Source of the DNA: a bacterium
Lineage (GTDB): Bacteria; Patescibacteriota; UBA1384; CAILIB01
NCBI GenBank assembly: GCA_037131105.1
Contig: JBAXRQ010000001.1
Location: forward strand, 130,039 to 194,038
Length of the DNA stretch: 64,000 nucleotides
Direction of reading: 5' to 3'
The notes beneath the pieces were generated by a model. The model saw only the letters and a list, made by a program, of their open reading frames with translations. It did no database searches and had not been told where the DNA came from. Positions 1 through 64,000 of the stretch are shown here, piece by piece (the first letter of the stretch is position 1; each line of letters starts with the position of its first letter). The position numbers and the translations under genes are program-made.

Positions 1-321
1 CGTCATGTTGGTCACTTGTAGATAGCGGGTATCAAAGTGAAGGGTGGCACTAATGGCGTTGATAGCCCTTTTTCCAGTCTTTACATGCAGCTCGAGAGGA
101 AATGCGGTGCCTACATTTGCTTGGCTGGGCATGACAAAATAAAAGCCGGCTTCGCCGCTCGGCGTGAAGGAGGCGGGTAGTGAGAGGATGGTTGGTGTGG
201 CAAGTATCCCGATGATGGCCAGAGTCACCCAAAAGAGTAGGCGCCTGCGTCTTCCCCAGGAACGATAAGCTAGGAGAAAAGTCCGGTACCCGTTGCGGAG
301 ACTGGTGAGTAGAGCCCTCAT
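1..321 (-). CDS. Partial CDS (N-terminal part only; the gene continues past the window start). Hypothetical membrane protein.
   Basis: The minus-strand ATG at 321..319 opens a frame that runs to position 1 with no stop: MRALLTSLRNGYRTFLLAYRSWGRRRRLLFWVTLAIIGILATPTIL... It has a hydrophobic N-terminal helix. It starts 2 nt after the stop of the upstream gene. It is missing from the ORF track only because it runs off the edge. Confidence 0.4.
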   Translation of the reverse strand, partial: MRALLTSLRNGYRTFLLAYRSWGRRRRLLFWVTLAIIGILATPTILSLPASFTPSGEAGFYFVMPSQANVGTAFPLELHVKTGKRAINAISATLHFDTRYLQVTNMT

Positions 322-322
322 A

Positions 323-1582
323 TTAGCGTGTGAAGTAGAACATCATAATAGAGAAGTCGACGAGGTTGACTCTGGTGTCACTGTTGATATCGGCGACACG
401 GTGGTTGGTCTGCCAGTGGAATAGTAGTATTGAGAAGTCGACCAGGTTGGTCCTTCCATCGCAGTTAAGGTCTCCGTGTGAGATGTCGCAGGCGGGAGGG
501 GGGTTGTCCGATGTCTGATTAGTAACGACAGTGAAGCTCAGGGTGTTACTGGCGATGCTTTGGTTTCCACCGCTGTCCTGGGCACTGGCATACAAACGGT
601 ACTCCCCAGCCTGGTAGGTAGCTGTCTCAACCGATGAGAGGGTATAGGACCAGTCACCCTGGCCGTTGCTGCTAGTGGAATAGCTGCGCAGAGGTGACTC
701 GGTAAAGATATTGATCTGCGAGTTAGGCTTGGCGGCTCCTGAGACTTTAAGAGTGTCGCCTGGCTGTATCTGGCTCTTATCCAGCTCTAAGGTAGGGGAG
801 AGGAGGATGCCGTTGACTGTGGTAACAGTCCCCCCAACCAGGTCTAACTGAAGGGTGGCTTGGGCCGTGGTTCGGTTTGCAGTATCGCTACCGGCTATGG
901 CGAACGTATGTGTGCCGGGACTTAATCCGGTAATGGAGAACAGAAAGGATCCGGCTATGTCAGCGGCAGCAGTGCCGATGACAGTACCATTCTCGGTGAG
1001 ATTGACGAAGGTACCAGGTGAGGTGAAACCGGTGAAGCTTACGGCGCTGAGTGGGGACTTGAACGTGGCTGACACCTGCACATAGCCCCCTCCTTGGGTG
1101 GGGATGACCGTGGACTGGTTACGGATCGTCAGTCCACTGGAGCTGTCGGAAACCGAGATGATGACACTAGTATCGGCGCCGTCCAGAGGGTTCTGGGCTG
1201 TCATACCTGAGATCTCAATGCTGGTACCGGGAAGGAGAGCCAGGTTTGTGATCTTGGCTCTGTTTCCCTCCACTTGGAAGGTCGGGGTGCCAAAGCCTCC
1301 TGTCACGCTGGAGGCGGGTGTGACATTGGTGTAATTGATGAAGGTTATGATGATCCAGTCACTGGGGGTGATCTGCTGCGAGCTGATAGGGAGCGTGAAG
1401 TCTACTGTGTGGCTCACACCAACGCGGTTGACTATGTTGCTGCTGATCAGGTCCTTAGGATAGTCGAGTGTGCCTACGGCGTGGGTGGGCTGCGTTGGCA
1501 GCATCATCAAAACAAGGGCAAGCGAAATGATCGTGCCCGAGAAACGACGTAGATAAGAAAAAGGACCCCTCCTTTGCGCCAC
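323..1582 (-). CDS. Secreted surface protein with a C-terminal dockerin-type (duplicated Ca-binding) module.
   Basis: N-terminal signal peptide (…LALVLMMLPTQPTHA). The C-terminus carries two tandem dockerin-like repeats, DLNCDGRTNLVDFSILL and DINSDTRVNLVDFSIMM, which fit the DxNxDGxVNxxDxxxL pattern. The middle is Ser/Thr/Gly-rich and probably beta-sandwich. Confidence 0.6.
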   Translation of the reverse strand: MAQRRGPFSYLRRFSGTIISLALVLMMLPTQPTHAVGTLDYPKDLISSNIVNRVGVSHTVDFTLPISSQQITPSDWIIITFINYTNVTPASSVTGGFGTPTFQVEGNRAKITNLALLPGTSIEISGMTAQNPLDGADTSVIISVSDSSSGLTIRNQSTVIPTQGGGYVQVSATFKSPLSAVSFTGFTSPGTFVNLTENGTVIGTAAADIAGSFLFSITGLSPGTHTFAIAGSDTANRTTAQATLQLDLVGGTVTTVNGILLSPTLELDKSQIQPGDTLKVSGAAKPNSQINIFTESPLRSYSTSSNGQGDWSYTLSSVETATYQAGEYRLYASAQDSGGNQSIASNTLSFTVVTNQTSDNPPPACDISHGDLNCDGRTNLVDFSILLFHWQTNHRVADINSDTRVNLVDFSIMMFYFTR

Positions 1583-1583
1583 C

Positions 1584-2588
1584 TCAATCCCTCGTGAGGT
1601 TGTTGATTATTCGTCGAACCTTCTTGCGCTGGGTAATCAGTAGAAGTAGGACTACTATGACTCCAAGACATATCCAGACAAGTAGAAGCGGGAAGATGAT
1701 GAAGCTGGTGGTGGCGGTCAGAGGTACCTTTGACTGACCATAGTTAGCGACAAGAGTAGCAGTGTACTTGCCGACGTAGCCGCTGTCTTCCCAAATAGTG
1801 TTTACTGAACGACTACCGCCTGGAAGGGCGTTTGCCTCAGTAAGAGGAAGCTCTTTGACCTTGCGACCGAAGATATCGGTAATGACAATGGTTCCAGAGG
1901 GAGCCACGTGCACGTTACCAGTATTGGTGGACCTTAGATTGAAGGCAATGGGACCATGCTGATAATAGGAGTCGTCAGTTTTGAAAGAATCGAGGCTGAG
2001 CTGTTCAGTAATATTTCCTGAGACACGTAGCAGGATCAAGCTGTTTAGCTGGGTGATTACCGAGGCACCACCACCGACGACTGCATCACCGGCAAGGCGG
2101 ACCTGTACTGATGCGTAGTGTCCTCCGGGCTCACCTGACTTAGGAATGCGGATACTGATGTTGATAACCTTCTGCTGGCCGGCGGGTACGGTAAAGCTGC
2201 TAGGCTCAACAGTCATCCACTTTGCTAGGGAATAGGTCGTCTTAGGAGCTTTGGGGTCTTCCACAAGGTCGATACCTCCCTGGTCCCCAGCTGCTTTAAA
2301 GTCCTCAACCTTGGTCTGATAGGTCGCATCGCTTGAACCGCTGTTGGTGACTTTTAGATTCTCATTGACCGTGTCACCTGGGTTTCCGAACAGTTCAAAC
2401 TTAGGCGGGCTGACCGTCAGGGTGTCTGCATGTGCGATACCCACTGATAGTGGTGCAACGAGCAGTAGGGTGCTGAATAGTAGGGAAACGACGACTCCCA
2501 AGCGGGTAGTGTTCATGGCGGTAAGTGCGGGGTGTGTGGTAGTACGAAACTTTATCTGCTCTATTATCAACAGATTTTTTAACGACAT
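1584..2588 (-). CDS. Cell-surface protein with an N-terminal signal peptide and a C-terminal transmembrane anchor plus a basic tail.
   Basis: N-terminal hydrophobic signal (…VVVSLLFSTLLLVAPLSVGIAHA). C-terminal TM helix FPLLLVWICLGVIVVLLLLI followed by TQRKKVRR. This architecture resembles the DUF916/DUF3324 (CscA-like) proteins of Firmicutes WxL loci. That resemblance rests on architecture only, not on an alignment. Confidence 0.5.
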   Translation of the reverse strand: MSLKNLLIIEQIKFRTTTHPALTAMNTTRLGVVVSLLFSTLLLVAPLSVGIAHADTLTVSPPKFELFGNPGDTVNENLKVTNSGSSDATYQTKVEDFKAAGDQGGIDLVEDPKAPKTTYSLAKWMTVEPSSFTVPAGQQKVINISIRIPKSGEPGGHYASVQVRLAGDAVVGGGASVITQLNSLILLRVSGNITEQLSLDSFKTDDSYYQHGPIAFNLRSTNTGNVHVAPSGTIVITDIFGRKVKELPLTEANALPGGSRSVNTIWEDSGYVGKYTATLVANYGQSKVPLTATTSFIIFPLLLVWICLGVIVVLLLLITQRKKVRRIINNLTRD

Positions 2589-2635
2589 GCAAGTCGCTTT
2601 AGCTTTTCTGAGCCAATTACTGGCATCCTACCTTC

Positions 2636-3445
2636 TTATGGTTTGATCTTCTGGTAGTCGATATGTACCGTGCCTAAATGAAATATTCCGCTGTCATTAG
2701 AATGGTTTGGAAGTTTGATCATCCATTCAATTTGACCTTTTGCAGACGGCTGGACGTTAGAAAGATCGAACTGCTTGCTAAAGCTGTGCCAGCCGTTCTC
2801 TATGCGCTGACGGGGCGAGCTGGTAATGAGGAGGCTTACGCCATTGAGCGAGGTTAGGCTCTCTAGAGGGACATAGCTACCGTCCTTAAGCCCTAGATCG
2901 CGGGCAATGATAGTATCTGCTGCCAACGTAGATGCAGAAGGATGCGAGGCTAATGCTGATTTGAGGTCTTGGAATTCCGGATTTCGCTGGAAGAACTGGT
3001 ATTGGCCGGTAATGGTATCTGTCCAGTTGAGATCTTTTAGGAGAGGGTGGGAGACAAGGGCTAAATCATGGTAACCGTTTGGCAACTTTACTTCTAAGTA
3101 CGCAACCTCGCTCCCATCTCCACGGTATTGGAAATTTACCAACGTTTCCTTGCGATACTCTTGAGATCCACTGGTGAAATAAGCAAGTCCCGTGGTGACG
3201 TCTTGATGAGGGACGCCTGCCAGCTGCTTTTCATTCTCAGTAGTTGGCCCTGAGAAGTGATTTGTGGTCTTGGGGCAGCCAAATACATGATTGCGCAAGT
3301 ATGAGCACGGCTGGGGAACCCATGCTGAGATGACCAGCACTAGGAGGAATGCACCGCCTATTCCAACCGTAAGCTTGTCCTTAGTAGAGCGCGTCCACTT
3401 CATAGATGATCTTACCGCTATAGGTGTCTGCTGGCTGCACTGCAT
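2636..3445 (-). CDS. Membrane protein anchored at the N-terminus (signal-anchor) with an extracellular domain. The true start is probably the internal Met near 3403.
   Basis: The longest ORF overlaps the upstream gene by 65 nt. The internal start MKWTRSTKDKLTVGIGGAFLLVLVISAWV gives a single N-terminal TM helix. The rest of the protein is hydrophilic. Confidence 0.45.
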   Translation of the reverse strand: MQCSQQTPIAVRSSMKWTRSTKDKLTVGIGGAFLLVLVISAWVPQPCSYLRNHVFGCPKTTNHFSGPTTENEKQLAGVPHQDVTTGLAYFTSGSQEYRKETLVNFQYRGDGSEVAYLEVKLPNGYHDLALVSHPLLKDLNWTDTITGQYQFFQRNPEFQDLKSALASHPSASTLAADTIIARDLGLKDGSYVPLESLTSLNGVSLLITSSPRQRIENGWHSFSKQFDLSNVQPSAKGQIEWMIKLPNHSNDSGIFHLGTVHIDYQKIKP

Positions 3446-4472
3446 TTATACCAAAAGCGTAGGATACGTAAATAGTCACTTCTGTTCGATCAGCAGTAGT
3501 AGAAGTGGCCACAGCATGTTTAGTAGTTGAAATCGGGCCGAACTTTGCACTTGCACTAGACCAGCCACTTACCCGGGTGTCACTGGTATTTGCTGCAATC
3601 CAACCGCTATTACTGTTGGCACTGGTTCCTGAGGGGGTGGCCCAGTTCTGGGGAGTGGACCAGGTGGCGTCGACGGCTCCGAAAGGGCTTATCTGGTTGT
3701 CAGGGTTTGAGCCGCTAATTGGTTCATTTAGATACGCATAGACCGTATAGCCACGCGGGGCATTGGTTGTGATCTGTAGTTTGTGGGCAGCGTACTGCAC
3801 GTTTCCTGGCGACATATTTCCGAAAGGGAATTCGGTACCCGATCCTGCAACGGTCGTCGTTACTCCGTTATGTGTCTGGCTGACCGGTACGCTGGATATT
3901 TGAAAGCTGAAGGAAGGATCCTCGGTAATGACATAGGTAGTCTCACCGCTGTCGATGTGCGTGTGGCTATCATCTGAAAATGTCGTGATAGCTACATAGC
4001 AGGTGTCACTTAGATTGATGGTACCTGAGTTACAGTCAGCTATGTGCGGATTGGTGATGTTCTGCAAGTCAACTGAAGCACTCGAAGAAGCGGTAACTTC
4101 AGCCGGAGTGTCGCGCCCAATGTAAATAAGTCCGTCACCGGCACTAGCGGTATTCAGGCTCCAGCCACTTCCTAGTCCACTGACTGTGCCTAGGGTTGCG
4201 CTTGAAAGGCTGAGGTGGGACGGCTTTGTGGTGCCGGCTGACACCGTGGAGAACTGGAAGGCGACACGCTGAATATCGCTGGTGGTGGCTGTGGTGAAGG
4301 TGATGACATGGTGTACGCCGGTCGCAGCGGCCTGGTAATCGCTCAGTGTATCGGCTTGGCTGGTCACACTTCCTGCAAAAGCAGTTTGTATCCCAAAAGT
4401 CGTTACGAGAGCAATGATTGTTACTAGTCGAGCGGCTCTAATACATAAGGAGTGCAGGGTATTCATACCCAT
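3381..4472 (-). CDS. Secreted Thr/Ser/Asn-rich beta-rich surface protein, paralog A.
   Basis: Signal peptide (…TFGIQTAFAGS). It shares several blocks with the next gene: TLSDYQAAATGV vs TLSDVTSNQTSV; SDTCYVAITTFSDDSHT vs SETCWVRITTYASDNST; FPFGN…GYTVYAY vs IPFGN…GYTVYNKF. Both share the C-terminal motif Y-[ST]-G-x3-Y-x-V-x-A-x-Y. Confidence 0.6.
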   Translation of the reverse strand: MGMNTLHSLCIRAARLVTIIALVTTFGIQTAFAGSVTSQADTLSDYQAAATGVHHVITFTTATTSDIQRVAFQFSTVSAGTTKPSHLSLSSATLGTVSGLGSGWSLNTASAGDGLIYIGRDTPAEVTASSSASVDLQNITNPHIADCNSGTINLSDTCYVAITTFSDDSHTHIDSGETTYVITEDPSFSFQISSVPVSQTHNGVTTTVAGSGTEFPFGNMSPGNVQYAAHKLQITTNAPRGYTVYAYLNEPISGSNPDNQISPFGAVDATWSTPQNWATPSGTSANSNSGWIAANTSDTRVSGWSSASAKFGPISTTKHAVATSTTADRTEVTIYVSYAFGINAVQPADTYSGKIIYEVDALY

Positions 4473-4543
4473 TAGTATACAGCATTAGAGTACAAAAGAA
4501 CGCCCCCGAAGGGGCGTCCGTTTGCTCTGAGACCGATCCTAGG

Positions 4544-5794
4544 TTAGTAGGAAGCGACGACGTTGTAAACTGTGGTACCAGTGTACTGGTCGGAAGGCTC
4601 GAAGGCGTTAGACTGTACCTTGAAGCTTACGTAGGTAGCGACGGTACCGTTGTCAGGACTGGTGGCAATCATGACCTTCTTACCGATGCTAGAACCGACG
4701 TATGGTGGTGCCCAGACGTTAGCGGAGCTGAAGCCGCTTACGTTGGCATTGCTGCTGCGAATACCGAGCCAAGCCGTATCAACGTTCCTGGTGGTACCGT
4801 CAGGACCGTTAGGATAGGTTCCAGCGCTCCAAACAGCTGATGCATTTGATCCGCCATCTTCAGCCCAACCGGTTCCAACGGTTCCTCCATCGAAGGGATC
4901 GATGTTGTTGGCCGAGTAGGTACCGACCATCAGGTCTGTAGCTGGGGCCGAACCATTGAACTTATTGTAAACGGTGTAACCGTTGTTCGCGTTAGTCAGA
5001 ACTTTTAGGTCCTGAGTGGCAACCTTGGCTGATCCCAGGGCTACGTTTCCGAAAGGAATGGTAGTAGCGGTGGTGGTGACCGAAGTGGCGCCAGCATTGG
5101 CGTCAGACGTGGTTCCGCTGTTCACACCAGCAACCGTGAAGGTAAGAACTGGATCGATGGTGGCTGTCACCGTGATGGTGTTGATAACCGTGTAGGTGGC
5201 AGTACCGTTGTCGACAACAGTTGAGTTGTCAGATGCGTAGGTGGTAATACGTACCCAGCAGGTCTCCGAGTTGGTAACGGAGTCACAAGGGGTGCTAGCC
5301 GAAACGGTGTTGCTGTGGACGTTCGCTGTAGCGAAGCTCAGGACAGGGCTTCCTGAAAGCGTGCCGGTGTCGGTGGTAGCCGTGTAGATAAGAGTACCGG
5401 TGGTAGTCTTATCGAGGGTCCAGTTGCTTGTGTCGCCAGTACCGCCGATGGTAACTGCTGACTTGGTAGCGGAACCGTTGGCGAAGTTATCAGGAACAGT
5501 AGCATCGGTGGATGCGTTCTGGCGGAAGTCGAACTTCACTCTGCCAAGCGGGGTGGTGGAACCTGGCTTGAAGGCGATGGTATAGGTAACAGAAGTCTGG
5601 TTCGAAGTAACGTCTGAAAGAGTAACAGTTGAAGTGTTCAACTGTCCGGCAGCCTGGGCGATACCTGCCATACCAAGGCCAGTCATGGCCAGGGTAGTGG
5701 AAAGCATCAAGGCCCCACTTACTACTTTACGTAAGGATGCAGTCATAAATCCCTCATTTAAACTGATGATGTAATAAAAATGTTGAAGCCACAC
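4544..5794 (-). CDS. Secreted Thr/Ser/Asn-rich beta-rich surface protein, paralog B. It may be an abundant surface or S-layer-like protein.
   Basis: Signal peptide (…MTGLGMAGIAQAAG). It has a GAGG ribosome-binding site upstream, one of the few clear ones in the window. It is paralogous to 3381..4472. Its C-terminus is …AWLGIRS…YTGTTVYNVVASY. Confidence 0.6.
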   Translation of the reverse strand: MWLQHFYYIISLNEGFMTASLRKVVSGALMLSTTLAMTGLGMAGIAQAAGQLNTSTVTLSDVTSNQTSVTYTIAFKPGSTTPLGRVKFDFRQNASTDATVPDNFANGSATKSAVTIGGTGDTSNWTLDKTTTGTLIYTATTDTGTLSGSPVLSFATANVHSNTVSASTPCDSVTNSETCWVRITTYASDNSTVVDNGTATYTVINTITVTATIDPVLTFTVAGVNSGTTSDANAGATSVTTTATTIPFGNVALGSAKVATQDLKVLTNANNGYTVYNKFNGSAPATDLMVGTYSANNIDPFDGGTVGTGWAEDGGSNASAVWSAGTYPNGPDGTTRNVDTAWLGIRSSNANVSGFSSANVWAPPYVGSSIGKKVMIATSPDNGTVATYVSFKVQSNAFEPSDQYTGTTVYNVVASY

Positions 5795-5883
5795 GATTCG
5801 TGTATCTCAGAATCGAGTAAATTGTTAAGATTCAATCCTTTATAGGGTGCCTCGTAATTTACATTACAATACCATTAAACGGG

Positions 5884-6168
5884 TTAGGCGGATGGCTTGT
5901 CAACTATTTTTGGGGCAGCTCCAACCAGGATAGTGACTATGTCATTTTTAATGCGAAGAATACCGCTTTCTATAGCCATGTTCTCTTCTTTTTCAGAGTG
6001 GACCTGTAATTCACCTTTACCTAGTTCAGCGAACATAGGAGTGTGGCCAGGTAGTAGTCCGAGCATGGTTTCTTTGCCTGGCGCCAGGATATAGTCAGCC
6101 GTTCCTTCGAAGAGGATCTCGTCCGGGTTGATGATTTTTACGGTCAACTTTGGTTTTTCGTCAGCCAT
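5884..6168 (-). CDS. atpC: F-type ATP synthase epsilon subunit (short form without the C-terminal helical hairpin).
   Basis: A 94-aa beta-sandwich-type epsilon (…ILAPGKETMLGLLPGHTPMFAEL…). It lies immediately downstream of atpD. Confidence 0.85.
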   Translation of the reverse strand: MADEKPKLTVKIINPDEILFEGTADYILAPGKETMLGLLPGHTPMFAELGKGELQVHSEKEENMAIESGILRIKNDIVTILVGAAPKIVDKPSA

Positions 6169-6275
6169 GTCGTTGCATTTTGATTAAGCGCACTGGTTCG
6201 GCTGTCCAGTCGACTTCGAGTTGAGCATTCATTGGCTGTCTTATTGAAGCGAGACGAGGGAGAATGGAAGTCGAA

Positions 6276-7688
<1,413 letters not shown>

Positions 7689-7747
7689 CTAGTATATCAT
7701 TCGAGTCCCCTATCATACATGGTCCGATTTTCCACTAGCTCTTCTTG

Positions 7748-8194
7748 CTAATAATACTTCCAGTTTCCTTGAGCAAGGTAGTTCATATATCCTGGGCTAC
7801 AGCTCGTAGTGGTTTTCCATTGAAATACGTCAGTCTTTACGCTGTAGCGAGTGCACCTCTGACTAAGGTCGAGCGCTCTGGTTAGCGTGTGAATGATGTT
7901 CGTAACAAAAAATATGCCAATGATAAGAAATCCTAGTGCGATCACTAGTCTTTCGGCCTTAAAAGCCAGGCGTCGGAAAAGCTGGATGAGTACGTACCCG
8001 TAGATCAGGGAGGCTCCGATTGAGTACATCGCGACAACTATCTGAAAACCGACCGTTGTGCCGTCAGAAAACGCCATTATCAGGATGAGGAAGACAAGAC
8101 TAGGAATAGCAGCCACGATGCTGAGTGGAAGAGGAGATGCGGCGCACTGAAAACGTGTCTTGAGGGGTTGGGTTGTTGGATTTGAGAGAGTCAT
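7748..8194 (-). CDS. Small polytopic membrane protein of unknown function, inserted inside the atp locus.
   Basis: Three to four predicted hydrophobic helices. No recognisable motif. Confidence 0.4.
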   Translation of the reverse strand: MTLSNPTTQPLKTRFQCAASPLPLSIVAAIPSLVFLILIMAFSDGTTVGFQIVVAMYSIGASLIYGYVLIQLFRRLAFKAERLVIALGFLIIGIFFVTNIIHTLTRALDLSQRCTRYSVKTDVFQWKTTTSCSPGYMNYLAQGNWKYY

Positions 8195-8214
8195 ACCTTT
8201 GAAGGTTCAGTGGG

Positions 8215-8784
8215 CTATTGTTTTTTGTGCTCTCCCAGATACTTTGAAACGGCCACCGAGAAGTTGGCCAGGAAAATGTAGAAAGGATAGGCTAGGAGGA
8301 TGGGGTCGAGCTCGCCAACCGAGATGATGGCCAGGATTCCGGCCAATGACACGATCAACCACATGGGATAGGTCTCCGTCGAGGGGTCCTCGTAGGTCTT
8401 CATTACCGTAAGGCTGGCGGCGATGGCGTCGATACCCATGGTGATGAGCAGGGCGAAGACGGCTTCCTTGGTGAAATACCAGATGACCAGGCCGATGCCT
8501 GCGGCAATGAGGGCATTAAGGTCCCGTCTGACCAGGCCGCCCGCGCCGTATTTGAGGGAGAGTAGGAAGACCAGTAGCGCTCCCAGGCCGTCCAGTGCAC
8601 TAAACCAGAGTGAGCTAGTGGCGCCTTCTGACAATTGGGCGAAGAAGGCGATACCCACCAATATGCTCCAAATGAGCCAGGAGGCGCGCTCGGGCTTGGC
8701 CTTTTTGTGGAGGATATCAAGAATATAGGGATAATAGCTCCCGGCCGCCAATACTCCTGCGATAAGTCCGATTACTTCAAGCAT
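8215..8784 (-). CDS. Polytopic membrane protein of unknown function, inserted inside the atp locus.
   Basis: About 6 hydrophobic segments. It is not an ATP synthase a subunit: there is no conserved Arg-containing LRLFGN-type helix. Confidence 0.45.
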   Translation of the reverse strand: MLEVIGLIAGVLAAGSYYPYILDILHKKAKPERASWLIWSILVGIAFFAQLSEGATSSLWFSALDGLGALLVFLLSLKYGAGGLVRRDLNALIAAGIGLVIWYFTKEAVFALLITMGIDAIAASLTVMKTYEDPSTETYPMWLIVSLAGILAIISVGELDPILLAYPFYIFLANFSVAVSKYLGEHKKQ

Positions 8785-8808
8785 GGGCTTACTATAGCGG
8801 TATGTGGG

Positions 8809-9354
8809 TTATATTTCGACTCTGAATACTTCGGCATTGACTGCTTCGGTGATCTCTCCTGGAGAGTAAAGGGATTTGGCTGCCTCAAGTATGCCTCCGT
8901 GGGTGGTGATCAGTACGGTTTTGCCAGAGTGCTCGTTCTTGGCGAAATCAATGAACCCCCGTACCCGTACCCTCACATCCTCGGCAGATTCTCCCCCGAA
9001 CGCCCGGTAGTCGTAGGCGGAAGAGGTGTCTTTTATGCGGATGTCGGGATCACCGGTCTCGGCGGCGATCTCGTCCCAGGTCATGCCTCCAAGCCTGCCG
9101 TAGCTCAGCTCCTTCAGGTCGTCTCGCGTCGAGATGGGCAGCCCGAGATTTCCATTAAGTATCTCGGCAGTCTGTAGGGCCCGCTTCATGGGGGAGGATA
9201 GTATCTCATCAATGCCGGCCGGCAGTGCCTGGGCGGCAGCTTGAACTTGGGCGATGCCGACTTCGTTCAGTGGTCCGTCCACCTCCTGGCCATAAGCGAT
9301 CCCTTGCTTGTTGCCATCGGTCTGGCCATGTCTGATGAAGAGTAGGGCGGTCAT
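8809..9354 (-). CDS. Histidine phosphatase (phosphoglycerate mutase-like) family protein.
   Basis: N-terminal LFIRHGQTDGN (the RHG catalytic motif) and a downstream TTHGG second-His motif. Confidence 0.8.
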   Translation of the reverse strand: MTALLFIRHGQTDGNKQGIAYGQEVDGPLNEVGIAQVQAAAQALPAGIDEILSSPMKRALQTAEILNGNLGLPISTRDDLKELSYGRLGGMTWDEIAAETGDPDIRIKDTSSAYDYRAFGGESAEDVRVRVRGFIDFAKNEHSGKTVLITTHGGILEAAKSLYSPGEITEAVNAEVFRVEI

Positions 9355-9488
9355 ATTTTATTCTTATTGAGTGTAAGATTTCGTAGTGAGCATCCCCGTC
9401 CCTACAGATCGACTTAGCGTACAACGAAGTTGTACTTATGCATGACTCCTATGGCGCGCGGAGAGCTGTGGGGAGAGGGGAAGCGAAC

Positions 9489-10418
9489 TTACCATAGGGC
9501 ACTTCCCGCAAACACTTCCCCGATCTTCTTATCAATCATCTTCCGCCGTGCCTTGTTGTATTCCATCCTGAGATCACCAAGCAGGGCGTTGGCATTGTCT
9601 GAGGCGGTCTTCATGCCGATCATCTGGGAGCTGTTTTGGGCCAGGCGGGCGTCCATGATCTGCTGCTGGAACAGAGCGTTTCGCAGGGTCTTGCTCACTC
9701 CTTCGATAAGCTGGTCGATGTGGGGTTCGTACAGGTAGCGTCCTTCTTTTACCGGTTCTTCTTTTTTACCCTCTTTTCCATTCTCGGCTTGCTCCTTGGT
9801 CTCCTCGACCTTTGCGTCCTTCTTGGTATCGGTCGCGACCGAAACGGCTAGGGGCGCTACTACCGAAAGGACCACCACTTCGCGGGTGGCGGTATTGATA
9901 AAGCGGGAGTAAGCGAGGGTCACCTGGTCATAGTAGTCGAAGCTGCTGGTCAGGCGACTAAGGTCTTCGACGCCGAAGGTATCCGGTACGGTGTAGGGGT
10001 AGACTTTCAGCTCCTTAAACTTGTGGCCCTGGAAGTATTCCTGGCCTTTTTTACCGACTATGAAGAAGTCGGCATCCTTCTGCTCTACGAGCAGCTTCTC
10101 AACCTTCTGGTAGATCTCGATGTTGTAGCGTCCGGTTAGACCCTGGTTTGAGGTGACGATAATGACGGCGCGGCGGTCGACGCCTCCAGAGGGCTTGCGC
10201 TTTTTCAGCTTGGTCATATCCTCTGACTGCATGGCGTTGCGCTGGGACATGAGCTCTTGCAACAGATCAGAGGCCGTCTCAACGAAGGGGCGGCTTTTCA
10301 TCACCTGGGTACGCAGGCGCATCATGCGCTGGGTGGCGATTTGCTGGAGGGCGTTGGTGAACTCACCCACCGAACCTACCACGATCATCTGTTCCTTGGT
10401 TTCGTTGAGGGTAGGCAT
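9489..10418 (-). CDS. atpG: F-type ATP synthase gamma subunit.
   Basis: Length and position (immediately downstream of atpA) fit. The C-terminal helix …MIDKKIGEVFAGSALW is typical of gamma. Confidence 0.85.
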   Translation of the reverse strand: MPTLNETKEQMIVVGSVGEFTNALQQIATQRMMRLRTQVMKSRPFVETASDLLQELMSQRNAMQSEDMTKLKKRKPSGGVDRRAVIIVTSNQGLTGRYNIEIYQKVEKLLVEQKDADFFIVGKKGQEYFQGHKFKELKVYPYTVPDTFGVEDLSRLTSSFDYYDQVTLAYSRFINTATREVVVLSVVAPLAVSVATDTKKDAKVEETKEQAENGKEGKKEEPVKEGRYLYEPHIDQLIEGVSKTLRNALFQQQIMDARLAQNSSQMIGMKTASDNANALLGDLRMEYNKARRKMIDKKIGEVFAGSALW

Positions 10419-10421
10419 GGC

Positions 10422-12506
10422 CTAGGCTTTGGGTTCTTCCTTCTTCTCTTCCGTGGCCGGTGTCTCGGCAGCGGGTTCCGCCGGTTTGGCGGCTTCTTCA
10501 GCAGGCTTTTTGACGGGAGCTTCCTCTGTGGGGGTCGGCTCGGCAGCGGGCTCCGGAGCCGGCTCAGGTTTGACTTCTACAGCAGGTGGCTCTTCCTTTT
10601 TCTCCTCTACTGGTTCTGCTGGTTTCGACTCTTCAGTCGGAGGGGGCTCTGTTTTGGCGTCCTCAGGCTTTGTCTCGGCAGCCGGCTCTTCTTTCTTCTC
10701 TTCTGCGACAGGCGCCTCTGCGACTGGCTCGGCAGGCTTGGTCTCCTCCTTCTTTTCCTCGGCGGGCGCCTCCCCTTCCTTAGGTGCTTCTGTCTTGGCG
10801 TCCTCAGGCTTTGTCTCACCTTCGGCCGGCTTCTTTTCGCCTTCTGCGGGGGCTGCTCCTGGCTGGCTGGGGTCGGGGACTATGGGCATTGGCTTCTCCT
10901 CGGCCGGCTTCTCACCGATCAGCCATTTGGCACCTATCACGGGGGACTGGGCCACGTAGTCCTGGACAATCTTCATGATCAGGGGTTCCAGCACCGCAAT
11001 GTCCTTCTCGACCGGGGCCTTTTCCTTGAACTCAGGGTAAGAGCCCTTGCGGTAGAACTCGACGAGCTCGACCTTGATCTTGCGTACGTCCACCACTTCG
11101 ATGTTGTCAGCTTTGCCGGCGGTGATGATGTAGAGAAGTAATATCTTTTCGTCATTACTCATATTGAACCGGTAGTCCTGGGCCAGGGTCTCCAGGATGC
11201 GCTTGCCACGCTTGATCTCACGCTCGGTGTCCTCACTGATTTCAGTGTTTAGGGTCTCGAAGGACTTCACTTCCTGGTAGCGGGCCATTTGTGTGGAAGC
11301 CAGCTCGCCGACTTTTCGTAGGCAGGGGGGTTGTACGCTACCACCGATACGTGACACCGAGGCCCCAGAGTTTACGGCCGGGAAGATGCCTTCATGCATC
11401 AGATTCAGGTCAAGGTAGATATGGCCGTCGGTGATCGACATCAGGTTGGTGACGATGTACTCAGAGAGGTCGCCGTTCTGGGTCTCAGCCATGGGGAAGC
11501 CGGTAAGCGAGCCTCCCTTAAGATCTTCAGATAGTCGGGCAGTACGCTCCAACAGTCGGGAGTGCAGGTAGAAGATGTCGCCGGGATAGGCGTCGCGGCC
11601 AGGGGAGCGCTTCAGGAGCAGTGACATCTGGCGGTAGGCCTTGGCATGCTTGGAAAGGTCGTCGTAGATGATCAGGGCGTCCTGGCCCCCGTACATGAAG
11701 TACTCGCCGATGGCGCAGCCTGCATAGGGCGCGATGTAGTTCAGGGAAGGTGGATCGTCCGAGCTGCCAACTACCATGCAGGTGTATTCCATGGCGCCAC
11801 CGGCACGGAGCAGCTCCTCCAGCTCGCGGACCTTGGCCTTCTGGGCGCCGACTGCGACGTAGATACAGGTGATACCGCGGCCTTTCTGGTTCAGGATAAG
11901 GCTGGCAATGAGGCGGGTCTTGCCTGACTTTCTATCTCCGATGATTAGCTCGCGCTGTCCTTTGCCTATGGGAATGGTGGCGTCCACTACCAATATGCCG
12001 GTCTCAAGCTGGTTTACCACCGGTTGGCGTTTGGCGACTCCAGGAGCTAACCGTTCTACTTGCTGATAGGTCGAACTACGGATGGCACCGCGGCCGTCGA
12101 TGGGGATACCCATAGGGTTCACTACCCGTCCGAGCAGCTGCTCGCCGGACTGGATCCTCAGTACTGATCCGGTGGACCTCACCACGTTTCCCTGGCGGAT
12201 TTTTAAGTATTCTCCTAATACCACTGCCTCGATAAGGGTGGTGCTAATACCGAGAATAAGGGCTTGGGTGATACTTTCGCCAGTATCGATGTCCACCACT
12301 TCCTCGATACGGGCCGAGGGTAGTCCCTTGATCTTTACCACTCCGTCACCGACGTAGACCACCTCGCCGATCTCGGTGACCACCGGCTTCATGCGGGTGT
12401 CCGGCAACGACTCGGCCAACTGTTGGGCGAGCTGCTTGACGGTGGAAGATTCGGGCGGAGTCTGGGTCTTTGGCATGAAGGCTATTGTTTGGACATTTGC
12501 TTCCAA
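10422..12506 (-). CDS. atpA: F-type ATP synthase alpha subunit with a roughly 180-aa low-complexity Pro/Ala/Glu/Lys-rich C-terminal extension.
   Basis: Walker A GDRKSGKT plus the alpha-type N-terminal beta-barrel and C-terminal helical domain (about 515 aa). The same frame then continues through …KPAEEKPMPIVPDPSQPGAAPAEGEKKPAEGETKPEDAKTEAPKEGEAPAEEKKEE…EEKKEEPKA until the stop at 10422. Confidence 0.9.
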   Translation of the reverse strand: MEANVQTIAFMPKTQTPPESSTVKQLAQQLAESLPDTRMKPVVTEIGEVVYVGDGVVKIKGLPSARIEEVVDIDTGESITQALILGISTTLIEAVVLGEYLKIRQGNVVRSTGSVLRIQSGEQLLGRVVNPMGIPIDGRGAIRSSTYQQVERLAPGVAKRQPVVNQLETGILVVDATIPIGKGQRELIIGDRKSGKTRLIASLILNQKGRGITCIYVAVGAQKAKVRELEELLRAGGAMEYTCMVVGSSDDPPSLNYIAPYAGCAIGEYFMYGGQDALIIYDDLSKHAKAYRQMSLLLKRSPGRDAYPGDIFYLHSRLLERTARLSEDLKGGSLTGFPMAETQNGDLSEYIVTNLMSITDGHIYLDLNLMHEGIFPAVNSGASVSRIGGSVQPPCLRKVGELASTQMARYQEVKSFETLNTEISEDTEREIKRGKRILETLAQDYRFNMSNDEKILLLYIITAGKADNIEVVDVRKIKVELVEFYRKGSYPEFKEKAPVEKDIAVLEPLIMKIVQDYVAQSPVIGAKWLIGEKPAEEKPMPIVPDPSQPGAAPAEGEKKPAEGETKPEDAKTEAPKEGEAPAEEKKEETKPAEPVAEAPVAEEKKEEPAAETKPEDAKTEPPPTEESKPAEPVEEKKEEPPAVEVKPEPAPEPAAEPTPTEEAPVKKPAEEAAKPAEPAAETPATEEKKEEPKA

Positions 12507-13027
12507 TCGGAGCGGAACTGGGTGAAGCGAGTGCGCAGGCTGTAGTCGGTGATGTAGTTTCCGTAGCGGACGATGACACCGCCGATAAGAGTAGGGTCGA
12601 CGGTCACTTCAAGGGCCACAGGACGGCCCAGCTGGGTGGAGAGGGTGGAGACCATTTGGTGTAGGTCCTTATCCTTGAACTCTATGGCCACAGTGATCTT
12701 AATAACTCTGATGGCCTCGGCCCGTCGCTGCATGGCGTGGAGAAAGTCTGGAAAATGCTTGCTGTCGAAGAACTCCAGGTCACCGGAATCAAGGATTTCC
12801 AGCAGCTTCATACGTAGTTCCTCTGACTGCACCTGCTCCATTACCTTTTTGACGTACCCTACCTTTTCCCTGAGCGTCTTAGGGGTCTGCTCCAGCATCA
12901 GTTCCATCTCACCCTGGTTGACAGTCTCAAGCAGGGAAACTAGGGACAGGTGAAGCTTGTCTATCTGGTCTGCCAAATAGAACTTCTGCAATACTTGGTT
13001 GGCGGCCAGACTGTAATCGAGGCTCAT
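12482..13027 (-). CDS. atpH: F-type ATP synthase delta (OSCP) subunit.
   Basis: 181 aa, helical, and sits between atpF and atpA. The C-terminal …LIGGVIVRYGNYITDYSLRTRF resembles OSCP. Confidence 0.75.
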   Translation of the reverse strand: MSLDYSLAANQVLQKFYLADQIDKLHLSLVSLLETVNQGEMELMLEQTPKTLREKVGYVKKVMEQVQSEELRMKLLEILDSGDLEFFDSKHFPDFLHAMQRRAEAIRVIKITVAIEFKDKDLHQMVSTLSTQLGRPVALEVTVDPTLIGGVIVRYGNYITDYSLRTRFTQFRSDWKQMSKQ

Positions 13028-13566
13028 GCCGGGTTCTTAGTGTCGTCACTTTCAGCCTTCAATTCCTTGAGCGCTTCCATAACCAGGGTCTTTTGTCCGG
13101 CGTAGCCGATGCCGCTCGGTAATACCTTCTTAGCTACCGAAAGAACTAGGTTCATAAGGTCGTCTTCTACTTCGCGCTGGCGGGACTTCATATATTCCTC
13201 TGCCTTGGCCTTGGCTTCCTCCTCAAACTTCTTGGACTTGGTCTTGGCGGCGGCAAGTGCCTTCTTGCTCTGCTCGGTAAGTGCAGCGATCTTGTCCTCG
13301 TATTCCTTCCTGATGTCGGCGATCTCTTTGTCGGAGTCGGTATCGGCTGCCTTGACCTGTTTCTCGACCTCTTTCAGTTTGGCCTCACTCTCCTCGGTGA
13401 GCTTTTTAAGAGTCTCCTCGTGGGCAGTTTTAAGAGCGGCTACCTCGGCAGCAGCCTTCTTTTCTGCCTTGTGCCTTCGGGACGTAAACAAGAGCTCAAC
13501 CAGGGAGATGAGAAAGACCGAGAGAGTGATGCTGGCGCCGATGGCGAAGAGGAACAGCTCGCGCAT
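13024..13566 (-). CDS. atpF: F-type ATP synthase b subunit.
   Basis: An N-terminal TM helix is followed by a long charged Ala/Lys/Glu coiled coil. It overlaps atpH by 4 nt. Confidence 0.7.
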   Translation of the reverse strand: MRELFLFAIGASITLSVFLISLVELLFTSRRHKAEKKAAAEVAALKTAHEETLKKLTEESEAKLKEVEKQVKAADTDSDKEIADIRKEYEDKIAALTEQSKKALAAAKTKSKKFEEEAKAKAEEYMKSRQREVEDDLMNLVLSVAKKVLPSGIGYAGQKTLVMEALKELKAESDDTKNPA

Positions 13567-13578
13567 AGAAGTGGTGGG

Positions 13579-15660
<2,082 letters not shown>

Positions 15661-15738
15661 TCACGACAGGGCAGAAAGACTCAACTAGGGTATGAAAAAA
15701 GTGACCGATTGCTCGGTCACTTTTCCTTCTGGTTCGAG

Positions 15739-17187
15739 TTATTCGTAGCGTAATGCCTCAACCGGGTTCATCCTAGCTGCGCGTACTGCTGGCCAGTAGC
15801 CTGCCAACATGCCGACGATGGTGGTAGTGGCAATGGTTACCATGATTAGCCATGGCTGTATGCCTAGCACGCTCAACGGGATTCCCTGTGAGGAGAGTTG
15901 GCTGCCGGCAAAGTGACTGACTGCTAAGGAGGCGGCATAGGCAATCGCACAGCCGAATAGTCCGCCCCAGAAGCCTAGTAGGGCGGCCTCAAAGGTGAAG
16001 AGACGTCGCACTGCGGCTCGGGTAGCTCCGCAGGCTCGCATGACGCCGATTTCGCGGGTGCGCTCTAAGGTGGCCATGATCATAGTATTGATCACGCCAA
16101 TGGCGGCTACGAAGAGGGAGATGCCGCCAATGGCTCCGAAGACGATGCTGATCATCTTGAAGATCTGCATGATCTGGTCAATCATTTCTTGAGCGGTAGC
16201 AGCCCCGAGCCCCATTTTCTTTACTGCCGCTGCGACGCCGGCCACATTTTCTACGCTATCTACCTTTAGTACGAGCGAAGAGTAGCCTTGCTGATCGAAC
16301 TGACTCATCGAAGTCAGCGTGTACTCAGGTGCGGGCTGTGAGCACTGTCCCATGGTCTTGCCGCAGTCGACCGGTGCTTGTTCCTTCTGTTGCCACTGCC
16401 ACTGGGTCATCAGCTTCTTGGCGTAGCTCAGGGGAATGAAGTCCTCACGGTCATAGACGCCTGCCGCCAGGACGCCGACCACCGTGATGGTCTGGTGACC
16501 TTGATGGTTCTTAATGGTGTTGTAATAGTCTTCATTGGCCTGCTTGCTATTGTTCTGACCGGGGTCCTGGGTAGGAGGAAGGGGAACATTCTTGTCATCA
16601 CCTACGTACCCTTGGGTGGTGAAGTTCAGGGTCTGGCCAACAGCGGCTGCAGCCTGGTCCTTGGCGTATCCCATCTTGATAAGGGTTTCCTGACTGATTA
16701 GGATGCTATTGTCGTCGTCCGGCGTAAGGTTTCTTCCGGCTACGATGGGACGTTCGGTCAGTGGGCTGGGCTGGTAAGCGATGGTATCGCTATTGGAGAG
16801 GTTGAGCTTTTTGCCGCTGGCGTCGGTGATGGAGGATTGCTTCATAACCCAAGCGCTGAGCTGGGCGTAGCCACCGCTAACGTGGGGGATGGCGTTTACC
16901 TTGGTCAGTATGGCATCGGTAAGCTTTGCGGTATCGCCACCACCACCAGAATTGCCGCTGAATACGCTGTCAGAGCTGATGTCGGTATTTCCACTGACGG
17001 CGACCTGGGTTAGGGCGCCAGCGCTTTCAATTTGGCTGATGGCAGCGTCTTTGGCACCGAAGATGATAGTAAGCATCAGAACTACGGATGTAGCCCCGAT
17101 CATGACTGCGATAATGGTCAGGATGGTCCGGGCCTTCTGACGCCAGATGTTTTTTAAGCCGAAGCGAATGTAGTCTATGAATTTCAT
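15739..17187 (-). CDS. ABC transporter permease of the FtsX/MacB family with a large extracytoplasmic domain.
   Basis: N-terminal TM helix, then a roughly 250-aa periplasmic domain, then a C-terminal three-TM FtsX-like module ending …MNPVEALRYE. It overlaps the ATPase gene by 4 nt. Confidence 0.75.
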   Translation of the reverse strand: MKFIDYIRFGLKNIWRQKARTILTIIAVMIGATSVVLMLTIIFGAKDAAISQIESAGALTQVAVSGNTDISSDSVFSGNSGGGGDTAKLTDAILTKVNAIPHVSGGYAQLSAWVMKQSSITDASGKKLNLSNSDTIAYQPSPLTERPIVAGRNLTPDDDNSILISQETLIKMGYAKDQAAAAVGQTLNFTTQGYVGDDKNVPLPPTQDPGQNNSKQANEDYYNTIKNHQGHQTITVVGVLAAGVYDREDFIPLSYAKKLMTQWQWQQKEQAPVDCGKTMGQCSQPAPEYTLTSMSQFDQQGYSSLVLKVDSVENVAGVAAAVKKMGLGAATAQEMIDQIMQIFKMISIVFGAIGGISLFVAAIGVINTMIMATLERTREIGVMRACGATRAAVRRLFTFEAALLGFWGGLFGCAIAYAASLAVSHFAGSQLSSQGIPLSVLGIQPWLIMVTIATTTIVGMLAGYWPAVRAARMNPVEALRYE

Positions 17188-17888
17188 CGTGATTCTCTTA
17201 CTTTGCCGTCTTGGATGGAGATGACCCGGCTGGCCTGCTTGGCGATATTCGGGTCGTGGGTAATCACAATGAGGGTGATGCCCTGTTTGTTGAGTCCTTT
17301 GAGAAGCTGCATGATCTCATCCCCCTTTTGAGAGTCGAGGTTTCCGGTAGGCTCGTCGGCGATGATGATGCTGGTCTGGTTGGACAATGCCCGGGCGATA
17401 GCCACGCGTTGGCGCTGGCCTCCGGAAAGCTGGTTAGGATAATGTCTCAGCCGATCGGCCAGGCCCACTGCCTCTAGACACTCTTTGGCTCGTTGGGTGC
17501 GGGCCTTGCTACCGGTCTTGGCCAGGACCAGGGGAAGCATGACGTTTTCCAGGGCGTTGTAGCTGGCCTGCAGGTTGAAGGACTGGAAGACGAATCCGAT
17601 ATGTTTGTTCCGGTAGAAGGAGAGCTTCTTGTCGCCGACTTTGGAGAGGTCCTCACCGTCAATCTGAACAGTGCCCTCGTTGGGGGTGTCCAGGCCGCCG
17701 ATGATGTTGGCCAGGGTAGACTTACCCGAGCCAGAAGGTCCGACGATAGCCAGGAACTCACCGCTTTTGACCTCGAGATTCACTTTATCCAGGGCGTTCA
17801 CCACCTCGTCACCTAGTTTATAGGTGCGGCTAACGCCCTTTAACTCAATGATGGCTGTATCCATGGGAAGGCTACTAATTTGTACCAC
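17184..17888 (-). CDS. ABC transporter ATP-binding protein (MacB/LolD-like).
   Basis: Walker [10 protein letters not shown], the ABC signature [15 protein letters not shown], and Walker B IIIADEPT. Confidence 0.9.
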
Positions 17889-17973
17889 CGTAGCACGCCA
17901 GCTCTACCACTCAGAATGCTCTAAGAAAACGTATGAGGCAGTTACTGGCTCTCATGAGTAGTTATCTACTTGA

Positions 17974-18351
17974 TCAGTTAAACTGGGACCTATGCGTGCA
18001 AAGGAAGACGAGGCAGCCTAATCCTATGGCAGCCAGAACAAGAATGGGGGTGTTGAGGAGGTTGCCGATGAGTCTGTCTGATCCGCCACTTAGAACAAAG
18101 AGTGCGGCGGCGAGGAGGGGGAGATTGAGAAGGCCGTAGAGGTAAAGCCCCCATCTTTTATTGGTGGCCAGACCATAGCCGGTTCCGATGAGGAATACTC
18201 CTCCCAGCAGATTGAGCAGGCTGTCCTGAGCCGCAAAGCTGTCTCCGTCAAGGAGGCTGCTTATGGTACTGAAGACAGCGAAGACGATTACAAGTATTCC
18301 GACCAGAAAAACCAAGCTGGCGATCAGTCCGGTAAACTTTTGTGGTGTCAT
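17974..18351 (-). CDS. Small membrane protein, hypothetical.
   Basis: Three to four hydrophobic helices. No motif recognised. Confidence 0.35.
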   Translation of the reverse strand: MTPQKFTGLIASLVFLVGILVIVFAVFSTISSLLDGDSFAAQDSLLNLLGGVFLIGTGYGLATNKRWGLYLYGLLNLPLLAAALFVLSGGSDRLIGNLLNTPILVLAAIGLGCLVFLCTHRSQFN

Positions 18352-18411
18352 GATTGGCGTGAAGCGAATAGAAGCTAAGTATAGTTGCCGCTACCGGGGC
18401 TGAGCAATGGC

Positions 18412-19551
18412 TTAGGAGTAGTTCTTGCCGGGATTGGTCATCAGAATATCGTGGGGATGACTTTCGGTGAGTGAGGCGGCGGTAATCTGGACGAAACGGG
18501 CGTTCGCTACAAGCGTTGGCAGGTCCTTGGCGCCTACGTAGTACATGCCTGAGCGGATGCCCCCGATGGCCTGGTCGATCTGCGACTTCAGACTCCCCTT
18601 GCAGGGGATGAGGCCTTCGACTCCCTCAGCCACTAGTACCGCATCGTTCTTATAGGTCTTACCGTGGAATTCACTTTCGGACTTGATGGCGGCCCCCTTT
18701 TCCATGGCGGCAATAGAGCCCATGCCCCGGTACTGCTTGAAAGCGTACTGTATGGTGTCAGGATCGATGATGCTCTGGAAGCGGCTGGGCACCTGATCTT
18801 TCTCCAACATGACCAGCTCACCGGGCGACTCGTCTACAGCGGCGAAGAACGAACCCATCATCAGGCTAGAAGCCCCGAGAGCCAAGGCTTTAGCCATGTC
18901 GCCGGAAAGTTTCAGGCCGCCGTCAGCAATGACCGGCACGTCACCGTGCTCCTTGGCGGCTCGGATAGTTTCTTGTAGGGCAGTGACCTGAGGTACTCCC
19001 ATGCCTGAGATGACCCTAGTGCTGCAGATGGAGCCGGGCCCCATGCCTACCCTCAGGGCGTCGGCCCCGGCCTCAAGCAGGGCGACAGCCGCTTCGTAGG
19101 TGGCGATACTCCCGGCGATGACCTGGAGCTTCGGGTGGTCCTTTTTGATCTTTTTAATGGTGTCGATGGTGAACTGGGTGTGCCCGTGGGCGCTGTCCAG
19201 CACAATGGCTTCGACGCCAGCAGCCAGCAGGGCTTCCAGACGGGGCTCGTAGCCAGGGCTGGATCCCACAGCGGCTGCGGCCAGGACTCCTGCCTTCTTT
19301 ACTGCTTTCACCTCGGCGGCCTGCTGGTCAACGGTGAGATTGCGGTGGATGACGCCGCCGCCACCCAGATGCCCCAGGGCGATGGCCATGCCGGACTCGG
19401 TCACCGTATCCATGGGGGAGGAGATGAAGGGGATTTCCAGGGAAATGTCCCGGGTCAGGCGGGTGGAGAGATCTATGTCGTCGCGCTGGAAATCAGTGTA
19501 GCCGGGGAGTAGGAGGATGTCGTCGAAGGTGAGGGCCTGGGGATAACTCAT
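18412..19551 (-). CDS. guaB: IMP dehydrogenase / GMP reductase family protein without a CBS subdomain.
   Basis: N-terminal [14 protein letters not shown] and the catalytic-loop motif [11 protein letters not shown]. At 379 aa it is too short to carry the CBS pair. Confidence 0.8.
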
Positions 19552-19723
19552 GAGGCGGGTCTTAGACGGGTTTTGTCCAGATTGAACCCTGCTGAGACCT
19601 TTGTCAAATCCTAAGAGACACCAAGCAGGGGCAGCAGTCCGTCTAGGTTGTCTAAGATACTCTCAGCAGGCACAGGGTGTCGTCACCGTCGAAGAAGATG
19701 ATCTTCTTGATCAAGACCGAGCC

Positions 19724-21829
19724 TTACCGCTGTCCCATCCAGCCAAGCCACACATAAAGAGAGGCAATCGAGTTGCTGTTATCTAGCGCGAGAGAAGTAG
19801 AGAAGTTTTGCTGGGCAACCTTGGGGTCATGCATGGCCTGGGCCATGAGAAGGACATCCTGCCAGCCGCCATAGGGGGCACCGTTTAGTTCTTGGGTGAG
19901 CGCACCTAGATCCCTGCCGATGAGATTGTTCTTCTGTAGGTACAGTGAAGCGCCGTTCAAAGGGAGGTAGAGAATACCATGTTTGGCCTCAGGCATGGGA
20001 CTGAACCAGGTTTCGAAGCTTGCTTTCCCTGACCAGAGAAGGGAAACCGTCTGGTGATTATAACCGGCAGGAAACGGGTGGTGGGGATTGGCGTTAAAGT
20101 AATAGGTCTCGGCGGCTGTGCGCTCTTGGTTGTACAGATCTTTACCTAACTTCTCGAGATGGGGGTTGTGCGAGGTTTCCCCCCACAGTATAATCCCGTA
20201 CCAGGCGTTCATGGCTTCTGAAACAGATTCCTGGTTGTTTCCGTCTGAGAAAGATGTTAGTCCGTCTGCCCAGCTGTGTCCGGCGTACATATCAACGACA
20301 CGGAGATAGGGAAGTGAGCTGTCACCGTGACGATCATTGGCAATGTCGGCGGCAATAGCATTAACGGCGGGGGCATAGTCTTTGGTAAATTGGCTGTCAT
20401 AGCGTCCTAATATGGCGCTGGCATACAGAAAATATCCGTAATGGAATTGGTGGTCATTGAAGTTTTCGCTGCCAAATTCCGGTGTAACGGCGACGAGTCC
20501 TTTGATAGTCGGATCGTAATAAAAATAAGTGGTACTTTCTCCTGGGGAGTAGGTTAGCCAGTTGGTCAACTGGTGAGAAAGGGCCTGTTTGTAGGCTTCA
20601 GCGGTCGGGCTCTGGGCTTTTTCGGCAATATCTAGGAGAGTTGCCAAACGGTACAGCTCCTTAGCACCGTTATAGGAGGTACTAGCTGGCGTGGTGTCGT
20701 TGGTGAGGCCTTCCTGGAGGAACTGTTCTAAGGTGATGCGATTAAAGAATCCGTCCGTCCTGGGTAGAGGAGTTGATGTTACTAAGTCCTCGTCCGAATA
20801 GGTGAGGCTAAGGTCATTTCCCTCAAGTAGACGGGCAGTACCAAGTAGAGTGGTGTATGTGCCGAGCGAAGGCCGGGCCAAGGTGTCCGCGGTTTGCTGG
20901 TGAGGAAGAAGAAGGAACAGAGTGGGCTTGGAGTCGGAAGTCCCCCAACCAAGGTGGACGGTAGAGGCGGTTCCACTTTGGAATCCAGCCTGGGTGCTGG
21001 TGATAGGTGAAGCGGCTGTGCGGTCAATGGTCTCCTGAAGGTTGGGGGCCGGAGTACCGTTGGGAAAAGCTGCCACGGTAAGCTTGCTGCCCGACGTGAG
21101 GGTCAATCGATTCTTGACGAGGGTGGTGCTCACGCTGGGACTATAGATGGCGTAGGTCTGGTCACGGATAGTGAAAGTGGTAGCGGTGCGCCCATCGGAA
21201 AGCCTCCGCTGGGTGGCGGTATCTGTGGGCAACAAGACTGTGGCCTGGCTATAGAGAGTGAAATATTCGAAAGGGCTGCCCTCAACCAAATGGGAGTCGG
21301 CAATGCTTTGACCGCTGGTAGTAAGCGCAGTAATTGTGACTGAAAGATCGTCATAAGCGGTCACCTCACTCTTGGCCAGGGCAGTATCGGGAAAAGTAAT
21401 CTGGATATCTGGCTGCAAGGGCGTGACAATGCTGTCGGCACTTATCTGGACAAGGGGTACGCCTGTCTTTATGCCATCTTTTGAAAGGTTGTAGGTAAAA
21501 GGAGTACTGAAAAGAGTCTGTGGCCAGGTTCCAGTTAGTGCGCTTACCCACCACGTATTTGTGGGTACGGGCTTACGGGCTAGTTCTGGAGAGAGGTTTA
21601 AGGGTCCGATTTTGGTTGAAGGTGCTCCGTCGAAGCGGATGCTGGCCTTACTTCCGGCGAAGGTGTCAGCACTCAGTACTGGTTGTAGCACCTCCGTGCG
21701 GTGGCTTCGCACCCAAAAGAAGGCACCAGTGCCAACGGCACAGATGAGTATGAGGCCGATCCAGGCGCCTGCGCGCTGCAGTTTTACAGGAGGTGTAGCT
21801 GCTGGAGGAAGGGGGAGAAGGTCTCCCAT
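19724..21829 (-). CDS. Membrane-anchored glycoside hydrolase, GH81-like (putative endo-beta-1,3-glucanase).
   Basis: N-terminal TM helix (AWIGLILICAVGTGAFFWV). The motif FNDHQFHYGYFLYASAIL matches the GH81 ND(H)HFHYGY block as I remember it, and …QESVSEAMNAWYGIILWGE matches the GH81 catalytic Glu region. This was not verified by any search. Confidence 0.55.
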   Translation of the reverse strand: MGDLLPLPPAATPPVKLQRAGAWIGLILICAVGTGAFFWVRSHRTEVLQPVLSADTFAGSKASIRFDGAPSTKIGPLNLSPELARKPVPTNTWWVSALTGTWPQTLFSTPFTYNLSKDGIKTGVPLVQISADSIVTPLQPDIQITFPDTALAKSEVTAYDDLSVTITALTTSGQSIADSHLVEGSPFEYFTLYSQATVLLPTDTATQRRLSDGRTATTFTIRDQTYAIYSPSVSTTLVKNRLTLTSGSKLTVAAFPNGTPAPNLQETIDRTAASPITSTQAGFQSGTASTVHLGWGTSDSKPTLFLLLPHQQTADTLARPSLGTYTTLLGTARLLEGNDLSLTYSDEDLVTSTPLPRTDGFFNRITLEQFLQEGLTNDTTPASTSYNGAKELYRLATLLDIAEKAQSPTAEAYKQALSHQLTNWLTYSPGESTTYFYYDPTIKGLVAVTPEFGSENFNDHQFHYGYFLYASAILGRYDSQFTKDYAPAVNAIAADIANDRHGDSSLPYLRVVDMYAGHSWADGLTSFSDGNNQESVSEAMNAWYGIILWGETSHNPHLEKLGKDLYNQERTAAETYYFNANPHHPFPAGYNHQTVSLLWSGKASFETWFSPMPEAKHGILYLPLNGASLYLQKNNLIGRDLGALTQELNGAPYGGWQDVLLMAQAMHDPKVAQQNFSTSLALDNSNSIASLYVWLGWMGQR

Positions 21830-22434
21830 GCGGGGTTGCTAATGAATAGTGATACGCTGGCTGGCATGCCGGGAATGAGCCGGTCGCGTTCAGGGCTGTC
21901 CTCAATGCTTACGTAGACACTTACGACTCCGTTGACGCTGTCGTATTGGGGGAAGATGGTGGAAATACTGCCTTTGAAGGTGGTATTGGCTACGCTAATG
22001 CTAACTGGCATGCCGATCTGCAACTTGAGGAGATCCTCCGGGCTGATCACGAGGTTAGCCTTAACGAAGATGTTCTGGTTATCAATGATCTCAGCGAGCT
22101 CGCTTTGAGGCTTGGTGAAACCGTTCTTGCTCACGGTGATGCTTTGGATAATGCCAGCTTGATTGGCGGTGTCAGTTTCTATGCTACCCTTGCCGTCATC
22201 AACCTTGGCAATGACTGTATCGGGTTGAACGACCTGGCCGATGTGTACGGGAATCTCTTTCACAATACCACCGGCGGTGGTGCCGACTGGAATAATATTT
22301 GCGGATACCTCTGCCTTGGTGGAAGTAATGAATGAGCGCTTCTGCAGCTTCTGACTGGCGGCATAGGCGGTCACTCCGCTCAAGGCAGCTAGAAAGACAA
22401 CGATGATGATAAATGTCTTAAACAGTTGTTTCAT
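21784..22434 (-). CDS. HlyD-like periplasmic adaptor (biotin-lipoyl-type hybrid barrel protein), membrane anchored.
   Basis: N-terminal TM helix, then a segment resembling a membrane-fusion-protein lipoyl/beta-barrel (…GQVVQPDTVIAKVDDG… and …QIGMPVSISVAN…). The call is weak. Confidence 0.4.
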   Translation of the reverse strand: MKQLFKTFIIIVVFLAALSGVTAYAASQKLQKRSFITSTKAEVSANIIPVGTTAGGIVKEIPVHIGQVVQPDTVIAKVDDGKGSIETDTANQAGIIQSITVSKNGFTKPQSELAEIIDNQNIFVKANLVISPEDLLKLQIGMPVSISVANTTFKGSISTIFPQYDSVNGVVSVYVSIEDSPERDRLIPGMPASVSLFISNPAWETFSPFLQQLHLL

Positions 22435-23974
22435 ACGTAGGGAGGGTTAGGGAGACGGGTTGGTCTTTGCTGTGGGAAATACTTCGACTGGGCAGAGTCT
22501 CGATGATGAGTCTTCCTAGAATACATACATTCAAGAAGGTCCAGGTGACTGAAATAAACAAGGCTACTGATGGCGTATTAATGAGGAGTGCCAATGAGGC
22601 CGCCGTGACCATTACGACTGCGCAGCACACTTGGTTTAACACGGTGTGGAAACCAGCCCGCTTACTTCCGCCTGCCTTATTGGTAACCTGCCAGGAGTGC
22701 TGCTTGTTCAACAGTACATTCCACATAGCTTTGATATAGATGGGGAAGGTAGCCATTGAAAGTGCAATAACCTGCCAACGTACCCGTCCTTTGACGTGAT
22801 AAATGAGAATGAACTGCGCCAAGAAATACGGAAGAAAATGGATGAGCCAAGATGAGGACTGGGCATGAATGGGGATGATGTCGAAGAACAGGTATAGAAC
22901 AGGTAGTAGGATAAGAATGGCGACCGCCAGACCAGTGAAGTAATAGGTGGTAGTAAGGAGGTACTGGATTTTCTGGTCAGTGGTTAGTTTGCCCTTCATG
23001 AGTAGTGGGTTGGCTCGGAAGAATATCTCGAAACCACCAGCGGCCCAACGAAGCTGTTGTTTCAGGTAAGCTTCAGCGGTTTCGGGGGCCTTGCCGATAG
23101 CTAGTACCTTGGGTAAGAATACCGATTGCCATCCCTTCTGATGGAGGAGATAAGAGGTCCAGATATCTTCAGAATTTGATCGATAGACACCGCCTACGCT
23201 ACCTAGAGCCTTACGAGAAAAAACGGCGTTGGTACCTACCCAGAAGACTGAGTTAAATCGGTTCTTACCGGGACAGATTAGGGAATAAAAGAGATCCTGG
23301 GTCTCGGCAGAGCCAGTGGCGATGTAGCCGTTCAGGTTTTCATAATGCTGGGGGGTTTGGACGAAGGCAAGGTTCTTGTTCCAGAAGAACGGCATTGTTT
23401 CCTCTAGGAATGTGGGAGAGGGTACGTGATCGGCGTCAAAGATGGCGACATACTCCCCGTCCGTGTAGGTAAGAGCATAGTTTAAGTTCCCTGCCTTAGC
23501 ATGTTCATGACTGGGGCGGCTGATGTAATAGACACCAAGCTCTTGAGCAAGGGACTCGATAGCGGGTGAATGTCCGTCATCCAGGATGTAGGTAAGGTGA
23601 AGAATGGACATGTCTCGGGCAGCTGTAACCGTTTTTCGCACTACGTCGATGGCCTCGCCGTAGACAGTTACGAAGACGTCAATGGTGGGTATCTGTGAGG
23701 CGTGAGCGGGGAGACTAAGTAAACGCTCACGTTCAGCTTCATACCTGTGCTGATCTGGATGATGATTGATTCCGGCAAGAATGGTCCACCAGGAGCCGAT
23801 GAGCTGGAACATGCTGATAGTTTCGGCCAGCAGGAGGAGTAGGTAGGGTATGAGGTCACCACCATTGGCTGGATTTAAGAGGAAGCCGGCATAGAACATG
23901 GCAGCCAAAATAGCCACTCCGATAATGGAAAGAGTGCTCACTTGGATGTGATGATGGTCGGCTGCAGTTCCCAT
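22418..23974 (-). CDS. Processive family-2 glycosyltransferase (cellulose/curdlan-synthase-like beta-glucan synthase).
   Basis: The canonical D, D, D, QxxRW set is present: DDGHSP, FDADH, VGTNAVFSRKAL and QQLRWAAGG. TM helices flank the cytoplasmic GT domain on both the N- and C-terminal sides. Confidence 0.8.
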   Translation of the reverse strand: MGTAADHHHIQVSTLSIIGVAILAAMFYAGFLLNPANGGDLIPYLLLLLAETISMFQLIGSWWTILAGINHHPDQHRYEAERERLLSLPAHASQIPTIDVFVTVYGEAIDVVRKTVTAARDMSILHLTYILDDGHSPAIESLAQELGVYYISRPSHEHAKAGNLNYALTYTDGEYVAIFDADHVPSPTFLEETMPFFWNKNLAFVQTPQHYENLNGYIATGSAETQDLFYSLICPGKNRFNSVFWVGTNAVFSRKALGSVGGVYRSNSEDIWTSYLLHQKGWQSVFLPKVLAIGKAPETAEAYLKQQLRWAAGGFEIFFRANPLLMKGKLTTDQKIQYLLTTTYYFTGLAVAILILLPVLYLFFDIIPIHAQSSSWLIHFLPYFLAQFILIYHVKGRVRWQVIALSMATFPIYIKAMWNVLLNKQHSWQVTNKAGGSKRAGFHTVLNQVCCAVVMVTAASLALLINTPSVALFISVTWTFLNVCILGRLIIETLPSRSISHSKDQPVSLTLPTYETTV

Positions 23975-24173
23975 GTGGATGCTAGCTATTCAGAGGTATA
24001 GCGCGACCTCATGGCGAGGTCGAAATGCTAGAGACATCCTAGCAGGGAATAAGTGATTTGTCAATCTGGTAGACTCTTATTTTGAATTGTTGCACGGATA
24101 AGAAGTGGCTACTGGTAGTGGAGTACGTACAAAGCCTGGTGGGTATGGCACGAATGGCGGGGTAGAGGCCAGA

Positions 24174-24300
24174 GGGAGTCGTTTACTCTCTAACGCGAAC
24201 TTTTCCGACCTGCCCCCGGCAGGTCATAGCGGGACTCTCCTCCCTCGCCCCATATACAGAGAAAAGAGCTCCAGCAAGCTGAAACTCTTTTCTCTGGTAG
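24174..24300. repeat. Copy 1 of a roughly 113-nt hairpin-rich unit, flanked by tRNA-Glu 3'-end-like fragments (gggagtcg … tggtag).
   Basis: About 90% identical to 25065..25176. The last 52 nt are identical (ccccatatacagagaaaagagctccagcaagctgaaactcttttctc). Confidence 0.8.
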
Positions 24301-24500
24301 GCCATCCGGGACGAAGTTCGCACCCTGGCGGCCAGGTTGGAGCATGACTTTCCAAAGTGGGAGACTATCGTCGCCAAGGTAGGCGGCGGCCAGGTCCAGT
24401 TGAACTTGTTCTAGCATTCTAAATGCTCCAAAGTGGTGCGCTTTGTGAAGCCCACTGCCAGTCGTACGGACCTGGCGATGGGTTCGGAAAGGGCTCCACG

Positions 24501-24902
24501 CTAACCGGTCTCAACGGTGCAGAAGTTCCGCTCGGAGTACTCGCCTAGGAGCCTGTGCCAGTACGGGTCGTCCACCGTGATTGCCATGAGTCCATCGACT
24601 GCGTTCAGCTCGATGTCCTTATAGGGCAGGCCGCAGAGCGCCGCCATCTTGCAGAGCATGTCGAAGGGGTCGCTCTTGTCGCCGAACCGGCCCTTTATGG
24701 CTGTCATGCCGCTGCAGATCCGCCCAAGGTTTGTTAGCGCCTCCGGACTCCACTTGAATGGATCGGGCGTCGGTACGAAGACGGCGCAGACGACGCCGAG
24801 CTCGTCCGTCTCAAGTCTCACGGTTACGTGCTCCTCGAGCCTCCGGTGAGGATCTGGCCTGCCGTCGGGACTGAAGACGATTGCTGTCGCATTTGTATTC
24901 AT
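24501..24902 (-). CDS. Hypothetical 133-aa protein located between the two repeat units.
   Basis: An ORF with no recognisable motif. It sits between two direct repeats next to a tRNA, which is a typical site for integrated-element remnants. Confidence 0.35.
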   Translation of the reverse strand: MNTNATAIVFSPDGRPDPHRRLEEHVTVRLETDELGVVCAVFVPTPDPFKWSPEALTNLGRICSGMTAIKGRFGDKSDPFDMLCKMAALCGLPYKDIELNAVDGLMAITVDDPYWHRLLGEYSERNFCTVETG

Positions 24903-25043
24903 TACAATGCCTCCTGCAGCCGTTATACCAGGAGAAGGGGAATAGTCAATCCGGCTATGGCACTAGCTCAATGTCCGGGCACACAAAAACAGACCTTTCG
25001 GCCTGTCTTCTCACTGCAAGCAGTGTTGCGTCAGTGCAATTTA

Positions 25044-25197
25044 TGGTAGCGCCAGCGGGAGTCGTTTACTCGCTATCGCGAACATTCCGACCTGCCGCAG
25101 GCAGGTCAAAGAGGGACTCGACTCCCTCACCCCATATACAGAGAAAAGAGCTCCAGCAAGCTGAAACTCTTTTCTCTGGTAGCGCCAGCGGGAGTCG
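25044..25197. repeat. Copy 2 of the roughly 113-nt unit (25065..25176), bracketed by two identical 21-nt copies of the tRNA-Glu 3' end (25044..25064 and 25177..25197).
   Basis: The sequence tggtagcgccagcgggagtcg occurs twice, 133 nt apart. The second copy is the genuine 3' end of tRNA-Glu. Confidence 0.85.
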
Positions 25198-25253
25198 AAC
25201 CCGCGATCTCTTGGATGAGAACCAAGTGTCCTGGACCACTAGACGATGGCGCC
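25177..25253 (-). tRNA. tRNA-Glu, anticodon CUC.
   Basis: GGCGCCATCGTCTAGTGGTCCAGGACACTTGGTTCTCATCCAAGAGATCGCGGGTTCGACTCCCGCTGGCGCTACCA. It folds as a 7/4/5/5 cloverleaf with T33 and A37, anticodon CTC, a GTTCGACT T-loop and an encoded CCA. Confidence 0.85.
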
Positions 25254-25401
25254 CTGAGTGAGCAGCTGGCTGCAACCGAAGGTTGGAAGCCTGGTGCGAA
25301 CGAGGTAGCCAATACCGCGAAGCGGTATGGCGCCGCATTCGCGGAGCTCACAGTTCCTAACGACAATACCAGATTACTGGAACATTGTCGATAGCCAACG
25401 G

Positions 25402-26268
25402 CTACTCCCAATCCTTTAAACTCTCCTGATACGCGTCTATAGCCAACCTGCCCGCTCCATAGATCCCGGCCTCCTCACCTAGCTTCGCGGCTATAACCTT
25501 GCAGGGGGCCGGATCCTGTAAGTAGTGATCCAGGTCACGGCTGCCGACGCCTCCCACGATGATGGTATCGCAGTGGTATTCGCCGTAGATTGCCTGTATG
25601 CACTGGATGAAGAAATAAGAGATTGCGTGCCAGACCTCCTTTGAGTCCTGATCGCCGGTTCTGACTGCTTCTGATTCGTGAGCTAGTTCAATCTGTAGGC
25701 GTTCCTGAAGATTGCGGCCACCAATGAAGGATTCGACGCTACCGCGACCTGACTTACTCGGAAACACGTCAGAGGGGTCAACGCTGATGCGTCCGACTTC
25801 CTGGCCAATGTCCTGGGGATGGGGTCGTACAATTCCCCTGCGCATAACGGCGCCTCCGATTCCGGTACCGATAGTGATCATGACAGCGCTGGATAGCTCC
25901 TGAGCCGCTCCCAGCCACACCTCGCCAATGAGGGCGCAGCGGGCATCATTGTCCATGGCAAAGACGGTATCAGGGAAGCGCTCCGCCAGACGGTCTACTA
26001 GGGGGAAATTACTGAGGGAGGGGATGTTGGTGCACAATGCAGTGGAATGCCGGTCGGAGCTCAAGGTACCAGCAATACCTATGCCTACGGCTGTGGCTGG
26101 GTGTGCCTCGATGGTCTCCACTAGTGCCTGCATGAACGCCTCTGCGTCTGCCGGGGTGTGGTAACGACCAGAGGTAAGTAGCTTGCCCTCTTCGGAGACG
26201 AGGCCCCAAGCGACTTTGCTGCCGCCAATGTCGAAGCCGAGATAACTCTTGTCGGTATTAGTGTTCAT
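25402..26268 (-). CDS. ROK-family sugar kinase (glucokinase / N-acetylhexosamine kinase-like).
   Basis: N-terminal YLGFDIGGSKVAWGL sugar-kinase motif. Length and Gly-rich motifs fit ROK. It overlaps the next gene. Confidence 0.75.
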   Translation of the reverse strand: MNTNTDKSYLGFDIGGSKVAWGLVSEEGKLLTSGRYHTPADAEAFMQALVETIEAHPATAVGIGIAGTLSSDRHSTALCTNIPSLSNFPLVDRLAERFPDTVFAMDNDARCALIGEVWLGAAQELSSAVMITIGTGIGGAVMRRGIVRPHPQDIGQEVGRISVDPSDVFPSKSGRGSVESFIGGRNLQERLQIELAHESEAVRTGDQDSKEVWHAISYFFIQCIQAIYGEYHCDTIIVGGVGSRDLDHYLQDPAPCKVIAAKLGEEAGIYGAGRLAIDAYQESLKDWE

Positions 26269-27637
26269 TGCGTAGTTGAGCCCCCTCCGCTGTTAGGAAT
26301 TGCATTAGTTCGTCTTGGGCCTCCTTCAGCTTCTCCTGTGAACGTGCCTCTAGGTTCATGCGCATAAGTGGCTCACCGTTTGAGAGGCGCAGATTCAGTC
26401 TCCAGTCAGGATACTCTGCGCTGATGCCGTCGGCCAGGTCCTGCTTGGCGTCTGAGTATTTGGTAGTGGCCTTCTTGATGATCTCCTTGCCCATGTCGGT
26501 GGTGAAGTTCAGTTCGCCGCTGATAGGGTAATGCTCGAGGTAATAGTCGAGCAGATCGGAGACCGTGCCGCCTCCCTTGATGTGCTTGCCGAAGATTTTT
26601 AAGGCAGTCAGGAAGGTGAGCATACCGTTGTCACAGTACCAGAAGTCCTTGAAATAGAAATGACCGCTGGTCTCGGCGCCAAAAACGGCGTCAAACTCGC
26701 GCATGGTGCGCTTGAAGAAACCGTGTCCGGTCAGGCTGTATTCGGTCTTTCCACCGGCCTCTTTGGCGGCGTCAATGTTGGCCCAGGCCAGACGTCGCTC
26801 CACCACTGCGGTGGCACCGGGGTTCTCCTCTAAGAAGTGCTTTACCAGGAAGGCGGAGATGTAGTACCCATGAAACCAGCGACCTTTTTCGTCGTAGAGG
26901 AAGCAGCGATCAGCATCGGCGTCCCAGGCGACACCAAAGTCGGCACCCTCGTCTATGATCTGCTGGCAGAGTTCGGCCCGGTTCTTGGCCTGCATGGGGT
27001 CAGGTGGGCCTTTGGGGAAGGTACCGTCCTCGTTCCAGTTCAGACGGCTGACCGTCAATTCGGTGAGCGGGGCGACGGCGGCATCGACTACCTTGCCATT
27101 GGCGCCGAAGTTGACGTTGGCAACTATGGAGAGCATGGGTAGGTCGGCAGGTAGGAACTTGTGAAGGTACTCAGAATAGGCAGGTAGCAGGTCGACGGTC
27201 TCCAGCTTTCCCTTCTCAAACTGCTCAATGCTGCGGCTGGACTGGATGAAGTCGTAGATCTCGCCAAGCTTCTCATCACGGGTAAGGGGGATGCCGTTCT
27301 TAGAGACGCACTTGAAGCCGTTCCATTCGGCAGGGTTGTGGGAGGCTGTGATGCTGAGGCCTCCGTCGCAGTCCAAGGTGGCTGAGGCGAAGTAGAGCAT
27401 TTCCGTGGAGATGACCCCGATGTCGATGGCGGTAGCACCGGCGTCGCGGATGCCTTCGATGGCGGCTGCCTGTAGGCTTGGGCCGGTAGACCTGACGTCA
27501 CGGCCTACTAATACTCGCTTGGCACCCATGACCTGGACGAAGGCCTGGCCGGCGGCGTAGGCCACCTTCTCGTTCATCTGGCCGGGGTAAATGCCGCGGA
27601 CGTCGTAAGCTCGGAAGATGGAGGGATCGTAGATCAT
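26258..27637 (-). CDS. Phosphomannomutase / phosphoglucomutase (alpha-D-phosphohexomutase family).
   Basis: Active-site motif TASHNP (phosphoserine loop). N-terminal YDVRG. Four-domain length. Confidence 0.85.
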   Translation of the reverse strand: MIYDPSIFRAYDVRGIYPGQMNEKVAYAAGQAFVQVMGAKRVLVGRDVRSTGPSLQAAAIEGIRDAGATAIDIGVISTEMLYFASATLDCDGGLSITASHNPAEWNGFKCVSKNGIPLTRDEKLGEIYDFIQSSRSIEQFEKGKLETVDLLPAYSEYLHKFLPADLPMLSIVANVNFGANGKVVDAAVAPLTELTVSRLNWNEDGTFPKGPPDPMQAKNRAELCQQIIDEGADFGVAWDADADRCFLYDEKGRWFHGYYISAFLVKHFLEENPGATAVVERRLAWANIDAAKEAGGKTEYSLTGHGFFKRTMREFDAVFGAETSGHFYFKDFWYCDNGMLTFLTALKIFGKHIKGGGTVSDLLDYYLEHYPISGELNFTTDMGKEIIKKATTKYSDAKQDLADGISAEYPDWRLNLRLSNGEPLMRMNLEARSQEKLKEAQDELMQFLTAEGAQLRNEH

Positions 27638-27646
27638 GGGGCGATA

Positions 27647-28285
27647 TTACGTAGTAAACGGGTACGCTCTTACTTTAGCCTCTTTTAATAGGACTGGAAA
27701 GACAGAATCCTCCAGACTCACGATGCCGGCAGGGATGGAGGCAAGAAGGGAGGGATCGGCGATCCAGAGTCCAGCCGAGGCGTAGCCGTCTTGGCGGGGG
27801 CAGAGCAGGGAAGTGAGAGGGGCCTGGTGTTGTCGGTGGAATACGTAAGGGGTAAGCAGGCCGGTAGGGAGCGGGGTACGTGAGGCATCGGCCCGAGCGA
27901 TGAGAAACGGGGCATCTAGCTCGGCATGTTTGAGTAGTAAGGCTCCCCCGCTGCCAAAGTCAGAGGGGACGGCGGAGACGGTGGCCTCAGGTACTAGCTG
28001 ACCGATGGAGATAGCAAGCTCAGTGGGCTGGCCAATGAAGCTGACCAGGTATATTGTCTTTATCCCGGCGGCAGCCATCAGACGGACTAAGGCTTCGGGA
28101 CGGGAGGGCTCATAGTCGGGGTAGAGGAAGAGAAAAGCTTGGTCGAGCCTGTGCAGGCCGATACCTTCCTTCAGGAGGTGTTCGATGGTTTGTGACCGGT
28201 TACGCAGGGACTCGCCGTCCACCAGGGCGTCTACAGCCTGGAGCAGCTCGGCATCAAGGGTGATGGTGAGGCGTTCGCGGTACAT
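27647..28285 (-). CDS. Ribbon-helix-helix N-terminus fused to a nucleotidyltransferase-like region (putative sugar-1-phosphate nucleotidyltransferase relative).
   Basis: N-terminal RLTITLDAELLQAVDALV fits the CopG/RHH pattern. GSGGALL resembles the LGTGGA motif of sugar-nucleotidyltransferases. The GxGxRL N-terminal motif is absent, so this call is weak. Confidence 0.3.
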   Translation of the reverse strand: MYRERLTITLDAELLQAVDALVDGESLRNRSQTIEHLLKEGIGLHRLDQAFLFLYPDYEPSRPEALVRLMAAAGIKTIYLVSFIGQPTELAISIGQLVPEATVSAVPSDFGSGGALLLKHAELDAPFLIARADASRTPLPTGLLTPYVFHRQHQAPLTSLLCPRQDGYASAGLWIADPSLLASIPAGIVSLEDSVFPVLLKEAKVRAYPFTT

Positions 28286-28299
28286 ATGACAGTATCATA

Positions 28300-28336
28300 C
28301 TAAAAATCCCCCGCCGAGGCGAGGGATTTTTATTTC
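28300..28336 (-). terminator. Rho-independent terminator downstream of rpsT.
   Basis: aaaaatcccccgcc-gag-gcgagggattttta: a GC-rich hairpin flanked by an A run and a T run. Confidence 0.55.
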
Positions 28337-28464
28337 TTTGAGAAGGGAGATGTTCAGACGGATTTCAAGGAAGAATCGAGTACCTGATCGAGGCGTACTA
28401 GCTGGTACGGTGAGTGAGGGACGGAGATTCTGACACAGAAATACGACGAACAGCTACCTTCTGG

Positions 28465-28818
28465 CTATTTCTTGGTAGCGGCCTTCTTCTTGGCAGCAGC
28501 CTTGGTCTTGCTGACAGCAGTCTTGGCCTTGGCAGCCTTCTTGACTACAGGAGCGGCGGTGCCGATGCCGGCCAGCTTCTTGGCCAGGCGGGACTTCAGG
28601 CGGGAAGCCTTGTTCTTGTGGATGGTGTTGTTCTTGGCAGCGCGGTCAAGGGCGCTCTGAGCTTGGGTGAACAGGTTAGCAGCGGTGTCACTGCCGGTAT
28701 CTACGGCCTTGCGGACAGCCTTGGCGGCCTTCTTAAAAGCCTCGCGCTGGACGATGTTTTCCTCGTGGCGACGGGTGGCGGTGCGGAGGGCCTTCTTGGC
28801 TGACTTGGTGACTGGCAT
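28465..28818 (-). CDS. rpsT: Ribosomal protein bS20 with a Lys/Ala-rich (histone-H1-like) C-terminal tail.
   Basis: N-terminal MPVTKSAKKALRTATRRHEEN… is classic bS20. An extra roughly 30 aa of AAPVVKKAAKAKTAVSKTKAAAKKKAATKK follows. Confidence 0.85.
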   Translation of the reverse strand: MPVTKSAKKALRTATRRHEENIVQREAFKKAAKAVRKAVDTGSDTAANLFTQAQSALDRAAKNNTIHKNKASRLKSRLAKKLAGIGTAAPVVKKAAKAKTAVSKTKAAAKKKAATKK

Positions 28819-28887
28819 GGACGATGCTTATTAGGGTGTGGAAGAAAATAAATGTAACAGAACAAAAATACCAGAAAAGCCAACCTT

Positions 28888-29772
28888 GTGCAAGCAGGCG
28901 TCTGGCCGTATCATGGTTATATGCATACGTTCCGCTATAATCCCGTTTTTCGCCAATGGGTACTGCTCGGCTCTCCCGTGGCCACGCCCTTGGAAGTGAC
29001 CGACGCCCAGCTCTTAAACATCGGACGCGGCACCGACCTGGTGGCGGCCAGCTATCCCCGCCAGCCTTTTATATTGGACCCCGGGAGCAAGCGGCCGGAA
29101 AGCGACCAGCGCCTATACTCTGACGAACCGGCGGTGGGGGATTACGAGCTTTTTCTCTATGGCGGCAAGAAGCATTTCTTCGAGTGGCAGGCCAAGCAAT
29201 GGGAGGAATGGCTGGTCCTGGCCCAGCATCGGATCATCCAGCTGCACCACAACCCCCATCTGCACTACGTTTCTCTGATCCTTGCCACCTCGGCTTTGGA
29301 TACCGTAAAGGGCTACCAGCGGGTAGGGGATCTGGTGTCGACCAGTCATCCCGTCGCCGGTGAAATCCCTCTGATGACCCATGAACTAGCCGATAAGCTG
29401 CTGGCCAAGGAGCGGTCGTATATAGTCCATGAAGGGAAGCATGGCTCTCTGCGGGTACCTTCGGCGCCGCTGGGCGAGCAGGAAGTCTGGTACGTGCCTA
29501 CCGAATACGAGCGGGGCATTGAGCAGATGGGTGCGGCCGGGCGTAAGGAGTGCGCTACCGTACTCGCCAAATTAGTATCTTCACTTCACACCGAGTTTCC
29601 CCGGGCACAGTATGTACTTACCGTGTATACCGCCATGGCCAGCCATAAGGAAGAAACCACCTGGTGGATACGGATTAGTCGCGAGAATGCCAGCGCTGCG
29701 GATGGGGCTATCGGGACAAGGGCGTTCCCGGAAGGATTCCTGCGGACGCTGGGGATGATCCTAGGTAGCTGA
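28888..29772 (+). CDS. Hypothetical protein, possibly a GalT/HIT-like nucleotidyltransferase.
   Basis: His-rich LHHNPHLHYV is reminiscent of a HIT/GalT His triad. It sits near the sugar-activation genes. Weak call. Confidence 0.3.
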   Translation: MQAGVWPYHGYMHTFRYNPVFRQWVLLGSPVATPLEVTDAQLLNIGRGTDLVAASYPRQPFILDPGSKRPESDQRLYSDEPAVGDYELFLYGGKKHFFEWQAKQWEEWLVLAQHRIIQLHHNPHLHYVSLILATSALDTVKGYQRVGDLVSTSHPVAGEIPLMTHELADKLLAKERSYIVHEGKHGSLRVPSAPLGEQEVWYVPTEYERGIEQMGAAGRKECATVLAKLVSSLHTEFPRAQYVLTVYTAMASHKEETTWWIRISRENASAADGAIGTRAFPEGFLRTLGMILGS

Positions 29773-30099
29773 TTTTCGTACTACTATGGCGAATGCATCG
29801 AAGTAATGCTGCCAGGCTTCATCGGCCTTTTTTTCATATTGTCCGGCAAGCTTCCACCCTACTAGTGACTCGCGCATGCGCATTACTTCGCGAAGGCGAC
29901 CCTTGTTTTTCTGGCTTGCGGCTGTTAAATCGATGAGTTCAAGCGCACGTTCAAAGGCTCTGTCTGAATAGTCAGTATTGTTTTTATTGCGCCAGATGAT
30001 GGTGCGGCTGATCTCGCTGCCGATGTTTGCCATTTGGAAGGAGAGGGAGGCGTTCTGCCACTTCTCGATGTCAAGATTTTTATGATGTTTGAGGACCAT
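29761..30099 (-). CDS. Hypothetical small helical protein.
   Basis: ORF only. Confidence 0.3.
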   Translation of the reverse strand: MVLKHHKNLDIEKWQNASLSFQMANIGSEISRTIIWRNKNNTDYSDRAFERALELIDLTAASQKNKGRLREVMRMRESLVGWKLAGQYEKKADEAWQHYFDAFAIVVRKSAT

Positions 30100-30105
30100 G
30101 ACTAT

Positions 30106-30486
30106 TTAGAGGAACACGACTTCGAGTCGAGTCCCATCCCCGTCAAAGAAAAAGACTGCATAATAGTTCTCAGAATAATGAGGGTAGGCCTGGGGCTTAA
30201 TGTCTATGTTCGCGCCGACTTCCATTAGCCAGTCGTAGAAGCGGTCCACGTCCTCTTTCTTGTCTACACGAAGAGCGAGATGGTTAAAGCCGGTCCCATT
30301 TGGCTGGGTGGAGATCTTTTCTTCGGCAGGTACTACCCAGAAGTCGAACTTTCCGTCGGTAAAGGCCAGCGACTGCTTGTCCTCGTGCTTCAGCTTCCAT
30401 CCGAGCTGCTCGAACATGGCCCGGTAAAACGTCTTGCCCTCGGTAATGTCAGATACGGCGTTGGTTACGTGGTAGGCGTGCGACAT
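30106..30486 (-). CDS. VOC / glyoxalase-bleomycin resistance family protein.
   Basis: 126 aa with the beta-alpha-beta-beta-beta layout. The …GFNHLALRVD… and …YAVFFFDGDGTRLEVV blocks are typical of VOC proteins. Confidence 0.65.
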   Translation of the reverse strand: MSHAYHVTNAVSDITEGKTFYRAMFEQLGWKLKHEDKQSLAFTDGKFDFWVVPAEEKISTQPNGTGFNHLALRVDKKEDVDRFYDWLMEVGANIDIKPQAYPHYSENYYAVFFFDGDGTRLEVVFL

Positions 30487-30487
30487 G

Positions 30488-32668
30488 CTAGTCCTTGATC
30501 TCTTCCATCTCCGCCCAGTTGGTACCAGCCTTGGCGGTTACCTCTAGGGGGACGTCCAGCTTTACCACAGTGGTCATGGCCTCCCGCATGATGGGGACTA
30601 CCTTTTCCTGCTCTTCTACTGGTCCTTCCAATACCAGTTCGTCATGTACAGTCAGTAGGAGCTGTGTCTTCAGTTTTTCTTTCTTTAGGCGGTCGGCCAG
30701 CTCGATCATGGCAAGTTTCAGGATGTCAGCCTCGGTGCCCTGGATAGGCATATTCATAGCCTCGCGCTCGGCAGCGGCCCGCTGGTGGAAGTTGCTGGAC
30801 ATGATCTCGGGGAAGTAGCGACGGCGGCCGTACAGAGTCTCGGCATAGCCCTTCTCGCGGGCATCGGCCTGCACCTTGTCCAGGTAGGTCCGTAGCACCG
30901 AGTAGGTCTCGAAGTACTGGGCCAGGTACTGCTTGGCCTCGGCTACGTTGGTACCGATCTCCCAGGCTAGGCCGTAGGCGCCCTTGCCGAAGAGGATGGA
31001 GAAGTTGATGATCTTGGCCACCCGCCGATCGACACCCATCCTCTCAGCCGTCTCAGTGTGGAAGTCCCTGCCGCTCTTAAAGGCCTGTATCATGACCGGG
31101 TCACCGGAAAGATGGGCGGCGATGCGCAGCTCCAGCTGGGAATAGTCGGCGGCTATCAGGACTTTGTCCTTATCAGCAATGAAGGCCTTGCGCAGGCGCT
31201 TGCCCTGCTCGCTGCGGACCGGGATATTCTGCAGGTTGGGGTCCTTGGAAGAGATGCGGCCGGTGGCGGTCTCAGTGTCGTACGAGGTATGGATACGGCT
31301 GTTCTCGTCCACCATTCCCTGTAGCGGCTTCACGTAGGTGCCCTGCAGCTTGGTCAGCTCCCGGTAATTGAGCAGCACCTGGGCGATGGGGTATTCCTTG
31401 GAAAGTTCGGCCATGGTAGCGGCGTCGGTGGTGTAGCCGCTCTTGCCCTTGCGAATGTTCTTGGTGGGGATGCCTAGTGTCTCATAGAAGGTATGGGCGA
31501 TCTGCTGGGGGGAGTCAGGGTTAAATTCCTCGCCGGCCAGATCGTGGAGCTTACCCTTGAAGCCCTCGATGTCCTTGGTGAATTCCACTTCCAGCTCCTT
31601 CAGGTAGCCGACGTCGGTCTTGGCTCCCAGCTTCTCCATCTCTCGCAGTACCGGCATCAGCCGCTTATCTATCTCCTGGCTCTCGCTCTCATATTCTTCC
31701 TCTTCTGGCTTGGCTTCCTCGACTTCGGCCTCGCCACTGAACACGTCACTGGCGTGGGAGAGCAGGCGGTGCGAGACCGGAAGGTCATTCATGAGGCTCT
31801 TGAAGTTCAGCTTCTTGAAGAGAGCGATGAGCTCGGAGGCGTCAGCCAGCTCCATCTTGCACTTGTCAGGGTCAAAGGTGACCGGTGCGTCAGTGACGAT
31901 AGTGGCCAGCTTATGGCTCAAAAAGGCGCTGTCCTTGTGCTCTTTTAGTTTCGCCAAAACGCCAGCCTTGATGCCGTCAATCTCGCCCTTCTCGACTGCT
32001 TTATACAGATTCTCGATGTCATGAAACTCAGCCAGCAGCTGTTTGGCGGTCACCTCGCCGATGCCTGGTACGCCGGGGATGTTGTCGGAGGGGTCGCCGC
32101 GCAATGCCTTATACTCGATCATCTGGAGGGGGTCGAAGCCGTACTTCTCCCGCACCTTCTCAGGGGTAAACATAATCGGGACTTTGGCGGCATTTACGGG
32201 AGAATATACGTGGACATGTTCGGTCACCAGCTGCAAAATGTCCTGGTCGCCCGTCAGGATCACCACCTCGATGTCCGGATGCTCGGTACTGGCCTGGAGG
32301 GCGATGGTGCCGATGACGTCATCTGCCTCGTAGTTCACCGCCGTATAAATGGGGAATTCCAGCTTTTCAACTATCTCATGGGTGCGCTCGATCTGGCCGG
32401 CCAGGTCCTCGGGCATCTTCTGTCGGGTGGCTTTGTATGACGGGGCGAGTTCATTTCTAAACGTGCCCCCCTTTAGATCGAAGGCGACGGCTACCGAGTA
32501 GGGCTTTAGGGTCTTAATGGTGGAAAGAAGTATGCGGGTGAAGCCGTAAACGGCGCCGACTATCTCGCCGGAAGGAGTGGAGAGCTCCTTGGGAAAGGCG
32601 TGGTAGGCCCGGTAGAGGAGGCCGTTTCCGTCGACTACCAGCAGGCGTTTCTTGGGTTTTTCGCTCAT
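30488..32668 (-). CDS. polA: DNA polymerase I (5' nuclease plus polymerase domains; no 3'-5' exonuclease domain).
   Basis: N-terminal LLVVDGNGLLYRAYHA (FEN/5'-exo). Polymerase motifs …RRVAKIINFSILFGKGAYGLA… and …LLLTVHDELVLE…. At 726 aa it is too short for the proofreading domain. Confidence 0.9.
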   Translation of the reverse strand: MSEKPKKRLLVVDGNGLLYRAYHAFPKELSTPSGEIVGAVYGFTRILLSTIKTLKPYSVAVAFDLKGGTFRNELAPSYKATRQKMPEDLAGQIERTHEIVEKLEFPIYTAVNYEADDVIGTIALQASTEHPDIEVVILTGDQDILQLVTEHVHVYSPVNAAKVPIMFTPEKVREKYGFDPLQMIEYKALRGDPSDNIPGVPGIGEVTAKQLLAEFHDIENLYKAVEKGEIDGIKAGVLAKLKEHKDSAFLSHKLATIVTDAPVTFDPDKCKMELADASELIALFKKLNFKSLMNDLPVSHRLLSHASDVFSGEAEVEEAKPEEEEYESESQEIDKRLMPVLREMEKLGAKTDVGYLKELEVEFTKDIEGFKGKLHDLAGEEFNPDSPQQIAHTFYETLGIPTKNIRKGKSGYTTDAATMAELSKEYPIAQVLLNYRELTKLQGTYVKPLQGMVDENSRIHTSYDTETATGRISSKDPNLQNIPVRSEQGKRLRKAFIADKDKVLIAADYSQLELRIAAHLSGDPVMIQAFKSGRDFHTETAERMGVDRRVAKIINFSILFGKGAYGLAWEIGTNVAEAKQYLAQYFETYSVLRTYLDKVQADAREKGYAETLYGRRRYFPEIMSSNFHQRAAAEREAMNMPIQGTEADILKLAMIELADRLKKEKLKTQLLLTVHDELVLEGPVEEQEKVVPIMREAMTTVVKLDVPLEVTAKAGTNWAEMEEIKD

Positions 32669-34047
32669 AGGAGGTTCTTAGATTTCAGCACTTCTTCCAC
32701 CACGTCACGGTCGCTCCACGGCACTTGTTCCTCGCCCACTATCTTAAAGGTCTGGGCGCCCATGCCGGTCAGCAGAATGACATCGTCCAGCTTGCACATG
32801 TCGATGGCTCTCGAGATGGCTTCACGGCGATCTGGAAGCTTCCACCACCACTGGCCTTCGCCGGTCTCATTGACCTCGCGCTTGAAGACAGGCCGCTCAG
32901 CCGGGGCTGGACGATGGCTGGTGCTGTGGAAGAGGGCACGCCCGCGGGGGACTCCCTTGGCCACTTCCTCAATGATACGTAGAGGGTCCTCGGTGTAAGG
33001 CTCCTCATCAGTGACGAAGACGTAGTCGCAGAACCTGGCAGCCAGGGCTCCCATGATAGGACGCTTGGTCTTGTCCCTGTCTCCGCAGCTGCCGAGGATA
33101 GCTATCATCCTGCCGCGCACATCAGGACGAAGGGTCGAGTAGAGCTTTTCCAAGGAGTCAGGGGTGTGGGCGTAGTCCACCATGACGGTGAAGCCCTTCT
33201 TGGTCTCGATCTTTTCCAAGCGACCAGGTACCTGTTTGACGTTAGCGAGACCAGCAGCCAGGGTGTCGAGGCGCAGGTTCAGGTTCCTGCAGAGGGCGGC
33301 AGCGCAGAGAGCGTTCTCGATGTTGAACCTCCCTGGGAGCTGCATCTGGACTTTTACACTCTCATCTTCGTGTTTCATGGTGAAGCTGGAGCCGCCGGCA
33401 TGAGTGGATACTCTCTGGGCGTAGAGGTGATCAGTGGCAGCCTCCAGGGGCTGGTCGGTCTCGGTGCTGTAGCTCCAGCGACGGGGAGCCCGGGTCTTTT
33501 CCAGGAAGAGAGGGCCGGAAGGGTCCTCAGAGTTCACTGCTGCGGCCTTCACTGCCCTGCCCAGGAACAGGCGCAGCTTGGTGTCGCGGTACTGCTCCCA
33601 GTTGGTGTGGTAGTCGAGGTGGTCGTGGGTGACATTGGTAAGGCCAACGTAGCGGAAGGGGATGCCTAGGGTCCGGTACTGGTCAATGCCATGAGAGGTG
33701 ACCTCGATGACCAGCGCGTTGCACCTAGCGTCGCGCATCTGGCGGATGAGCCCTTGCAGCTTCATCACTGGCAGCATGGTCTTGTTCTGCTCATTGGCCC
33801 AGACCTTGTCGCCGATCTTGAAATTCACCGTAGTGGCCATGCCGACAGTGTAACCGGCCTCCTCAAGGATGGAGGAGATGAAATAGGAAGTAGTGGTCTT
33901 GCCCTTGGTACCGGTAACGCCGATTACCAGCATTCCCCTGGCCGGGAAACGGTAATACACGACAGCCCACATAGCCCGCAGTTTGTGGCTGAAGATAATG
34001 GCCCGGTGGGGGAGGTGCTTGCGGAGATAGTTCTTGAGGGGTTTCAT
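32665..34047 (-). CDS. murE: UDP-N-acetylmuramoyl-L-alanyl-D-glutamate--2,6-diaminopimelate (or L-Lys) ligase.
   Basis: Mur ligase P-loop GVTGTKGKTTT and the MurE-type DYAHTPDSLEKL motif. Confidence 0.8.
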   Translation of the reverse strand: MKPLKNYLRKHLPHRAIIFSHKLRAMWAVVYYRFPARGMLVIGVTGTKGKTTTSYFISSILEEAGYTVGMATTVNFKIGDKVWANEQNKTMLPVMKLQGLIRQMRDARCNALVIEVTSHGIDQYRTLGIPFRYVGLTNVTHDHLDYHTNWEQYRDTKLRLFLGRAVKAAAVNSEDPSGPLFLEKTRAPRRWSYSTETDQPLEAATDHLYAQRVSTHAGGSSFTMKHEDESVKVQMQLPGRFNIENALCAAALCRNLNLRLDTLAAGLANVKQVPGRLEKIETKKGFTVMVDYAHTPDSLEKLYSTLRPDVRGRMIAILGSCGDRDKTKRPIMGALAARFCDYVFVTDEEPYTEDPLRIIEEVAKGVPRGRALFHSTSHRPAPAERPVFKREVNETGEGQWWWKLPDRREAISRAIDMCKLDDVILLTGMGAQTFKIVGEEQVPWSDRDVVEEVLKSKNLL

Positions 34048-34982
34048 GCGAATGCGCGTTTGCCGCCGCGTAGTTTTCTGACGGTTTTGTACAGAGTATA
34101 GCAGATCGGATTGAGAATGAGATCATAGGCGCCGGGGTAGTCGATGACGGTGCCGCCGAAGCCTAGCTTGAAGCGGGAGGTACCTACTGAGGCATGGCCT
34201 TCCTTCACTTGCCATTCGCCGGTCTCCGGGTTCTTTTCCAGATCGGTGCCCCAGAAGTCATAGGCGGTATTTCCTTGAGATTGGGCGAACTTGATGGCTT
34301 CGGAGTGGAGGACAAAGGGTGCCATCAGCTGGCGGTTCTGGTCGCTGGATCCGCCGTGCAAGTAGGTGGCGGTGCCGGCATAGGTGATCAGCAGCATAGC
34401 GGCCAGGTCCTGCCCGTCCTTGTGGGCGAAGAGTAGATGGGCTTCATTTTCAGGTTCAAGGGCTGCCAACAGCTGCTCGTAGTACTCGCGGTGGTGGGTA
34501 CGAAAATCTTGCCGCTCGGCGGTGCCGGAAAGTAACTTCCAGAATCGGTCAAAGGCCTTCACTAGATCGTGGCTCACAATATCCACCTTCACCTCATGTT
34601 TCTCGGCCAGCCTGACGTTATATCGGTGCTTCTGGCGCATGCCGGCTAGGATGTCGTCATAGGACTTGGTGAGGTCCAGCACCATGGTCTGGCGGGGCTG
34701 CACGGCCAGGGTGGGGATGAGTTTAAGGTTTTGCTTGGCGGCAAAGGCCCGCAGGTTCTTTAGTGAGACTTCGTCTTCAGGTTCGAATCGCAAAAACCAG
34801 CCCTTTTTCAGCTCTTCAGGCAATGCAAAGTCAGCCCCAATCTGGCAACGAGAGGAGATGTAGTAGTGACTCTTGGGAATGCTGCGGTACAGATAGAGCT
34901 GCCCATCATGGCGGAAAGGACGACTGCCCGCAGTTTCCTGGAAACGTTCCCAGGCAGATGAATGAAGAAAGGACTTAGACAT
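34044..34982 (-). CDS. FemAB-family peptidoglycan interpeptide-bridge peptidyltransferase (putative).
   Basis: A 312-aa protein with two GNAT-like halves, overlapping murE by 4 nt. The N-terminal …SSAWERFQ… block resembles FemX. Not verified. Confidence 0.45.
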   Translation of the reverse strand: MSKSFLHSSAWERFQETAGSRPFRHDGQLYLYRSIPKSHYYISSRCQIGADFALPEELKKGWFLRFEPEDEVSLKNLRAFAAKQNLKLIPTLAVQPRQTMVLDLTKSYDDILAGMRQKHRYNVRLAEKHEVKVDIVSHDLVKAFDRFWKLLSGTAERQDFRTHHREYYEQLLAALEPENEAHLLFAHKDGQDLAAMLLITYAGTATYLHGGSSDQNRQLMAPFVLHSEAIKFAQSQGNTAYDFWGTDLEKNPETGEWQVKEGHASVGTSRFKLGFGGTVIDYPGAYDLILNPICYTLYKTVRKLRGGKRAFA

Positions 34983-35027
34983 AGCTTTATCCTACCAGGT
35001 CGCTGACTCTGGCGACAGGGGATGTGG

Positions 35028-35609
35028 TTAGTCTTGACTTGCCGTGTAGGCCTTGGCAGCTTCGTGGATGAAGCCTATCTGGCTTTCGACCACGTTGTCA
35101 GGGAAAGGCTCGAGAGGGTAAAAGGTCCCTTGTATTGGTTCGCCAGTCACCTCGACATAATAAATGGATGCTAATTCGGTCCCGCGCTGTACCTTTCGGA
35201 GCACGGTTTTCAGTAGTACGGGTTCAGTCGTAAGCGTACCGCCGAGCTCTTCCTTAAGAATTCTGTCGAAGGCGCCTTTGTAGCTCCCGGGCTCGTCATA
35301 TGCCCTGATCACGGTGCCAGGTGTGTGTAGCATGCCGGCCCAAAGCGGGTCGGACTCCTCGCGCACGAGCATGAGGACCTCTATCCCGGATTCGCTGCCG
35401 TAGCGCAGGGGAACGATCTCAATTATCGGGACGGTGGTCAGGCGCGCCATCTCCATAAAGACGGGTAGGGGAAGCTTACCCGGCTCAAGCTGGGAAAGAA
35501 GGGAGGTCAGGCGTTCTACGTCGTGATGTTCCATACTGGAAGGATAGCATATTCCCCTTCTGAGAGGCTTCCCGTAACCTGAAAAATAGAGTAGGATAAG
35601 GGTATGCAA
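35028..35609 (-). CDS. Hypothetical protein with a weak NUDIX-like box.
   Basis: …GAFDRILKEELGG… partly fits the REuxEExGu pattern. Confidence 0.3.
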   Translation of the reverse strand: MHTLILLYFSGYGKPLRRGICYPSSMEHHDVERLTSLLSQLEPGKLPLPVFMEMARLTTVPIIEIVPLRYGSESGIEVLMLVREESDPLWAGMLHTPGTVIRAYDEPGSYKGAFDRILKEELGGTLTTEPVLLKTVLRKVQRGTELASIYYVEVTGEPIQGTFYPLEPFPDNVVESQIGFIHEAAKAYTASQD

Positions 35610-35631
35610 GATGTCCTAACGGCCCCCGACC

Positions 35632-37707
35632 ATGCCTGACTCACCACTGAAAGAAATCGACTTCCCTAAGGCCTACGCCGCTTCCCAGCACGAGCCAGAG
35701 ATCTACGAACAGTGGTTGGCTTCTGATGTCTTCAAGCCCCAGGGTGACGGTGAGCCGTATACCATTGTCATGCCGCCGCCTAATGCCAATGGCAACCTAC
35801 ACATGGGCCACGCATTGATGATCCCCCTGGAGGACGTCATGGCTCGTTATCACCGCATGAAGGGTGATCGTGTGCTCTGGATCCCCGGCTCCGACCATGC
35901 CGGCATCGAAACGCAGGTGGTATTTGAAAAAGTACTGGAAAAAGAGGGCAAGTCCCGCTTCCAGATGACCCGCGAGCAGTTCTACGAAGAGACCATGGCC
36001 TTTACCATGGCTAACAAATCCACCATGGAGTCGCAGGTGCGTGCCCTCGGTGCCTCGTGTGACTGGAGCGTCGAGCGTTTCACCCTGGATCCTCTGGTAG
36101 TCGAAGAGGTCTATGCCACCTTCCGCAAGATGTACGAGGAAGGCCTGATCTACCGCGGCGAGCGTATCGTAAACTACAGTGTCAAATACCGCACTGCCTA
36201 TTCCGACCTGGAAGTGGAGCACGAGGAGCGCCGCGAGCCACTGTACTACATCAAGTACGGTGAGTTTATGGTGGCTACTGCCCGCCCCGAGACCAAGTTC
36301 GTTGACCGCCATATCGTCGTACATCCCAAGGACAAGCGCTACAAGCACCTGATCGGGACCACCTTCAAGGCCATGACCGTGGCTGGTGAGCATGAGTTCA
36401 CCGTTATCGCCGACGAGTCCATCAAGATGGAGTTTGGTACCGGCGCCATGACCATGACTCCTGCCCATGACCCGATTGACTTTGAGATTGCCCAGAAGCA
36501 CGGCATCCCCATTGAACCGGTTATCGGCCTGGACGGTAAGATGCTGCCCATCACCGGCGAGTTTGCCGGTATGAAGGTGGCCGAAGCCCGTACTGCCGTT
36601 GCTGCCAAGATGGAGGAGCTGGGCATGATCGAGAGTATCGATACTACCTATACCCATACGGTTGGCCTCTGCTACAAGTCCCGCCAGCCCATCGAGCCCA
36701 TGGTGATGCCGCAGTGGTACATCAAGGTAGACAGCCTGAAGAAGCGGGCCATCAAGGCCATTGAGAGCGGCGAGGTGGTCTACCATCCTGAGAACTATAA
36801 GAAGATCCAGCTGGACTGGCTGAAGAACCTGCGCGACTGGAACATTTCCCGCCAGATCTGGTGGGGCATTCCGATCAAGGGCGCCATGCCTGACAATCCC
36901 GAGGTGGCTGCCGACGAGGACACCTTCGACACCTGGTTCTCCTCCAGCCAGTGGCCGGTGATCACTGCCAAGCTTGCCGGATACGGGGAGGACTTTTATC
37001 CTACTGCCGTGATGGAGACCGGCCGCGACCTTATCTTCCTCTGGGTGACCCGTATGCTGATGCTTGGTCTCTACCAGACCGGCAAGGTGCCGTTCAAGAA
37101 CGTCTATCTGCACGGCCTGGTGCTCGACGCCAAGGGCAAGAAGATGTCCAAGTCCAAGGGCAACGGGGTCAATCCTATGGAGATGATCGCCAAGTACGGC
37201 GCCGATGCGGTGCGGTACGGCCTTATCGTCGGCTCGTCCGCCGGCTCCGATACTCCTATGCCCGAGGAAAAGCTGGTCGGCGGTCGTAATTTCTCAAACA
37301 AGATCTGGAACATCTCCCGCTTCATCCTTATGCAGATGGGGGACAAGAAGCCCAGTGACCTGCCAAACTACGCCGAGTTGGTGACTGGTGCCAAGGCCCA
37401 GGGCGGCAACCGTCGCATGATCGCCGGGCTGGAGACCCTGGTAAAGGAAACTACCGAACATTTGGAGAAATACCGTTTCGCCCAGGCCCTGCAAGGACTT
37501 CACTCGTTCATGTGGCATCAGCTGGCAGACATGTACCTCGAGGAGGTAAAGGGCAAGGTAGATGATGAGACCCTGGCCATACTTTGGCACACTCTGCTTA
37601 CCTGCCTGCGCCTGCTACACCCCTTCATGCCGTTCGTTACTGAAGCCATTTACCAGCAGCTTCCTGAGGCGGAGGGTCTGCTCATGACCCAGCAGTGGCC
37701 CAAATAA
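35632..37707 (+). CDS. valS: Valyl-tRNA synthetase, short form without the long C-terminal coiled coil.
   Basis: PPPNANGNLHMGHA (ValRS-type HIGH region) and KMSKSKGN. It is 691 aa. Confidence 0.85.
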   Translation: MPDSPLKEIDFPKAYAASQHEPEIYEQWLASDVFKPQGDGEPYTIVMPPPNANGNLHMGHALMIPLEDVMARYHRMKGDRVLWIPGSDHAGIETQVVFEKVLEKEGKSRFQMTREQFYEETMAFTMANKSTMESQVRALGASCDWSVERFTLDPLVVEEVYATFRKMYEEGLIYRGERIVNYSVKYRTAYSDLEVEHEERREPLYYIKYGEFMVATARPETKFVDRHIVVHPKDKRYKHLIGTTFKAMTVAGEHEFTVIADESIKMEFGTGAMTMTPAHDPIDFEIAQKHGIPIEPVIGLDGKMLPITGEFAGMKVAEARTAVAAKMEELGMIESIDTTYTHTVGLCYKSRQPIEPMVMPQWYIKVDSLKKRAIKAIESGEVVYHPENYKKIQLDWLKNLRDWNISRQIWWGIPIKGAMPDNPEVAADEDTFDTWFSSSQWPVITAKLAGYGEDFYPTAVMETGRDLIFLWVTRMLMLGLYQTGKVPFKNVYLHGLVLDAKGKKMSKSKGNGVNPMEMIAKYGADAVRYGLIVGSSAGSDTPMPEEKLVGGRNFSNKIWNISRFILMQMGDKKPSDLPNYAELVTGAKAQGGNRRMIAGLETLVKETTEHLEKYRFAQALQGLHSFMWHQLADMYLEEVKGKVDDETLAILWHTLLTCLRLLHPFMPFVTEAIYQQLPEAEGLLMTQQWPK

Positions 37708-38300
37708 AAAGCTTTTCAGTTCCGAGGAGTCTGGCCATCATCGGTATTGGCCTGGCCATTGGTGTGGTCATCCTCTGGCAGGTGGCTATTCCTTTTCGTG
37801 AGAAGGTCGCCGCACGCTACGTTGAGCGGGGTGACGCCTATCTTGTTGTCCAGGAGTTTGACTCAGCGGCGGGAGAGTACCAAAAGGGGCTCGACTTCGA
37901 CCGGCACAATGCCCAGGCGGCTGAGGGCCTGCGACTGGCGAAGCTCGGTCCCGTCGATGTAGCGCAGTTGCGCGAGTTCTATATTAGTCATAATGCCACG
38001 ACGGTGATTTCCCAGCTGGACAATGCCACCAAGTCCTATCCGAATCCCAAGTCTGCCCTGCAGGCCGGTGTTGATCTCTACGCTAAGCACCAGTACAACT
38101 ATGCCCGTTATCCCATGCAGTCGGCGGTGAAGCTGGACCCGGGCTATCCGGAAGCGTGGAACTATCTGGGGTTGGACTACCAAAAGCTGGCCGAATGGGA
38201 CGCTAGCTATACCACTAAGGCAGAGGAAATGTTCAAGAAGAGAGATGCCTTAACGCCGAATTATTTGGTCCCGGCAGCAAGTCCTTCCCCTACGCCGTAG
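37695..38300 (+). CDS. Membrane-anchored TPR-like repeat protein, hypothetical.
   Basis: N-terminal TM helix (LAIIGIGLAIGVVILW). Helical repeats with Y/W/G/L periodicity follow. It ends in a Pro/Ser tail. Confidence 0.4.
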   Translation: MAQIKSFSVPRSLAIIGIGLAIGVVILWQVAIPFREKVAARYVERGDAYLVVQEFDSAAGEYQKGLDFDRHNAQAAEGLRLAKLGPVDVAQLREFYISHNATTVISQLDNATKSYPNPKSALQAGVDLYAKHQYNYARYPMQSAVKLDPGYPEAWNYLGLDYQKLAEWDASYTTKAEEMFKKRDALTPNYLVPAASPSPTP

Positions 38301-38344
38301 TCGTTTGTTTTATTTCCTGGGGGCTCACTGTATACTTATCCTAT

Positions 38345-38899
38345 ATGTTCGACCACAAGATAGTTATTAGCGGAGCAGCCGCCGGCCACGCCAGCGAAGA
38401 GGGTGACGCCCTCGGCTTTATGGTGGGCCGTGAAGTGGCGGCCCGTGGGGGTATTATCGTTACCGGTGCTACCAGCGGCGTGCCATTCTCAGCCGCCAAG
38501 GGCGCCAAGTCAGTACAGGGCCAGGTCATCGGCTTCTCGCCTGCCCATTCTTTGGCTGAGCATACCAACAAGTACAAGCTGCCCACCGAGTACCACGACG
38601 TCATCTTCTTCACTGGCTACGACTACGCCGGACGTGACGTACTGCTTGTCGATGTGGCTGACGCCATGATTTTGGTGTCAGGTCGTATCGGCTCTCTGCA
38701 TGAGTTCACCTCGGCTTTTGAACGTCACAAAGTGATAGGCCTGCTCCTGCATAGCGGTGGACTGTCGGATGAGATCCCAGCTATTCTTGACCACGCTGGC
38801 AGAGGAAATGGTCATGTCATCTTCCACGAGGATCCTCATACTCTTGTCTCACAGGTTTTTCACGCCCTAGCCGAGCAAAAACACTATGCACCGTCATAA
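38345..38899 (+). CDS. LOG/TIGR00725-like Rossmann-fold protein (SLOG superfamily).
   Basis: …IVTGATSGVP… and …LVSGRIGSLHEFTSAFE… resemble the LOG PGGxGTxxE motif. Confidence 0.45.
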   Translation: MFDHKIVISGAAAGHASEEGDALGFMVGREVAARGGIIVTGATSGVPFSAAKGAKSVQGQVIGFSPAHSLAEHTNKYKLPTEYHDVIFFTGYDYAGRDVLLVDVADAMILVSGRIGSLHEFTSAFERHKVIGLLLHSGGLSDEIPAILDHAGRGNGHVIFHEDPHTLVSQVFHALAEQKHYAPS

Positions 38900-40289
38900 G
38901 GAGGGCCGACCCTGGCTGATAGCCGCAGTAGGAATGGCTTTTTTTGCATTGACCGTACTGTGCTCGACCGCCGGCATGGCCTACGCCTACCGGGGCAAGT
39001 ACTATCCTGGCGTCCAGGTGGCGGGCATTCAGCTCGGAGGACTTACCAAGTCGGAGGGCGGGACCCTTATCGCCTCTCGGGTGCAGACCTATCTGGCCCA
39101 TCCCTTGAAGGTGGTGTTGCCTGACGTTACCAAGCCGGTGGCCGACACTCCGGGCAGCTATGAGGATCTGACTATCTCCACGACGGCCGGACACCTGGGA
39201 CTGGCCTATGACAGTGCCAAGGCAGCCGACACGGCCTGGTCGGTGGGGCATTCCTATCGTCCTGACACCTGGTTTCGTTCGGTAATCCCAGTGCTGTTTG
39301 CCGGCCATACCACCTCGATAGCCTATACCACCAATACCAAGTCCATCCAGGACTTCATCAACGCTGAGGTGGTGCCGAAGATAGGTACTCCCACTCCGGC
39401 CAAGCTGGCTATCAGCGGCGACCAGGTCACCATTCTGGCTGGCGCTCCTGGCTTCCAGGTGGACCAGGCGGTGCTGCGCCAGGAAGTGGCCTCTAGTCTT
39501 ACGGTGGCCAGCGACAAGGACACCACCTACCTAAAGGCCACCGTTACCACGGTGGACTCGCCCATCACCAAGCAGACTCTCCAGCCCCTGGCCGACCAGC
39601 TTAACCTTCTGGCCAATACCAAGGTGAGCCTGGCTGTCGCCGACCTGTCCCTCACCCCGAACCGGGCCCAGCTTCTCCAGTGGTTCGTGGCAGTGCAGGA
39701 TGACAAGGGCGCTATTACCCTCAACGTGCAGCGTGACGCCGTGGCAAAATATCTAGCCGCCCAGAAGACGCTTGACCAGACCAAGTCACTTGACGCGGTT
39801 ATGGCCAAGCTTACGCCTTTGACCGCTCCTACCGCAAAGCCGGTAGCTACCCTGGCGGTCGCCCTGATCGCCAAACCGGTGAAGGCACCGGTTCCTGACA
39901 ATTACACTCCTGACAAGTTCCCTGGCAAATATGTAGAAGTCAGCTTGGCCCAGCAGAAGATGTACCTGGTCATCGGCAACCAGCTGGTCAAGAGCTACGT
40001 AGTCTCTTCAGGCAAGTGGTCCACCCCGACGCCAGTGGGGACGTACTCCATCCACAGCAAGTCGCCCCGGGCCTATTCGGCTCGCTTCGGACTGTATATG
40101 CCGTACTGGCAGAACTTCCTTGACGGTGAGTACGGCCTGCATGAGCTGCCGGAATGGCCCAGTGGGTACAAGGAAGGCCAGAATCACCTGGGAACTCCGG
40201 TATCGCACGGTTGCGTCAGATTGGGAGTGGGTGACGCCAAAGAAGTTTACGACTGGACCGAGATCGGTACGCCGGTATATATCCACTAG
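38886..40289 (+). CDS. L,D-transpeptidase (YkuD domain) with an N-terminal membrane anchor and a large extracellular domain.
   Basis: The C-terminal YkuD block …YMPYWQNF…GLHELP…GTPVSHGCVRL… includes the catalytic His and Cys. N-terminal TM helix. Confidence 0.75.
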   Translation: MHRHKEGRPWLIAAVGMAFFALTVLCSTAGMAYAYRGKYYPGVQVAGIQLGGLTKSEGGTLIASRVQTYLAHPLKVVLPDVTKPVADTPGSYEDLTISTTAGHLGLAYDSAKAADTAWSVGHSYRPDTWFRSVIPVLFAGHTTSIAYTTNTKSIQDFINAEVVPKIGTPTPAKLAISGDQVTILAGAPGFQVDQAVLRQEVASSLTVASDKDTTYLKATVTTVDSPITKQTLQPLADQLNLLANTKVSLAVADLSLTPNRAQLLQWFVAVQDDKGAITLNVQRDAVAKYLAAQKTLDQTKSLDAVMAKLTPLTAPTAKPVATLAVALIAKPVKAPVPDNYTPDKFPGKYVEVSLAQQKMYLVIGNQLVKSYVVSSGKWSTPTPVGTYSIHSKSPRAYSARFGLYMPYWQNFLDGEYGLHELPEWPSGYKEGQNHLGTPVSHGCVRLGVGDAKEVYDWTEIGTPVYIH

Positions 40290-40298
40290 CCTTTAAGC

Positions 40299-40381
40299 AG
40301 TACGTACCACCCCAAGCTGCGCCTTGAGACGTGCTCCGGAGGAGTACATAAAAGTTCTCCGAGTTGAACAGCGTTGATTGG
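40299..40381. repeat. Direct repeat, about 83 nt, containing an RNA-type hairpin (gtgctcc-gga-ggagtac). Left copy.
   Basis: About 88% identical to 45201..45284. The core is gccttgagacgt[g/a]ctccggaggagtacataaaa…ttgaacagcgttgattgg. Confidence 0.8.
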
Positions 40382-40476
40382 GGCGGCACATGCTTGCGTC
40401 TCACACGGGTTTCTGGTTAAATAGTTCCATCCTTAGCCATGCCGGATAGGTATGGAATAGGAAAGGGGAATTTTCA

Positions 40477-40902
40477 ATGGCGAAAAGTGCAGCAGGAAAT
40501 GGCAGTCAAAAAGCACCAGTTCTGTTTGTCTCAGCAGCACCCGGGGACTTGGGTGGAGCCCGTGAAGTCTTGGCGGAAGGTACTTGGCTGAAGCATGTGA
40601 CGCTCAGTCAAGCAACTCTACTTCTGGGAGATGCAGTCCGGAATCAGGCCTCTCCCAGGGCTGTCGTGTTTGATCGGCGGCTTACCAACTCTCGACTGCG
40701 TTCTGCCGATTGCGGTACCCATTATGTTGTAAGGTGCATGGAGCTTGCCGTTCTCTGCGGCGCTCCTATTGCGACCATCGGGTCGCCAGGATCCCATGAC
40801 AGCATTATCGGCGAGTTTCTCCGACCGATCGGTGAAGATCGCATCAATGCCTCGACCGTGATCTGGCCGGAAGTTGCCGCACATCTGGAATTGGCCTCCT
40901 GA
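40477..40902 (+). CDS. Hypothetical 141-aa protein.
   Basis: A strong AAAGGGGA ribosome-binding site lies 7 nt upstream. It is the only plus-strand gene in the repeat-flanked segment. No motif recognised. Confidence 0.35.
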   Translation: MAKSAAGNGSQKAPVLFVSAAPGDLGGAREVLAEGTWLKHVTLSQATLLLGDAVRNQASPRAVVFDRRLTNSRLRSADCGTHYVVRCMELAVLCGAPIATIGSPGSHDSIIGEFLRPIGEDRINASTVIWPEVAAHLELAS

Positions 40903-51898: not shown

Positions 51899-53776
51899 AT
51901 GGCCGGCTATATTATTCTCATTCTCTGTCTCTTTCTTGGTGCCGCCCTGGTGCGCCGCCTGCCACTTTCGTTGCATGTGCCTGAATATCTGGCGGCTTCC
52001 GCAGTGGTGGGATTGTTTATTGGCACCTGGATACTATTTTTACCTTCGATACTTATTCCGTACCGGTTCGCCTTTCCATTGGCGGGGGTGGTAATGGCTC
52101 TTTTGGCAGTCTGGCTCTGGCAGGGGGGCTCGTTCACAAAATGGACAGCCTTGCCGGCTAGAGCCTGGGTCTGGATTCCCATAGGAGCCGGCCTTTCAGC
52201 GTTCCTGGCCTATATCCTCTATACCCACTTGCTCATGCCCACGGCTGACGGCTGGAATACTGTGGGAAACACCTGGGGTGACCTGGCCCTCCACCTCTCG
52301 CTCATCTCGCGGCTGGCCGTCACTGACAAGGTGGATTTCAGACTGCCTATTCTGATCGGCCAGAATCTTACCTATCCTTTTCTTATCGATTTTCTCTCAG
52401 CTGTGCTGTACCGATCGGGAATGGGACTGCGCCTGGCCTTGCTGCTGCCAAGCGGGCTGCTGGCCCTAAGCTTCGTCCAGCTATTCTTCTTTCTGAGCTA
52501 CCGGTTGTTCAAAAAGGTGAGGGGAGCGGTCATCGGCGTTCTGCTCTTCTTATTTGCCTCAAGCTTTGCTGGGCTGTCTGAGTTCTATGCCGACTGGCGG
52601 GCCAGCGATTCCGGTCTCATCACTTTTGTTCAGGCCATTACAAAGACCTACGACCATCTTCCCAACCAGGGGCTTCATCTAACTAATGTTATTCTCGGCT
52701 ATCTAATCCCGCAGCGGGGCTATCTGTTTGGGCTGCCCGTATTTTGTCTGCTGGCTATACTGTGGTTTGAGGCTGACCGAGAGAAGGATGCGAAGACGCG
52801 TAACTGGCTCCTCTGGGCGGCAGCCCTGCTTCTGGGTCTCTTGCCCTTTGCCCACGTTCATACGTTCTTCGTAGCGGCGCTTATCTTCGGCTATCTGACT
52901 TTGCAGAGCATGCTGCGCGAAAAGTGCTTCATCACCAGCTGGACGCTACCGTTTGGTGCCGCTCTTATTCTGGTATTTCCCCAGCTGGCCTGGCAGTTTC
53001 TGGCTAGCTACCATAGCGGCTTCAGCTTTTACCAACTAGGCTGGCTGAAGTCTCCCGACCAAGGTCTAGTTACCTTCTGGTGGCGAAATATGGGGCCTGG
53101 CCTGGTATTTCTCATCGCGACACCGTTTTTGGCTGGCCGCTATCTCAACAGGCGCTTTGACTTTGGCTTTTTCCTACCGTTTCTGATCATCTTTGTGGCA
53201 GCTAACCTCTTTAGCTTCCAGCCCAACGGCTATGACAACGGCAAGCTGTTCCTCTACGTCTGGCTGGCCGTCTGTCTGTACGCAGGCTATTTCCTGGCTC
53301 GGTGGTCAGAGTGGTTCCGTGGTGCCTGGATCCTGGTGGCCATACTGATGCTGGCCATGATGGGCAGCGGAATACTGGGCTTCATTCCCGATATTACCAA
53401 GACCTATGCATTTCTTTCCAATGACGACCAGACTTTCGCAACTGACTTCCAGAAAGTGGTGCCGGTCGATGCCCTGGTCCTTACCGCCGACAGGCATAAC
53501 CACCCCGTACCTACGCTTACCGGCCGCCGTATAGTAATGGGATACCGGGGCTGGCTATGGACCTACGGCTACGACTATGTGCCCATCGAGAGGGACGTAC
53601 GGACCATGTTTGCCGGAAGCGCTGAGGGAGACGCATTGCTCCAAAGCTACGGAATCGACTATGTGGTGATAGGCAATACCGAGCGTATGGAATGGGGAGC
53701 TAACCAGGTCTATTTTGAGCAGCATTTCCAAGAGGTCTACTCAGGAGGGGAGTGGGAGGTCTTTAAGGTGGACTAA
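51899..53776 (+). CDS. Large polytopic membrane protein, possibly a GT-C-type glycosyltransferase.
   Basis: More than 12 hydrophobic helices and a roughly 150-aa C-terminal soluble domain. The architecture resembles PMT/ArnT-type GT-C enzymes. Inference only. Confidence 0.35.
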   Translation: MAGYIILILCLFLGAALVRRLPLSLHVPEYLAASAVVGLFIGTWILFLPSILIPYRFAFPLAGVVMALLAVWLWQGGSFTKWTALPARAWVWIPIGAGLSAFLAYILYTHLLMPTADGWNTVGNTWGDLALHLSLISRLAVTDKVDFRLPILIGQNLTYPFLIDFLSAVLYRSGMGLRLALLLPSGLLALSFVQLFFFLSYRLFKKVRGAVIGVLLFLFASSFAGLSEFYADWRASDSGLITFVQAITKTYDHLPNQGLHLTNVILGYLIPQRGYLFGLPVFCLLAILWFEADREKDAKTRNWLLWAAALLLGLLPFAHVHTFFVAALIFGYLTLQSMLREKCFITSWTLPFGAALILVFPQLAWQFLASYHSGFSFYQLGWLKSPDQGLVTFWWRNMGPGLVFLIATPFLAGRYLNRRFDFGFFLPFLIIFVAANLFSFQPNGYDNGKLFLYVWLAVCLYAGYFLARWSEWFRGAWILVAILMLAMMGSGILGFIPDITKTYAFLSNDDQTFATDFQKVVPVDALVLTADRHNHPVPTLTGRRIVMGYRGWLWTYGYDYVPIERDVRTMFAGSAEGDALLQSYGIDYVVIGNTERMEWGANQVYFEQHFQEVYSGGEWEVFKVD

Positions 53777-55536
53777 GCGGTCGCGCCCTCGAAGCCGCCT
53801 GCTTGGATCTGCCAGAGTTTCTGGTAGGTGCCCTGAGTAGCCTTCACCAGCTCCTCGTGCCTGCCTTCCTCAGTGATTTTTCCGCCTTCAAGTACCAGGA
53901 TCCTATCCATCTGCATGATGGTCGAAAGTCGGTGGGCGATGACTATGGTGGTTTTGTCCTTCATTAACTTGGCCAGGGCGTCCTGAATGTAGCGCTCAGA
54001 CTCGGAGTCCAGGCTGGAGGTGGCTTCGTCAAGCACCAGGATGGGGGCGTCTTTCAAGATGGCCCGGGCAATGGCGACTCTTTGGCGCTCGCCGCCGGAC
54101 AGCTTTACGCCACGCTCACCGACGAAGGTGCCGTAGCCCTCGGGGAACTTGGAAATGAACTCGTGGCAATGGGCCAGCTTGGCAGCCTCGATGACCTCTT
54201 CGTCGCTGGCGTCCGGTTTGGCATAGCGGATATTCTCCAGCAGGCTCCTGTGGAATAGAATAGGCTCCTGCGGTACCAAAGCCACCTGTGAGCGCAGGCT
54301 GTCCTGGCTATGGGTGGCAATGTCCTGCCCGTCAATGAGGATGTGGCCCTTCTGAATGTCGAAGAAGCGCAGTATCAGCTTGACGATGGTGGACTTGCCT
54401 CCGCCAGAAGGTCCTACCAAAGCCACCTTCTCATGTGGTTTGATGGCCAGGTTGAAGCCTCCTAGAATGGGCTGCTCCTTGTCGTAGCCGAAGCTGACAT
54501 CCTTGAACTCGACGATGCCCTGGCTCACCGCAAGCTGGCCGGCTCCTGCTGGGTCGGCCACTTCATGTGGCATCAGTAGGATGTCAGTCATCTCAGCTGC
54601 GTCAGAAAGGCTGCGGTAGATCCTGTGGATGTTCCTACCCAGTCCCCAGAGCTGGTCAAAGATCTGCAGGAGGTAGGCCTGTAGCAGGGCGAAGTCACCG
54701 ACAGTAAGGCGGCCTTCTTTCCAGAGAGTAAGAGCAAACCAGAGCACGGCAAACTCAAGGATGATCATTAGCAGTCCCTGGGTGGCTTCAGCTACCTGGT
54801 CGAGATTCCAGGTAAATCGACGCATTGCCAGGAGTGCCCGGTTGAGCTTACCGAAAGCGGTCTCTTCCTGGGAGTATCCGTTAAAAAGCTTGAGGTTGAT
54901 GCTGTTTCCTACTACGTCAGCGAGGTGGCCGGTTACGGCGCTGTCCGCCTCGGCTCGGGCTACATTAAACTTGAACTTGTACTGGGCGAACCAGTAATTG
55001 GCGATGGTGTAGAGTATTGCCCAGATAGCCAATAGTCCGGCCAGCACTCGGTAATGGATAAACAGGACTGCAAAGATGATACTGAGACGCACTATGAGGT
55101 TCAGGACGTTGAAGATCACCTGGTCGGCGAGATCCTCAAAGGCGTCCGGGAAACGGTTGGCCCGACGGACCAGGCTACCGGCGAAGTTGTTGTTGAAGAA
55201 GTTGTAGGAGTGGCGGGAGAGATACTTGAAGCAGGTCTCCATCAGGTCGGCCATGACGGCGCTTTCGAAGTAGGTGGTAGTAACCATGGTTACCCGCCAG
55301 GTGGCCCAGCCGGCTATGGCCACGACGGCGATCCAGGCTACTATGACGAAAGGATTCCCCTCCGACTGTCCGCCCACTATGTCGAAGAGACCCTTGTAAA
55401 GGAAGGGCTTGTACAGGTCGGCCGACGAAGCGGCGATGACCCCGAGGACTATCACTGCCATCTGCAGCCAACGGCTGCGGCAATGACGCCAAAAAATGGC
55501 CAGGGTGGCCTTGGTGTTCGATGTCGTTTCTTTCAT
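53773..55536 (-). CDS. ABC exporter with fused TMD and NBD (MsbA-like).
   Basis: Six-TM N-terminal half. Walker A GPSGGGKST, signature [16 protein letters not shown], Walker B ILVLDEATS. Confidence 0.85.
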   Translation of the reverse strand: MKETTSNTKATLAIFWRHCRSRWLQMAVIVLGVIAASSADLYKPFLYKGLFDIVGGQSEGNPFVIVAWIAVVAIAGWATWRVTMVTTTYFESAVMADLMETCFKYLSRHSYNFFNNNFAGSLVRRANRFPDAFEDLADQVIFNVLNLIVRLSIIFAVLFIHYRVLAGLLAIWAILYTIANYWFAQYKFKFNVARAEADSAVTGHLADVVGNSINLKLFNGYSQEETAFGKLNRALLAMRRFTWNLDQVAEATQGLLMIILEFAVLWFALTLWKEGRLTVGDFALLQAYLLQIFDQLWGLGRNIHRIYRSLSDAAEMTDILLMPHEVADPAGAGQLAVSQGIVEFKDVSFGYDKEQPILGGFNLAIKPHEKVALVGPSGGGKSTIVKLILRFFDIQKGHILIDGQDIATHSQDSLRSQVALVPQEPILFHRSLLENIRYAKPDASDEEVIEAAKLAHCHEFISKFPEGYGTFVGERGVKLSGGERQRVAIARAILKDAPILVLDEATSSLDSESERYIQDALAKLMKDKTTIVIAHRLSTIMQMDRILVLEGGKITEEGRHEELVKATQGTYQKLWQIQAGGFEGATA

Positions 55537-55589
55537 AGGAGCCTTATTATATCAGAACGATATAGTTGAGGCAAACCTGGTTTTCGATA

Positions 55590-56075
55590 TTAAAGCCGGG
55601 TCCTGACGCGGGTGCTGACCGTCTCGAAACGGGCCTTGGCAGCTTCCTTCAAAAGGCCGGGATTGAAGTCGTAGATGATGTGGTCGAGATAAGGGAGTTC
55701 CAACTTCTTGCCCCATTCTTGGGCGGCCTTGATGAGAGCTGGTGCCACTTCCTCGGTAGTCTCGTTAGGTGAAACCATGAGCTCCTCTATCCAGCCATAG
55801 CGTTCCTGGGTCCGGTAGTCGTTCTCGCTCTCCTGCTCGACGCTGAGCTGGACGAGACCGGCTAGCTTTTCACCGCGGAAAGCAAGTAAAAAGGCCCACT
55901 CAGGATCGTCGAGGACGTTGACGAAGGTCTGGGGCTGTAGGGCCAGCTCGGCGCCGGCCTGCTTATAGTTCTCTGGGTACTTCTTGGCAAGCCCACGCAG
56001 GACCTGACGAAACAGGCCGTGGATGGCCTGGTAGTCAGTCTGGACCGCTTCGCGGATGGTGAGGGTTGAAGGCAT
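55590..56075 (-). CDS. GNAT-family N-acetyltransferase (putative).
   Basis: 161 aa. …LAGLVQLSV… and …RYGWIEELMV… are consistent with GNAT motifs A and B. Weak. Confidence 0.45.
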   Translation of the reverse strand: MPSTLTIREAVQTDYQAIHGLFRQVLRGLAKKYPENYKQAGAELALQPQTFVNVLDDPEWAFLLAFRGEKLAGLVQLSVEQESENDYRTQERYGWIEELMVSPNETTEEVAPALIKAAQEWGKKLELPYLDHIIYDFNPGLLKEAAKARFETVSTRVRTRL

Positions 56076-56171
56076 GAACCTAACCTACACTGAAACACTG
56101 AGTTTGTCCACGTGGAAATACTGGTATACTGAGAAAGCACTAAGAACGCCCTATATAGTAATTGGCAACCC

Positions 56172-56966
56172 ATGGATGCAGAACCCATTGCAGCCGACGT
56201 CCTGGCGGAAGAGATCGTCTCAGTTCCTTCTAAAAAGCCGATGCTGCCAATGCTGGGCGCCATCGTAGTAGTGCTGCTTATTGCCATAGGGGGCTATTTT
56301 GCCTATGCCCATTCCAAGAAGGCTGCCCCTGCCGCCATAGCGACCGTACCCACAAAGGCCTTCGCCCAGAATGACGTGAGCTTTAACTACAATGCTAGTT
56401 GGCTGGTTCTTACCGGCAAGCAGGTATTCCAGGGAGATACTTCTACGGTTTCTAAGCCGCCGTATACCGAAGACCAGTATTTCTTCTACACCAAGGCAGG
56501 CTTGGAAAAACTCAAGAAGGCAGCGACTGCTACCGCCTCTCCTACTGACGGCAGTTCTGGGACAGTCAACTTTTACACTGAGGCAGTGGTCTCTCGAATA
56601 ACCTACGAAAGCGCCCATGCCACGGCCCGATCAGCCACTCAGAGCATTTGTAAGGGTACCGAAGTGAGCTATTCGAGTGGTACCGCTCCTGACGAGTCTC
56701 GCATTAAAGCTGTTGTCGTGAACGGCATCTCTGGCTACACGCTTACCCCCGAGGCTACTTGCAATAACAAGAGCGTGCTCTTCTTTTTTGACAGCACCCA
56801 TCTTACTTCCCTCCCAACACCTGAGACGGTCCCGGGGGTCGTAGTCAGCGGAGACCCTACACCGGCGCCCTCTCCCGATAGCTATATCCTCAGCTTTCCC
56901 GGAGCAACTACCCTTGCGGGGCTTACTGGCGACCAGAAGCTAATCGTAGAAAGTCTGAAGAAATAG
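56172..56966 (+). CDS. Membrane-anchored or secreted hypothetical protein.
   Basis: N-terminal TM helix (MLGAIVVVLLIAIGGYFAYA). Ser/Thr-rich ectodomain. Confidence 0.4.
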   Translation: MDAEPIAADVLAEEIVSVPSKKPMLPMLGAIVVVLLIAIGGYFAYAHSKKAAPAAIATVPTKAFAQNDVSFNYNASWLVLTGKQVFQGDTSTVSKPPYTEDQYFFYTKAGLEKLKKAATATASPTDGSSGTVNFYTEAVVSRITYESAHATARSATQSICKGTEVSYSSGTAPDESRIKAVVVNGISGYTLTPEATCNNKSVLFFFDSTHLTSLPTPETVPGVVVSGDPTPAPSPDSYILSFPGATTLAGLTGDQKLIVESLKK

Positions 56967-57010
56967 AAAAGCTGCTATGCTAGAGCTAACTTAGCGCTAG
57001 AAAATGTCCT

Positions 57011-57694
57011 ATGGGGAACGTCATACTTATCTCAGGAGGTAGCGACGGGCTTGGCCGGGAGATCGCCCGTATCCTGGCTCCTGACTGCCAGGTGGTTGTA
57101 TTCTCGACCAAAGAAGACAAGCTGAGGACTCTCTCAGAAGAGACAGGGTGTGCTTACCAGGTGGGAGACGTCACCGCATGGGATGATGTCGAACGGATTT
57201 GCCAGTGGACCATTGCGACCTACGGAAGAATTGACTGCCTCATCAACAATGCCGGTGTCTGGCTGGAAGGTCCCCTTGATGAGAATACGCCGGCCGAGAT
57301 CTCCCGGGTGATGAATGTGAATGCGACAGGCACCATGCTCCTCACCCGCGCCGCCCTTCCCCAGCTGAAGGTCCAGGGCGCCGGTACTATCATCAATGTC
57401 ATTTCCCAGGCGGGCATAACTTCCCAGGCAGACCGTAGCGTCTACTATGCCTCGAAGTGGGCGATAACCGGCTTCACCAAGTGTCTGCAGGCCGAACTGG
57501 GCCCCCAGAATATCAAGGTGACCGCTGTTTATCCCGGCTCTATGCTGACTAGCTTCTTCGACAAAGCGGGTAATCCCCGTGATATGTCCAAGGCGCTTGA
57601 CCCGGTCGCGGTCGCTAAGGCTATCGTCTCGGTAGTCCGCTTGGAGGGGGACGCCACCATACCGGAGATTGGTATTAAGTATGTTCTAAAGTAG
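57011..57694 (+). CDS. Short-chain dehydrogenase/reductase.
   Basis: ISGGSDGLGREIA (the TGxxxGxG-like motif), NNAG, and catalytic YYASKWAITGF (YxxxK). Confidence 0.8.
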   Translation: MGNVILISGGSDGLGREIARILAPDCQVVVFSTKEDKLRTLSEETGCAYQVGDVTAWDDVERICQWTIATYGRIDCLINNAGVWLEGPLDENTPAEISRVMNVNATGTMLLTRAALPQLKVQGAGTIINVISQAGITSQADRSVYYASKWAITGFTKCLQAELGPQNIKVTAVYPGSMLTSFFDKAGNPRDMSKALDPVAVAKAIVSVVRLEGDATIPEIGIKYVLK

Positions 57695-57699
57695 ATCCT

Positions 57700-58014
57700 A
57701 TGTCCTTCAAATCCCAGCAGGAGCAGGTTGACGTCTGGGCCCAGCAGTTCGCTGTGCCGTACTGGCAGCCCTTGGAAATGATGGCGCGTCTGACCGAGGA
57801 GACAGGGGAGCTGGCCCGCGAGATTAATCACCGTTTCGGTCCTAAGAAGAAAAAGTCTACCGAATCAGCGGCCGAGATGGGAGACGAGATCGCCGACATC
57901 ATGTTCACCCTGATATGTATTGCCAATGCCCAGGATATCGACCTGGACGAGGCCTTTGACAGGTGCATGGAAAAGGTAGGGGTTCGCGACGCCAACCGGT
58001 TCGAGAAGAAGTAG
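57700..58014 (+). CDS. MazG-like nucleotide pyrophosphohydrolase.
   Basis: …LTEETGELAREIN… and …EMGDEIADIMFTLICIAN… fit the EExxE/DxxD pattern. Confidence 0.65.
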   Translation: MSFKSQQEQVDVWAQQFAVPYWQPLEMMARLTEETGELAREINHRFGPKKKKSTESAAEMGDEIADIMFTLICIANAQDIDLDEAFDRCMEKVGVRDANRFEKK

Positions 58015-58019
58015 GCCTG

Positions 58020-58679
58020 TTACTTTTTTGCGATGAAATCAAAGGTGTGCCAGTGCTTTGGTGTGCCGGCTGCCGTGCTGCCGTCCCACTCCTTTTCATC
58101 AAGCTTTAGTGTCTCTAGGCCGGAGAGCAGGGTCATCACTTGCTCGCGCGTATGAAACGTCATACGGGGCCGATCCAGTTGCCATTGGTCGCGGGTGCCG
58201 AAGAGGTTGCCGCAGAATACGCCGCCCGGTCTCAGTGAGGCGACTATGCGGGCGAATACGTCATTGAAGCTGTCTGGCGGGTTAAAGGGAAGGGAATACA
58301 TGGCGTTTGCTAGGCAGTACTTTGAGGCAGGAAAATCGAAGCTAGCAAAGCTAGTCATAACCGGGTGAAAACGGGAACTATCCAGCCCCACGGTTAGTTC
58401 GATTGGAAGCGGCTCACTGTCCAACGCTGTCACGTCGAACGACTTTTCTATTAGTAGTTTAGTGTCCTTCAAGGCACCAGAGCCGATGTCGATGGCTTTT
58501 CCAGGAGTGGAGATGTACTCCAGTGCCTCTAATAGTAACGGACTGGGCGGCTGGACTTGGGTGATAGCATAATACTGGCTCCATTGGGTGGTAGTTTCTT
58601 TGGGACTGTCCATTGTCTTATTGTAGGAGGCCAGCAAAGTCCAGCGCCAGGTAACCAGTGGCGATATCAGAGAGCTCAC
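58020..58679 (-). CDS. Class I SAM-dependent methyltransferase.
   Basis: Motif I KAIDIGSGALKDT and the acidic loop VTALDSEP. Confidence 0.6.
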   Translation of the reverse strand: MSSLISPLVTWRWTLLASYNKTMDSPKETTTQWSQYYAITQVQPPSPLLLEALEYISTPGKAIDIGSGALKDTKLLIEKSFDVTALDSEPLPIELTVGLDSSRFHPVMTSFASFDFPASKYCLANAMYSLPFNPPDSFNDVFARIVASLRPGGVFCGNLFGTRDQWQLDRPRMTFHTREQVMTLLSGLETLKLDEKEWDGSTAAGTPKHWHTFDFIAKK

Positions 58680-59148
58680 CGGTCCTCAGATGCTTCCTGA
58701 ACTCTACAAGCGGGAGCAGTACTATCTCGATGGGTTCCCAGGGATCGTTCTTGGGTTCGGCAGTCTTTACGCAGTTGCGGGCGATATAGTTGTAGCGCAG
58801 ACAGGTGGAATAGGCGTCGGCTAGGCTGGTCCCCACAAACTCAAAATTACCGGTGTATCCGGTTTCCTCAAGCAGCTCCCGTTTAGCTGCCTCCATGAAT
58901 TCTTCACCCTTTTCTGAGGCGCCACCTGGGATATCGAGCAATATCCGCTCGGGGCCGGGCCGGAATTGGCGGGCTAGGACGACCTGGTTGTCTGGGGTGA
59001 GGGCCAGGGTGCAGACGGGATGGCCCTCCTGCTTGATATCAAAATCAGCAGTAATCCCGGTGGGCAGCTCAAAGACCACCGGTCAATCTTGCGGTAGCCG
59101 TCGTAGATGCGGGTAGAGGAGATCTTTTTCCAGTTCATAGTAAAGAAT
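58618..59148 (-). pseudogene. NUDIX hydrolase (ADP-ribose pyrophosphatase-like) whose N-terminus is split by an apparent frameshift near 59085.
   Basis: Nudix box GGASEKGEEFMEAAKRELLEETGY sits in the 58618..59079 frame. The NudF-like N-terminus MNWKKISSTRIYDGYRKIDRW begins at the ATG at 59148 in a different frame and runs into stops. The two pieces join if a 1-nt indel near ccggtggtc is assumed. Confidence 0.55.
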
Positions 59149-59318
59149 TAGAGGCTATAGCTTTATGGTAGGGAATTGCACATGGATTTGCGAGAGGGAT
59201 GACGCTCGTCAAGCCAGTCTCACGACTGGTTTTGACTTCGCTAACTTCGGTGGTCGGGTAAGCCTACCACCGAAGTCGAACCCTTGAGGGTTCTTCCCTT
59301 TTCCCTCTCTCTCCGCCA

Positions 59319-59350
59319 CAAAAAAAGATCTACTGATGTAGATCTTTTTT
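59319..59350. terminator. Bidirectional rho-independent terminator hairpin.
   Basis: caaaaaaagatctac-tga-tgtagatcttttttt: a 14-bp stem flanked by an A run and a T run. Confidence 0.5.
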
Positions 59351-59352
59351 TG

Positions 59353-59440
59353 TGGCGGAGAGAGAGGGATTCGAACCCTCGGTACCTTTCGGTACACACG
59401 CTTTCCAAGCGTGCGCACTAGACCACTATGCGATCTCTCC
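59353..59440 (-). tRNA. tRNA-Ser, anticodon GGA.
   Basis: GGAGAGATCGCATAGTGGTCTAGTGCGCACGCTTGGAAAGCGTGTGTACCGAAAGGTACCGAGGGTTCGAATCCCTCTCTCTCCGCCA. It has a 3-bp D stem, a long variable arm (GTACC-GAAA-GGTAC), a TTCGAAT T-loop and an encoded CCA. Confidence 0.85.
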
Positions 59441-59580
59441 TGAAGCGAGGCAGAAAAGAAAGTTTACTTTCTTTTCTGATGAGCGAAGGAGAAGCACGCC
59501 GTAGGCATGCGTCTCTCCGTTTCTCGCGTTGTATGGGTGCGTGAGCGAGGAGTACGTCTTATGGGCTCCAACCGATCTTA

Positions 59581-60852
59581 TCAGGTTAGCCCCTTACTGA
59601 CAAGCGACGGATTGCGGTCCTTGAGCCTACCAAACCCGAGCTCCTCCTTGGCCACCTTCTTATCTAGCCGCACCACGTTTCCCATCTGGATGGCCTGAAA
59701 CCCGTAATGCCCCCGGATGTCCTCCAGCGCCTTGCTAATCTGCTCATGCCTCGGTCGCTGCTGGAAAAGGTCCAGCTGCAGGCCATCCGTGATACTTAAC
59801 CCGTTAAACCCCATGCTTACCTGACGAATGGCCCCTAGTAAGGGCCGGGGAAACGCCTCGAGCATCTGCCGCAGCGCCCCTAGTAGGGCCGGATAGCTAT
59901 CGCAGGGGCTGTCTAGCTTGATCTCGGCACTGAGCGAGGCGGCTCCTGATAGACGTAGGTAGAGCCAGACCGACCGGCAGCGTAGTCCGTTGCGTCGCAA
60001 CCTGTGTACCAACCTGTCGGCCATCCGGCTTATGATCGGCCAGACCGCCTCAAAGTCGTAGAGCCAGTGAGTGAGCACGTGTTGGTGGCTCATATTCTTG
60101 ATCAGTCGTTCTTCTCCAGGGTCCGCCTCGTAGCCGTGCAGGCGCCACCACCAGTAGCGCCCGAAGATACCCAGGTTGGCCTGGAGGAACTCGGGGGTGG
60201 AGGAGTATAGATCAAGTGGGGTACTGATCCCAATGAGGGCGAGGCGAGCGGCGTTTCGGGTGGCAATACCAGGTAGGTCAGTCAGCTCTAGCCGTCCGAG
60301 CACCTCCTCGAGATTGGCCAGGTTAATCTCGGTCAGGCCATCAGGCTTCTGCAGGTTGCTGGCCACTTTTCCCAGCAGGGAGTTGGGAGCGATGCCGATA
60401 GAGCACTTGATATACTCGCCGAGCTCATTCCTAAAGCGCTCCTTGATGTCGCGGGCCACTTCCCAGGCAGTCTCGGAATCGGCCCAGTTCGGCGAGAGAA
60501 ATATAGCGGCCTCATCTATGCTCTTGGCGAATACCTCGGGTCCACAGCGATCCCGCAGGATATCCATGAATTTGTAGTGCACCTCTTTGTAAAGGCCGGG
60601 CGTAGTCTCAGTAACGGCTAGTCCGGGGCACATCATGCGGGCGTCACCTAGCCTTGTACCTGTTTTCACTCCGAAGGCCTTGGCGGCGTATGAGGCGGCC
60701 AGCACGGTACCACGGGGGGCATCGTGCGAGACTACTGCCAAGGGGTGGTCGCGTAGCTCCGGCCGGTACTGCTGCTCTACGCTGGCGAAGAACGAGTTCA
60801 TATCTAAGAAGATGACCCGGGCGTCCTTCACTTCGCGTAACGATCCAAGCAT
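59581..60852 (-). CDS. Y-family DNA polymerase (DinB/Pol IV-like).
   Basis: N-terminal IFLDMNSFFASVEQ (catalytic Asp) and …SIGIAPNSLLGKVAS… (little finger). Confidence 0.75.
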   Translation of the reverse strand: MLGSLREVKDARVIFLDMNSFFASVEQQYRPELRDHPLAVVSHDAPRGTVLAASYAAKAFGVKTGTRLGDARMMCPGLAVTETTPGLYKEVHYKFMDILRDRCGPEVFAKSIDEAAIFLSPNWADSETAWEVARDIKERFRNELGEYIKCSIGIAPNSLLGKVASNLQKPDGLTEINLANLEEVLGRLELTDLPGIATRNAARLALIGISTPLDLYSSTPEFLQANLGIFGRYWWWRLHGYEADPGEERLIKNMSHQHVLTHWLYDFEAVWPIISRMADRLVHRLRRNGLRCRSVWLYLRLSGAASLSAEIKLDSPCDSYPALLGALRQMLEAFPRPLLGAIRQVSMGFNGLSITDGLQLDLFQQRPRHEQISKALEDIRGHYGFQAIQMGNVVRLDKKVAKEELGFGRLKDRNPSLVSKGLT

Positions 60853-60928
60853 AAACAGGGGAAGCTAGAGATTAGCCTCCCCTGTTATACCAAACAAAAA
60901 CCGAACTAGCAATAGATCCGCTAGTCTC

Positions 60929-61282
60929 TTAAGCAGGTAGCTTGGAAAGTCCGCTCTGGAGGAGATTTTCCAGCTCGGTAGCGGGGATAAGGCCGATACG
61001 CTGGTCAACCGGCTCGCCGCCGATAAAGGCCTTAAACGTGGGGATGGAAAGAACCTGAAATTTCTGGGAAAGTTCAGGCTGCGCGTCTACGTCGATTTCG
61101 ACGATTTTCACCTTGTCGTTGTCGGCGTACTTCTCAGCCAAGGCGGCGATACGGGGAGCCATGGCCCGGCAGGGACCGCACCAGGTGGCCCAGAAGTCGA
61201 CCAGGACGACGCCGTCAAACTTCACTACTTCTTCTTCAAAATTGTCTACGGTCACGTCGATGCGGTGGCTGGACTCGTCCAT
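60929..61282 (-). CDS. trxA: Thioredoxin.
   Basis: WATWCGPCR active site. Confidence 0.85.
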   Translation of the reverse strand: MDESSHRIDVTVDNFEEEVVKFDGVVLVDFWATWCGPCRAMAPRIAALAEKYADNDKVKIVEIDVDAQPELSQKFQVLSIPTFKAFIGGEPVDQRIGLIPATELENLLQSGLSKLPA

Positions 61283-61329
61283 GGGGAGTAACTTACCGGT
61301 AGGTACTTCCCAGTATATCGGGCAAAAAC

Positions 61330-61674
61330 TTAGGACACAAGGAACTGCAGGAAGCCGTACTGGGCGGGGGTAAGAAGGTTCTCCATCTCCAGGGTAAGGT
61401 CCTCAACCTCGTCCTCAGGAATTTCTGAATCGTACATGTGAATAAGCTCGTGGAGCAGGGTAGCGGCACGCTCCTCACGGGTAAGCTCGGTGGCCAGGCC
61501 GATGACGTTCTGGTCGGGCATGATAAGTCCCATGATATCGCTGTGCACGTGGCGCTTTACTTCGGCAGGGGCGTCAAGTGACATCCCTTCCAGGCGATGA
61601 CGGGGAAGGAAGCGGATCTCATAACCGGAATCAACGAAGGTTTTCTTAAGCTGGGCGAAGGTTGGCTGGTTCAT
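61330..61674 (-). CDS. Small HExxH-motif protein (putative ImmA/IrrE-like metallopeptidase-fold protein).
   Basis: LLHELIHMYDSE is an HExxH motif in a 114-aa protein. Confidence 0.3.
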   Translation of the reverse strand: MNQPTFAQLKKTFVDSGYEIRFLPRHRLEGMSLDAPAEVKRHVHSDIMGLIMPDQNVIGLATELTREERAATLLHELIHMYDSEIPEDEVEDLTLEMENLLTPAQYGFLQFLVS

Positions 61675-61844
61675 ATACTTTTTTATTTGTTTTTCGAAAT
61701 TAAATTAGTATACGTGAGAATCGCCTCCCTGTCAATCAGGTTAGAAGACGACGATAATGAAAAACAGCTCTGCTGGCGTATTCTTGACTCAAGCTTCTGG
61801 ACAGAGTAAGGTGCAGCTAGACGACTACAAGGAGGTCGATAAGT

Positions 61845-64000: not shown

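Follow-up and report, generated by a model that had tools for sequence, protein, structure and literature searches.

Genes and features downstream of atpC

The window, a stretch of 64,000 nucleotides of contig JBAXRQ010000001.1, opens with six genes, here named A to F, that lie downstream of atpC and, like it, are read from the minus strand (Table 1). The upstream neighbour atpC encodes a short F1 epsilon subunit made up of the beta-sandwich domain alone. The nearest relatives of the host are Candidatus Berkelbacteria MAGs.

Table 1. Positions of the genes and features in the window
Feature	Position	Strand	Remarks
atpC	5884..6168	(-)	94 aa; ATP-synt_DE_N 1.2e-17 (Pfam)
Pilin A	4544..5746	(-)	400 aa; start as called in L001/L002; candidate major subunit
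Hairpin	4498..4519	(-)	GC-rich, terminator-like, with T-run; pilin A / pilin B gap
Pilin B	3381..4466	(-)	361 aa; CPR_Pam_pilin_C match; AF2 layout
B linker strand	3891-3911	(-)	AF2 model
B C-domain	3384-3839	(-)	
Protein C	2636..3403	(-)	255 aa; N-terminal membrane anchor; orphan family
Protein D	1584..2516	(-)	310 aa; WxLIP/PapD-like chaperone candidate
D DUF916 domain	2100-2399	(-)	Pfam
D C-terminal TM helix	1632-1688	(-)	
Protein E	323..1582	(-)	419 aa; Ig-like domains and C-terminal dockerin
E dockerin	335-478	(-)	Pfam Dockerin_1
Protein F	1..321	(-)	first 107 of 195 aa in window; anchor and divergent cohesin domain

The intergenic distances were 137 nt (atpC–A), 77 nt (A–B), -23 nt (B–C), 119 nt (C–D), 1 nt (D–E) and 1 nt (E–F). 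Gene F starts with the ATG at 321 and leaves the window at its left edge, and was found complete in locus L001 at 11262-11849. For two genes the start depends on the call: the reading frame of A extends to a GTG at 5794, whereas gene callers choose the ATG at 5746, and that of D extends to 2588 (334 aa), compared with 310 aa in the NCBI call. The hairpin in the gap between A and B has a 9-bp stem with 7 GC pairs, the loop TTCG and the tail TTTTGT.

A Kyte-Doolittle scan placed hydrophobic N-terminal anchors at residues 11-29 of C and 28-46 of F, and in D it showed a signal peptide and, at residues 301-319 of the 334-aa reading frame, a C-terminal TM helix, which is followed by the basic tail QRKKVRR. 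By eye, A, B and E begin with what look like signal peptides; the N-termini of A and E fell below the TM threshold of the scan. The initial description of six co-directional genes after atpC, all with signal peptides or anchors, was confirmed, with the sixth running past the window edge. No protein with an LPXTG motif was found in the cluster.

The order atpD-atpC-pilin is kept in loci L004-L014, L018 and L021, and several CPR lineages share atpD-atpC-pilin-pilin. Orthologs of A adjoin atpC in other CPR loci, and the arrangement beside ATP synthase genes was seen in Berkelbacteria, CPR2, Microgenomates, Beckwithbacteria and Saccharibacteria-labelled loci. Recurrence of this gene order in independent CPR genomes, where the initial annotation had advised looking for it, shows that the genes are not grouped by chance. 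We also noticed in the adjacent ATP synthase operon that the c subunit is fused to ~600 residues of Ig-like repeats and that the second membrane helix of this fused subunit lacks an acidic residue.

Proteins A and B and the Pam pilin family

A and B are 31% identical end to end (E = 8e-38); both are secreted, Thr/Ser/Gly-rich and built of beta-sandwiches. The PFGN and GYTVY blocks and the C-terminal motif that had been reported as common to the two paralogs were all found, the C-terminal ends being YTGTTVYNVVASY in A and YSGKIIYEVDALY in B. In A, a signal peptide is followed by an N-domain, a linker and a C-domain, and two cysteines (154/163) are conserved as a pair. In B, modelled with AF2 at a pLDDT of 93.6, the N-domain has nine strands; the near-invariant D185-P186 precedes a lone strand at residues 188-194, beyond which lies the C-domain.

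The only family match of B was NCBIfam NF058581, CPR_Pam_pilin_C ("Pam pilus system pilin subunit"), in which residues 212-361 aligned with positions 3-146 of the 148 in the model; with E = 1.1e-4 and 22 bits the match is significant, yet it lies under the curated cutoff of 55 bits. A gave no match to this model at E <= 1. A first search with B returned 59 homologs. NF058581 was the sole recurrent match in 11 of 34 members of the pilin family and matched 27 of 70 (best E 2.4e-9), with 35 bits for a relative in L013; the 55-bit cutoff was reached by no A/B family member tested. The family profile matched 2255 clusters of a representative library, and many proteins of 500-1100 aa share only its positions ~170 to 361, that is, the linker and C-domain. 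Foldseek matches of the B model included the CfaE-CfaB fusion and the CupB6 tip adhesin, with TM-scores of ~0.3. The C-domain is homologous to the Pam pilin model, and the B model has the domain layout published for PamA and PamB. Clear homology of the paralogs to a known family such as pilins had been named beforehand as an argument against a novel assembly, and the match to the Pam pilin model comes close to this, though under the curated cutoff.

Protein C carries a conserved Cys pair (C33, C43) just beyond the membrane and then a ~200-aa domain of an orphan family, for which Pfam, NCBIfam and PDB gave no match and hhalign showed no relation to D or the pilins; its orthologs are found in synteny in L004, L005, L006 and L025.

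The chaperone candidate D and the dockerin and cohesin-like proteins

D matched Pfam WxLIP_PGBD with 30.4 bits (cutoff 27.3) and fn3_5 with 32.3 bits, also over the cutoff; DUF3324 of Pfam was not detected in it. When the family profile of D was compared with the PDB, it matched the solved E. faecium WxLIP (EfmWxLIP1) at E = 5e-7, and comparison with the WxLIP of an E. faecium plasmid gave an hhalign probability of 94.6%. The AF2 model (pLDDT 85) is a two-domain beta-sandwich protein, for which Foldseek ranked WxLIP on top at 4e-12, followed by CfaA, CsuC, FimC and Caf1M at 1e-10 to 1e-8. It is clear that D is a true DUF916/WxLIP homolog with a PapD-like fold and a TM anchor, and the DUF916/CscA-like architecture previously assigned to the C-terminally anchored protein was correct. 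We regard D as a candidate two-domain WxLIP/PapD-like chaperone.

E consists of a signal peptide, an N-terminal domain, two Ig-like domains (Pfam Big_13, 4.5e-10; Big_6, 4.4e-8) and a C-terminal type-I-like dockerin. The duplicated dockerin repeat described at the end of one protein is real: Dockerin_1 scored 25.2 bits over residues 369-416, above the Pfam gathering score of 22.9, and in three homologs neither calcium-loop repeat varies. At its mature N-terminus, E bears a weak likeness to the same end of the pilins (hhalign E = 6e-5 to 1e-3).

The cohesin partner that the initial annotation proposed to search for was found immediately downstream of E. F, whose paralog is G (E = 8e-12), scored 13.7 bits with Pfam Cohesin, and in this genome the scores of both F and G are under the Pfam threshold. 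In the cohesin-like family as a whole, Pfam Cohesin matched 8 of 10 members (best E 2.4e-7), and the PDB matches of the family profile were cohesins, with a full-length alignment to the NanJ cohesin 2vo8. Past the window edge, genes G and J also encode divergent, membrane-anchored cohesin domains. The cohesin-like sandwiches of F, G and J are ~130 aa long, single-domain, directly anchored by an N- or C-terminal helix and provided with a conserved Cys pair, and these proteins are the likely receptors of the E dockerin.

Relation to the Pam pilus and alternative readings

The Pam pilus system was described in Candidatus Mycosynbacter amalyticus, one of the ultra-small CPR bacteria (Troman et al., bioRxiv 10.64898/2026.03.03.709456). 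According to that preprint, PamA and PamB consist of an N-domain of nine strands, a linker strand and a C-domain whose Ig fold is incomplete, the linker and C-domain being the most conserved parts of the pilins; they form filaments by cryo-EM in which the donated strand is the internal linker; PamC and PamD are FimC/PapD-like with a C-terminal TM helix, and pam operons adjoin ATP synthase genes. We compared the cluster with this system through the NF058581 model and the published descriptions of PamA, PamB, PamC and PamD. Common to both are a paralogous pair of Sec-exported two-domain pilins with the linker and C-domain as conserved module, a PapD/FimC-like chaperone kept by a C-terminal TM helix, the lack of usher, sortase or ATPase, a position abutting ATP synthase genes and a CPR host. 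The two differ in that the pilin C-domain scores low here (22 bits, with the cutoff at 55), that one chaperone-like gene stands in place of PamC, PamD and PamR, that the orphan membrane protein C is additional, that a dockerin protein is present together with three cohesin-like proteins anchored in the membrane, none of them mentioned in the preprint, and that the host is Berkelbacteria-like, compared with Saccharimonadia or Microgenomatia; nothing in the cluster was recognised as a counterpart of PamT, PamR or PamE. It is probable that the cluster is a distant, compact variant of the CPR Pam pilus operon with a cohesin-dockerin module added. The suggestion of a novel cell-envelope assembly is largely overtaken by the published system, because the locus fits the pam operon, with pilins and a TM-anchored PapD-like chaperone beside ATP synthase genes; as a general idea, an attachment system still holds. 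Neither the homology of the chaperone to WxLIP nor the cohesin-dockerin module is mentioned in the preprint.

The WxL/WxLIP (Csc) complexes of Lactobacillales and Listeria (PMC10599100; PDB 9i1y, 9i25) offer another reading, in which a strand of D inserts into A and B and holds them at the surface in a non-filamentous complex like those of lactobacilli and enterococci. The homology of D to WxLIP is genuine and extends to DUF916, the two Ig-like domains and the TM helix at the C-terminus; the locus likewise has one such gene with two secreted paralogs, and a chaperone-like strand is predicted to complete an incomplete sandwich. However, the WxL domain of Pfam was absent from all 34 pilin family members checked, comparison of the pilin profile with a WxL protein gave an hhalign probability of 0.1%, D has no DUF3324 and no LPXTG partner is present; moreover, WxL proteins are described as peptidoglycan-bound rather than fibrous, and the C-domain of A and B is related to pilins that are filamentous by cryo-EM (bioRxiv 10.64898/2026.03.03.709456). 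We consider such a complex improbable, and A and B were rejected as WxL proteins. They were also rejected as S-layer proteins: a lattice of these secreted, presumably abundant beta-sandwich proteins is very improbable, since their sole match in Pfam and NCBIfam is the pilin C-domain, with none to SLH or other S-layer families, and the operon includes a dedicated chaperone-like gene. Sortase-assembled or type IV pili are effectively excluded by sequence, as A and B end in ...ASY and ...ALY with no sorting signal and neither a sortase nor a prepilin-type signal nor an assembly ATPase occurs in the cluster.

A less remote alternative, which we still find rather doubtful, is that the cohesin-dockerin scaffold is independent of A and B, with E shown as an adhesin on F, G or J and adjacency reflecting mere co-expression. 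In its favour, the dockerin and cohesin-like domains are adjacent to each other; the E/F/G/H genes of CPR2 and other loci lie apart from the pilins or on the opposite strand, and in the Microgenomates-type loci L011, L014, L015 and L018 they were not detected near them. On the other hand, in this genome the gap between D and E is a single nucleotide, and E, F and G are 1 nt apart or share 1 nt. Homologs of E, F, G and H occur in varied order within 10 kb of the pilins in L005, L006, L009 and L010, proximity of this kind is kept in four lineage groups, and the mature E protein resembles the pilins weakly at its N-terminus. Compared with cohesin-dockerin pairs outside cellulosomes (C. perfringens NanJ/NagJ, Archaeoglobus cohesin), the C-terminal calcium-loop dockerin and the cohesin-like sandwiches are similar, whereas catalytic or carbohydrate-binding modules are missing and the cohesins are single-domain, membrane-anchored, Cys-paired and divergent.

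Under the Pam-like reading, we infer filament formation, strand exchange and any role that C may have. All products would be exported by Sec. D, anchored in the cytoplasmic membrane through its C-terminal helix, would temporarily lend a strand of its own to the C-domain of a pilin, with its N-domain, linker strand and C-domain, until the linker strand of the next pilin displaced it. This donor-strand logic, the fold of D and the Foldseek matches of B recall the chaperone-usher pili (Pap, Fim, CFA/I, Csu, Caf1), but here there is no outer membrane or usher, the chaperone is membrane-anchored, the pilins are two-domain and, in Pam, the donor strand is the internal linker instead of an N-terminal extension (bioRxiv 10.64898/2026.03.03.709456). 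The outcome would be a thin linear fibre that grows from its base without usher, sortase or ATPase. The hairpin after A may act as an attenuator that would probably shift expression in favour of A over the downstream genes. As a second module, secreted E, with its Ig-like domains and dockerin, would sit on the membrane-anchored F, G and J, and may tether something to the cell surface, either the base of the fibre or an adhesin displayed there.

Genes following atpC and their conservation

The six co-directional genes that follow atpC, designated A to F, are closely packed, and the last of them is cut by the left edge of the window. A 283-kb ENA contig (L001), which has an exact match to E, carries the same genes, and there the row continues past F with four more, G to J (together at L001 11849-15812), beyond which lies a glycosyltransferase on the opposite strand. 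The spacing between neighbouring genes of the row is -23 to 137 nt. No convincing promoter was seen when the gap between atpC and A was scanned. A hairpin terminator is located between A and B (4498-4519), and owing to it A is probably the commoner subunit.

The sequence motifs that the initial annotation had listed for these proteins were all found, and a simple hydrophobicity scan bore out the anchors it had assigned to C (N-terminal) and D (a C-terminal TM helix with a basic tail). The scan also gave an N-terminal anchor in F, and the N-termini of A, B and E, judged by eye, look like signal peptides.

Genes of the row downstream of atpC and of the adjoining ATP synthase operon
Gene	Position	Strand	Length	Remarks
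F	1-321, ATG at 321	minus	195 aa (complete in L001)	cut by window edge
E	323-1582	minus	419 aa	
D	1584-2516	minus	310 aa	
C	2636-3403	minus	255 aa	
B	3381-4466	minus	361 aa	
A	4544-5746	minus	400 aa	
atpC	5884-6168	minus	94 aa	short; Pfam ATP-synt_DE_N, 1.2e-17
atpD	6276-7682	minus		
inserted membrane protein	7748-8194	minus	148 aa	
inserted membrane protein	8215-8784	minus	189 aa	multi-pass
inserted phosphatase	8809-9354	minus		His_Phos_1
atpG	9489-10418			
atpA	10422-12506	minus	694 aa	
delta subunit	12482-13027			OSCP, 2e-15
b-like protein	13024-13566			
ORF at the atpE position	13579-15648	minus	689 aa	
permease	15739-17187			MacB/FtsX
ABC ATPase	17184-17888			
IMPDH	18412-19551			
G	L001		395 aa	
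H	L001		382 aa	
I	L001		345 aa	CHASE4
J	L001		176 aa	

C could be linked neither to the pilins or D nor to an entry of Pfam, NCBIfam or the PDB; it forms an orphan family confined to the closest relatives. In H, a TM helix joins a cytoplasmic coiled-coil-like region to an extracellular domain of about 200 aa that is conserved but without known relatives (a search of the C-domain of H against the PDB gave no match), and H homologs accompany the pilins in the related loci L005-L010 and L013. I is a multi-pass membrane protein whose CHASE4 sensor domain comes without an output domain.

GTDB species genomes were scanned for related loci, which returned 22, and their gene order was mapped by tblastn and blastp. 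The closest were from Ca. Berkelbacteria MAGs (48-49% identity), and the others were labelled CPR2, Microgenomates, Beckwithbacteria, Saccharibacteria or Patescibacteria. The order A-B-C-D-E-F-G-H was retained in L005 and L006, in L005 with atpD-atpC ahead of it, and the shorter contigs L004 and L025 retained whichever parts of it they span. Nearly all loci have the order atpD-atpC-pilin-pilin; atpD-atpC-pilin was found in the window, L004-L014, L018 and L021. L008, L009, L010 and L013, which are CPR2-type, Saccharibacteria-labelled and related loci, have homologs of some or all of D, E, F, G and H no further than 10 kb away, with the order changed or on the opposite strand; none was detected by tblastn or blastp in the Microgenomates-type loci. 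The Berkelbacteria MAG locus L004 has three consecutive pilin genes at 2783-6326, two tandem A-type copies followed by B, so the number of pilin genes varies among close relatives. MAGs labelled Pseudomonadales, Gammaproteobacteria or Verrucomicrobiae also carry the CPR-type atp-pilin locus (L010, L014, L017-L020, L022, L024 and the library protein P0006); these non-CPR labels are probably taxonomic mis-assignments.

Pilin-like proteins A and B and the chaperone candidate D

Thin fibres composed of two paralogous pilins, PamA and PamB, were visualised by cryo-EM in Ca. Mycosynbacter amalyticus (Troman et al., bioRxiv 10.64898/2026.03.03.709456). According to this preprint, each pilin has an N-domain of nine strands and, after a linker strand, a truncated, Ig-like C-domain, which is filled by the linker strand of the neighbouring subunit, and linker and C-domain are the conserved polymerisation elements. 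The same work describes PamC and PamD as FimC/PapD-like chaperones with a C-terminal TM helix, PamT as a tip protein with a C-domain only, and PamE and PamR (two FnIII domains, TM segment, N-terminal strand); the pam operon adjoins ATP synthase genes in many CPR genomes.

A and B, paralogous over their full length (31% identity, E = 8e-38), gave no Pfam match. The one NCBIfam match of B was to NF058581, "CPR_Pam_pilin_C, Pam pilus system pilin subunit" (E = 1.1e-4), where residues 212-361 aligned to model positions 3-146 of 148, a near-full coverage; the score of 22.3 bits did not reach the curated cutoff of 55 bits. A did not match this model at E ≤ 1. The model was matched by 11 of the 34 homologs in the A/B family, by 27 of the 70 representatives at a greater distance (best 2.4e-9) and by several large relatives encoded in other CPR loci (at best 35 bits), all of them under the cutoff, and the match always fell on the C-terminal domain. 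Judged by these sequence statistics, the relation of the A/B family to the Pam pilins is real, with the family lying outside the curated boundary of NF058581, and A and B are most likely distant Pam-type pilins. The PDB copy used did not contain the PamA/PamB entries 25PZ and 25QA; in it, single-sequence searches with A, B and D found nothing, and the pilin profile gave only noise. A search with the pilin from a Saccharibacteria-labelled locus returned no named Mycosynbacter protein.

When B was modelled with AlphaFold2 from 34 sequences (pLDDT 93.6), nine strands came out within residues 37-183; the near-invariant D185-P186 precedes a single strand at 188-194, and residues 225-361 make up the C-domain. 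This predicted layout of nine-strand N-domain, linker strand and Ig-like C-domain is that of PamA and PamB as the preprint describes them.

An exhaustive search with the family profile gave 2255 clusters at 50% identity (E ≤ 1e-3), 270 of them at E ≤ 1e-30. Many of the matched proteins are 500-1100 aa long and have in common nothing but the linker and C-domain, from profile position 170 or so onward to the C-terminus, and this pattern of sequence sharing fits the polymerisation elements named in the preprint. Thousands of "hypothetical" CPR proteins, the members of these clusters, could on such similarity be annotated as putative Pam-type pilins. Linker and C-domain at the C-terminus of unrelated large N-terminal regions occur, for example, in P0254-P0340 of the representative library, and further large examples lie at L010 11123-12886, L013 8156-10537 and L024 8960-11803. 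Among the 70 members scanned, two additionally match NCBIfam TafC, a subunit of haloarchaeal Tat fimbriae (4.8e-17), and one bears beta-propeller repeats.

D was matched by the Pfam entries fn3_5 (32.3 bits) and WxLIP_PGBD/DUF916 (PF06030, 30.4 bits against a cutoff of 27.3); DUF3324 (HBD), the second domain of WxLIP proteins, did not match it at E ≤ 1. It has at least 250 homologs under varying names ("Fn3-like", "P pilus assembly chaperone PapD", "DUF916", "WxL protein peptidoglycan domain"). The D family profile found the solved E. faecium WxLIP (9i25_C, 9i1y_A) at E = 5e-7, and a plasmid-borne E. faecium WxLIP aligned to it with an hhalign probability of 94.6%. In the AlphaFold2 model (pLDDT 85), two beta-sandwiches with a low-confidence loop at about 141-156 are followed by a terminal helix at 277-308; the C-terminal hydrophobic segment has a Kyte-Doolittle score of 3.2. 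Foldseek placed WxLIP first (4e-12; 241-261 alignment columns with 9i1y, covering both domains), then CfaA, CsuC, FimC and Caf1M at 1e-10 to 1e-8, with DraB and RbmA also among the later matches. A FimC/PapD-like fold and a C-terminal TM helix are thus both present, as in the Pam chaperones. The most conserved stretch of the family, ASV..R.GSLILLRVSG, starts inside the 141-156 loop and runs on just past it, and the corresponding hairpin of WxLIP is predicted to turn into a strand completing the WxL sandwich (PMC10599100).

D is a candidate WxLIP/PapD-like chaperone, and its architecture coincides with that of the Pam chaperones. Because it matches WxLIP in sequence (PF06030 and the profile) and in fold, the call of this C-terminally anchored protein as "DUF916/CscA-like" in the initial annotation was correct. 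These matches tie the Pam chaperone to the DUF916/WxLIP family by both sequence and fold, and since the biology of WxL clusters is still unclear, the link offers a testable evolutionary and mechanistic bridge.

The dockerin protein E, proposed assembly and related systems

In E, Pfam identified Big_6 and Big_13 Ig-like domains followed by a C-terminal Dockerin_1 domain above threshold (PF00404, 25.2 bits against 22.9, residues 369-416), and its two calcium-loop repeats, DLNCDGRTNLVD and DINSDTRVNLVD, are invariant in the homologs. A domain of about 130 aa containing a conserved pair of cysteines is common to F, G and J. As encoded by the window genome itself, F and G scored 13.7 and 18.2 bits with Pfam Cohesin, short of its cutoff of 24.1; 8 of 10 members of the F/G/J family match this entry (best E = 2.4e-7). 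A PDB search with the family profile returned almost only cohesins, the best being ScaB (3l8q, 1.2e-4), and the NanJ cohesin 2vo8 aligns to the profile over its full length. F and J are anchored via an N-terminal helix. In G, the signal peptide and the cohesin domain are followed by a linker rich in Pro and Thr, then a TM helix, and the protein ends in a cytoplasmic tail resembling a coiled coil by eye. The duplicated dockerin-type Ca-binding repeat that had been read from the end of E thus holds, and with cohesin-like domains in F, G and J, a candidate for the cohesin partner for which a search had been proposed is encoded immediately downstream.

Taking architecture and genomic context together, we consider it probable, by analogy, that the locus encodes a Pam-type fibre system. 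Both kinds of likeness are present: adjacency to the ATP synthase genes and, by record titles, restriction to CPR are as in Pam, whereas the curated sequence cutoff is missed. Pam also has PamT, PamE and PamR, for which the locus has no recognisable counterparts: when judged by architecture, without Pam reference sequences, the operon contains no C-domain-only gene and no second TM-anchored two-domain gene. As a Pam-type system with a minimal gene set, a pair of pilins and a single chaperone, it would widen the Pam range to include a Berkelbacteria-like lineage. A life attached to host cells is assumed for CPR bacteria, and their Pam pili are, to our knowledge, the first fibre specific to the group whose structure is known.

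For the assembly we infer every step by analogy. A and B would be exported by Sec, and the membrane-anchored D would cap their incomplete C-domain until the linker strand of the next pilin ousts it by donor-strand exchange, so that the fibre is proposed to grow from its base. A putative dockerin-cohesin pairing would likely attach E to the membrane-anchored, cohesin-like F, G and J, where E might act as an adaptor at the fibre base or as an adhesin in its own right; the specific version in which it anchors the fibre is less likely than not. The conserved membrane-anchored, putative cohesin-dockerin module of the operon could explain how fibres or adhesins are held on a cell without an outer membrane. 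The hhalign signal between the N-terminus of mature E and the pilins was 6e-5 to 9e-5 with the signal peptide and dropped to 1.3e-3 (probability 18%) without it, and a pilin N-domain in E was kept as a weak lead only.

The WxL/Csc clusters have in common with the locus a DUF916 (PGBD) protein with a C-terminal TM helix, the WxLIP protein, which corresponds to D. They also contain two or more proteins that end in a WxL domain, whereas the locus has no WxL domains: Pfam WxL matched none of the 34 A/B family members at E ≤ 1, an Enterococcus WxL protein aligned to the pilin family with an hhalign probability of 0.1%, and the sole W-x-L motif of A and B sits in the N-domain. The pilin C-domain as a WxL domain was rejected on this sequence evidence. 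The N-domain motif, W-[ST]-L, contains a near-invariant Trp (GSGWSL in B, residues 102-107, window 4151-4168; SNWTL at the equivalent site in A) and, given its place outside a WxL-type C-terminal domain, is probably a coincidence. A chaperone-usher pilus was rejected because neither the window cluster nor L001 contains an usher-like gene for the outer membrane, and a sortase-dependent pilus because a regex search found no LPXTG motif in A to J and Pfam no sortase in the cluster; the type IV pilus and S-layer readings were considered and rejected as well. It seems unlikely that Pam pili and the Firmicutes WxL/WxLIP (Csc) clusters are two branches of one ancient monoderm system and that the Berkelbacteria-type fibre, or its terminal subunit E, is tethered by a dedicated dockerin-cohesin pair and not by a PamR-like anchor. 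The core of such a system would be a membrane-anchored, strand-donating DUF916 chaperone with strand-deficient beta-sandwich subunits, and, as a remote extension, the neighbouring ATP synthase might be coupled physically or functionally to the surface apparatus.

The Pam kind of system has itself been known only since 2026. The preprint (bioRxiv 10.64898/2026.03.03.709456) mentions neither WxL nor DUF916, and compared with it the homology of the chaperone to WxLIP and the operon-linked cohesin-dockerin module appear to be new.

The neighbouring ATP synthase operon

The conserved adjacency of pam and ATP synthase genes makes unusual features of the latter noteworthy in themselves, and we found no account of the following ones in the literature. 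The single ORF at the atpE position begins with a signal or anchor sequence, continues with Ig-like repeats over about 590 aa (Big_1 and Invasin_D3, each under threshold) and contains an entire c-subunit hairpin (PF00137, 38 bits, model 1-60 of 60). Such a fusion, in frame, is conserved across several CPR lineages, being present also at L008 548-2566 and L012 39-2081, with cut copies at L013 2-1168 and L005 2-1498. The ion-binding carboxylate is normally located in the second helix of the c subunit; none of eight sequences (window 13579-13780 minus; L005, L008-L013) has Asp or Glu in this TM helix, so the canonical carboxylate appears to be missing, and the loop motif is conserved. A tail fibre-like protein was reported next to pam operons (bioRxiv 10.64898/2026.03.03.709456), and our guess is that it may be this fusion.

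Subunit a was found neither in six frames of the 64-kb window with the motif R-[LFIVM]-x-[GA]-N nor among the neighbouring ORFs scanned with Pfam, including those downstream in L001. The delta subunit and a b-like protein are present, and the permease, ABC ATPase and IMPDH genes lie upstream of the fusion. Three genes are inserted between atpG and atpD (7748-9354), of which the two membrane proteins have no family match. In atpA, the nucleotide-binding and C-terminal domains stop at residue 488, and the remaining stretch of about 200 aa is an acidic tail of low complexity in which Pro, Glu, Lys and Ala are abundant; several related loci likewise encode long alpha subunits, of about 540-800 aa.

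Follow-up and report, generated by a model that had tools for sequence, protein, structure and literature searches.

The window, i.e., the entire stretch of 64,000 nucleotides that was analysed, contains three overlapping genes (Table 1). They encode a family-2 glycosyltransferase (GT2), a HlyD-type membrane-fusion protein, here called the adaptor, and a homologue of the GH81 endo-beta-1,3-glucanases. A sequence-only reading had placed the three frames on the minus strand with overlaps 22418/22434 and 21784/21829, and all of this was borne out. Read from the sequence, the GT2 and adaptor genes share 17 nt (stop TAA 22420-22418, adaptor ATG 22434), and the adaptor and GH81 genes 46 nt (stop TAA 21786-21784, GH81 ATG 21829). 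Apart from this ATG, the GH81 frame offers a single start 5' of its transmembrane (TM) helix, a non-canonical CTG that follows the adaptor stop at a distance of about 3 nt. The adaptor is, to judge from these letters, translationally coupled to the GT2.

Table 1. Genes and putative control elements of the operon
Feature	Position	Strand	Basis
Processive BcsA-fold GT2, 518 aa, PilZ-less	22418-23974	minus	ORF and Pfam/fold matches
HlyD-type membrane-fusion protein (adaptor), 216 aa, N-terminal TM anchor	21784-22434	minus	ORF and Pfam
TM-anchored GH81 endo-beta-1,3-glucanase homologue, 701 aa	19724-21829	minus	ORF and Pfam/PDB matches
Sigma-70-like promoter candidate, TTGACA-17 nt-TAGGAT	24036..24064	minus	consensus match only
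Strong hairpin, 18 bp	24258..24296	minus	folding vs shuffles

The promoter candidate lies about 60 nt 5' of the GT2 ATG, and a TG precedes its second hexamer. With 10 of 12 consensus positions it is the best of the region, which holds five such sites against 4.0 expected from shuffles. The hairpin is found between this candidate and an upstream unit consisting of a 133-aa ORF and tRNA-Glu. Its folding energy of -31.8 kcal/mol (z = -5.3) was equalled by one of 200 shuffles. It likely delimits or insulates the operon on its upstream side; since the stem lacks a 3' U-tract, we can but infer that it acts as a terminator. No Rfam family matched in the 5' intergenic region of the operon. Genes for a ROK kinase and phosphoglucomutase are situated just upstream of the cassette. 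On the other side, 4 kb downstream of the adaptor and on the same strand, a MacB-type ABC transporter (MacB_PCD/FtsX permease plus ATPase, 15739-17888) is encoded; IMPDH and a 125-aa ORF intervene.

The family of the GT2 is clear. It matches PF13632 (84.7 bits), PF03552 (Cellulose_synt, 80.4 bits) and TIGR03030 (CelA; E=5.7e-86, 289 bits at an equivalog cut-off of 699 bits), while PgaC and NodC profiles score 61 and 26 bits, respectively. Residues 42-512 align with BcsA 7lby (E=6.3e-57). The AF2 model (pLDDT 87.2) comprises two N-terminal and further C-terminal TM helices and ends in a tail (residues 494-518) that is modelled with low confidence and for which no secondary structure is predicted; it fits E. 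coli BcsA (9b8v_E) with TM 0.80, as opposed to about 0.5 for hyaluronan synthase. Neither a PilZ nor any other C-terminal regulatory domain was detected in the GT2. A family alignment of 42 sequences shows the motifs DDG132-134, D180xD182, S268-E-D270 and Q306QLRW310 without any variation. The processive signature of D, DxD, TED-like and QQLRW motifs that had been noticed earlier is thereby confirmed, the third motif in its SED form, and the family matches of all three proteins are far beyond chance. The protein groups with BcsA-type beta-glucan synthases and not with hyaluronan or chitin synthases. It is a predicted beta-glucan synthase and translocation channel.

The linkage made by this synthase is less easily read. 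In a neighbour-joining tree without bootstrap the GT2 falls into a clade of its own, equidistant from BcsA, from BgsA and from a CrdS-like protein (21-30 % identity; 23 % each for the latter two). The CrdS-like reference comes from a plasmid-borne crdASC-like locus (L088 on pAt15955), which is distinct from the verified gene of ATCC 31749. The clade has FCVGT(N/S) and SED in common with this protein, where BcsA has FFCGS and TED, and shows a 5-residue deletion C-terminal to the QTPQ motif relative to BcsA; it retains, however, the BcsA-type Tyr302. At the position of RsBcsA Glu299, which has been singled out in the literature and is Arg in CrdS and BgsA (PMC6821405), the window protein has Asp, and the clade is variable (D/H/S/R/E/N). 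The linkage signature is mixed, and a beta-1,3 product is not derivable from it. Of the proposed "curdlan-type" synthase, the grouping with BcsA-type beta-glucan synthases stands, whereas membership in CrdS does not.

The adaptor exceeds the curated cut-offs of PF16576 (47.5 bits) and PF13437 (44.4 bits) and also matches TIGR01730; NCBI names it "efflux RND transporter periplasmic adaptor". A hydropathy scan shows a single TM segment (residues 8-26). Its relatives are consistent: compared with the genes in middle position at 20 further loci it yields an hhalign probability of 99.5 %, and all 20 match HlyD_3 and HlyD_D23. The best fold matches of a low-confidence model (pLDDT 61) are BesA, which we take to be a hairpin-less membrane-fusion protein, followed by MacA and CusB. 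Mainly because of its length (216 aa instead of 340-480 aa) and these top matches, the adaptor probably consists of barrel-sandwich and beta-barrel domains and lacks the alpha-hairpin. This apparent lack and the probably monoderm nature of the hosts make a classical tripartite role, in which it would reach an outer-membrane channel, unlikely. The earlier idea of a small membrane-fusion-like export adaptor thus holds for the family, but hardly for an export adaptor in the classical sense.

The third protein had been recognised as a TM-anchored GH81 enzyme, and both Pfam domains (PF17652, 204 bits; PF03639, 28.7 bits) and solved structures agree. The alignment with PDB 6FOP (E=4.5e-73) extends over residues 86-695, and identity to characterised relatives is distant, about 30-35 %. 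The Asp/Glu/Glu catalytic triad is present: D459, E534 and E538 reside in the FNDHQFHYGYF and NNQESVSEAMNAW blocks and do not vary among 12 GH81 sequences. By a hydropathy scan the protein has a single TM segment, at its N-terminus (residues 22-40), which is predicted to leave the catalytic domain outside the membrane. Such an anchor is typical of the GH81 proteins in this clade; actinobacterial homologues, taken irrespective of their gene context, have lipobox-like LSGC/LTGC N-termini. To our knowledge, every GH81 enzyme characterised so far is an endo-beta-1,3-glucanase specific for this linkage.

The cassette is a conserved unit. GT2 and adaptor genes were found beside GH81 in 42 of 80 GH81 loci from GTDB species; 38 of these are collinear, and loci that are rearranged or truncated were rescued with an adaptor HMM. 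In the 38 loci, and in a metagenomic one (L004), the GT2 is followed by a TM-anchored adaptor of about 240 aa that starts at the GT2 stop, and then by GH81. The adaptor also lies directly 3' of the GT2 in rearranged CPR loci (L001, L006, L009) and in truncated ones (L057, L060). Seen in the reverse direction, with GT2 homologues as the starting point, the picture is the same: adaptor and GH81 accompany all four that were sampled. Carriers are Actinomycetota, Saccharibacteria, Moraniibacteriota, Peribacteria and Ktedonobacteraceae; Demequina has two cassettes in tandem, and three Cellulomonas genomes are among the carriers (L044, L047, L079). Gene order varies among loci, yet the GT2-adaptor pair is constant and GH81 is always near, which argues for selection on function. 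The suspected coupling of the three genes is strongly reinforced, in functional terms, by this synteny across four phyla. In Verrucomicrobia, Planctomycetes and Firmicutes, GH81 genes have no GT2 or adaptor partners. Most linked GH81 genes, including that of the window, cluster apart from these unlinked ones, as well as from those of Myxobacteria and four actinobacterial ones that are likewise unlinked. We found no published account of a GT2-adaptor-GH81 cassette, in line with the earlier remark that the arrangement is not commonly described; rare it is not, as at least 42 GTDB species carry it.

How might it work? We consider it rather probable that the cassette is a synthase-dependent secretion module, probably for beta-1,3-glucan, into which a glucanase for trimming or mobilisation is built. 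It is probably a self-contained exopolysaccharide operon of a small-genome, probably monoderm, CPR-like bacterium, as judged from the 949-kb contig, shortened housekeeping proteins and homologue taxonomy. The GT2 would polymerise UDP-glucose at the cytoplasmic face and thread the growing beta-glucan through its own TM channel, in keeping with its fold, motifs and channel architecture. As it lacks a C-terminal regulatory domain, its control is probably transcriptional. The adaptor probably assembles around the channel exit and there aids activity or leads the chain across the wall; it would thus fulfil the role of CrdA, BgsB or BcsB elsewhere, without an outer-membrane partner. The GH81 enzyme, anchored on the outside of the membrane, would cut beta-1,3 linkages of the product. 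This would release or shorten chains, remove stalled polymer or, later on, make the glucan available as a carbon reserve. Analogous cases are known: synthase-dependent systems carry the gene of a hydrolase or lyase that is specific for their own polymer, such as BcsZ for cellulose and CcsZ in clostridia.

A variant concerns this last step only. The GH81 enzyme may be mainly catabolic, i.e., not needed for secretion, and let a starving cell feed on its own glucan, be it surface or storage material. We regard this as possible, if less probable. C. flavigena curdlan is accumulated and reportedly degraded again by a route called unclear, according to the passage of PMC3544764 that cites Siriwardana 2011, and the ROK kinase and phosphoglucomutase genes would fit as well. 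Translational coupling, however, implies that the glucanase is produced alongside the synthase, and the cassette contains no gene for an oligosaccharide transporter.

A curdlan-like beta-1,3-glucan is the most likely product. Given the mixed signature and the separate clade of the GT2, the argument for it comes from the specificity of the characterised GH81 enzymes and from Cellulomonas physiology; the synthase itself does not provide one. Curdlan is produced by Cellulomonas, and three sequenced cellulomonads each have CrdS-like GT2 genes and GH81 genes, exactly two of either kind (PMC3544764). As regards the machinery by which Gram-positive bacteria produce curdlan-type glucan, the cassette makes a good candidate. 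The earlier proposal of a curdlan-type synthase with a cognate trimming glucanase keeps its three annotations, but its product does not follow from synthase features.

With the same architecture the product could be cellulose or a mixed-linkage (1,3;1,4)-beta-glucan, in which GH81 would attack the 1,3 bonds unless its specificity has diverged. The GT2's top HMM and structure matches are cellulose synthases, its Tyr302 is of the BcsA type, its residue at the site of Glu299 is acidic, a PilZ-less GT2 with a membrane-fusion protein is also the design of the mixed-linkage system bgsBA, and a Gram-positive GT2 for mixed-linkage glucan exists (PMC10374906). Still, we find it rather unlikely: GH81 specificity, the FCVGT and SED motifs, which are like those of the CrdS-like protein and unlike BcsA/BgsA, and curdlan production by the cassette carrier Cellulomonas speak against it, and known cellulose systems use GH8, GH5 or GH6.

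That the adaptor serves a drug or peptide pump, e.g., the nearby same-strand MacB-type transporter, and sits beside the GT2 incidentally, is very improbable: its family matches would allow it, but in over 40 loci of four phyla its codons overlap those of the GT2 gene that precedes it, other genes separate it from the MacB genes, and no MacB-type gene is adjacent in any locus with neighbours listed (L001, L004, L092-L095). Equally far-fetched is a GH81 forager on external beta-1,3-glucans (fungal walls, laminarin) unrelated to the synthase; as far as we know, the characterised bacterial enzymes (C. thermocellum 6FOP, B. halodurans 5T49) are indeed degradative, but the window protein is membrane-tethered and not secreted, the GT2 linkage holds in both sampling directions, and foraging-type genes occupy another branch. 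By its sequence, it looks like a synthase partner.

Relatives in function are found in several systems. CtLam81A (6FOP) and BhGH81 (5T49/5UPI) align over residues 85-695, in all three GH81 domains, and keep the triad; they are, however, secreted, often bear CBMs or dockerins and have no GT2 neighbour, whereas the window enzyme is TM-anchored, operon-coupled and of a different branch. BcsA-BcsB-BcsZ shares the synthase fold, the D, DxD, ED and QxxRW machinery and the principle of a product-specific endoglucanase in the operon; in the window PilZ is missing, a HlyD-type adaptor replaces BcsB, and GH81 takes the place of GH8. Streptomyces CslA-GlxA-CslZ (GH6) combines, like the window, a monoderm BcsA-like GT2 with a cognate extracellular glucanase. 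So does, according to PMC7710045, clostridial CcsA-CcsZ (GH5). Both differ in hydrolase family, presumed beta-1,4 product and absence of a HlyD-type adaptor.

Pairs of a membrane-fusion protein and a PilZ-less GT2 make beta-glucans in Rhizobiaceae; bgsBA and the crdASC-like locus are the precedents. The former (Sinorhizobium/Rhizobium, mixed-linkage beta-glucan) has the same two-gene core with a BcsA-like GT2. Yet BgsA, of about 665 aa, has a C-terminal c-di-GMP-binding region (PMC5567048), which the window GT2 lacks; BgsB measures 411 aa against 216 aa; TolC is required (PMC13438883); and there is no glycosidase gene. Agrobacterium crdASC, represented by the crdASC-like locus, likewise needs both a PilZ-less BcsA-like GT2, with FCVGT and SED in common, and a HlyD-family membrane protein (the CrdA-like one matches PF13437) in one transcription unit, and beta-1,3-glucan is the proposed product. 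It differs in that the adaptor comes first and not the GT2, CrdA has 484 aa, the host is Gram-negative, unlike the probable monoderm of the window, and the third gene is CrdC, of no known family, where the window has GH81. The window holds no CrdC homologue; CrdC-like homologues adjoin two actinobacterial cassettes. The cassette is analogous to crdASC, bgsBA and bcsABZ and a member of none of them.

The three genes of the cassette lie on the minus strand, exactly where the sequence-only reading had placed them, and both gene overlaps were confirmed from the sequence. The first gene encodes a GT2 synthase, the second an HlyD-type adaptor (a short MFP) and the third a GH81 protein. The only alternative GH81 start before the transmembrane (TM) helix is a non-canonical CTG right behind the adaptor stop. 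The intergenic region 5' of the GT2 gene measures 530 nt and contains a promoter-like element and, farther upstream, a stable hairpin. A search of this region for a riboswitch, e.g., for c-di-GMP, gave Rfam hits at chance level only, and none of 4227 Rfam families reached its gathering score in the GT2 leader. At the other end, the gap between the GH81 stop and the IMPDH gene is 172 nt long. No convincing intrinsic terminator was seen 3' of GH81 (z = -0.2), and the downstream boundary of the operon is therefore set by this gap and by a TTGACA-like box, read by eye, before the IMPDH gene.

Coordinates of the cassette, its flanking elements and features of the compared loci
Feature	Record	Position	Strand	Detail
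GT2 gene	window	22418-23974	-	518 aa
Adaptor gene	window	21784-22434	-	216 aa
GH81 gene	window	19724-21829	-	701 aa
GT2/adaptor junction	window	GT2 stop TAA 22420-22418; adaptor ATG 22434	-	overlap 17 nt
Adaptor/GH81 junction	window	adaptor stop TAA 21786-21784; GH81 ATG 21829	-	overlap 46 nt
Promoter-like TTGACA-17-TAGGAT	window	~60 nt 5' of GT2 ATG		consensus match
18-bp hairpin	window	farther 5' than promoter-like site		-31.8 kcal/mol, z = -5.3; between operon and 133-aa ORF + tRNA-Glu gene
Sugar kinase, mutase and ribbon-helix-helix genes	window	25402-28285	-	just upstream of the cassette
G+C of GT2 region	window	22001-24000		0.497; window average about 0.55
689-aa ORF in atp operon	window	13579-15648	-	c-subunit part PF00137, residues 624-687
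Entries related to the 689-aa ORF	window	10422-12506; 6276-7682	-	
Two complete cassettes in tandem	L094 (Demequina sp.)	273-9617		
Second GT2-MFP pair beside full cassette	L040 (Actinoplanes sp.)	7286-15081		pair on opposite strand
655-684-aa protein	L001	12980-14947		
655-684-aa protein	L005	2229-3566		
655-684-aa protein	L006	11873-13927		
655-684-aa protein	L009	11873-13936		
HlyD + GT2 pair	L087 (pAtC58)	2756-5926		
HlyD + GT2 pair	L088 (pAt15955)	2255-5815		
HlyD + GT2 pair	L086	3679-6893		
CrdC-like third gene	L088 (pAt15955)	5908-7188		no Pfam or NCBIfam family
CrdC-like homologue beside cassette	L021 (actinobacterial)	76-1704		
CrdC-like homologue beside cassette	L034 (actinobacterial)	5294-6961		

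Upstream of the cassette, on the same strand, the gene of a ROK-family sugar kinase overlaps that of a phosphoglucomutase/phosphomannomutase; a ribbon-helix-helix protein follows. The two enzymes could be a source of glucose-1-phosphate for UDP-glucose. A UDP-glucose pyrophosphorylase gene was not seen near them. The G+C content of the GT2 region lies below the average of the window, which hints weakly at horizontal acquisition. Among the named homologues of the GT2, the closest come from Actinomycetes and Saccharibacteria.

The GT2 is, as far as sequence and model tell, a processive enzyme of the beta-glucan-synthase type. This assignment follows from the BcsA fold, the catalytic motifs and the profile scores. 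The protein matches Glyco_trans_2_3 and Cellulose_synt as well as the NCBIfam profile CelA (TIGR03030), the latter with E=5.7e-86. Its 289 bits, however, stay far below the equivalog cut-off of 699, as do the 239 bits for NF008558 below a cut-off of 992. The rival profiles PgaC and NodC yield 61 and 26 bits, respectively. BcsA structures from E. coli and Rhodobacter align to residues 42-512 (E=6e-57). An AF2 model built with 42 homologues as input has a pLDDT of 87.2, displays a GT-A domain fused to a transmembrane channel and superimposes on E. coli BcsA with a TM-score of 0.80 over 512 columns; the values are ~0.7 for plant CesA/CslF6 and ~0.5 for hyaluronan synthase. Grouping with beta-glucan synthases instead of chitin or hyaluronan synthases, as proposed earlier, is thus borne out by both the profile and the structural scores. 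The signature D, DxD, (T/S)ED, QxxRW is present as DDG132-134, D180-A-D182, S268-E-D270 and Q306-Q-L-R-W310, and is invariant in 42 family members. The gating loop FxVTxK appears as the variant W428-Q-V-T431-N-K, of which the W and the T are invariant in the 42-sequence alignment. The CelA match ends at profile position 561 of 714, which means that the PilZ domain is missing; the protein stops ~25 residues past its last TM helix. A BcsB subunit is absent next to the GT2, the neighbours being the adaptor, GH81, IMPDH and the 133-aa ORF. The search with the GT2 yielded about 1,000 matches to this BcsA-like clade at E<=1e-20.

The assignment of the third protein to GH81 has held. It has a single N-terminal TM helix and carries both Pfam domains of the family above the cut-off of 25.6 (PF03639, 28.7 bits; PF17652, 204.2 bits). 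The solved structures of endo-beta-1,3-glucanases, 6FOP (E=4.5e-73), 5T49 and 4K35, align end to end with residues 85-695. The residues D459, E534 and E538, located in the NDHxFHYGY and NNQESxSE blocks, do not vary among 12 aligned relatives; we take them to be catalytic, as assigned from studies of RmLam81A and BhGH81. The protein is a predicted endo-beta-1,3-glucanase, its specificity being taken over from relatives about 30-35 % identical.

The adaptor, too, has a single N-terminal TM helix. It scores above the cut-offs of PF16576 (HlyD_D23, 47.5 bits) and PF13437 (HlyD_3, 44.4 bits), also matches an RND-MFP subfamily model and contains the barrel-sandwich (lipoyl) and beta-barrel domains; its top Foldseek hits are all MFPs. 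Its 216 residues amount to about half the length of classical adaptors and leave no room for an alpha-helical hairpin. In the model, which is poor (pLDDT 61 overall, residues 92-121 of low confidence) because only 3 sequences were usable, the helices between the strands are short, and the protein appears to be hairpin-less. The best Foldseek match is Borrelia BesA, presumably an MFP without the alpha-hairpin. The 3 homologues came from a word-indexed search; an exhaustive profile search raised the number to 310, among them many of 230-250 aa. Public annotation presents the protein as a subunit of an efflux pump ("efflux RND adaptor"). The conserved neighbour, however, is not an RND, ABC or MFS transporter of the inner membrane, but the GT2, which adjoins the adaptor in >40 loci. 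In view of this synteny, a role in a MacB pump is very unlikely and was rejected. The annotation is misleading, and an HlyD-type adaptor emerges as the partner of a synthase in cells that are probably monoderm.

The cassette is by no means confined to the window. The closest GH81 relative (57 % identity) resides on a metagenomic contig that carries these three genes in unchanged order amid other flanking genes. A more distant locus, L001 (GH81 42 % identical), is rearranged to GH81, a small GT2, a 655-aa membrane protein, the BcsA-like GT2 and the short MFP. A GH81 profile scan of one genome per GTDB species left 80 loci among the matches listed, with a best identity of 35 %. The window proteins and a middle-gene HMM served as queries against the six-frame ORFs of these loci. 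A GT2 of the same clade and a short MFP accompany GH81 in 42 of these 80 listed loci. In 38 of the 42 the order is collinear (GT2, MFP, GH81), and the MFP gene begins where the GT2 gene ends; two Moraniibacteriota have GH81 first and two loci are cut by contig ends. Linked loci occur in Actinomycetota, Saccharibacteria, Moraniibacteriota, Peribacteria and Ktedonobacteraceae, the actinobacterial genera including Cellulomonas (three genomes), Leifsonia, Microlunatus, Propionibacterium, Actinomyces, Sanguibacter, Isoptericola and Actinoplanes. The partners are clearly absent at 30 of the 80 GH81 loci, which belong to Verrucomicrobia, Planctomycetes, Firmicutes, Myxobacteria, Armatimonadota and a few Actinobacteria; contig ends precluded a classification of the other 8. 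The middle genes of the linked loci are homologous to the window adaptor (hhalign probability 99.5 %, E=3.8e-23), and all 20 tested match HlyD Pfam families. Sampling from the GT2 side gave the same picture: MFP and GH81 follow downstream in four out of four homologues.

In a neighbour-joining tree, most linked GH81 genes cluster separately from the unlinked, presumably degradative ones. The linked genes of four loci (L022, L056, L040 and L052) are exceptions: they branch deeply, next to the unlinked group. All trees were built by neighbour joining from stop-to-stop ORFs without bootstrap. Conserved adjacency, overlapping codons, tolerated rearrangement and partial co-divergence together argue strongly for cooperation of the three proteins in one functional unit.

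Some loci deserve mention in their own right. A Demequina species harbours two complete cassettes in tandem, and an Actinoplanes species a second GT2-MFP pair beside the full cassette. Such duplication fits the count of two GT2 and two GH81 genes reported for cellulomonads. In the rearranged loci, which belong to two Moraniibacteriota genomes and to two metagenomic contigs without classification, a conserved protein of 655-684 aa that matches no known family lies between GH81 and the GT2. Much of its sequence is hydrophobic, its copies are 23 % identical (E=7e-54), and no homologue was found in the window.

Which linkage the synthase makes is a more delicate question. Plasmid records supplied the references: the BgsA proteins of S. 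meliloti and E. adhaerens, each with the HlyD-family BgsB upstream, and the HlyD + GT2 pair on pAtC58, further the BcsA-BcsB of Cereibacter and E. coli. CrdS is represented by a proxy, the crdASC-like locus L088 on pAt15955, which was recognised by the sizes of its genes and by a sequence that agrees, 15/17, with the crdA RBS/start motif from the literature. The window GT2 is 21-30 % identical to every reference, and the GH81-linked GT2s form a separate clade in the neighbour-joining tree. The analysis of bacterial beta-glucan synthases in PMC6821405 is limited to proteobacterial and cyanobacterial clades; the columns it reports as discriminating were compared across the GT2s. FCVGT and SED are common to the GH81-linked clade and the CrdS-like protein, where BcsA has FFCGS/TED and BgsA FCCGS/TED. 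The clade retains the BcsA-type Tyr302, is variable at the position of Glu299, which is Arg in CrdS and BgsA, and lacks 5 residues after QTPQ, a deletion private to it. With signature positions so mixed, the GT2 sequence does not reveal the linkage.

The GH81 partner offers another approach. In synthase-dependent systems, a hydrolase dedicated to the polymer is encoded by the system itself. To our knowledge, GH81 is known solely as endo-beta-1,3-glucanase. Cellulomonas is a curdlan producer (PMC3544764, PMC3035266), and in each of three sequenced cellulomonads, CrdS-like GT2 genes and GH81 genes number two apiece (PMC3544764). The cassette is present in three Cellulomonas genomes of the GTDB sample. 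That the cassette is a synthase-dependent operon for the secretion of a beta-glucan we consider highly probable. That this glucan is essentially beta-1,3-linked is rather likely, as argued by analogy from GH81 specificity, from the curdlan and the gene counts of Cellulomonas and from the occurrence of the cassette there, not from the synthase itself.

The mechanism may be envisaged as follows. The GT2, in line with its fold and motifs, would polymerise and translocate a glucan, presumably from UDP-glucose. The short, TM-anchored MFP would assemble at the outer face and might be needed to make the synthase active or to guide the chain, like CrdA, BgsB or BcsB. Transposon insertions in crdA, for which polarity was not excluded, abolish curdlan formation (PMC10819609). 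The tethered GH81 would trim, release or later mobilise the glucan. Post-translational control by c-di-GMP is unlikely, since a PilZ or BgsA-type C-terminal domain is lacking. The host is probably CPR-like and monoderm, and a TolC-like partner is therefore not expected. The contig of this metagenome-assembled genome measures 949 kb; ValS and PolA are shortened, and MurE and an F-type ATPase are present. The atp operon of the window has its own peculiarities: a 689-aa ORF has a signal/TM segment at its N-terminus and Ig-like (Big_1) repeats, and runs on in the same frame, uninterrupted by a stop, into an entire ATP synthase c-subunit; it may be either a true fusion or two genes that lack an intervening stop. 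The alpha-subunit gene there encodes 694 aa, about 190 more than usual.

Curdlan is an industrial polysaccharide, and its genetics are, as far as we know, understood from Agrobacterium alone. The curdlan genes of Cellulomonas and the route of re-use were never identified, and how C. flavigena re-uses its curdlan was called unclear by the authors (PMC3544764). We tentatively propose, with more reserve than for the linkage, that the cassette might be the curdlan machinery of Gram-positive bacteria such as Cellulomonas: a lineage of beta-1,3-glucan synthases with an origin separate from that of proteobacterial CrdS, a hairpin-less adaptor working without an outer membrane, and a GH81 of the same operon that sets the polymer free and subsequently makes it available again as a carbon reserve. 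The cassette is, in any case, a specific three-gene candidate for Cellulomonas curdlan that is open to knock-out or expression. It also suggests that some CPR bacteria with genomes of about 1 Mb invest in a surface beta-glucan. If the proposal is true, Saccharibacteria and other CPR would coat themselves with beta-1,3-glucan, possibly for attachment to their hosts. Finally, the product of this uncharacterised BcsA-like clade could help to explain how a GT2 chooses between 1,3 and 1,4 linkages.

In the open-access literature on GH81 with GT2, cellulose synthase, curdlan operons and Patescibacteria, we found no description of a GT2-MFP-GH81 cassette; widespread as it is, it is apparently undescribed. 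Pairs of an HlyD gene and a PilZ-less BcsA-like GT2 also reside on rhizobial and agrobacterial plasmids, in three types: bgsBA, crdAS-like and a third one on pAtC58. CrdA itself is an HlyD-family protein. The recurrence on several plasmids marks the pairing as a general design. The CrdC-like protein of L088 has homologues (32 % identical, E=6e-32) that adjoin cassettes in two actinobacterial genomes. It weakly matches the structure of a GH162 endo-beta-1,2-glucanase (E=0.006), and CrdC might be a glycosidase-like protein.

The sequence-only reading had likened the module to a curdlan-type synthase with a cognate glucanase. Orthology of the GT2 to CrdS is not borne out, for the window GT2 is only 23 % identical to the CrdS-like GT2 of the plasmid locus used as crdASC reference and belongs to a different clade. 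An HlyD-family partner is present, but the window adaptor is half the size of CrdA and lies 3' of the GT2, whereas CrdA precedes it, and a CrdC homologue was not found in the window. From BgsBA the cassette differs by a GT2 of 518 aa versus about 665 aa in BgsA, without the C-terminal c-di-GMP-binding extension; these GT2s, too, are 23 % identical and fall into separate clades. From canonical BcsA the GT2 is set apart by its scores below the equivalog cut-offs and by the lack of PilZ and of an adjacent BcsB, which follows bcsA in both reference loci (L089 and L090). The cassette works like crdASC, bgsBA and bcsABZ but fits none of them: it has a GT2 clade of its own, dispenses with PilZ, BcsB and CrdC, and employs a hydrolase of another family.

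Follow-up and report, generated by a model that had tools for sequence, protein, structure and literature searches.

The window, by which we mean the whole 64-kb stretch of DNA analyzed, carries a tRNA-Glu(CUC) gene on its minus strand (25253..25177) with the CCA encoded, recognized both by ARAGORN and by Rfam (65.1 bits). A consensus scan places a sigma-70-like, TG-extended promoter upstream of it (TCGACA-17-TATTGT; 25363..25391, minus strand). The last 21 nt of the gene, from the T-loop to the CCA, are present twice, as the first-pass annotation had reported: core copy c1 is the 3′ end of the tRNA itself (25197..25177), and core copy c2 is an exact match on the same strand (25064..25044). 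These are the only 2 exact occurrences of the 21-mer TGGTAGCGCCAGCGGGAGTCG in the window (25044-25064 and 25177-25197), and none of 100 shuffled sequences contained even one match.

Two units of about 113 nt, both on the minus strand, are associated with these sequences, and we refer to them as unit A (25065-25176) and unit B (24182-24294). Unit A opens straight after the CCA with hairpin T1 (25141..25176), which folds as GAGAAAAGAGUUUCAG-CUUG-CUGGAGCUCUUUUCUC with a 16-bp stem, bears UUUUCUCU on its 3′ side, and contains two G-U pairs that are possible only on the tRNA-sense strand. An A/U-tract hairpin occupies this position in relatives L123, L124, L125, L127, and L130, and T1 is most likely the tRNA terminator, of the A-tract/U-tract type; the consensus terminator scan makes no call there, probably because the A/U tracts pair and thereby lengthen the stem. 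The next element is what we call the anti-core (25111..25128, minus strand), an inverted pseudo-T-arm that reads GAGGG-AGUCGAG-UCCCUC where the reverse complement of the tRNA T-arm reads GCGGG-AGUCGAA-CCCGC. Its GGGAGUCG pairs with CGACUCCC of core copy c2, and antisense 6-mers of the tRNA 3′ end are enriched (P=0.008). Closer to c2 lie a perfect 8-bp palindrome, GACCTGCC-TGC-GGCAGGTC (25089..25107), and a small hairpin, UUCGCGAUAGCGAG (25069..25082, minus strand), the latter inside a conserved block, GGAA..TCGCG..GA.TAA.CGA. All three hairpins listed in the first-pass annotation are present, but it had missed that the first stands at the tRNA terminator position of relatives and that the third (GAGGGA..TCCCTC, 25111-25128) is by nature an inverted tRNA-Glu T-arm.

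The claim of a second such unit about 880 bp away was likewise borne out, with a period of 882-883 nt and about 85-89% identity. Units A and B are 89% identical over repeat blocks of 109 nt and 36 nt (84.6% for the body without the core), and within the window a 40-nt hairpin segment is found only in these two. Their longest identical run, 53 nt (25182..25130 = 24300..24248), most plausibly marks a recombination or conversion tract. On the minus strand, hairpin T1′ (24259..24294) is identical to T1, and the unit B body (24182..24258) comprises an anti-core, GAGGGAG, a palindrome at 24207-24225, and a decayed small hairpin. The sequences that flank unit B had been described as fragments; they do derive from the tRNA 3′ end, but as complete, degenerate copies. 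One of these, c′ (24295..24333, minus strand), adopts a compact, acceptor/T-like hairpin fold (-18.9 kcal/mol), GGCCGCCAGGG-ugcgaacuucgu-CCCGGAUGGCC, and ends in a UACCA tail. The other, c″ (24160..24181, minus strand), is the degenerate core copy CGACTCCCTCTGGCCTCTACCC, whose CUCCCUC pairs perfectly with the unit B anti-core GAGGGAG. The earlier proposal that the differences between these two local copies reveal selection on RNA structure does not stand. Hairpin 1 lies wholly within the 53-nt identical run and is therefore uninformative on selection, and the statistical power of the comparison is almost nil, with ~12 differences over ~73 variable columns and a probability of ~0.05 that none would fall among the 16 stem bases of the central palindrome.

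Between the units lies ORF133, an orphan protein-coding gene of 133 aa and the cargo of the locus. Its presence at 24501..24902 had been recognized previously; its strand is here corrected to minus (24902..24501), with a ribosome-binding site, AGGAGG (24915..24910), 7 nt upstream. Also on the minus strand we read from the sequence a promoter-like TTGACT-N16-TATAAC upstream of the gene (24922..24949), which fails the scan rule that a T is required at position 6 of the -10 hexamer, and a second terminator-like hairpin, ACAGGCC-GAAA-GGUCUGU followed by UUUUUGUG (24982..25006). The terminator scan leaves this hairpin uncalled; pairing that continues from the stem into the T run is the probable reason. 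Codon usage is coding-like in frame (LLR 0.21 vs -0.30 and -0.76 off-frame), and GC3 is atypical (0.78 vs 0.68). ORF133 has no Pfam family at E<=0.1, IS200/IS605-type Y1 HUH transposase and TnpB included, and no PHROG family. Among 5.8 billion proteins it matches itself only, and phmmer against 1.84 billion representatives returned nothing beyond a spurious low-complexity repeat protein. An AlphaFold model made without an alignment has a pLDDT of 35. The cassette bracketed by units A and B is apparently amplifiable.

Judged from its sequence, the 113-nt unit is part of a previously undescribed, composite tRNA-associated module. Following the CCA, the module consists of an A/U-tract hairpin, an inverted and partly decayed copy of the T-arm and 3′ end of the local tRNA, one to four hairpins, mostly perfect, that persist as hairpins while their sequence turns over by compensatory changes, and, in direct orientation, the final 16-21 nt of that tRNA once more. 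A second instance in the window (59184..59440, minus strand, from ARAGORN and sequence) is found at tRNA-Ser(GGA) (59440..59353, minus strand, by ARAGORN). Here, the A/U-tract hairpin together with a perfect inverted copy of the tRNA 3′ end forms a 32-bp perfect inverted repeat (arms 59302-59333 / 59338-59369), and the 3′ part of the module contains hairpins and then a degenerate core (AUCCCUCUC..CCA). The module also occurs behind tRNA-Glu, tRNA-Gln, and tRNA-Ser genes in four other Patescibacteria lineages, as 1-3 tandem units (three in L127), and behind 0 of ~17 non-Patescibacteria control tRNAs. Its cores follow the local tRNA: whichever of C or T stands at tRNA-Glu position 65 is also found in the core, and in the Gln and Ser modules the core matches the 3′ end of the respective tRNA. 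Present at another window tRNA and in distant relatives, the unit is neither unique nor a mere local duplication, the two outcomes that the first-pass annotation had set against its own proposal. A scan of genome contigs with a loose hairpin pattern gave 118 loci, which form a control set and were also the source of L005 and L071; 0 of these 118 match the unit. In 5 of 16 relatives, contigs end at a repeat by a tRNA gene.

Accessory genes accompany several of these modules. One Saccharibacteria locus (L005) has an islet of 3 genes between two copies of the module, whose tRNA-Gln cores lie at 2818 and 5900; only CTCATCCC is common to the tRNA-fragment junctions, and the cargo lies in both orientations. 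A TdeIII restriction-modification pair and a LexA-like protein are encoded beside the module in L071, and UDG and a PIN/RHH pair beside that in L127.

The order of elements given in the first-pass annotation (tRNA 3′ end, direct repeat, small ORF, and direct repeat) is correct, with a 21-nt exact repeat plus degenerate copies. As in tRNA-integrated elements, the insert has a direct repeat of the tRNA 3′ segment on either side and the intact tRNA at one end. The likeness to a decayed element of this type lacking an integrase also holds. Pfam finds no recombinase in ORF133 or 34 other window ORFs, from which integrase, transposase, and reverse-transcriptase domains are absent; there is no Phage_integrase-type domain (IntI-type tyrosine recombinase) in the window ORFs tested, and no large serine recombinase gene (Resolvase+Recombinase+Zn_ribbon) in the window. 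That the tRNA-Glu site is an integration hot spot is seen in two other lineages (relatives L131 and L147), where elements with a large serine recombinase lie directly against the CCA.

A comparison with strains lacking the segment had been proposed as a means of defining the att core. No empty site was recovered, the contigs of sample SRR7053528 breaking within the repeat. A variant junction, c′|unit A, is seen in contig L001 (ENA ERZ27299960), which comes from another sample. This contig consists of window 24366-24248 joined via the 53-nt identical run to 25182-23993, and so places the cassette end (c′) before unit A, in a single 1.26-kb metagenome contig for which a repeat-induced misjoin is possible. 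Such a junction is expected of a tandem or circular 882-bp form. A blastn search of the 1-kb region against phage and plasmid collections gave no match, nor did scans of viral contigs with hairpin 1, the palindrome, the 21-mer core, or the long-type motif. A 17-mer core matched in viral contigs only viral tRNA arrays, apparent chance non-tRNA sequences, and one att-like site outside Patescibacteria, L138. A metagenome scan with the 5′ 45-mer of the tRNA returned two short contigs only.

The reading we prefer, to which we assign a probability of roughly 45%, is a DNA-level role of the module as an attachment or homology region at a tRNA hot spot, with recombination performed in trans or by RecA. 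The 3′ end of tRNA-Glu(CUC) would then be the seat of a small insertion hot spot, with the module as a portable attachment or homology region. An 882-bp cassette, composed of a module, the second terminator, the promoter-like site, ORF133, and the degenerate tRNA-end hairpin, would bring its own module copy and recombine with the chromosomal module within the present 53-nt identical run. This exchange would leave the tRNA and its terminator intact and the cargo between two module copies, and later recombination between the copies would yield tandem amplification or excised circles. We infer this direction of events, as well as the enzyme: the recombinase would be unlinked, either supplied in trans or RecA acting on at least 53 nt of identity. 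In favor of the DNA-level role we count the anatomy of the locus, the variant junction in L001, the use of tRNA-Glu as an integration site in other lineages, the tycheposon precedent, the accessory cargo beside modules (L071, L127, and the window), the bracketed islet in L005, the tandem array in L127, the cores that match the local tRNA, and the little room for a promoter between the terminator-like hairpin and the unit body, a gap of ~5-15 nt in which the scan calls no promoter-like site. The missing recombinase and the missing empty site count against it. To our knowledge, no known tRNA att site has an inverted tRNA-end copy or conserved hairpins; a DNA-level role does not explain this part of the module.

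The unit bodies (76-138 nt) are 60-66% identical between lineages, vs ~50% for shuffles, whereas neutral spacers of the compared lineages fall to the shuffle level. Since ROK identity between these lineages is only 54%, this conservation argues for a function of the body itself and counts against the preferred reading. A possible, though on balance improbable, function is that of an RNA: the units may encode, as genes or as co-transcribed segments, a family of small structured RNAs shaped like the upper half of the local tRNA. In such an RNA, the anti-core on the 5′ side and the core on the 3′ side would pair into a helix that resembles the acceptor and T stems and ends in NCCA, and variable hairpins would take the place of the T-loop. 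Such RNAs could be substrates of tRNA-end enzymes (RNase P, CCA-adding enzyme) or a decoy or sponge for tRNA 3′-end factors, and ORF133 would have come to lie between two units as a side effect when paralogous RNA genes underwent homologous recombination. Consistent with this idea, the closing anti-core/core helix folds in 11 of 11 units, although its acceptor part is decayed in the window units, and the anti-core, enriched over shuffles in 9 of the 11 bodies, matches the identity of the local tRNA (Glu, Gln, or Ser). Both arms of the central hairpin differ between unit A and L127 unit 3, which has CCGGTTGC-TTGGA-GCAACCGG at the position homologous to the unit A palindrome, and the flanks are conserved. 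Of 39 pairs predicted in the long-type alignment, 7 remain paired despite changes on both sides, mostly in two hairpins, a count drawn from too few sequences for a real covariation test.

Further features of the units divide between RNA and DNA. For 9 of 11 units the tRNA-sense strand has the lower MFE, a mild lean to RNA, the G-U pairs favor that strand as well, and a GGGA (GNRA-type) loop recurs in L124, L127 unit 1, and L005. Most body hairpins, however, including the 32-bp one at tRNA-Ser, are perfect Watson-Crick palindromes, which fit DNA-level symmetry better than typical RNA stems. Another terminator-like hairpin lies 3′ of each core copy, as in an RNA gene, but one also lies directly upstream of every unit with no promoter detected between, and relatives L122, L129, and L130 have no modules at all. 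The Rfam search suggested in the first-pass annotation yielded no structured RNA family: searched with gathering as well as permissive thresholds, Rfam 15 found tRNAs only in the window region and relatives (sub-threshold matches being noise), and ARAGORN found no tmRNA. Evidence of structural constraint comes from comparisons across lineages only, and is compatible with hairpins of either RNA or DNA.

An origin without function is, in our estimation, unlikely. According to this explanation, the units arose neutrally when, in genomes poor in repair, replication switched templates at the hairpin that terminates the tRNA: outward extension of a quasi-palindrome would yield an inverted copy of the tRNA 3′ end, a second extension around the following hairpin would restore a direct copy, and the repeats would then seed homologous duplications such as the 882-bp block. 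The 32-bp perfect palindrome at tRNA-Ser is indeed centered on the hairpin loop, the modules at tRNA-Glu and tRNA-Gln have their inverted copy 3′ of the hairpin, where a mirror image would lie, and the mostly perfect body palindromes are as quasi-palindrome correction predicts. The copies always match the local tRNA, and the process requires no dedicated enzyme, consistent with the missing recombinase. However, the sequences from anti-core to core are not mirror images, and the flanks of the unit A palindrome are not reverse complements. Moreover, whole units keep the same length and block order across lineages whose spacers are at the shuffle level, short and long unit types are each common to several lineages, and the association with accessory genes is left unexplained.

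We consider it very unlikely that the units are folded single-strand recombination sites, like the integron attC or the CTX-phi attP hairpin, with the tRNA 3′ end as the counterpart of attI and the units plus upstream DNA as cassettes. Pairing of anti-core and core would rebuild a duplex copy of the tRNA 3′ end, the unit ends are conserved around central structures of variable size, and the units form tandem arrays with an ORF in one array member and a possible 882-bp circular or tandem form. Yet the window has no tyrosine recombinase, the R″/R′ core motifs (RYYYAAC / GTTRRRY) were not found by eye at the unit ends, and a hairpin is the sole content of most "cassettes"; the promoter-like site of ORF133 and the two cargo orientations in L005 are also unlike integron cassettes. 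Other candidates were rejected outright: a pseudo-tRNA on either strand (no acceptor 5′ strand), a MITE with terminal inverted repeats (no target-site duplication), a casposon-like or CRISPR-like insertion (terminal inverted repeats absent), a retroelement primer-binding site or antisense RNA (terminator polarity and G-U pairs favor the tRNA-sense strand), a guide RNA with a 3′ guide of the CAST or TnpB type (no effector gene, and the would-be guide is scaffold-paired), and, as a novel integrase, the 337-aa protein by the L005 att-like junction (no PDB, Pfam, or PHROG match).

More broadly, we tentatively suggest that undescribed tRNA-anchored modules may be phylum-wide and functional, as folded recombination sites or tRNA-acceptor-mimic RNAs, rather than scars; as folded sites, they would serve a tRNA-anchored gene-capture system with an unlinked enzyme. 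Patescibacteria have tiny genomes with few recognizable mobile elements, and their gain of accessory genes is poorly understood. If the DNA-level reading is true, a compact recombinase-less module that rebuilds tRNA and terminator would be a concrete route of gene gain at tRNA loci, where the cargo is an orphan ORF here and, beside the modules of relatives, a restriction-modification pair, a toxin-antitoxin pair, and a transporter islet. Should the module prove to be an RNA, it would represent a new tRNA-mimic family that tracks the identity of the neighboring tRNA. Module repeats also break metagenome assemblies at tRNA genes.

Several known systems resemble the module in part. With tRNA-like RNAs (the tRNA-like domain of tmRNA, YrlA, and viral tRNA-like structures), it shares a 5′/3′ acceptor/T-like helix, a 3′ NCCA, and internal hairpins; unlike them, the putative unit RNAs replace the T-loop, have a 3′ strand that is a literal copy of the neighboring tRNA, and match neither ARAGORN tmRNA nor Rfam models. 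Integron cassettes and their attC sites similarly combine imperfect palindromes of conserved ends and variable center with arrays, circular intermediates, and small cargo ORFs, whereas here there are no IntI, attI, or R/L box motifs, most units are empty, the cargo has a promoter-like site, and the unit ends are copies of a tRNA 3′ end.

CIMEs are cis-mobilizable, att-flanked segments without recombination or transfer genes, as in the ICESt system of Streptococcus thermophilus. Like CIMEs, the elements described here lie between att-like repeats, encode no recombinase, and occur in tandem at one tRNA-type site. They are far smaller (0.13-0.9 kb), however, with no cognate ICE or integrase identified here, and the structured inverted and direct tRNA fragments are a feature of the module and not of CIMEs. 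The tRNA-targeted elements, namely tyrosine-integrase islands and the tycheposon-type island seeds of Prochlorococcus, likewise have direct repeats from T-loop to CCA with the intact tRNA at one end, serial partial tRNA copies, small accessory cargo, and a tandem or circular junction variant. In tycheposons, serial tRNA integrations leave partial tRNAs, tandem junctions, and circles (bioRxiv 10.1101/2020.12.28.424599). The module differs from these elements in lacking an integrase in or near the element, in the many units without any cargo, and in its repeated block, which is a 130-200-nt composite of a terminator hairpin, an inverted tRNA fragment, and conserved hairpins.

The tRNA-Glu(CUC) gene of the window lies on the minus strand at 25253..25177, with its CCA encoded (ARAGORN and Rfam). 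As the first-pass annotation had proposed, its 3' end is duplicated: a 21-mer running from the T-loop to CCA occurs at exactly two sites in the window, 25177-25197 and 25044-25064, and was matched in none of 100 shuffles. The two copies of the intervening unit are likewise borne out, at 25065-25176 (unit A, tRNA-proximal) and 24182-24294 (unit B, distal), spaced 882-883 nt apart and 89% identical over repeat blocks (84.6% over the body), with a longest identical run of 53 nt. Read on the tRNA strand, the tRNA-Glu 3' end (core c1) is followed by hairpin T1, body A, an exact core copy (c2), another terminator-like hairpin, and the motifs TTGACT-N16-TATAAC and AGGAGG. Next come ORF133 (24902..24501), 167 nt of spacer, and c', a degenerate copy of the tRNA end whose compact hairpin fold leaves a UACCA tail; these lead into hairpin T1', body B, a degenerate core c'', and the promoter and then the gene of a family-2 glycosyltransferase. 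We refer to the hairpin after CCA, an inverted tRNA-end fragment (the anti-core), further hairpins, and the direct tRNA-end copy (the core) together as the module, and to the 882-bp block from module to c' as the cassette. A 75-aa minus-strand ORF at 24190-24417, which begins in the spacer past ORF133 and crosses c', T1', and unit B, is probably spurious; its first 40 codons lie ahead of the repeat.

Each unit contains three hairpins. Hairpin 1, which begins at the first base past CCA, folds into a 16-bp stem capped by a CUUG loop; the stem includes two G-U pairs found on the tRNA-sense strand only. Relatives carry a differing but equivalent A-tract/U-tract hairpin at exactly this position, and we read hairpin 1 as the tRNA terminator. 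It was not called by a consensus terminator scan, a result probably due to its A and U tracts pairing and thereby lengthening the stem. Conservation of this stem between the two copies had been taken as a sign of selection, an argument that falls because hairpin 1 lies inside the 53-nt identical run, where identity is uninformative on selection. Hairpin 2 is a perfect 8-bp palindrome. Hairpin 3 (GAGGG-AGUCGAG-UCCCUC) is a tRNA-Glu pseudo-T-arm in inverted orientation; in the minimum-energy fold its GGGAGUCG pairs with CGACUCCC in the core copy downstream.

The host lineage is placed in the Patescibacteria by its ROK-kinase homologues, the nearest relatives being 62-63% identical in ROK, and synteny of Mur ligase, PolA, S20, PMM, ROK, and tRNA-Glu is conserved in relatives. 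Behind tRNA-Glu, loci L124 and L125 have one unit each with the same grammar as the window and L127 has three in tandem, every unit ending with a copy of its own genome's tRNA-Glu 3' end, including a C/T variant at position 65. The module is absent from relatives L122, L129, and L130. Downstream of the module-less tRNA-Glu of L130 (5370-5420) is a palindrome, GGGCGCCATGGCGCC, in which GGCGCCA, the 5' acceptor strand of the tRNA, is fused to a near-copy of the 3' acceptor strand; it might have arisen as a chance NarI-like palindrome or represent a minimal acceptor hairpin. Of 16 tRNA-Glu contigs from relatives, five (L002, L123, L126, L128, and L133) end 0-90 nt from the CCA end, which suggests that repeated tRNA-end copies often break assemblies at this locus.

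Across five lineages (the window, L122, L123, L124, and L127; ROK identity 54-61%, ≈54% among those bearing the module), the ROK-to-tRNA spacers are 27-56% identical, the level of shuffles. With the core copy left out, the unit bodies are 66% identical between L124 and L127 unit 1 (shuffle mean 51%, sd 2) and 60% between window unit A and L127 unit 3 (50%, sd 2.7). Units fall into a short and a long type, each common to more than one lineage. The central hairpin of the short type is GACCUGCC/GGCAGGUC in the window versus CCGGUUGC/GCAACCGG in L127, and its flanks GUGAGGGAG and GGAA..UCGCG..GA.UAA.CGA are retained in both. Nine of 11 bodies are enriched in 6-mers antisense to the 3' end of the local tRNA, and nine of 11 units have a lower folding energy on the sense strand. 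The folds of all 11 units contain an anti-core/core closing helix. Of the 39 predicted pairs, 7 stay paired across the long-type alignment despite changes on both sides, most of the seven in two hairpins. These few sequences show constraint or recent spread and would fit RNA structure and DNA-level hairpins alike. That the units form an RNA family mimicking the tRNA top half is a doubtful proposition: it draws on the closing helix, the compensatory changes, and the strand bias, whereas a terminator stands ahead of each unit, a promoter is lacking, and the palindromes are mostly perfect, all of which argue against it.

The module also occurs behind other tRNAs. In the window, tRNA-Ser(GGA) contributes its 3' end to a 32-bp perfect inverted repeat with a 4-nt spacer (59302-59369), which also takes in an A/T-tract hairpin and an exact inverted copy of that end; hairpins and a degenerate core come next. 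Perfect palindromes this long are unusual in bacterial chromosomes. Neutral palindrome extension through template switching is favored by this repeat but is unlikely to explain the module, given its non-mirror flanks and its conservation across lineages. An attC-like folded recombination site is a very improbable account of the units. Further modules lie behind tRNA-Gln in a Saccharibacteria genome (L005) and tRNA-Ser(CGA) in a Vogelbacteria genome (L071). When all tRNAs in ≈1 Mb of sequence were searched for a direct copy of their last 14 nt within 400 nt downstream (≤1 mismatch), only Patescibacteria loci had one; at ≈17 control tRNAs of other phyla, any copy differed by at least 3 mismatches. 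After the core copy, CCA|GATTTGC(C)AAC is common to L005 (2837-2846) and L071 (643-652), two Patescibacteria classes, despite their Gln and Ser tRNAs, and is possibly a further conserved junction motif. A SAM riboswitch (RF00162, 49.8 bits) at L005:2383-2493, upstream of the S-adenosylmethionine synthetase gene beside the tRNA-Gln locus, is ordinary and has no relation to the module.

Genes beside the modules vary. In L005, two module copies bracket a three-gene islet whose tRNA-fragment junctions share CTCATCCC as their sole common sequence, as would be expected from a site-specific event. A restriction-modification pair and a LexA-like gene lie directly past the module in L071, and L127 has UDG and a PIN/RHH pair. 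The window's cargo, ORF133, appears to be a real but orphan gene: its codon usage is coding-like in its own frame and not in the others (GC3 0.78 versus 0.68 for window genes), yet it has no family in Pfam or PHROG, matched only itself among 5.8 billion clustered proteins and had no other homologue among 1.84 billion representatives, and gave no usable structural model. None of 35 window ORFs tested has a recombinase, transposase, or reverse-transcriptase domain.

A variant junction is found in a 1264-nt contig from another sample (L001, ENA ERZ27299960) that includes ORF133. Over its first 119 nt the contig is identical to window 24366-24248, with the spacer and c' found ahead of unit B in the window; through the 53-nt identical run, this stretch is joined to window 25182-23993. 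From the window arrangement, a cassette distal end ahead of unit A requires a tandem second copy of the 882-bp block or a circle. The last bases of L001 (1257-1264, CTGTCTCT) are the beginning of a Nextera adapter and thus read-through rather than genome. Contigs of sample SRR7053528 terminate within the repeat, and no empty site was recovered. In two other lineages, a large serine recombinase element abuts the same tRNA-Glu CCA in place of the module (Resolvase+Recombinase+Zn_ribbon_recom genes at L131:4912-6523, L132, and L134, and at L147:6013-7643, L148, L150, and L151), so this flank of the tRNA also serves integrating elements of another class. L131 and L132 have a DUF87/TrwB-like ATPase gene further along. 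Viral contig IMGVR_UViG_3300037054_000361 (L138:2400-2560) has part of a tRNA-Glu-like 3' end and then a terminator; it lacks a full tRNA and looks like an att site in a phage of a non-Patescibacteria host.

The best-supported reading, to which we give a probability of roughly 45%, is that the module acts at the DNA level, as a portable region for attachment or homology, and that the tRNA is an integration hot spot. The cassette would have come in via recombination within what is today the 53-nt identical run, and may amplify or excise through recombination between module copies. The enzyme would be a recombinase acting in trans or RecA, which generally needs roughly 25-30 nt, a length that 53 nt exceeds. 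This DNA-level reading gives no account of why the module has an inverted tRNA fragment or conserved hairpins.

Neither Rfam nor the literature searched yielded the composite, conserved, tRNA-specific module that combines inverted and direct tRNA-end copies, its tandem arrays, or its spread over Patescibacteria classes and tRNA species. We see a real chance, though well below even, that the module represents a new sort of functional element. Insertion sites that are anchored on a tRNA and have att-like repeats but lack an integrase are of a known kind. The DNA-level reading matches the known behavior of tRNA-targeted elements such as tycheposons, with their partial tRNAs, serial insertions, and tandem or circular junctions (bioRxiv 10.1101/2020.12.28.424599).
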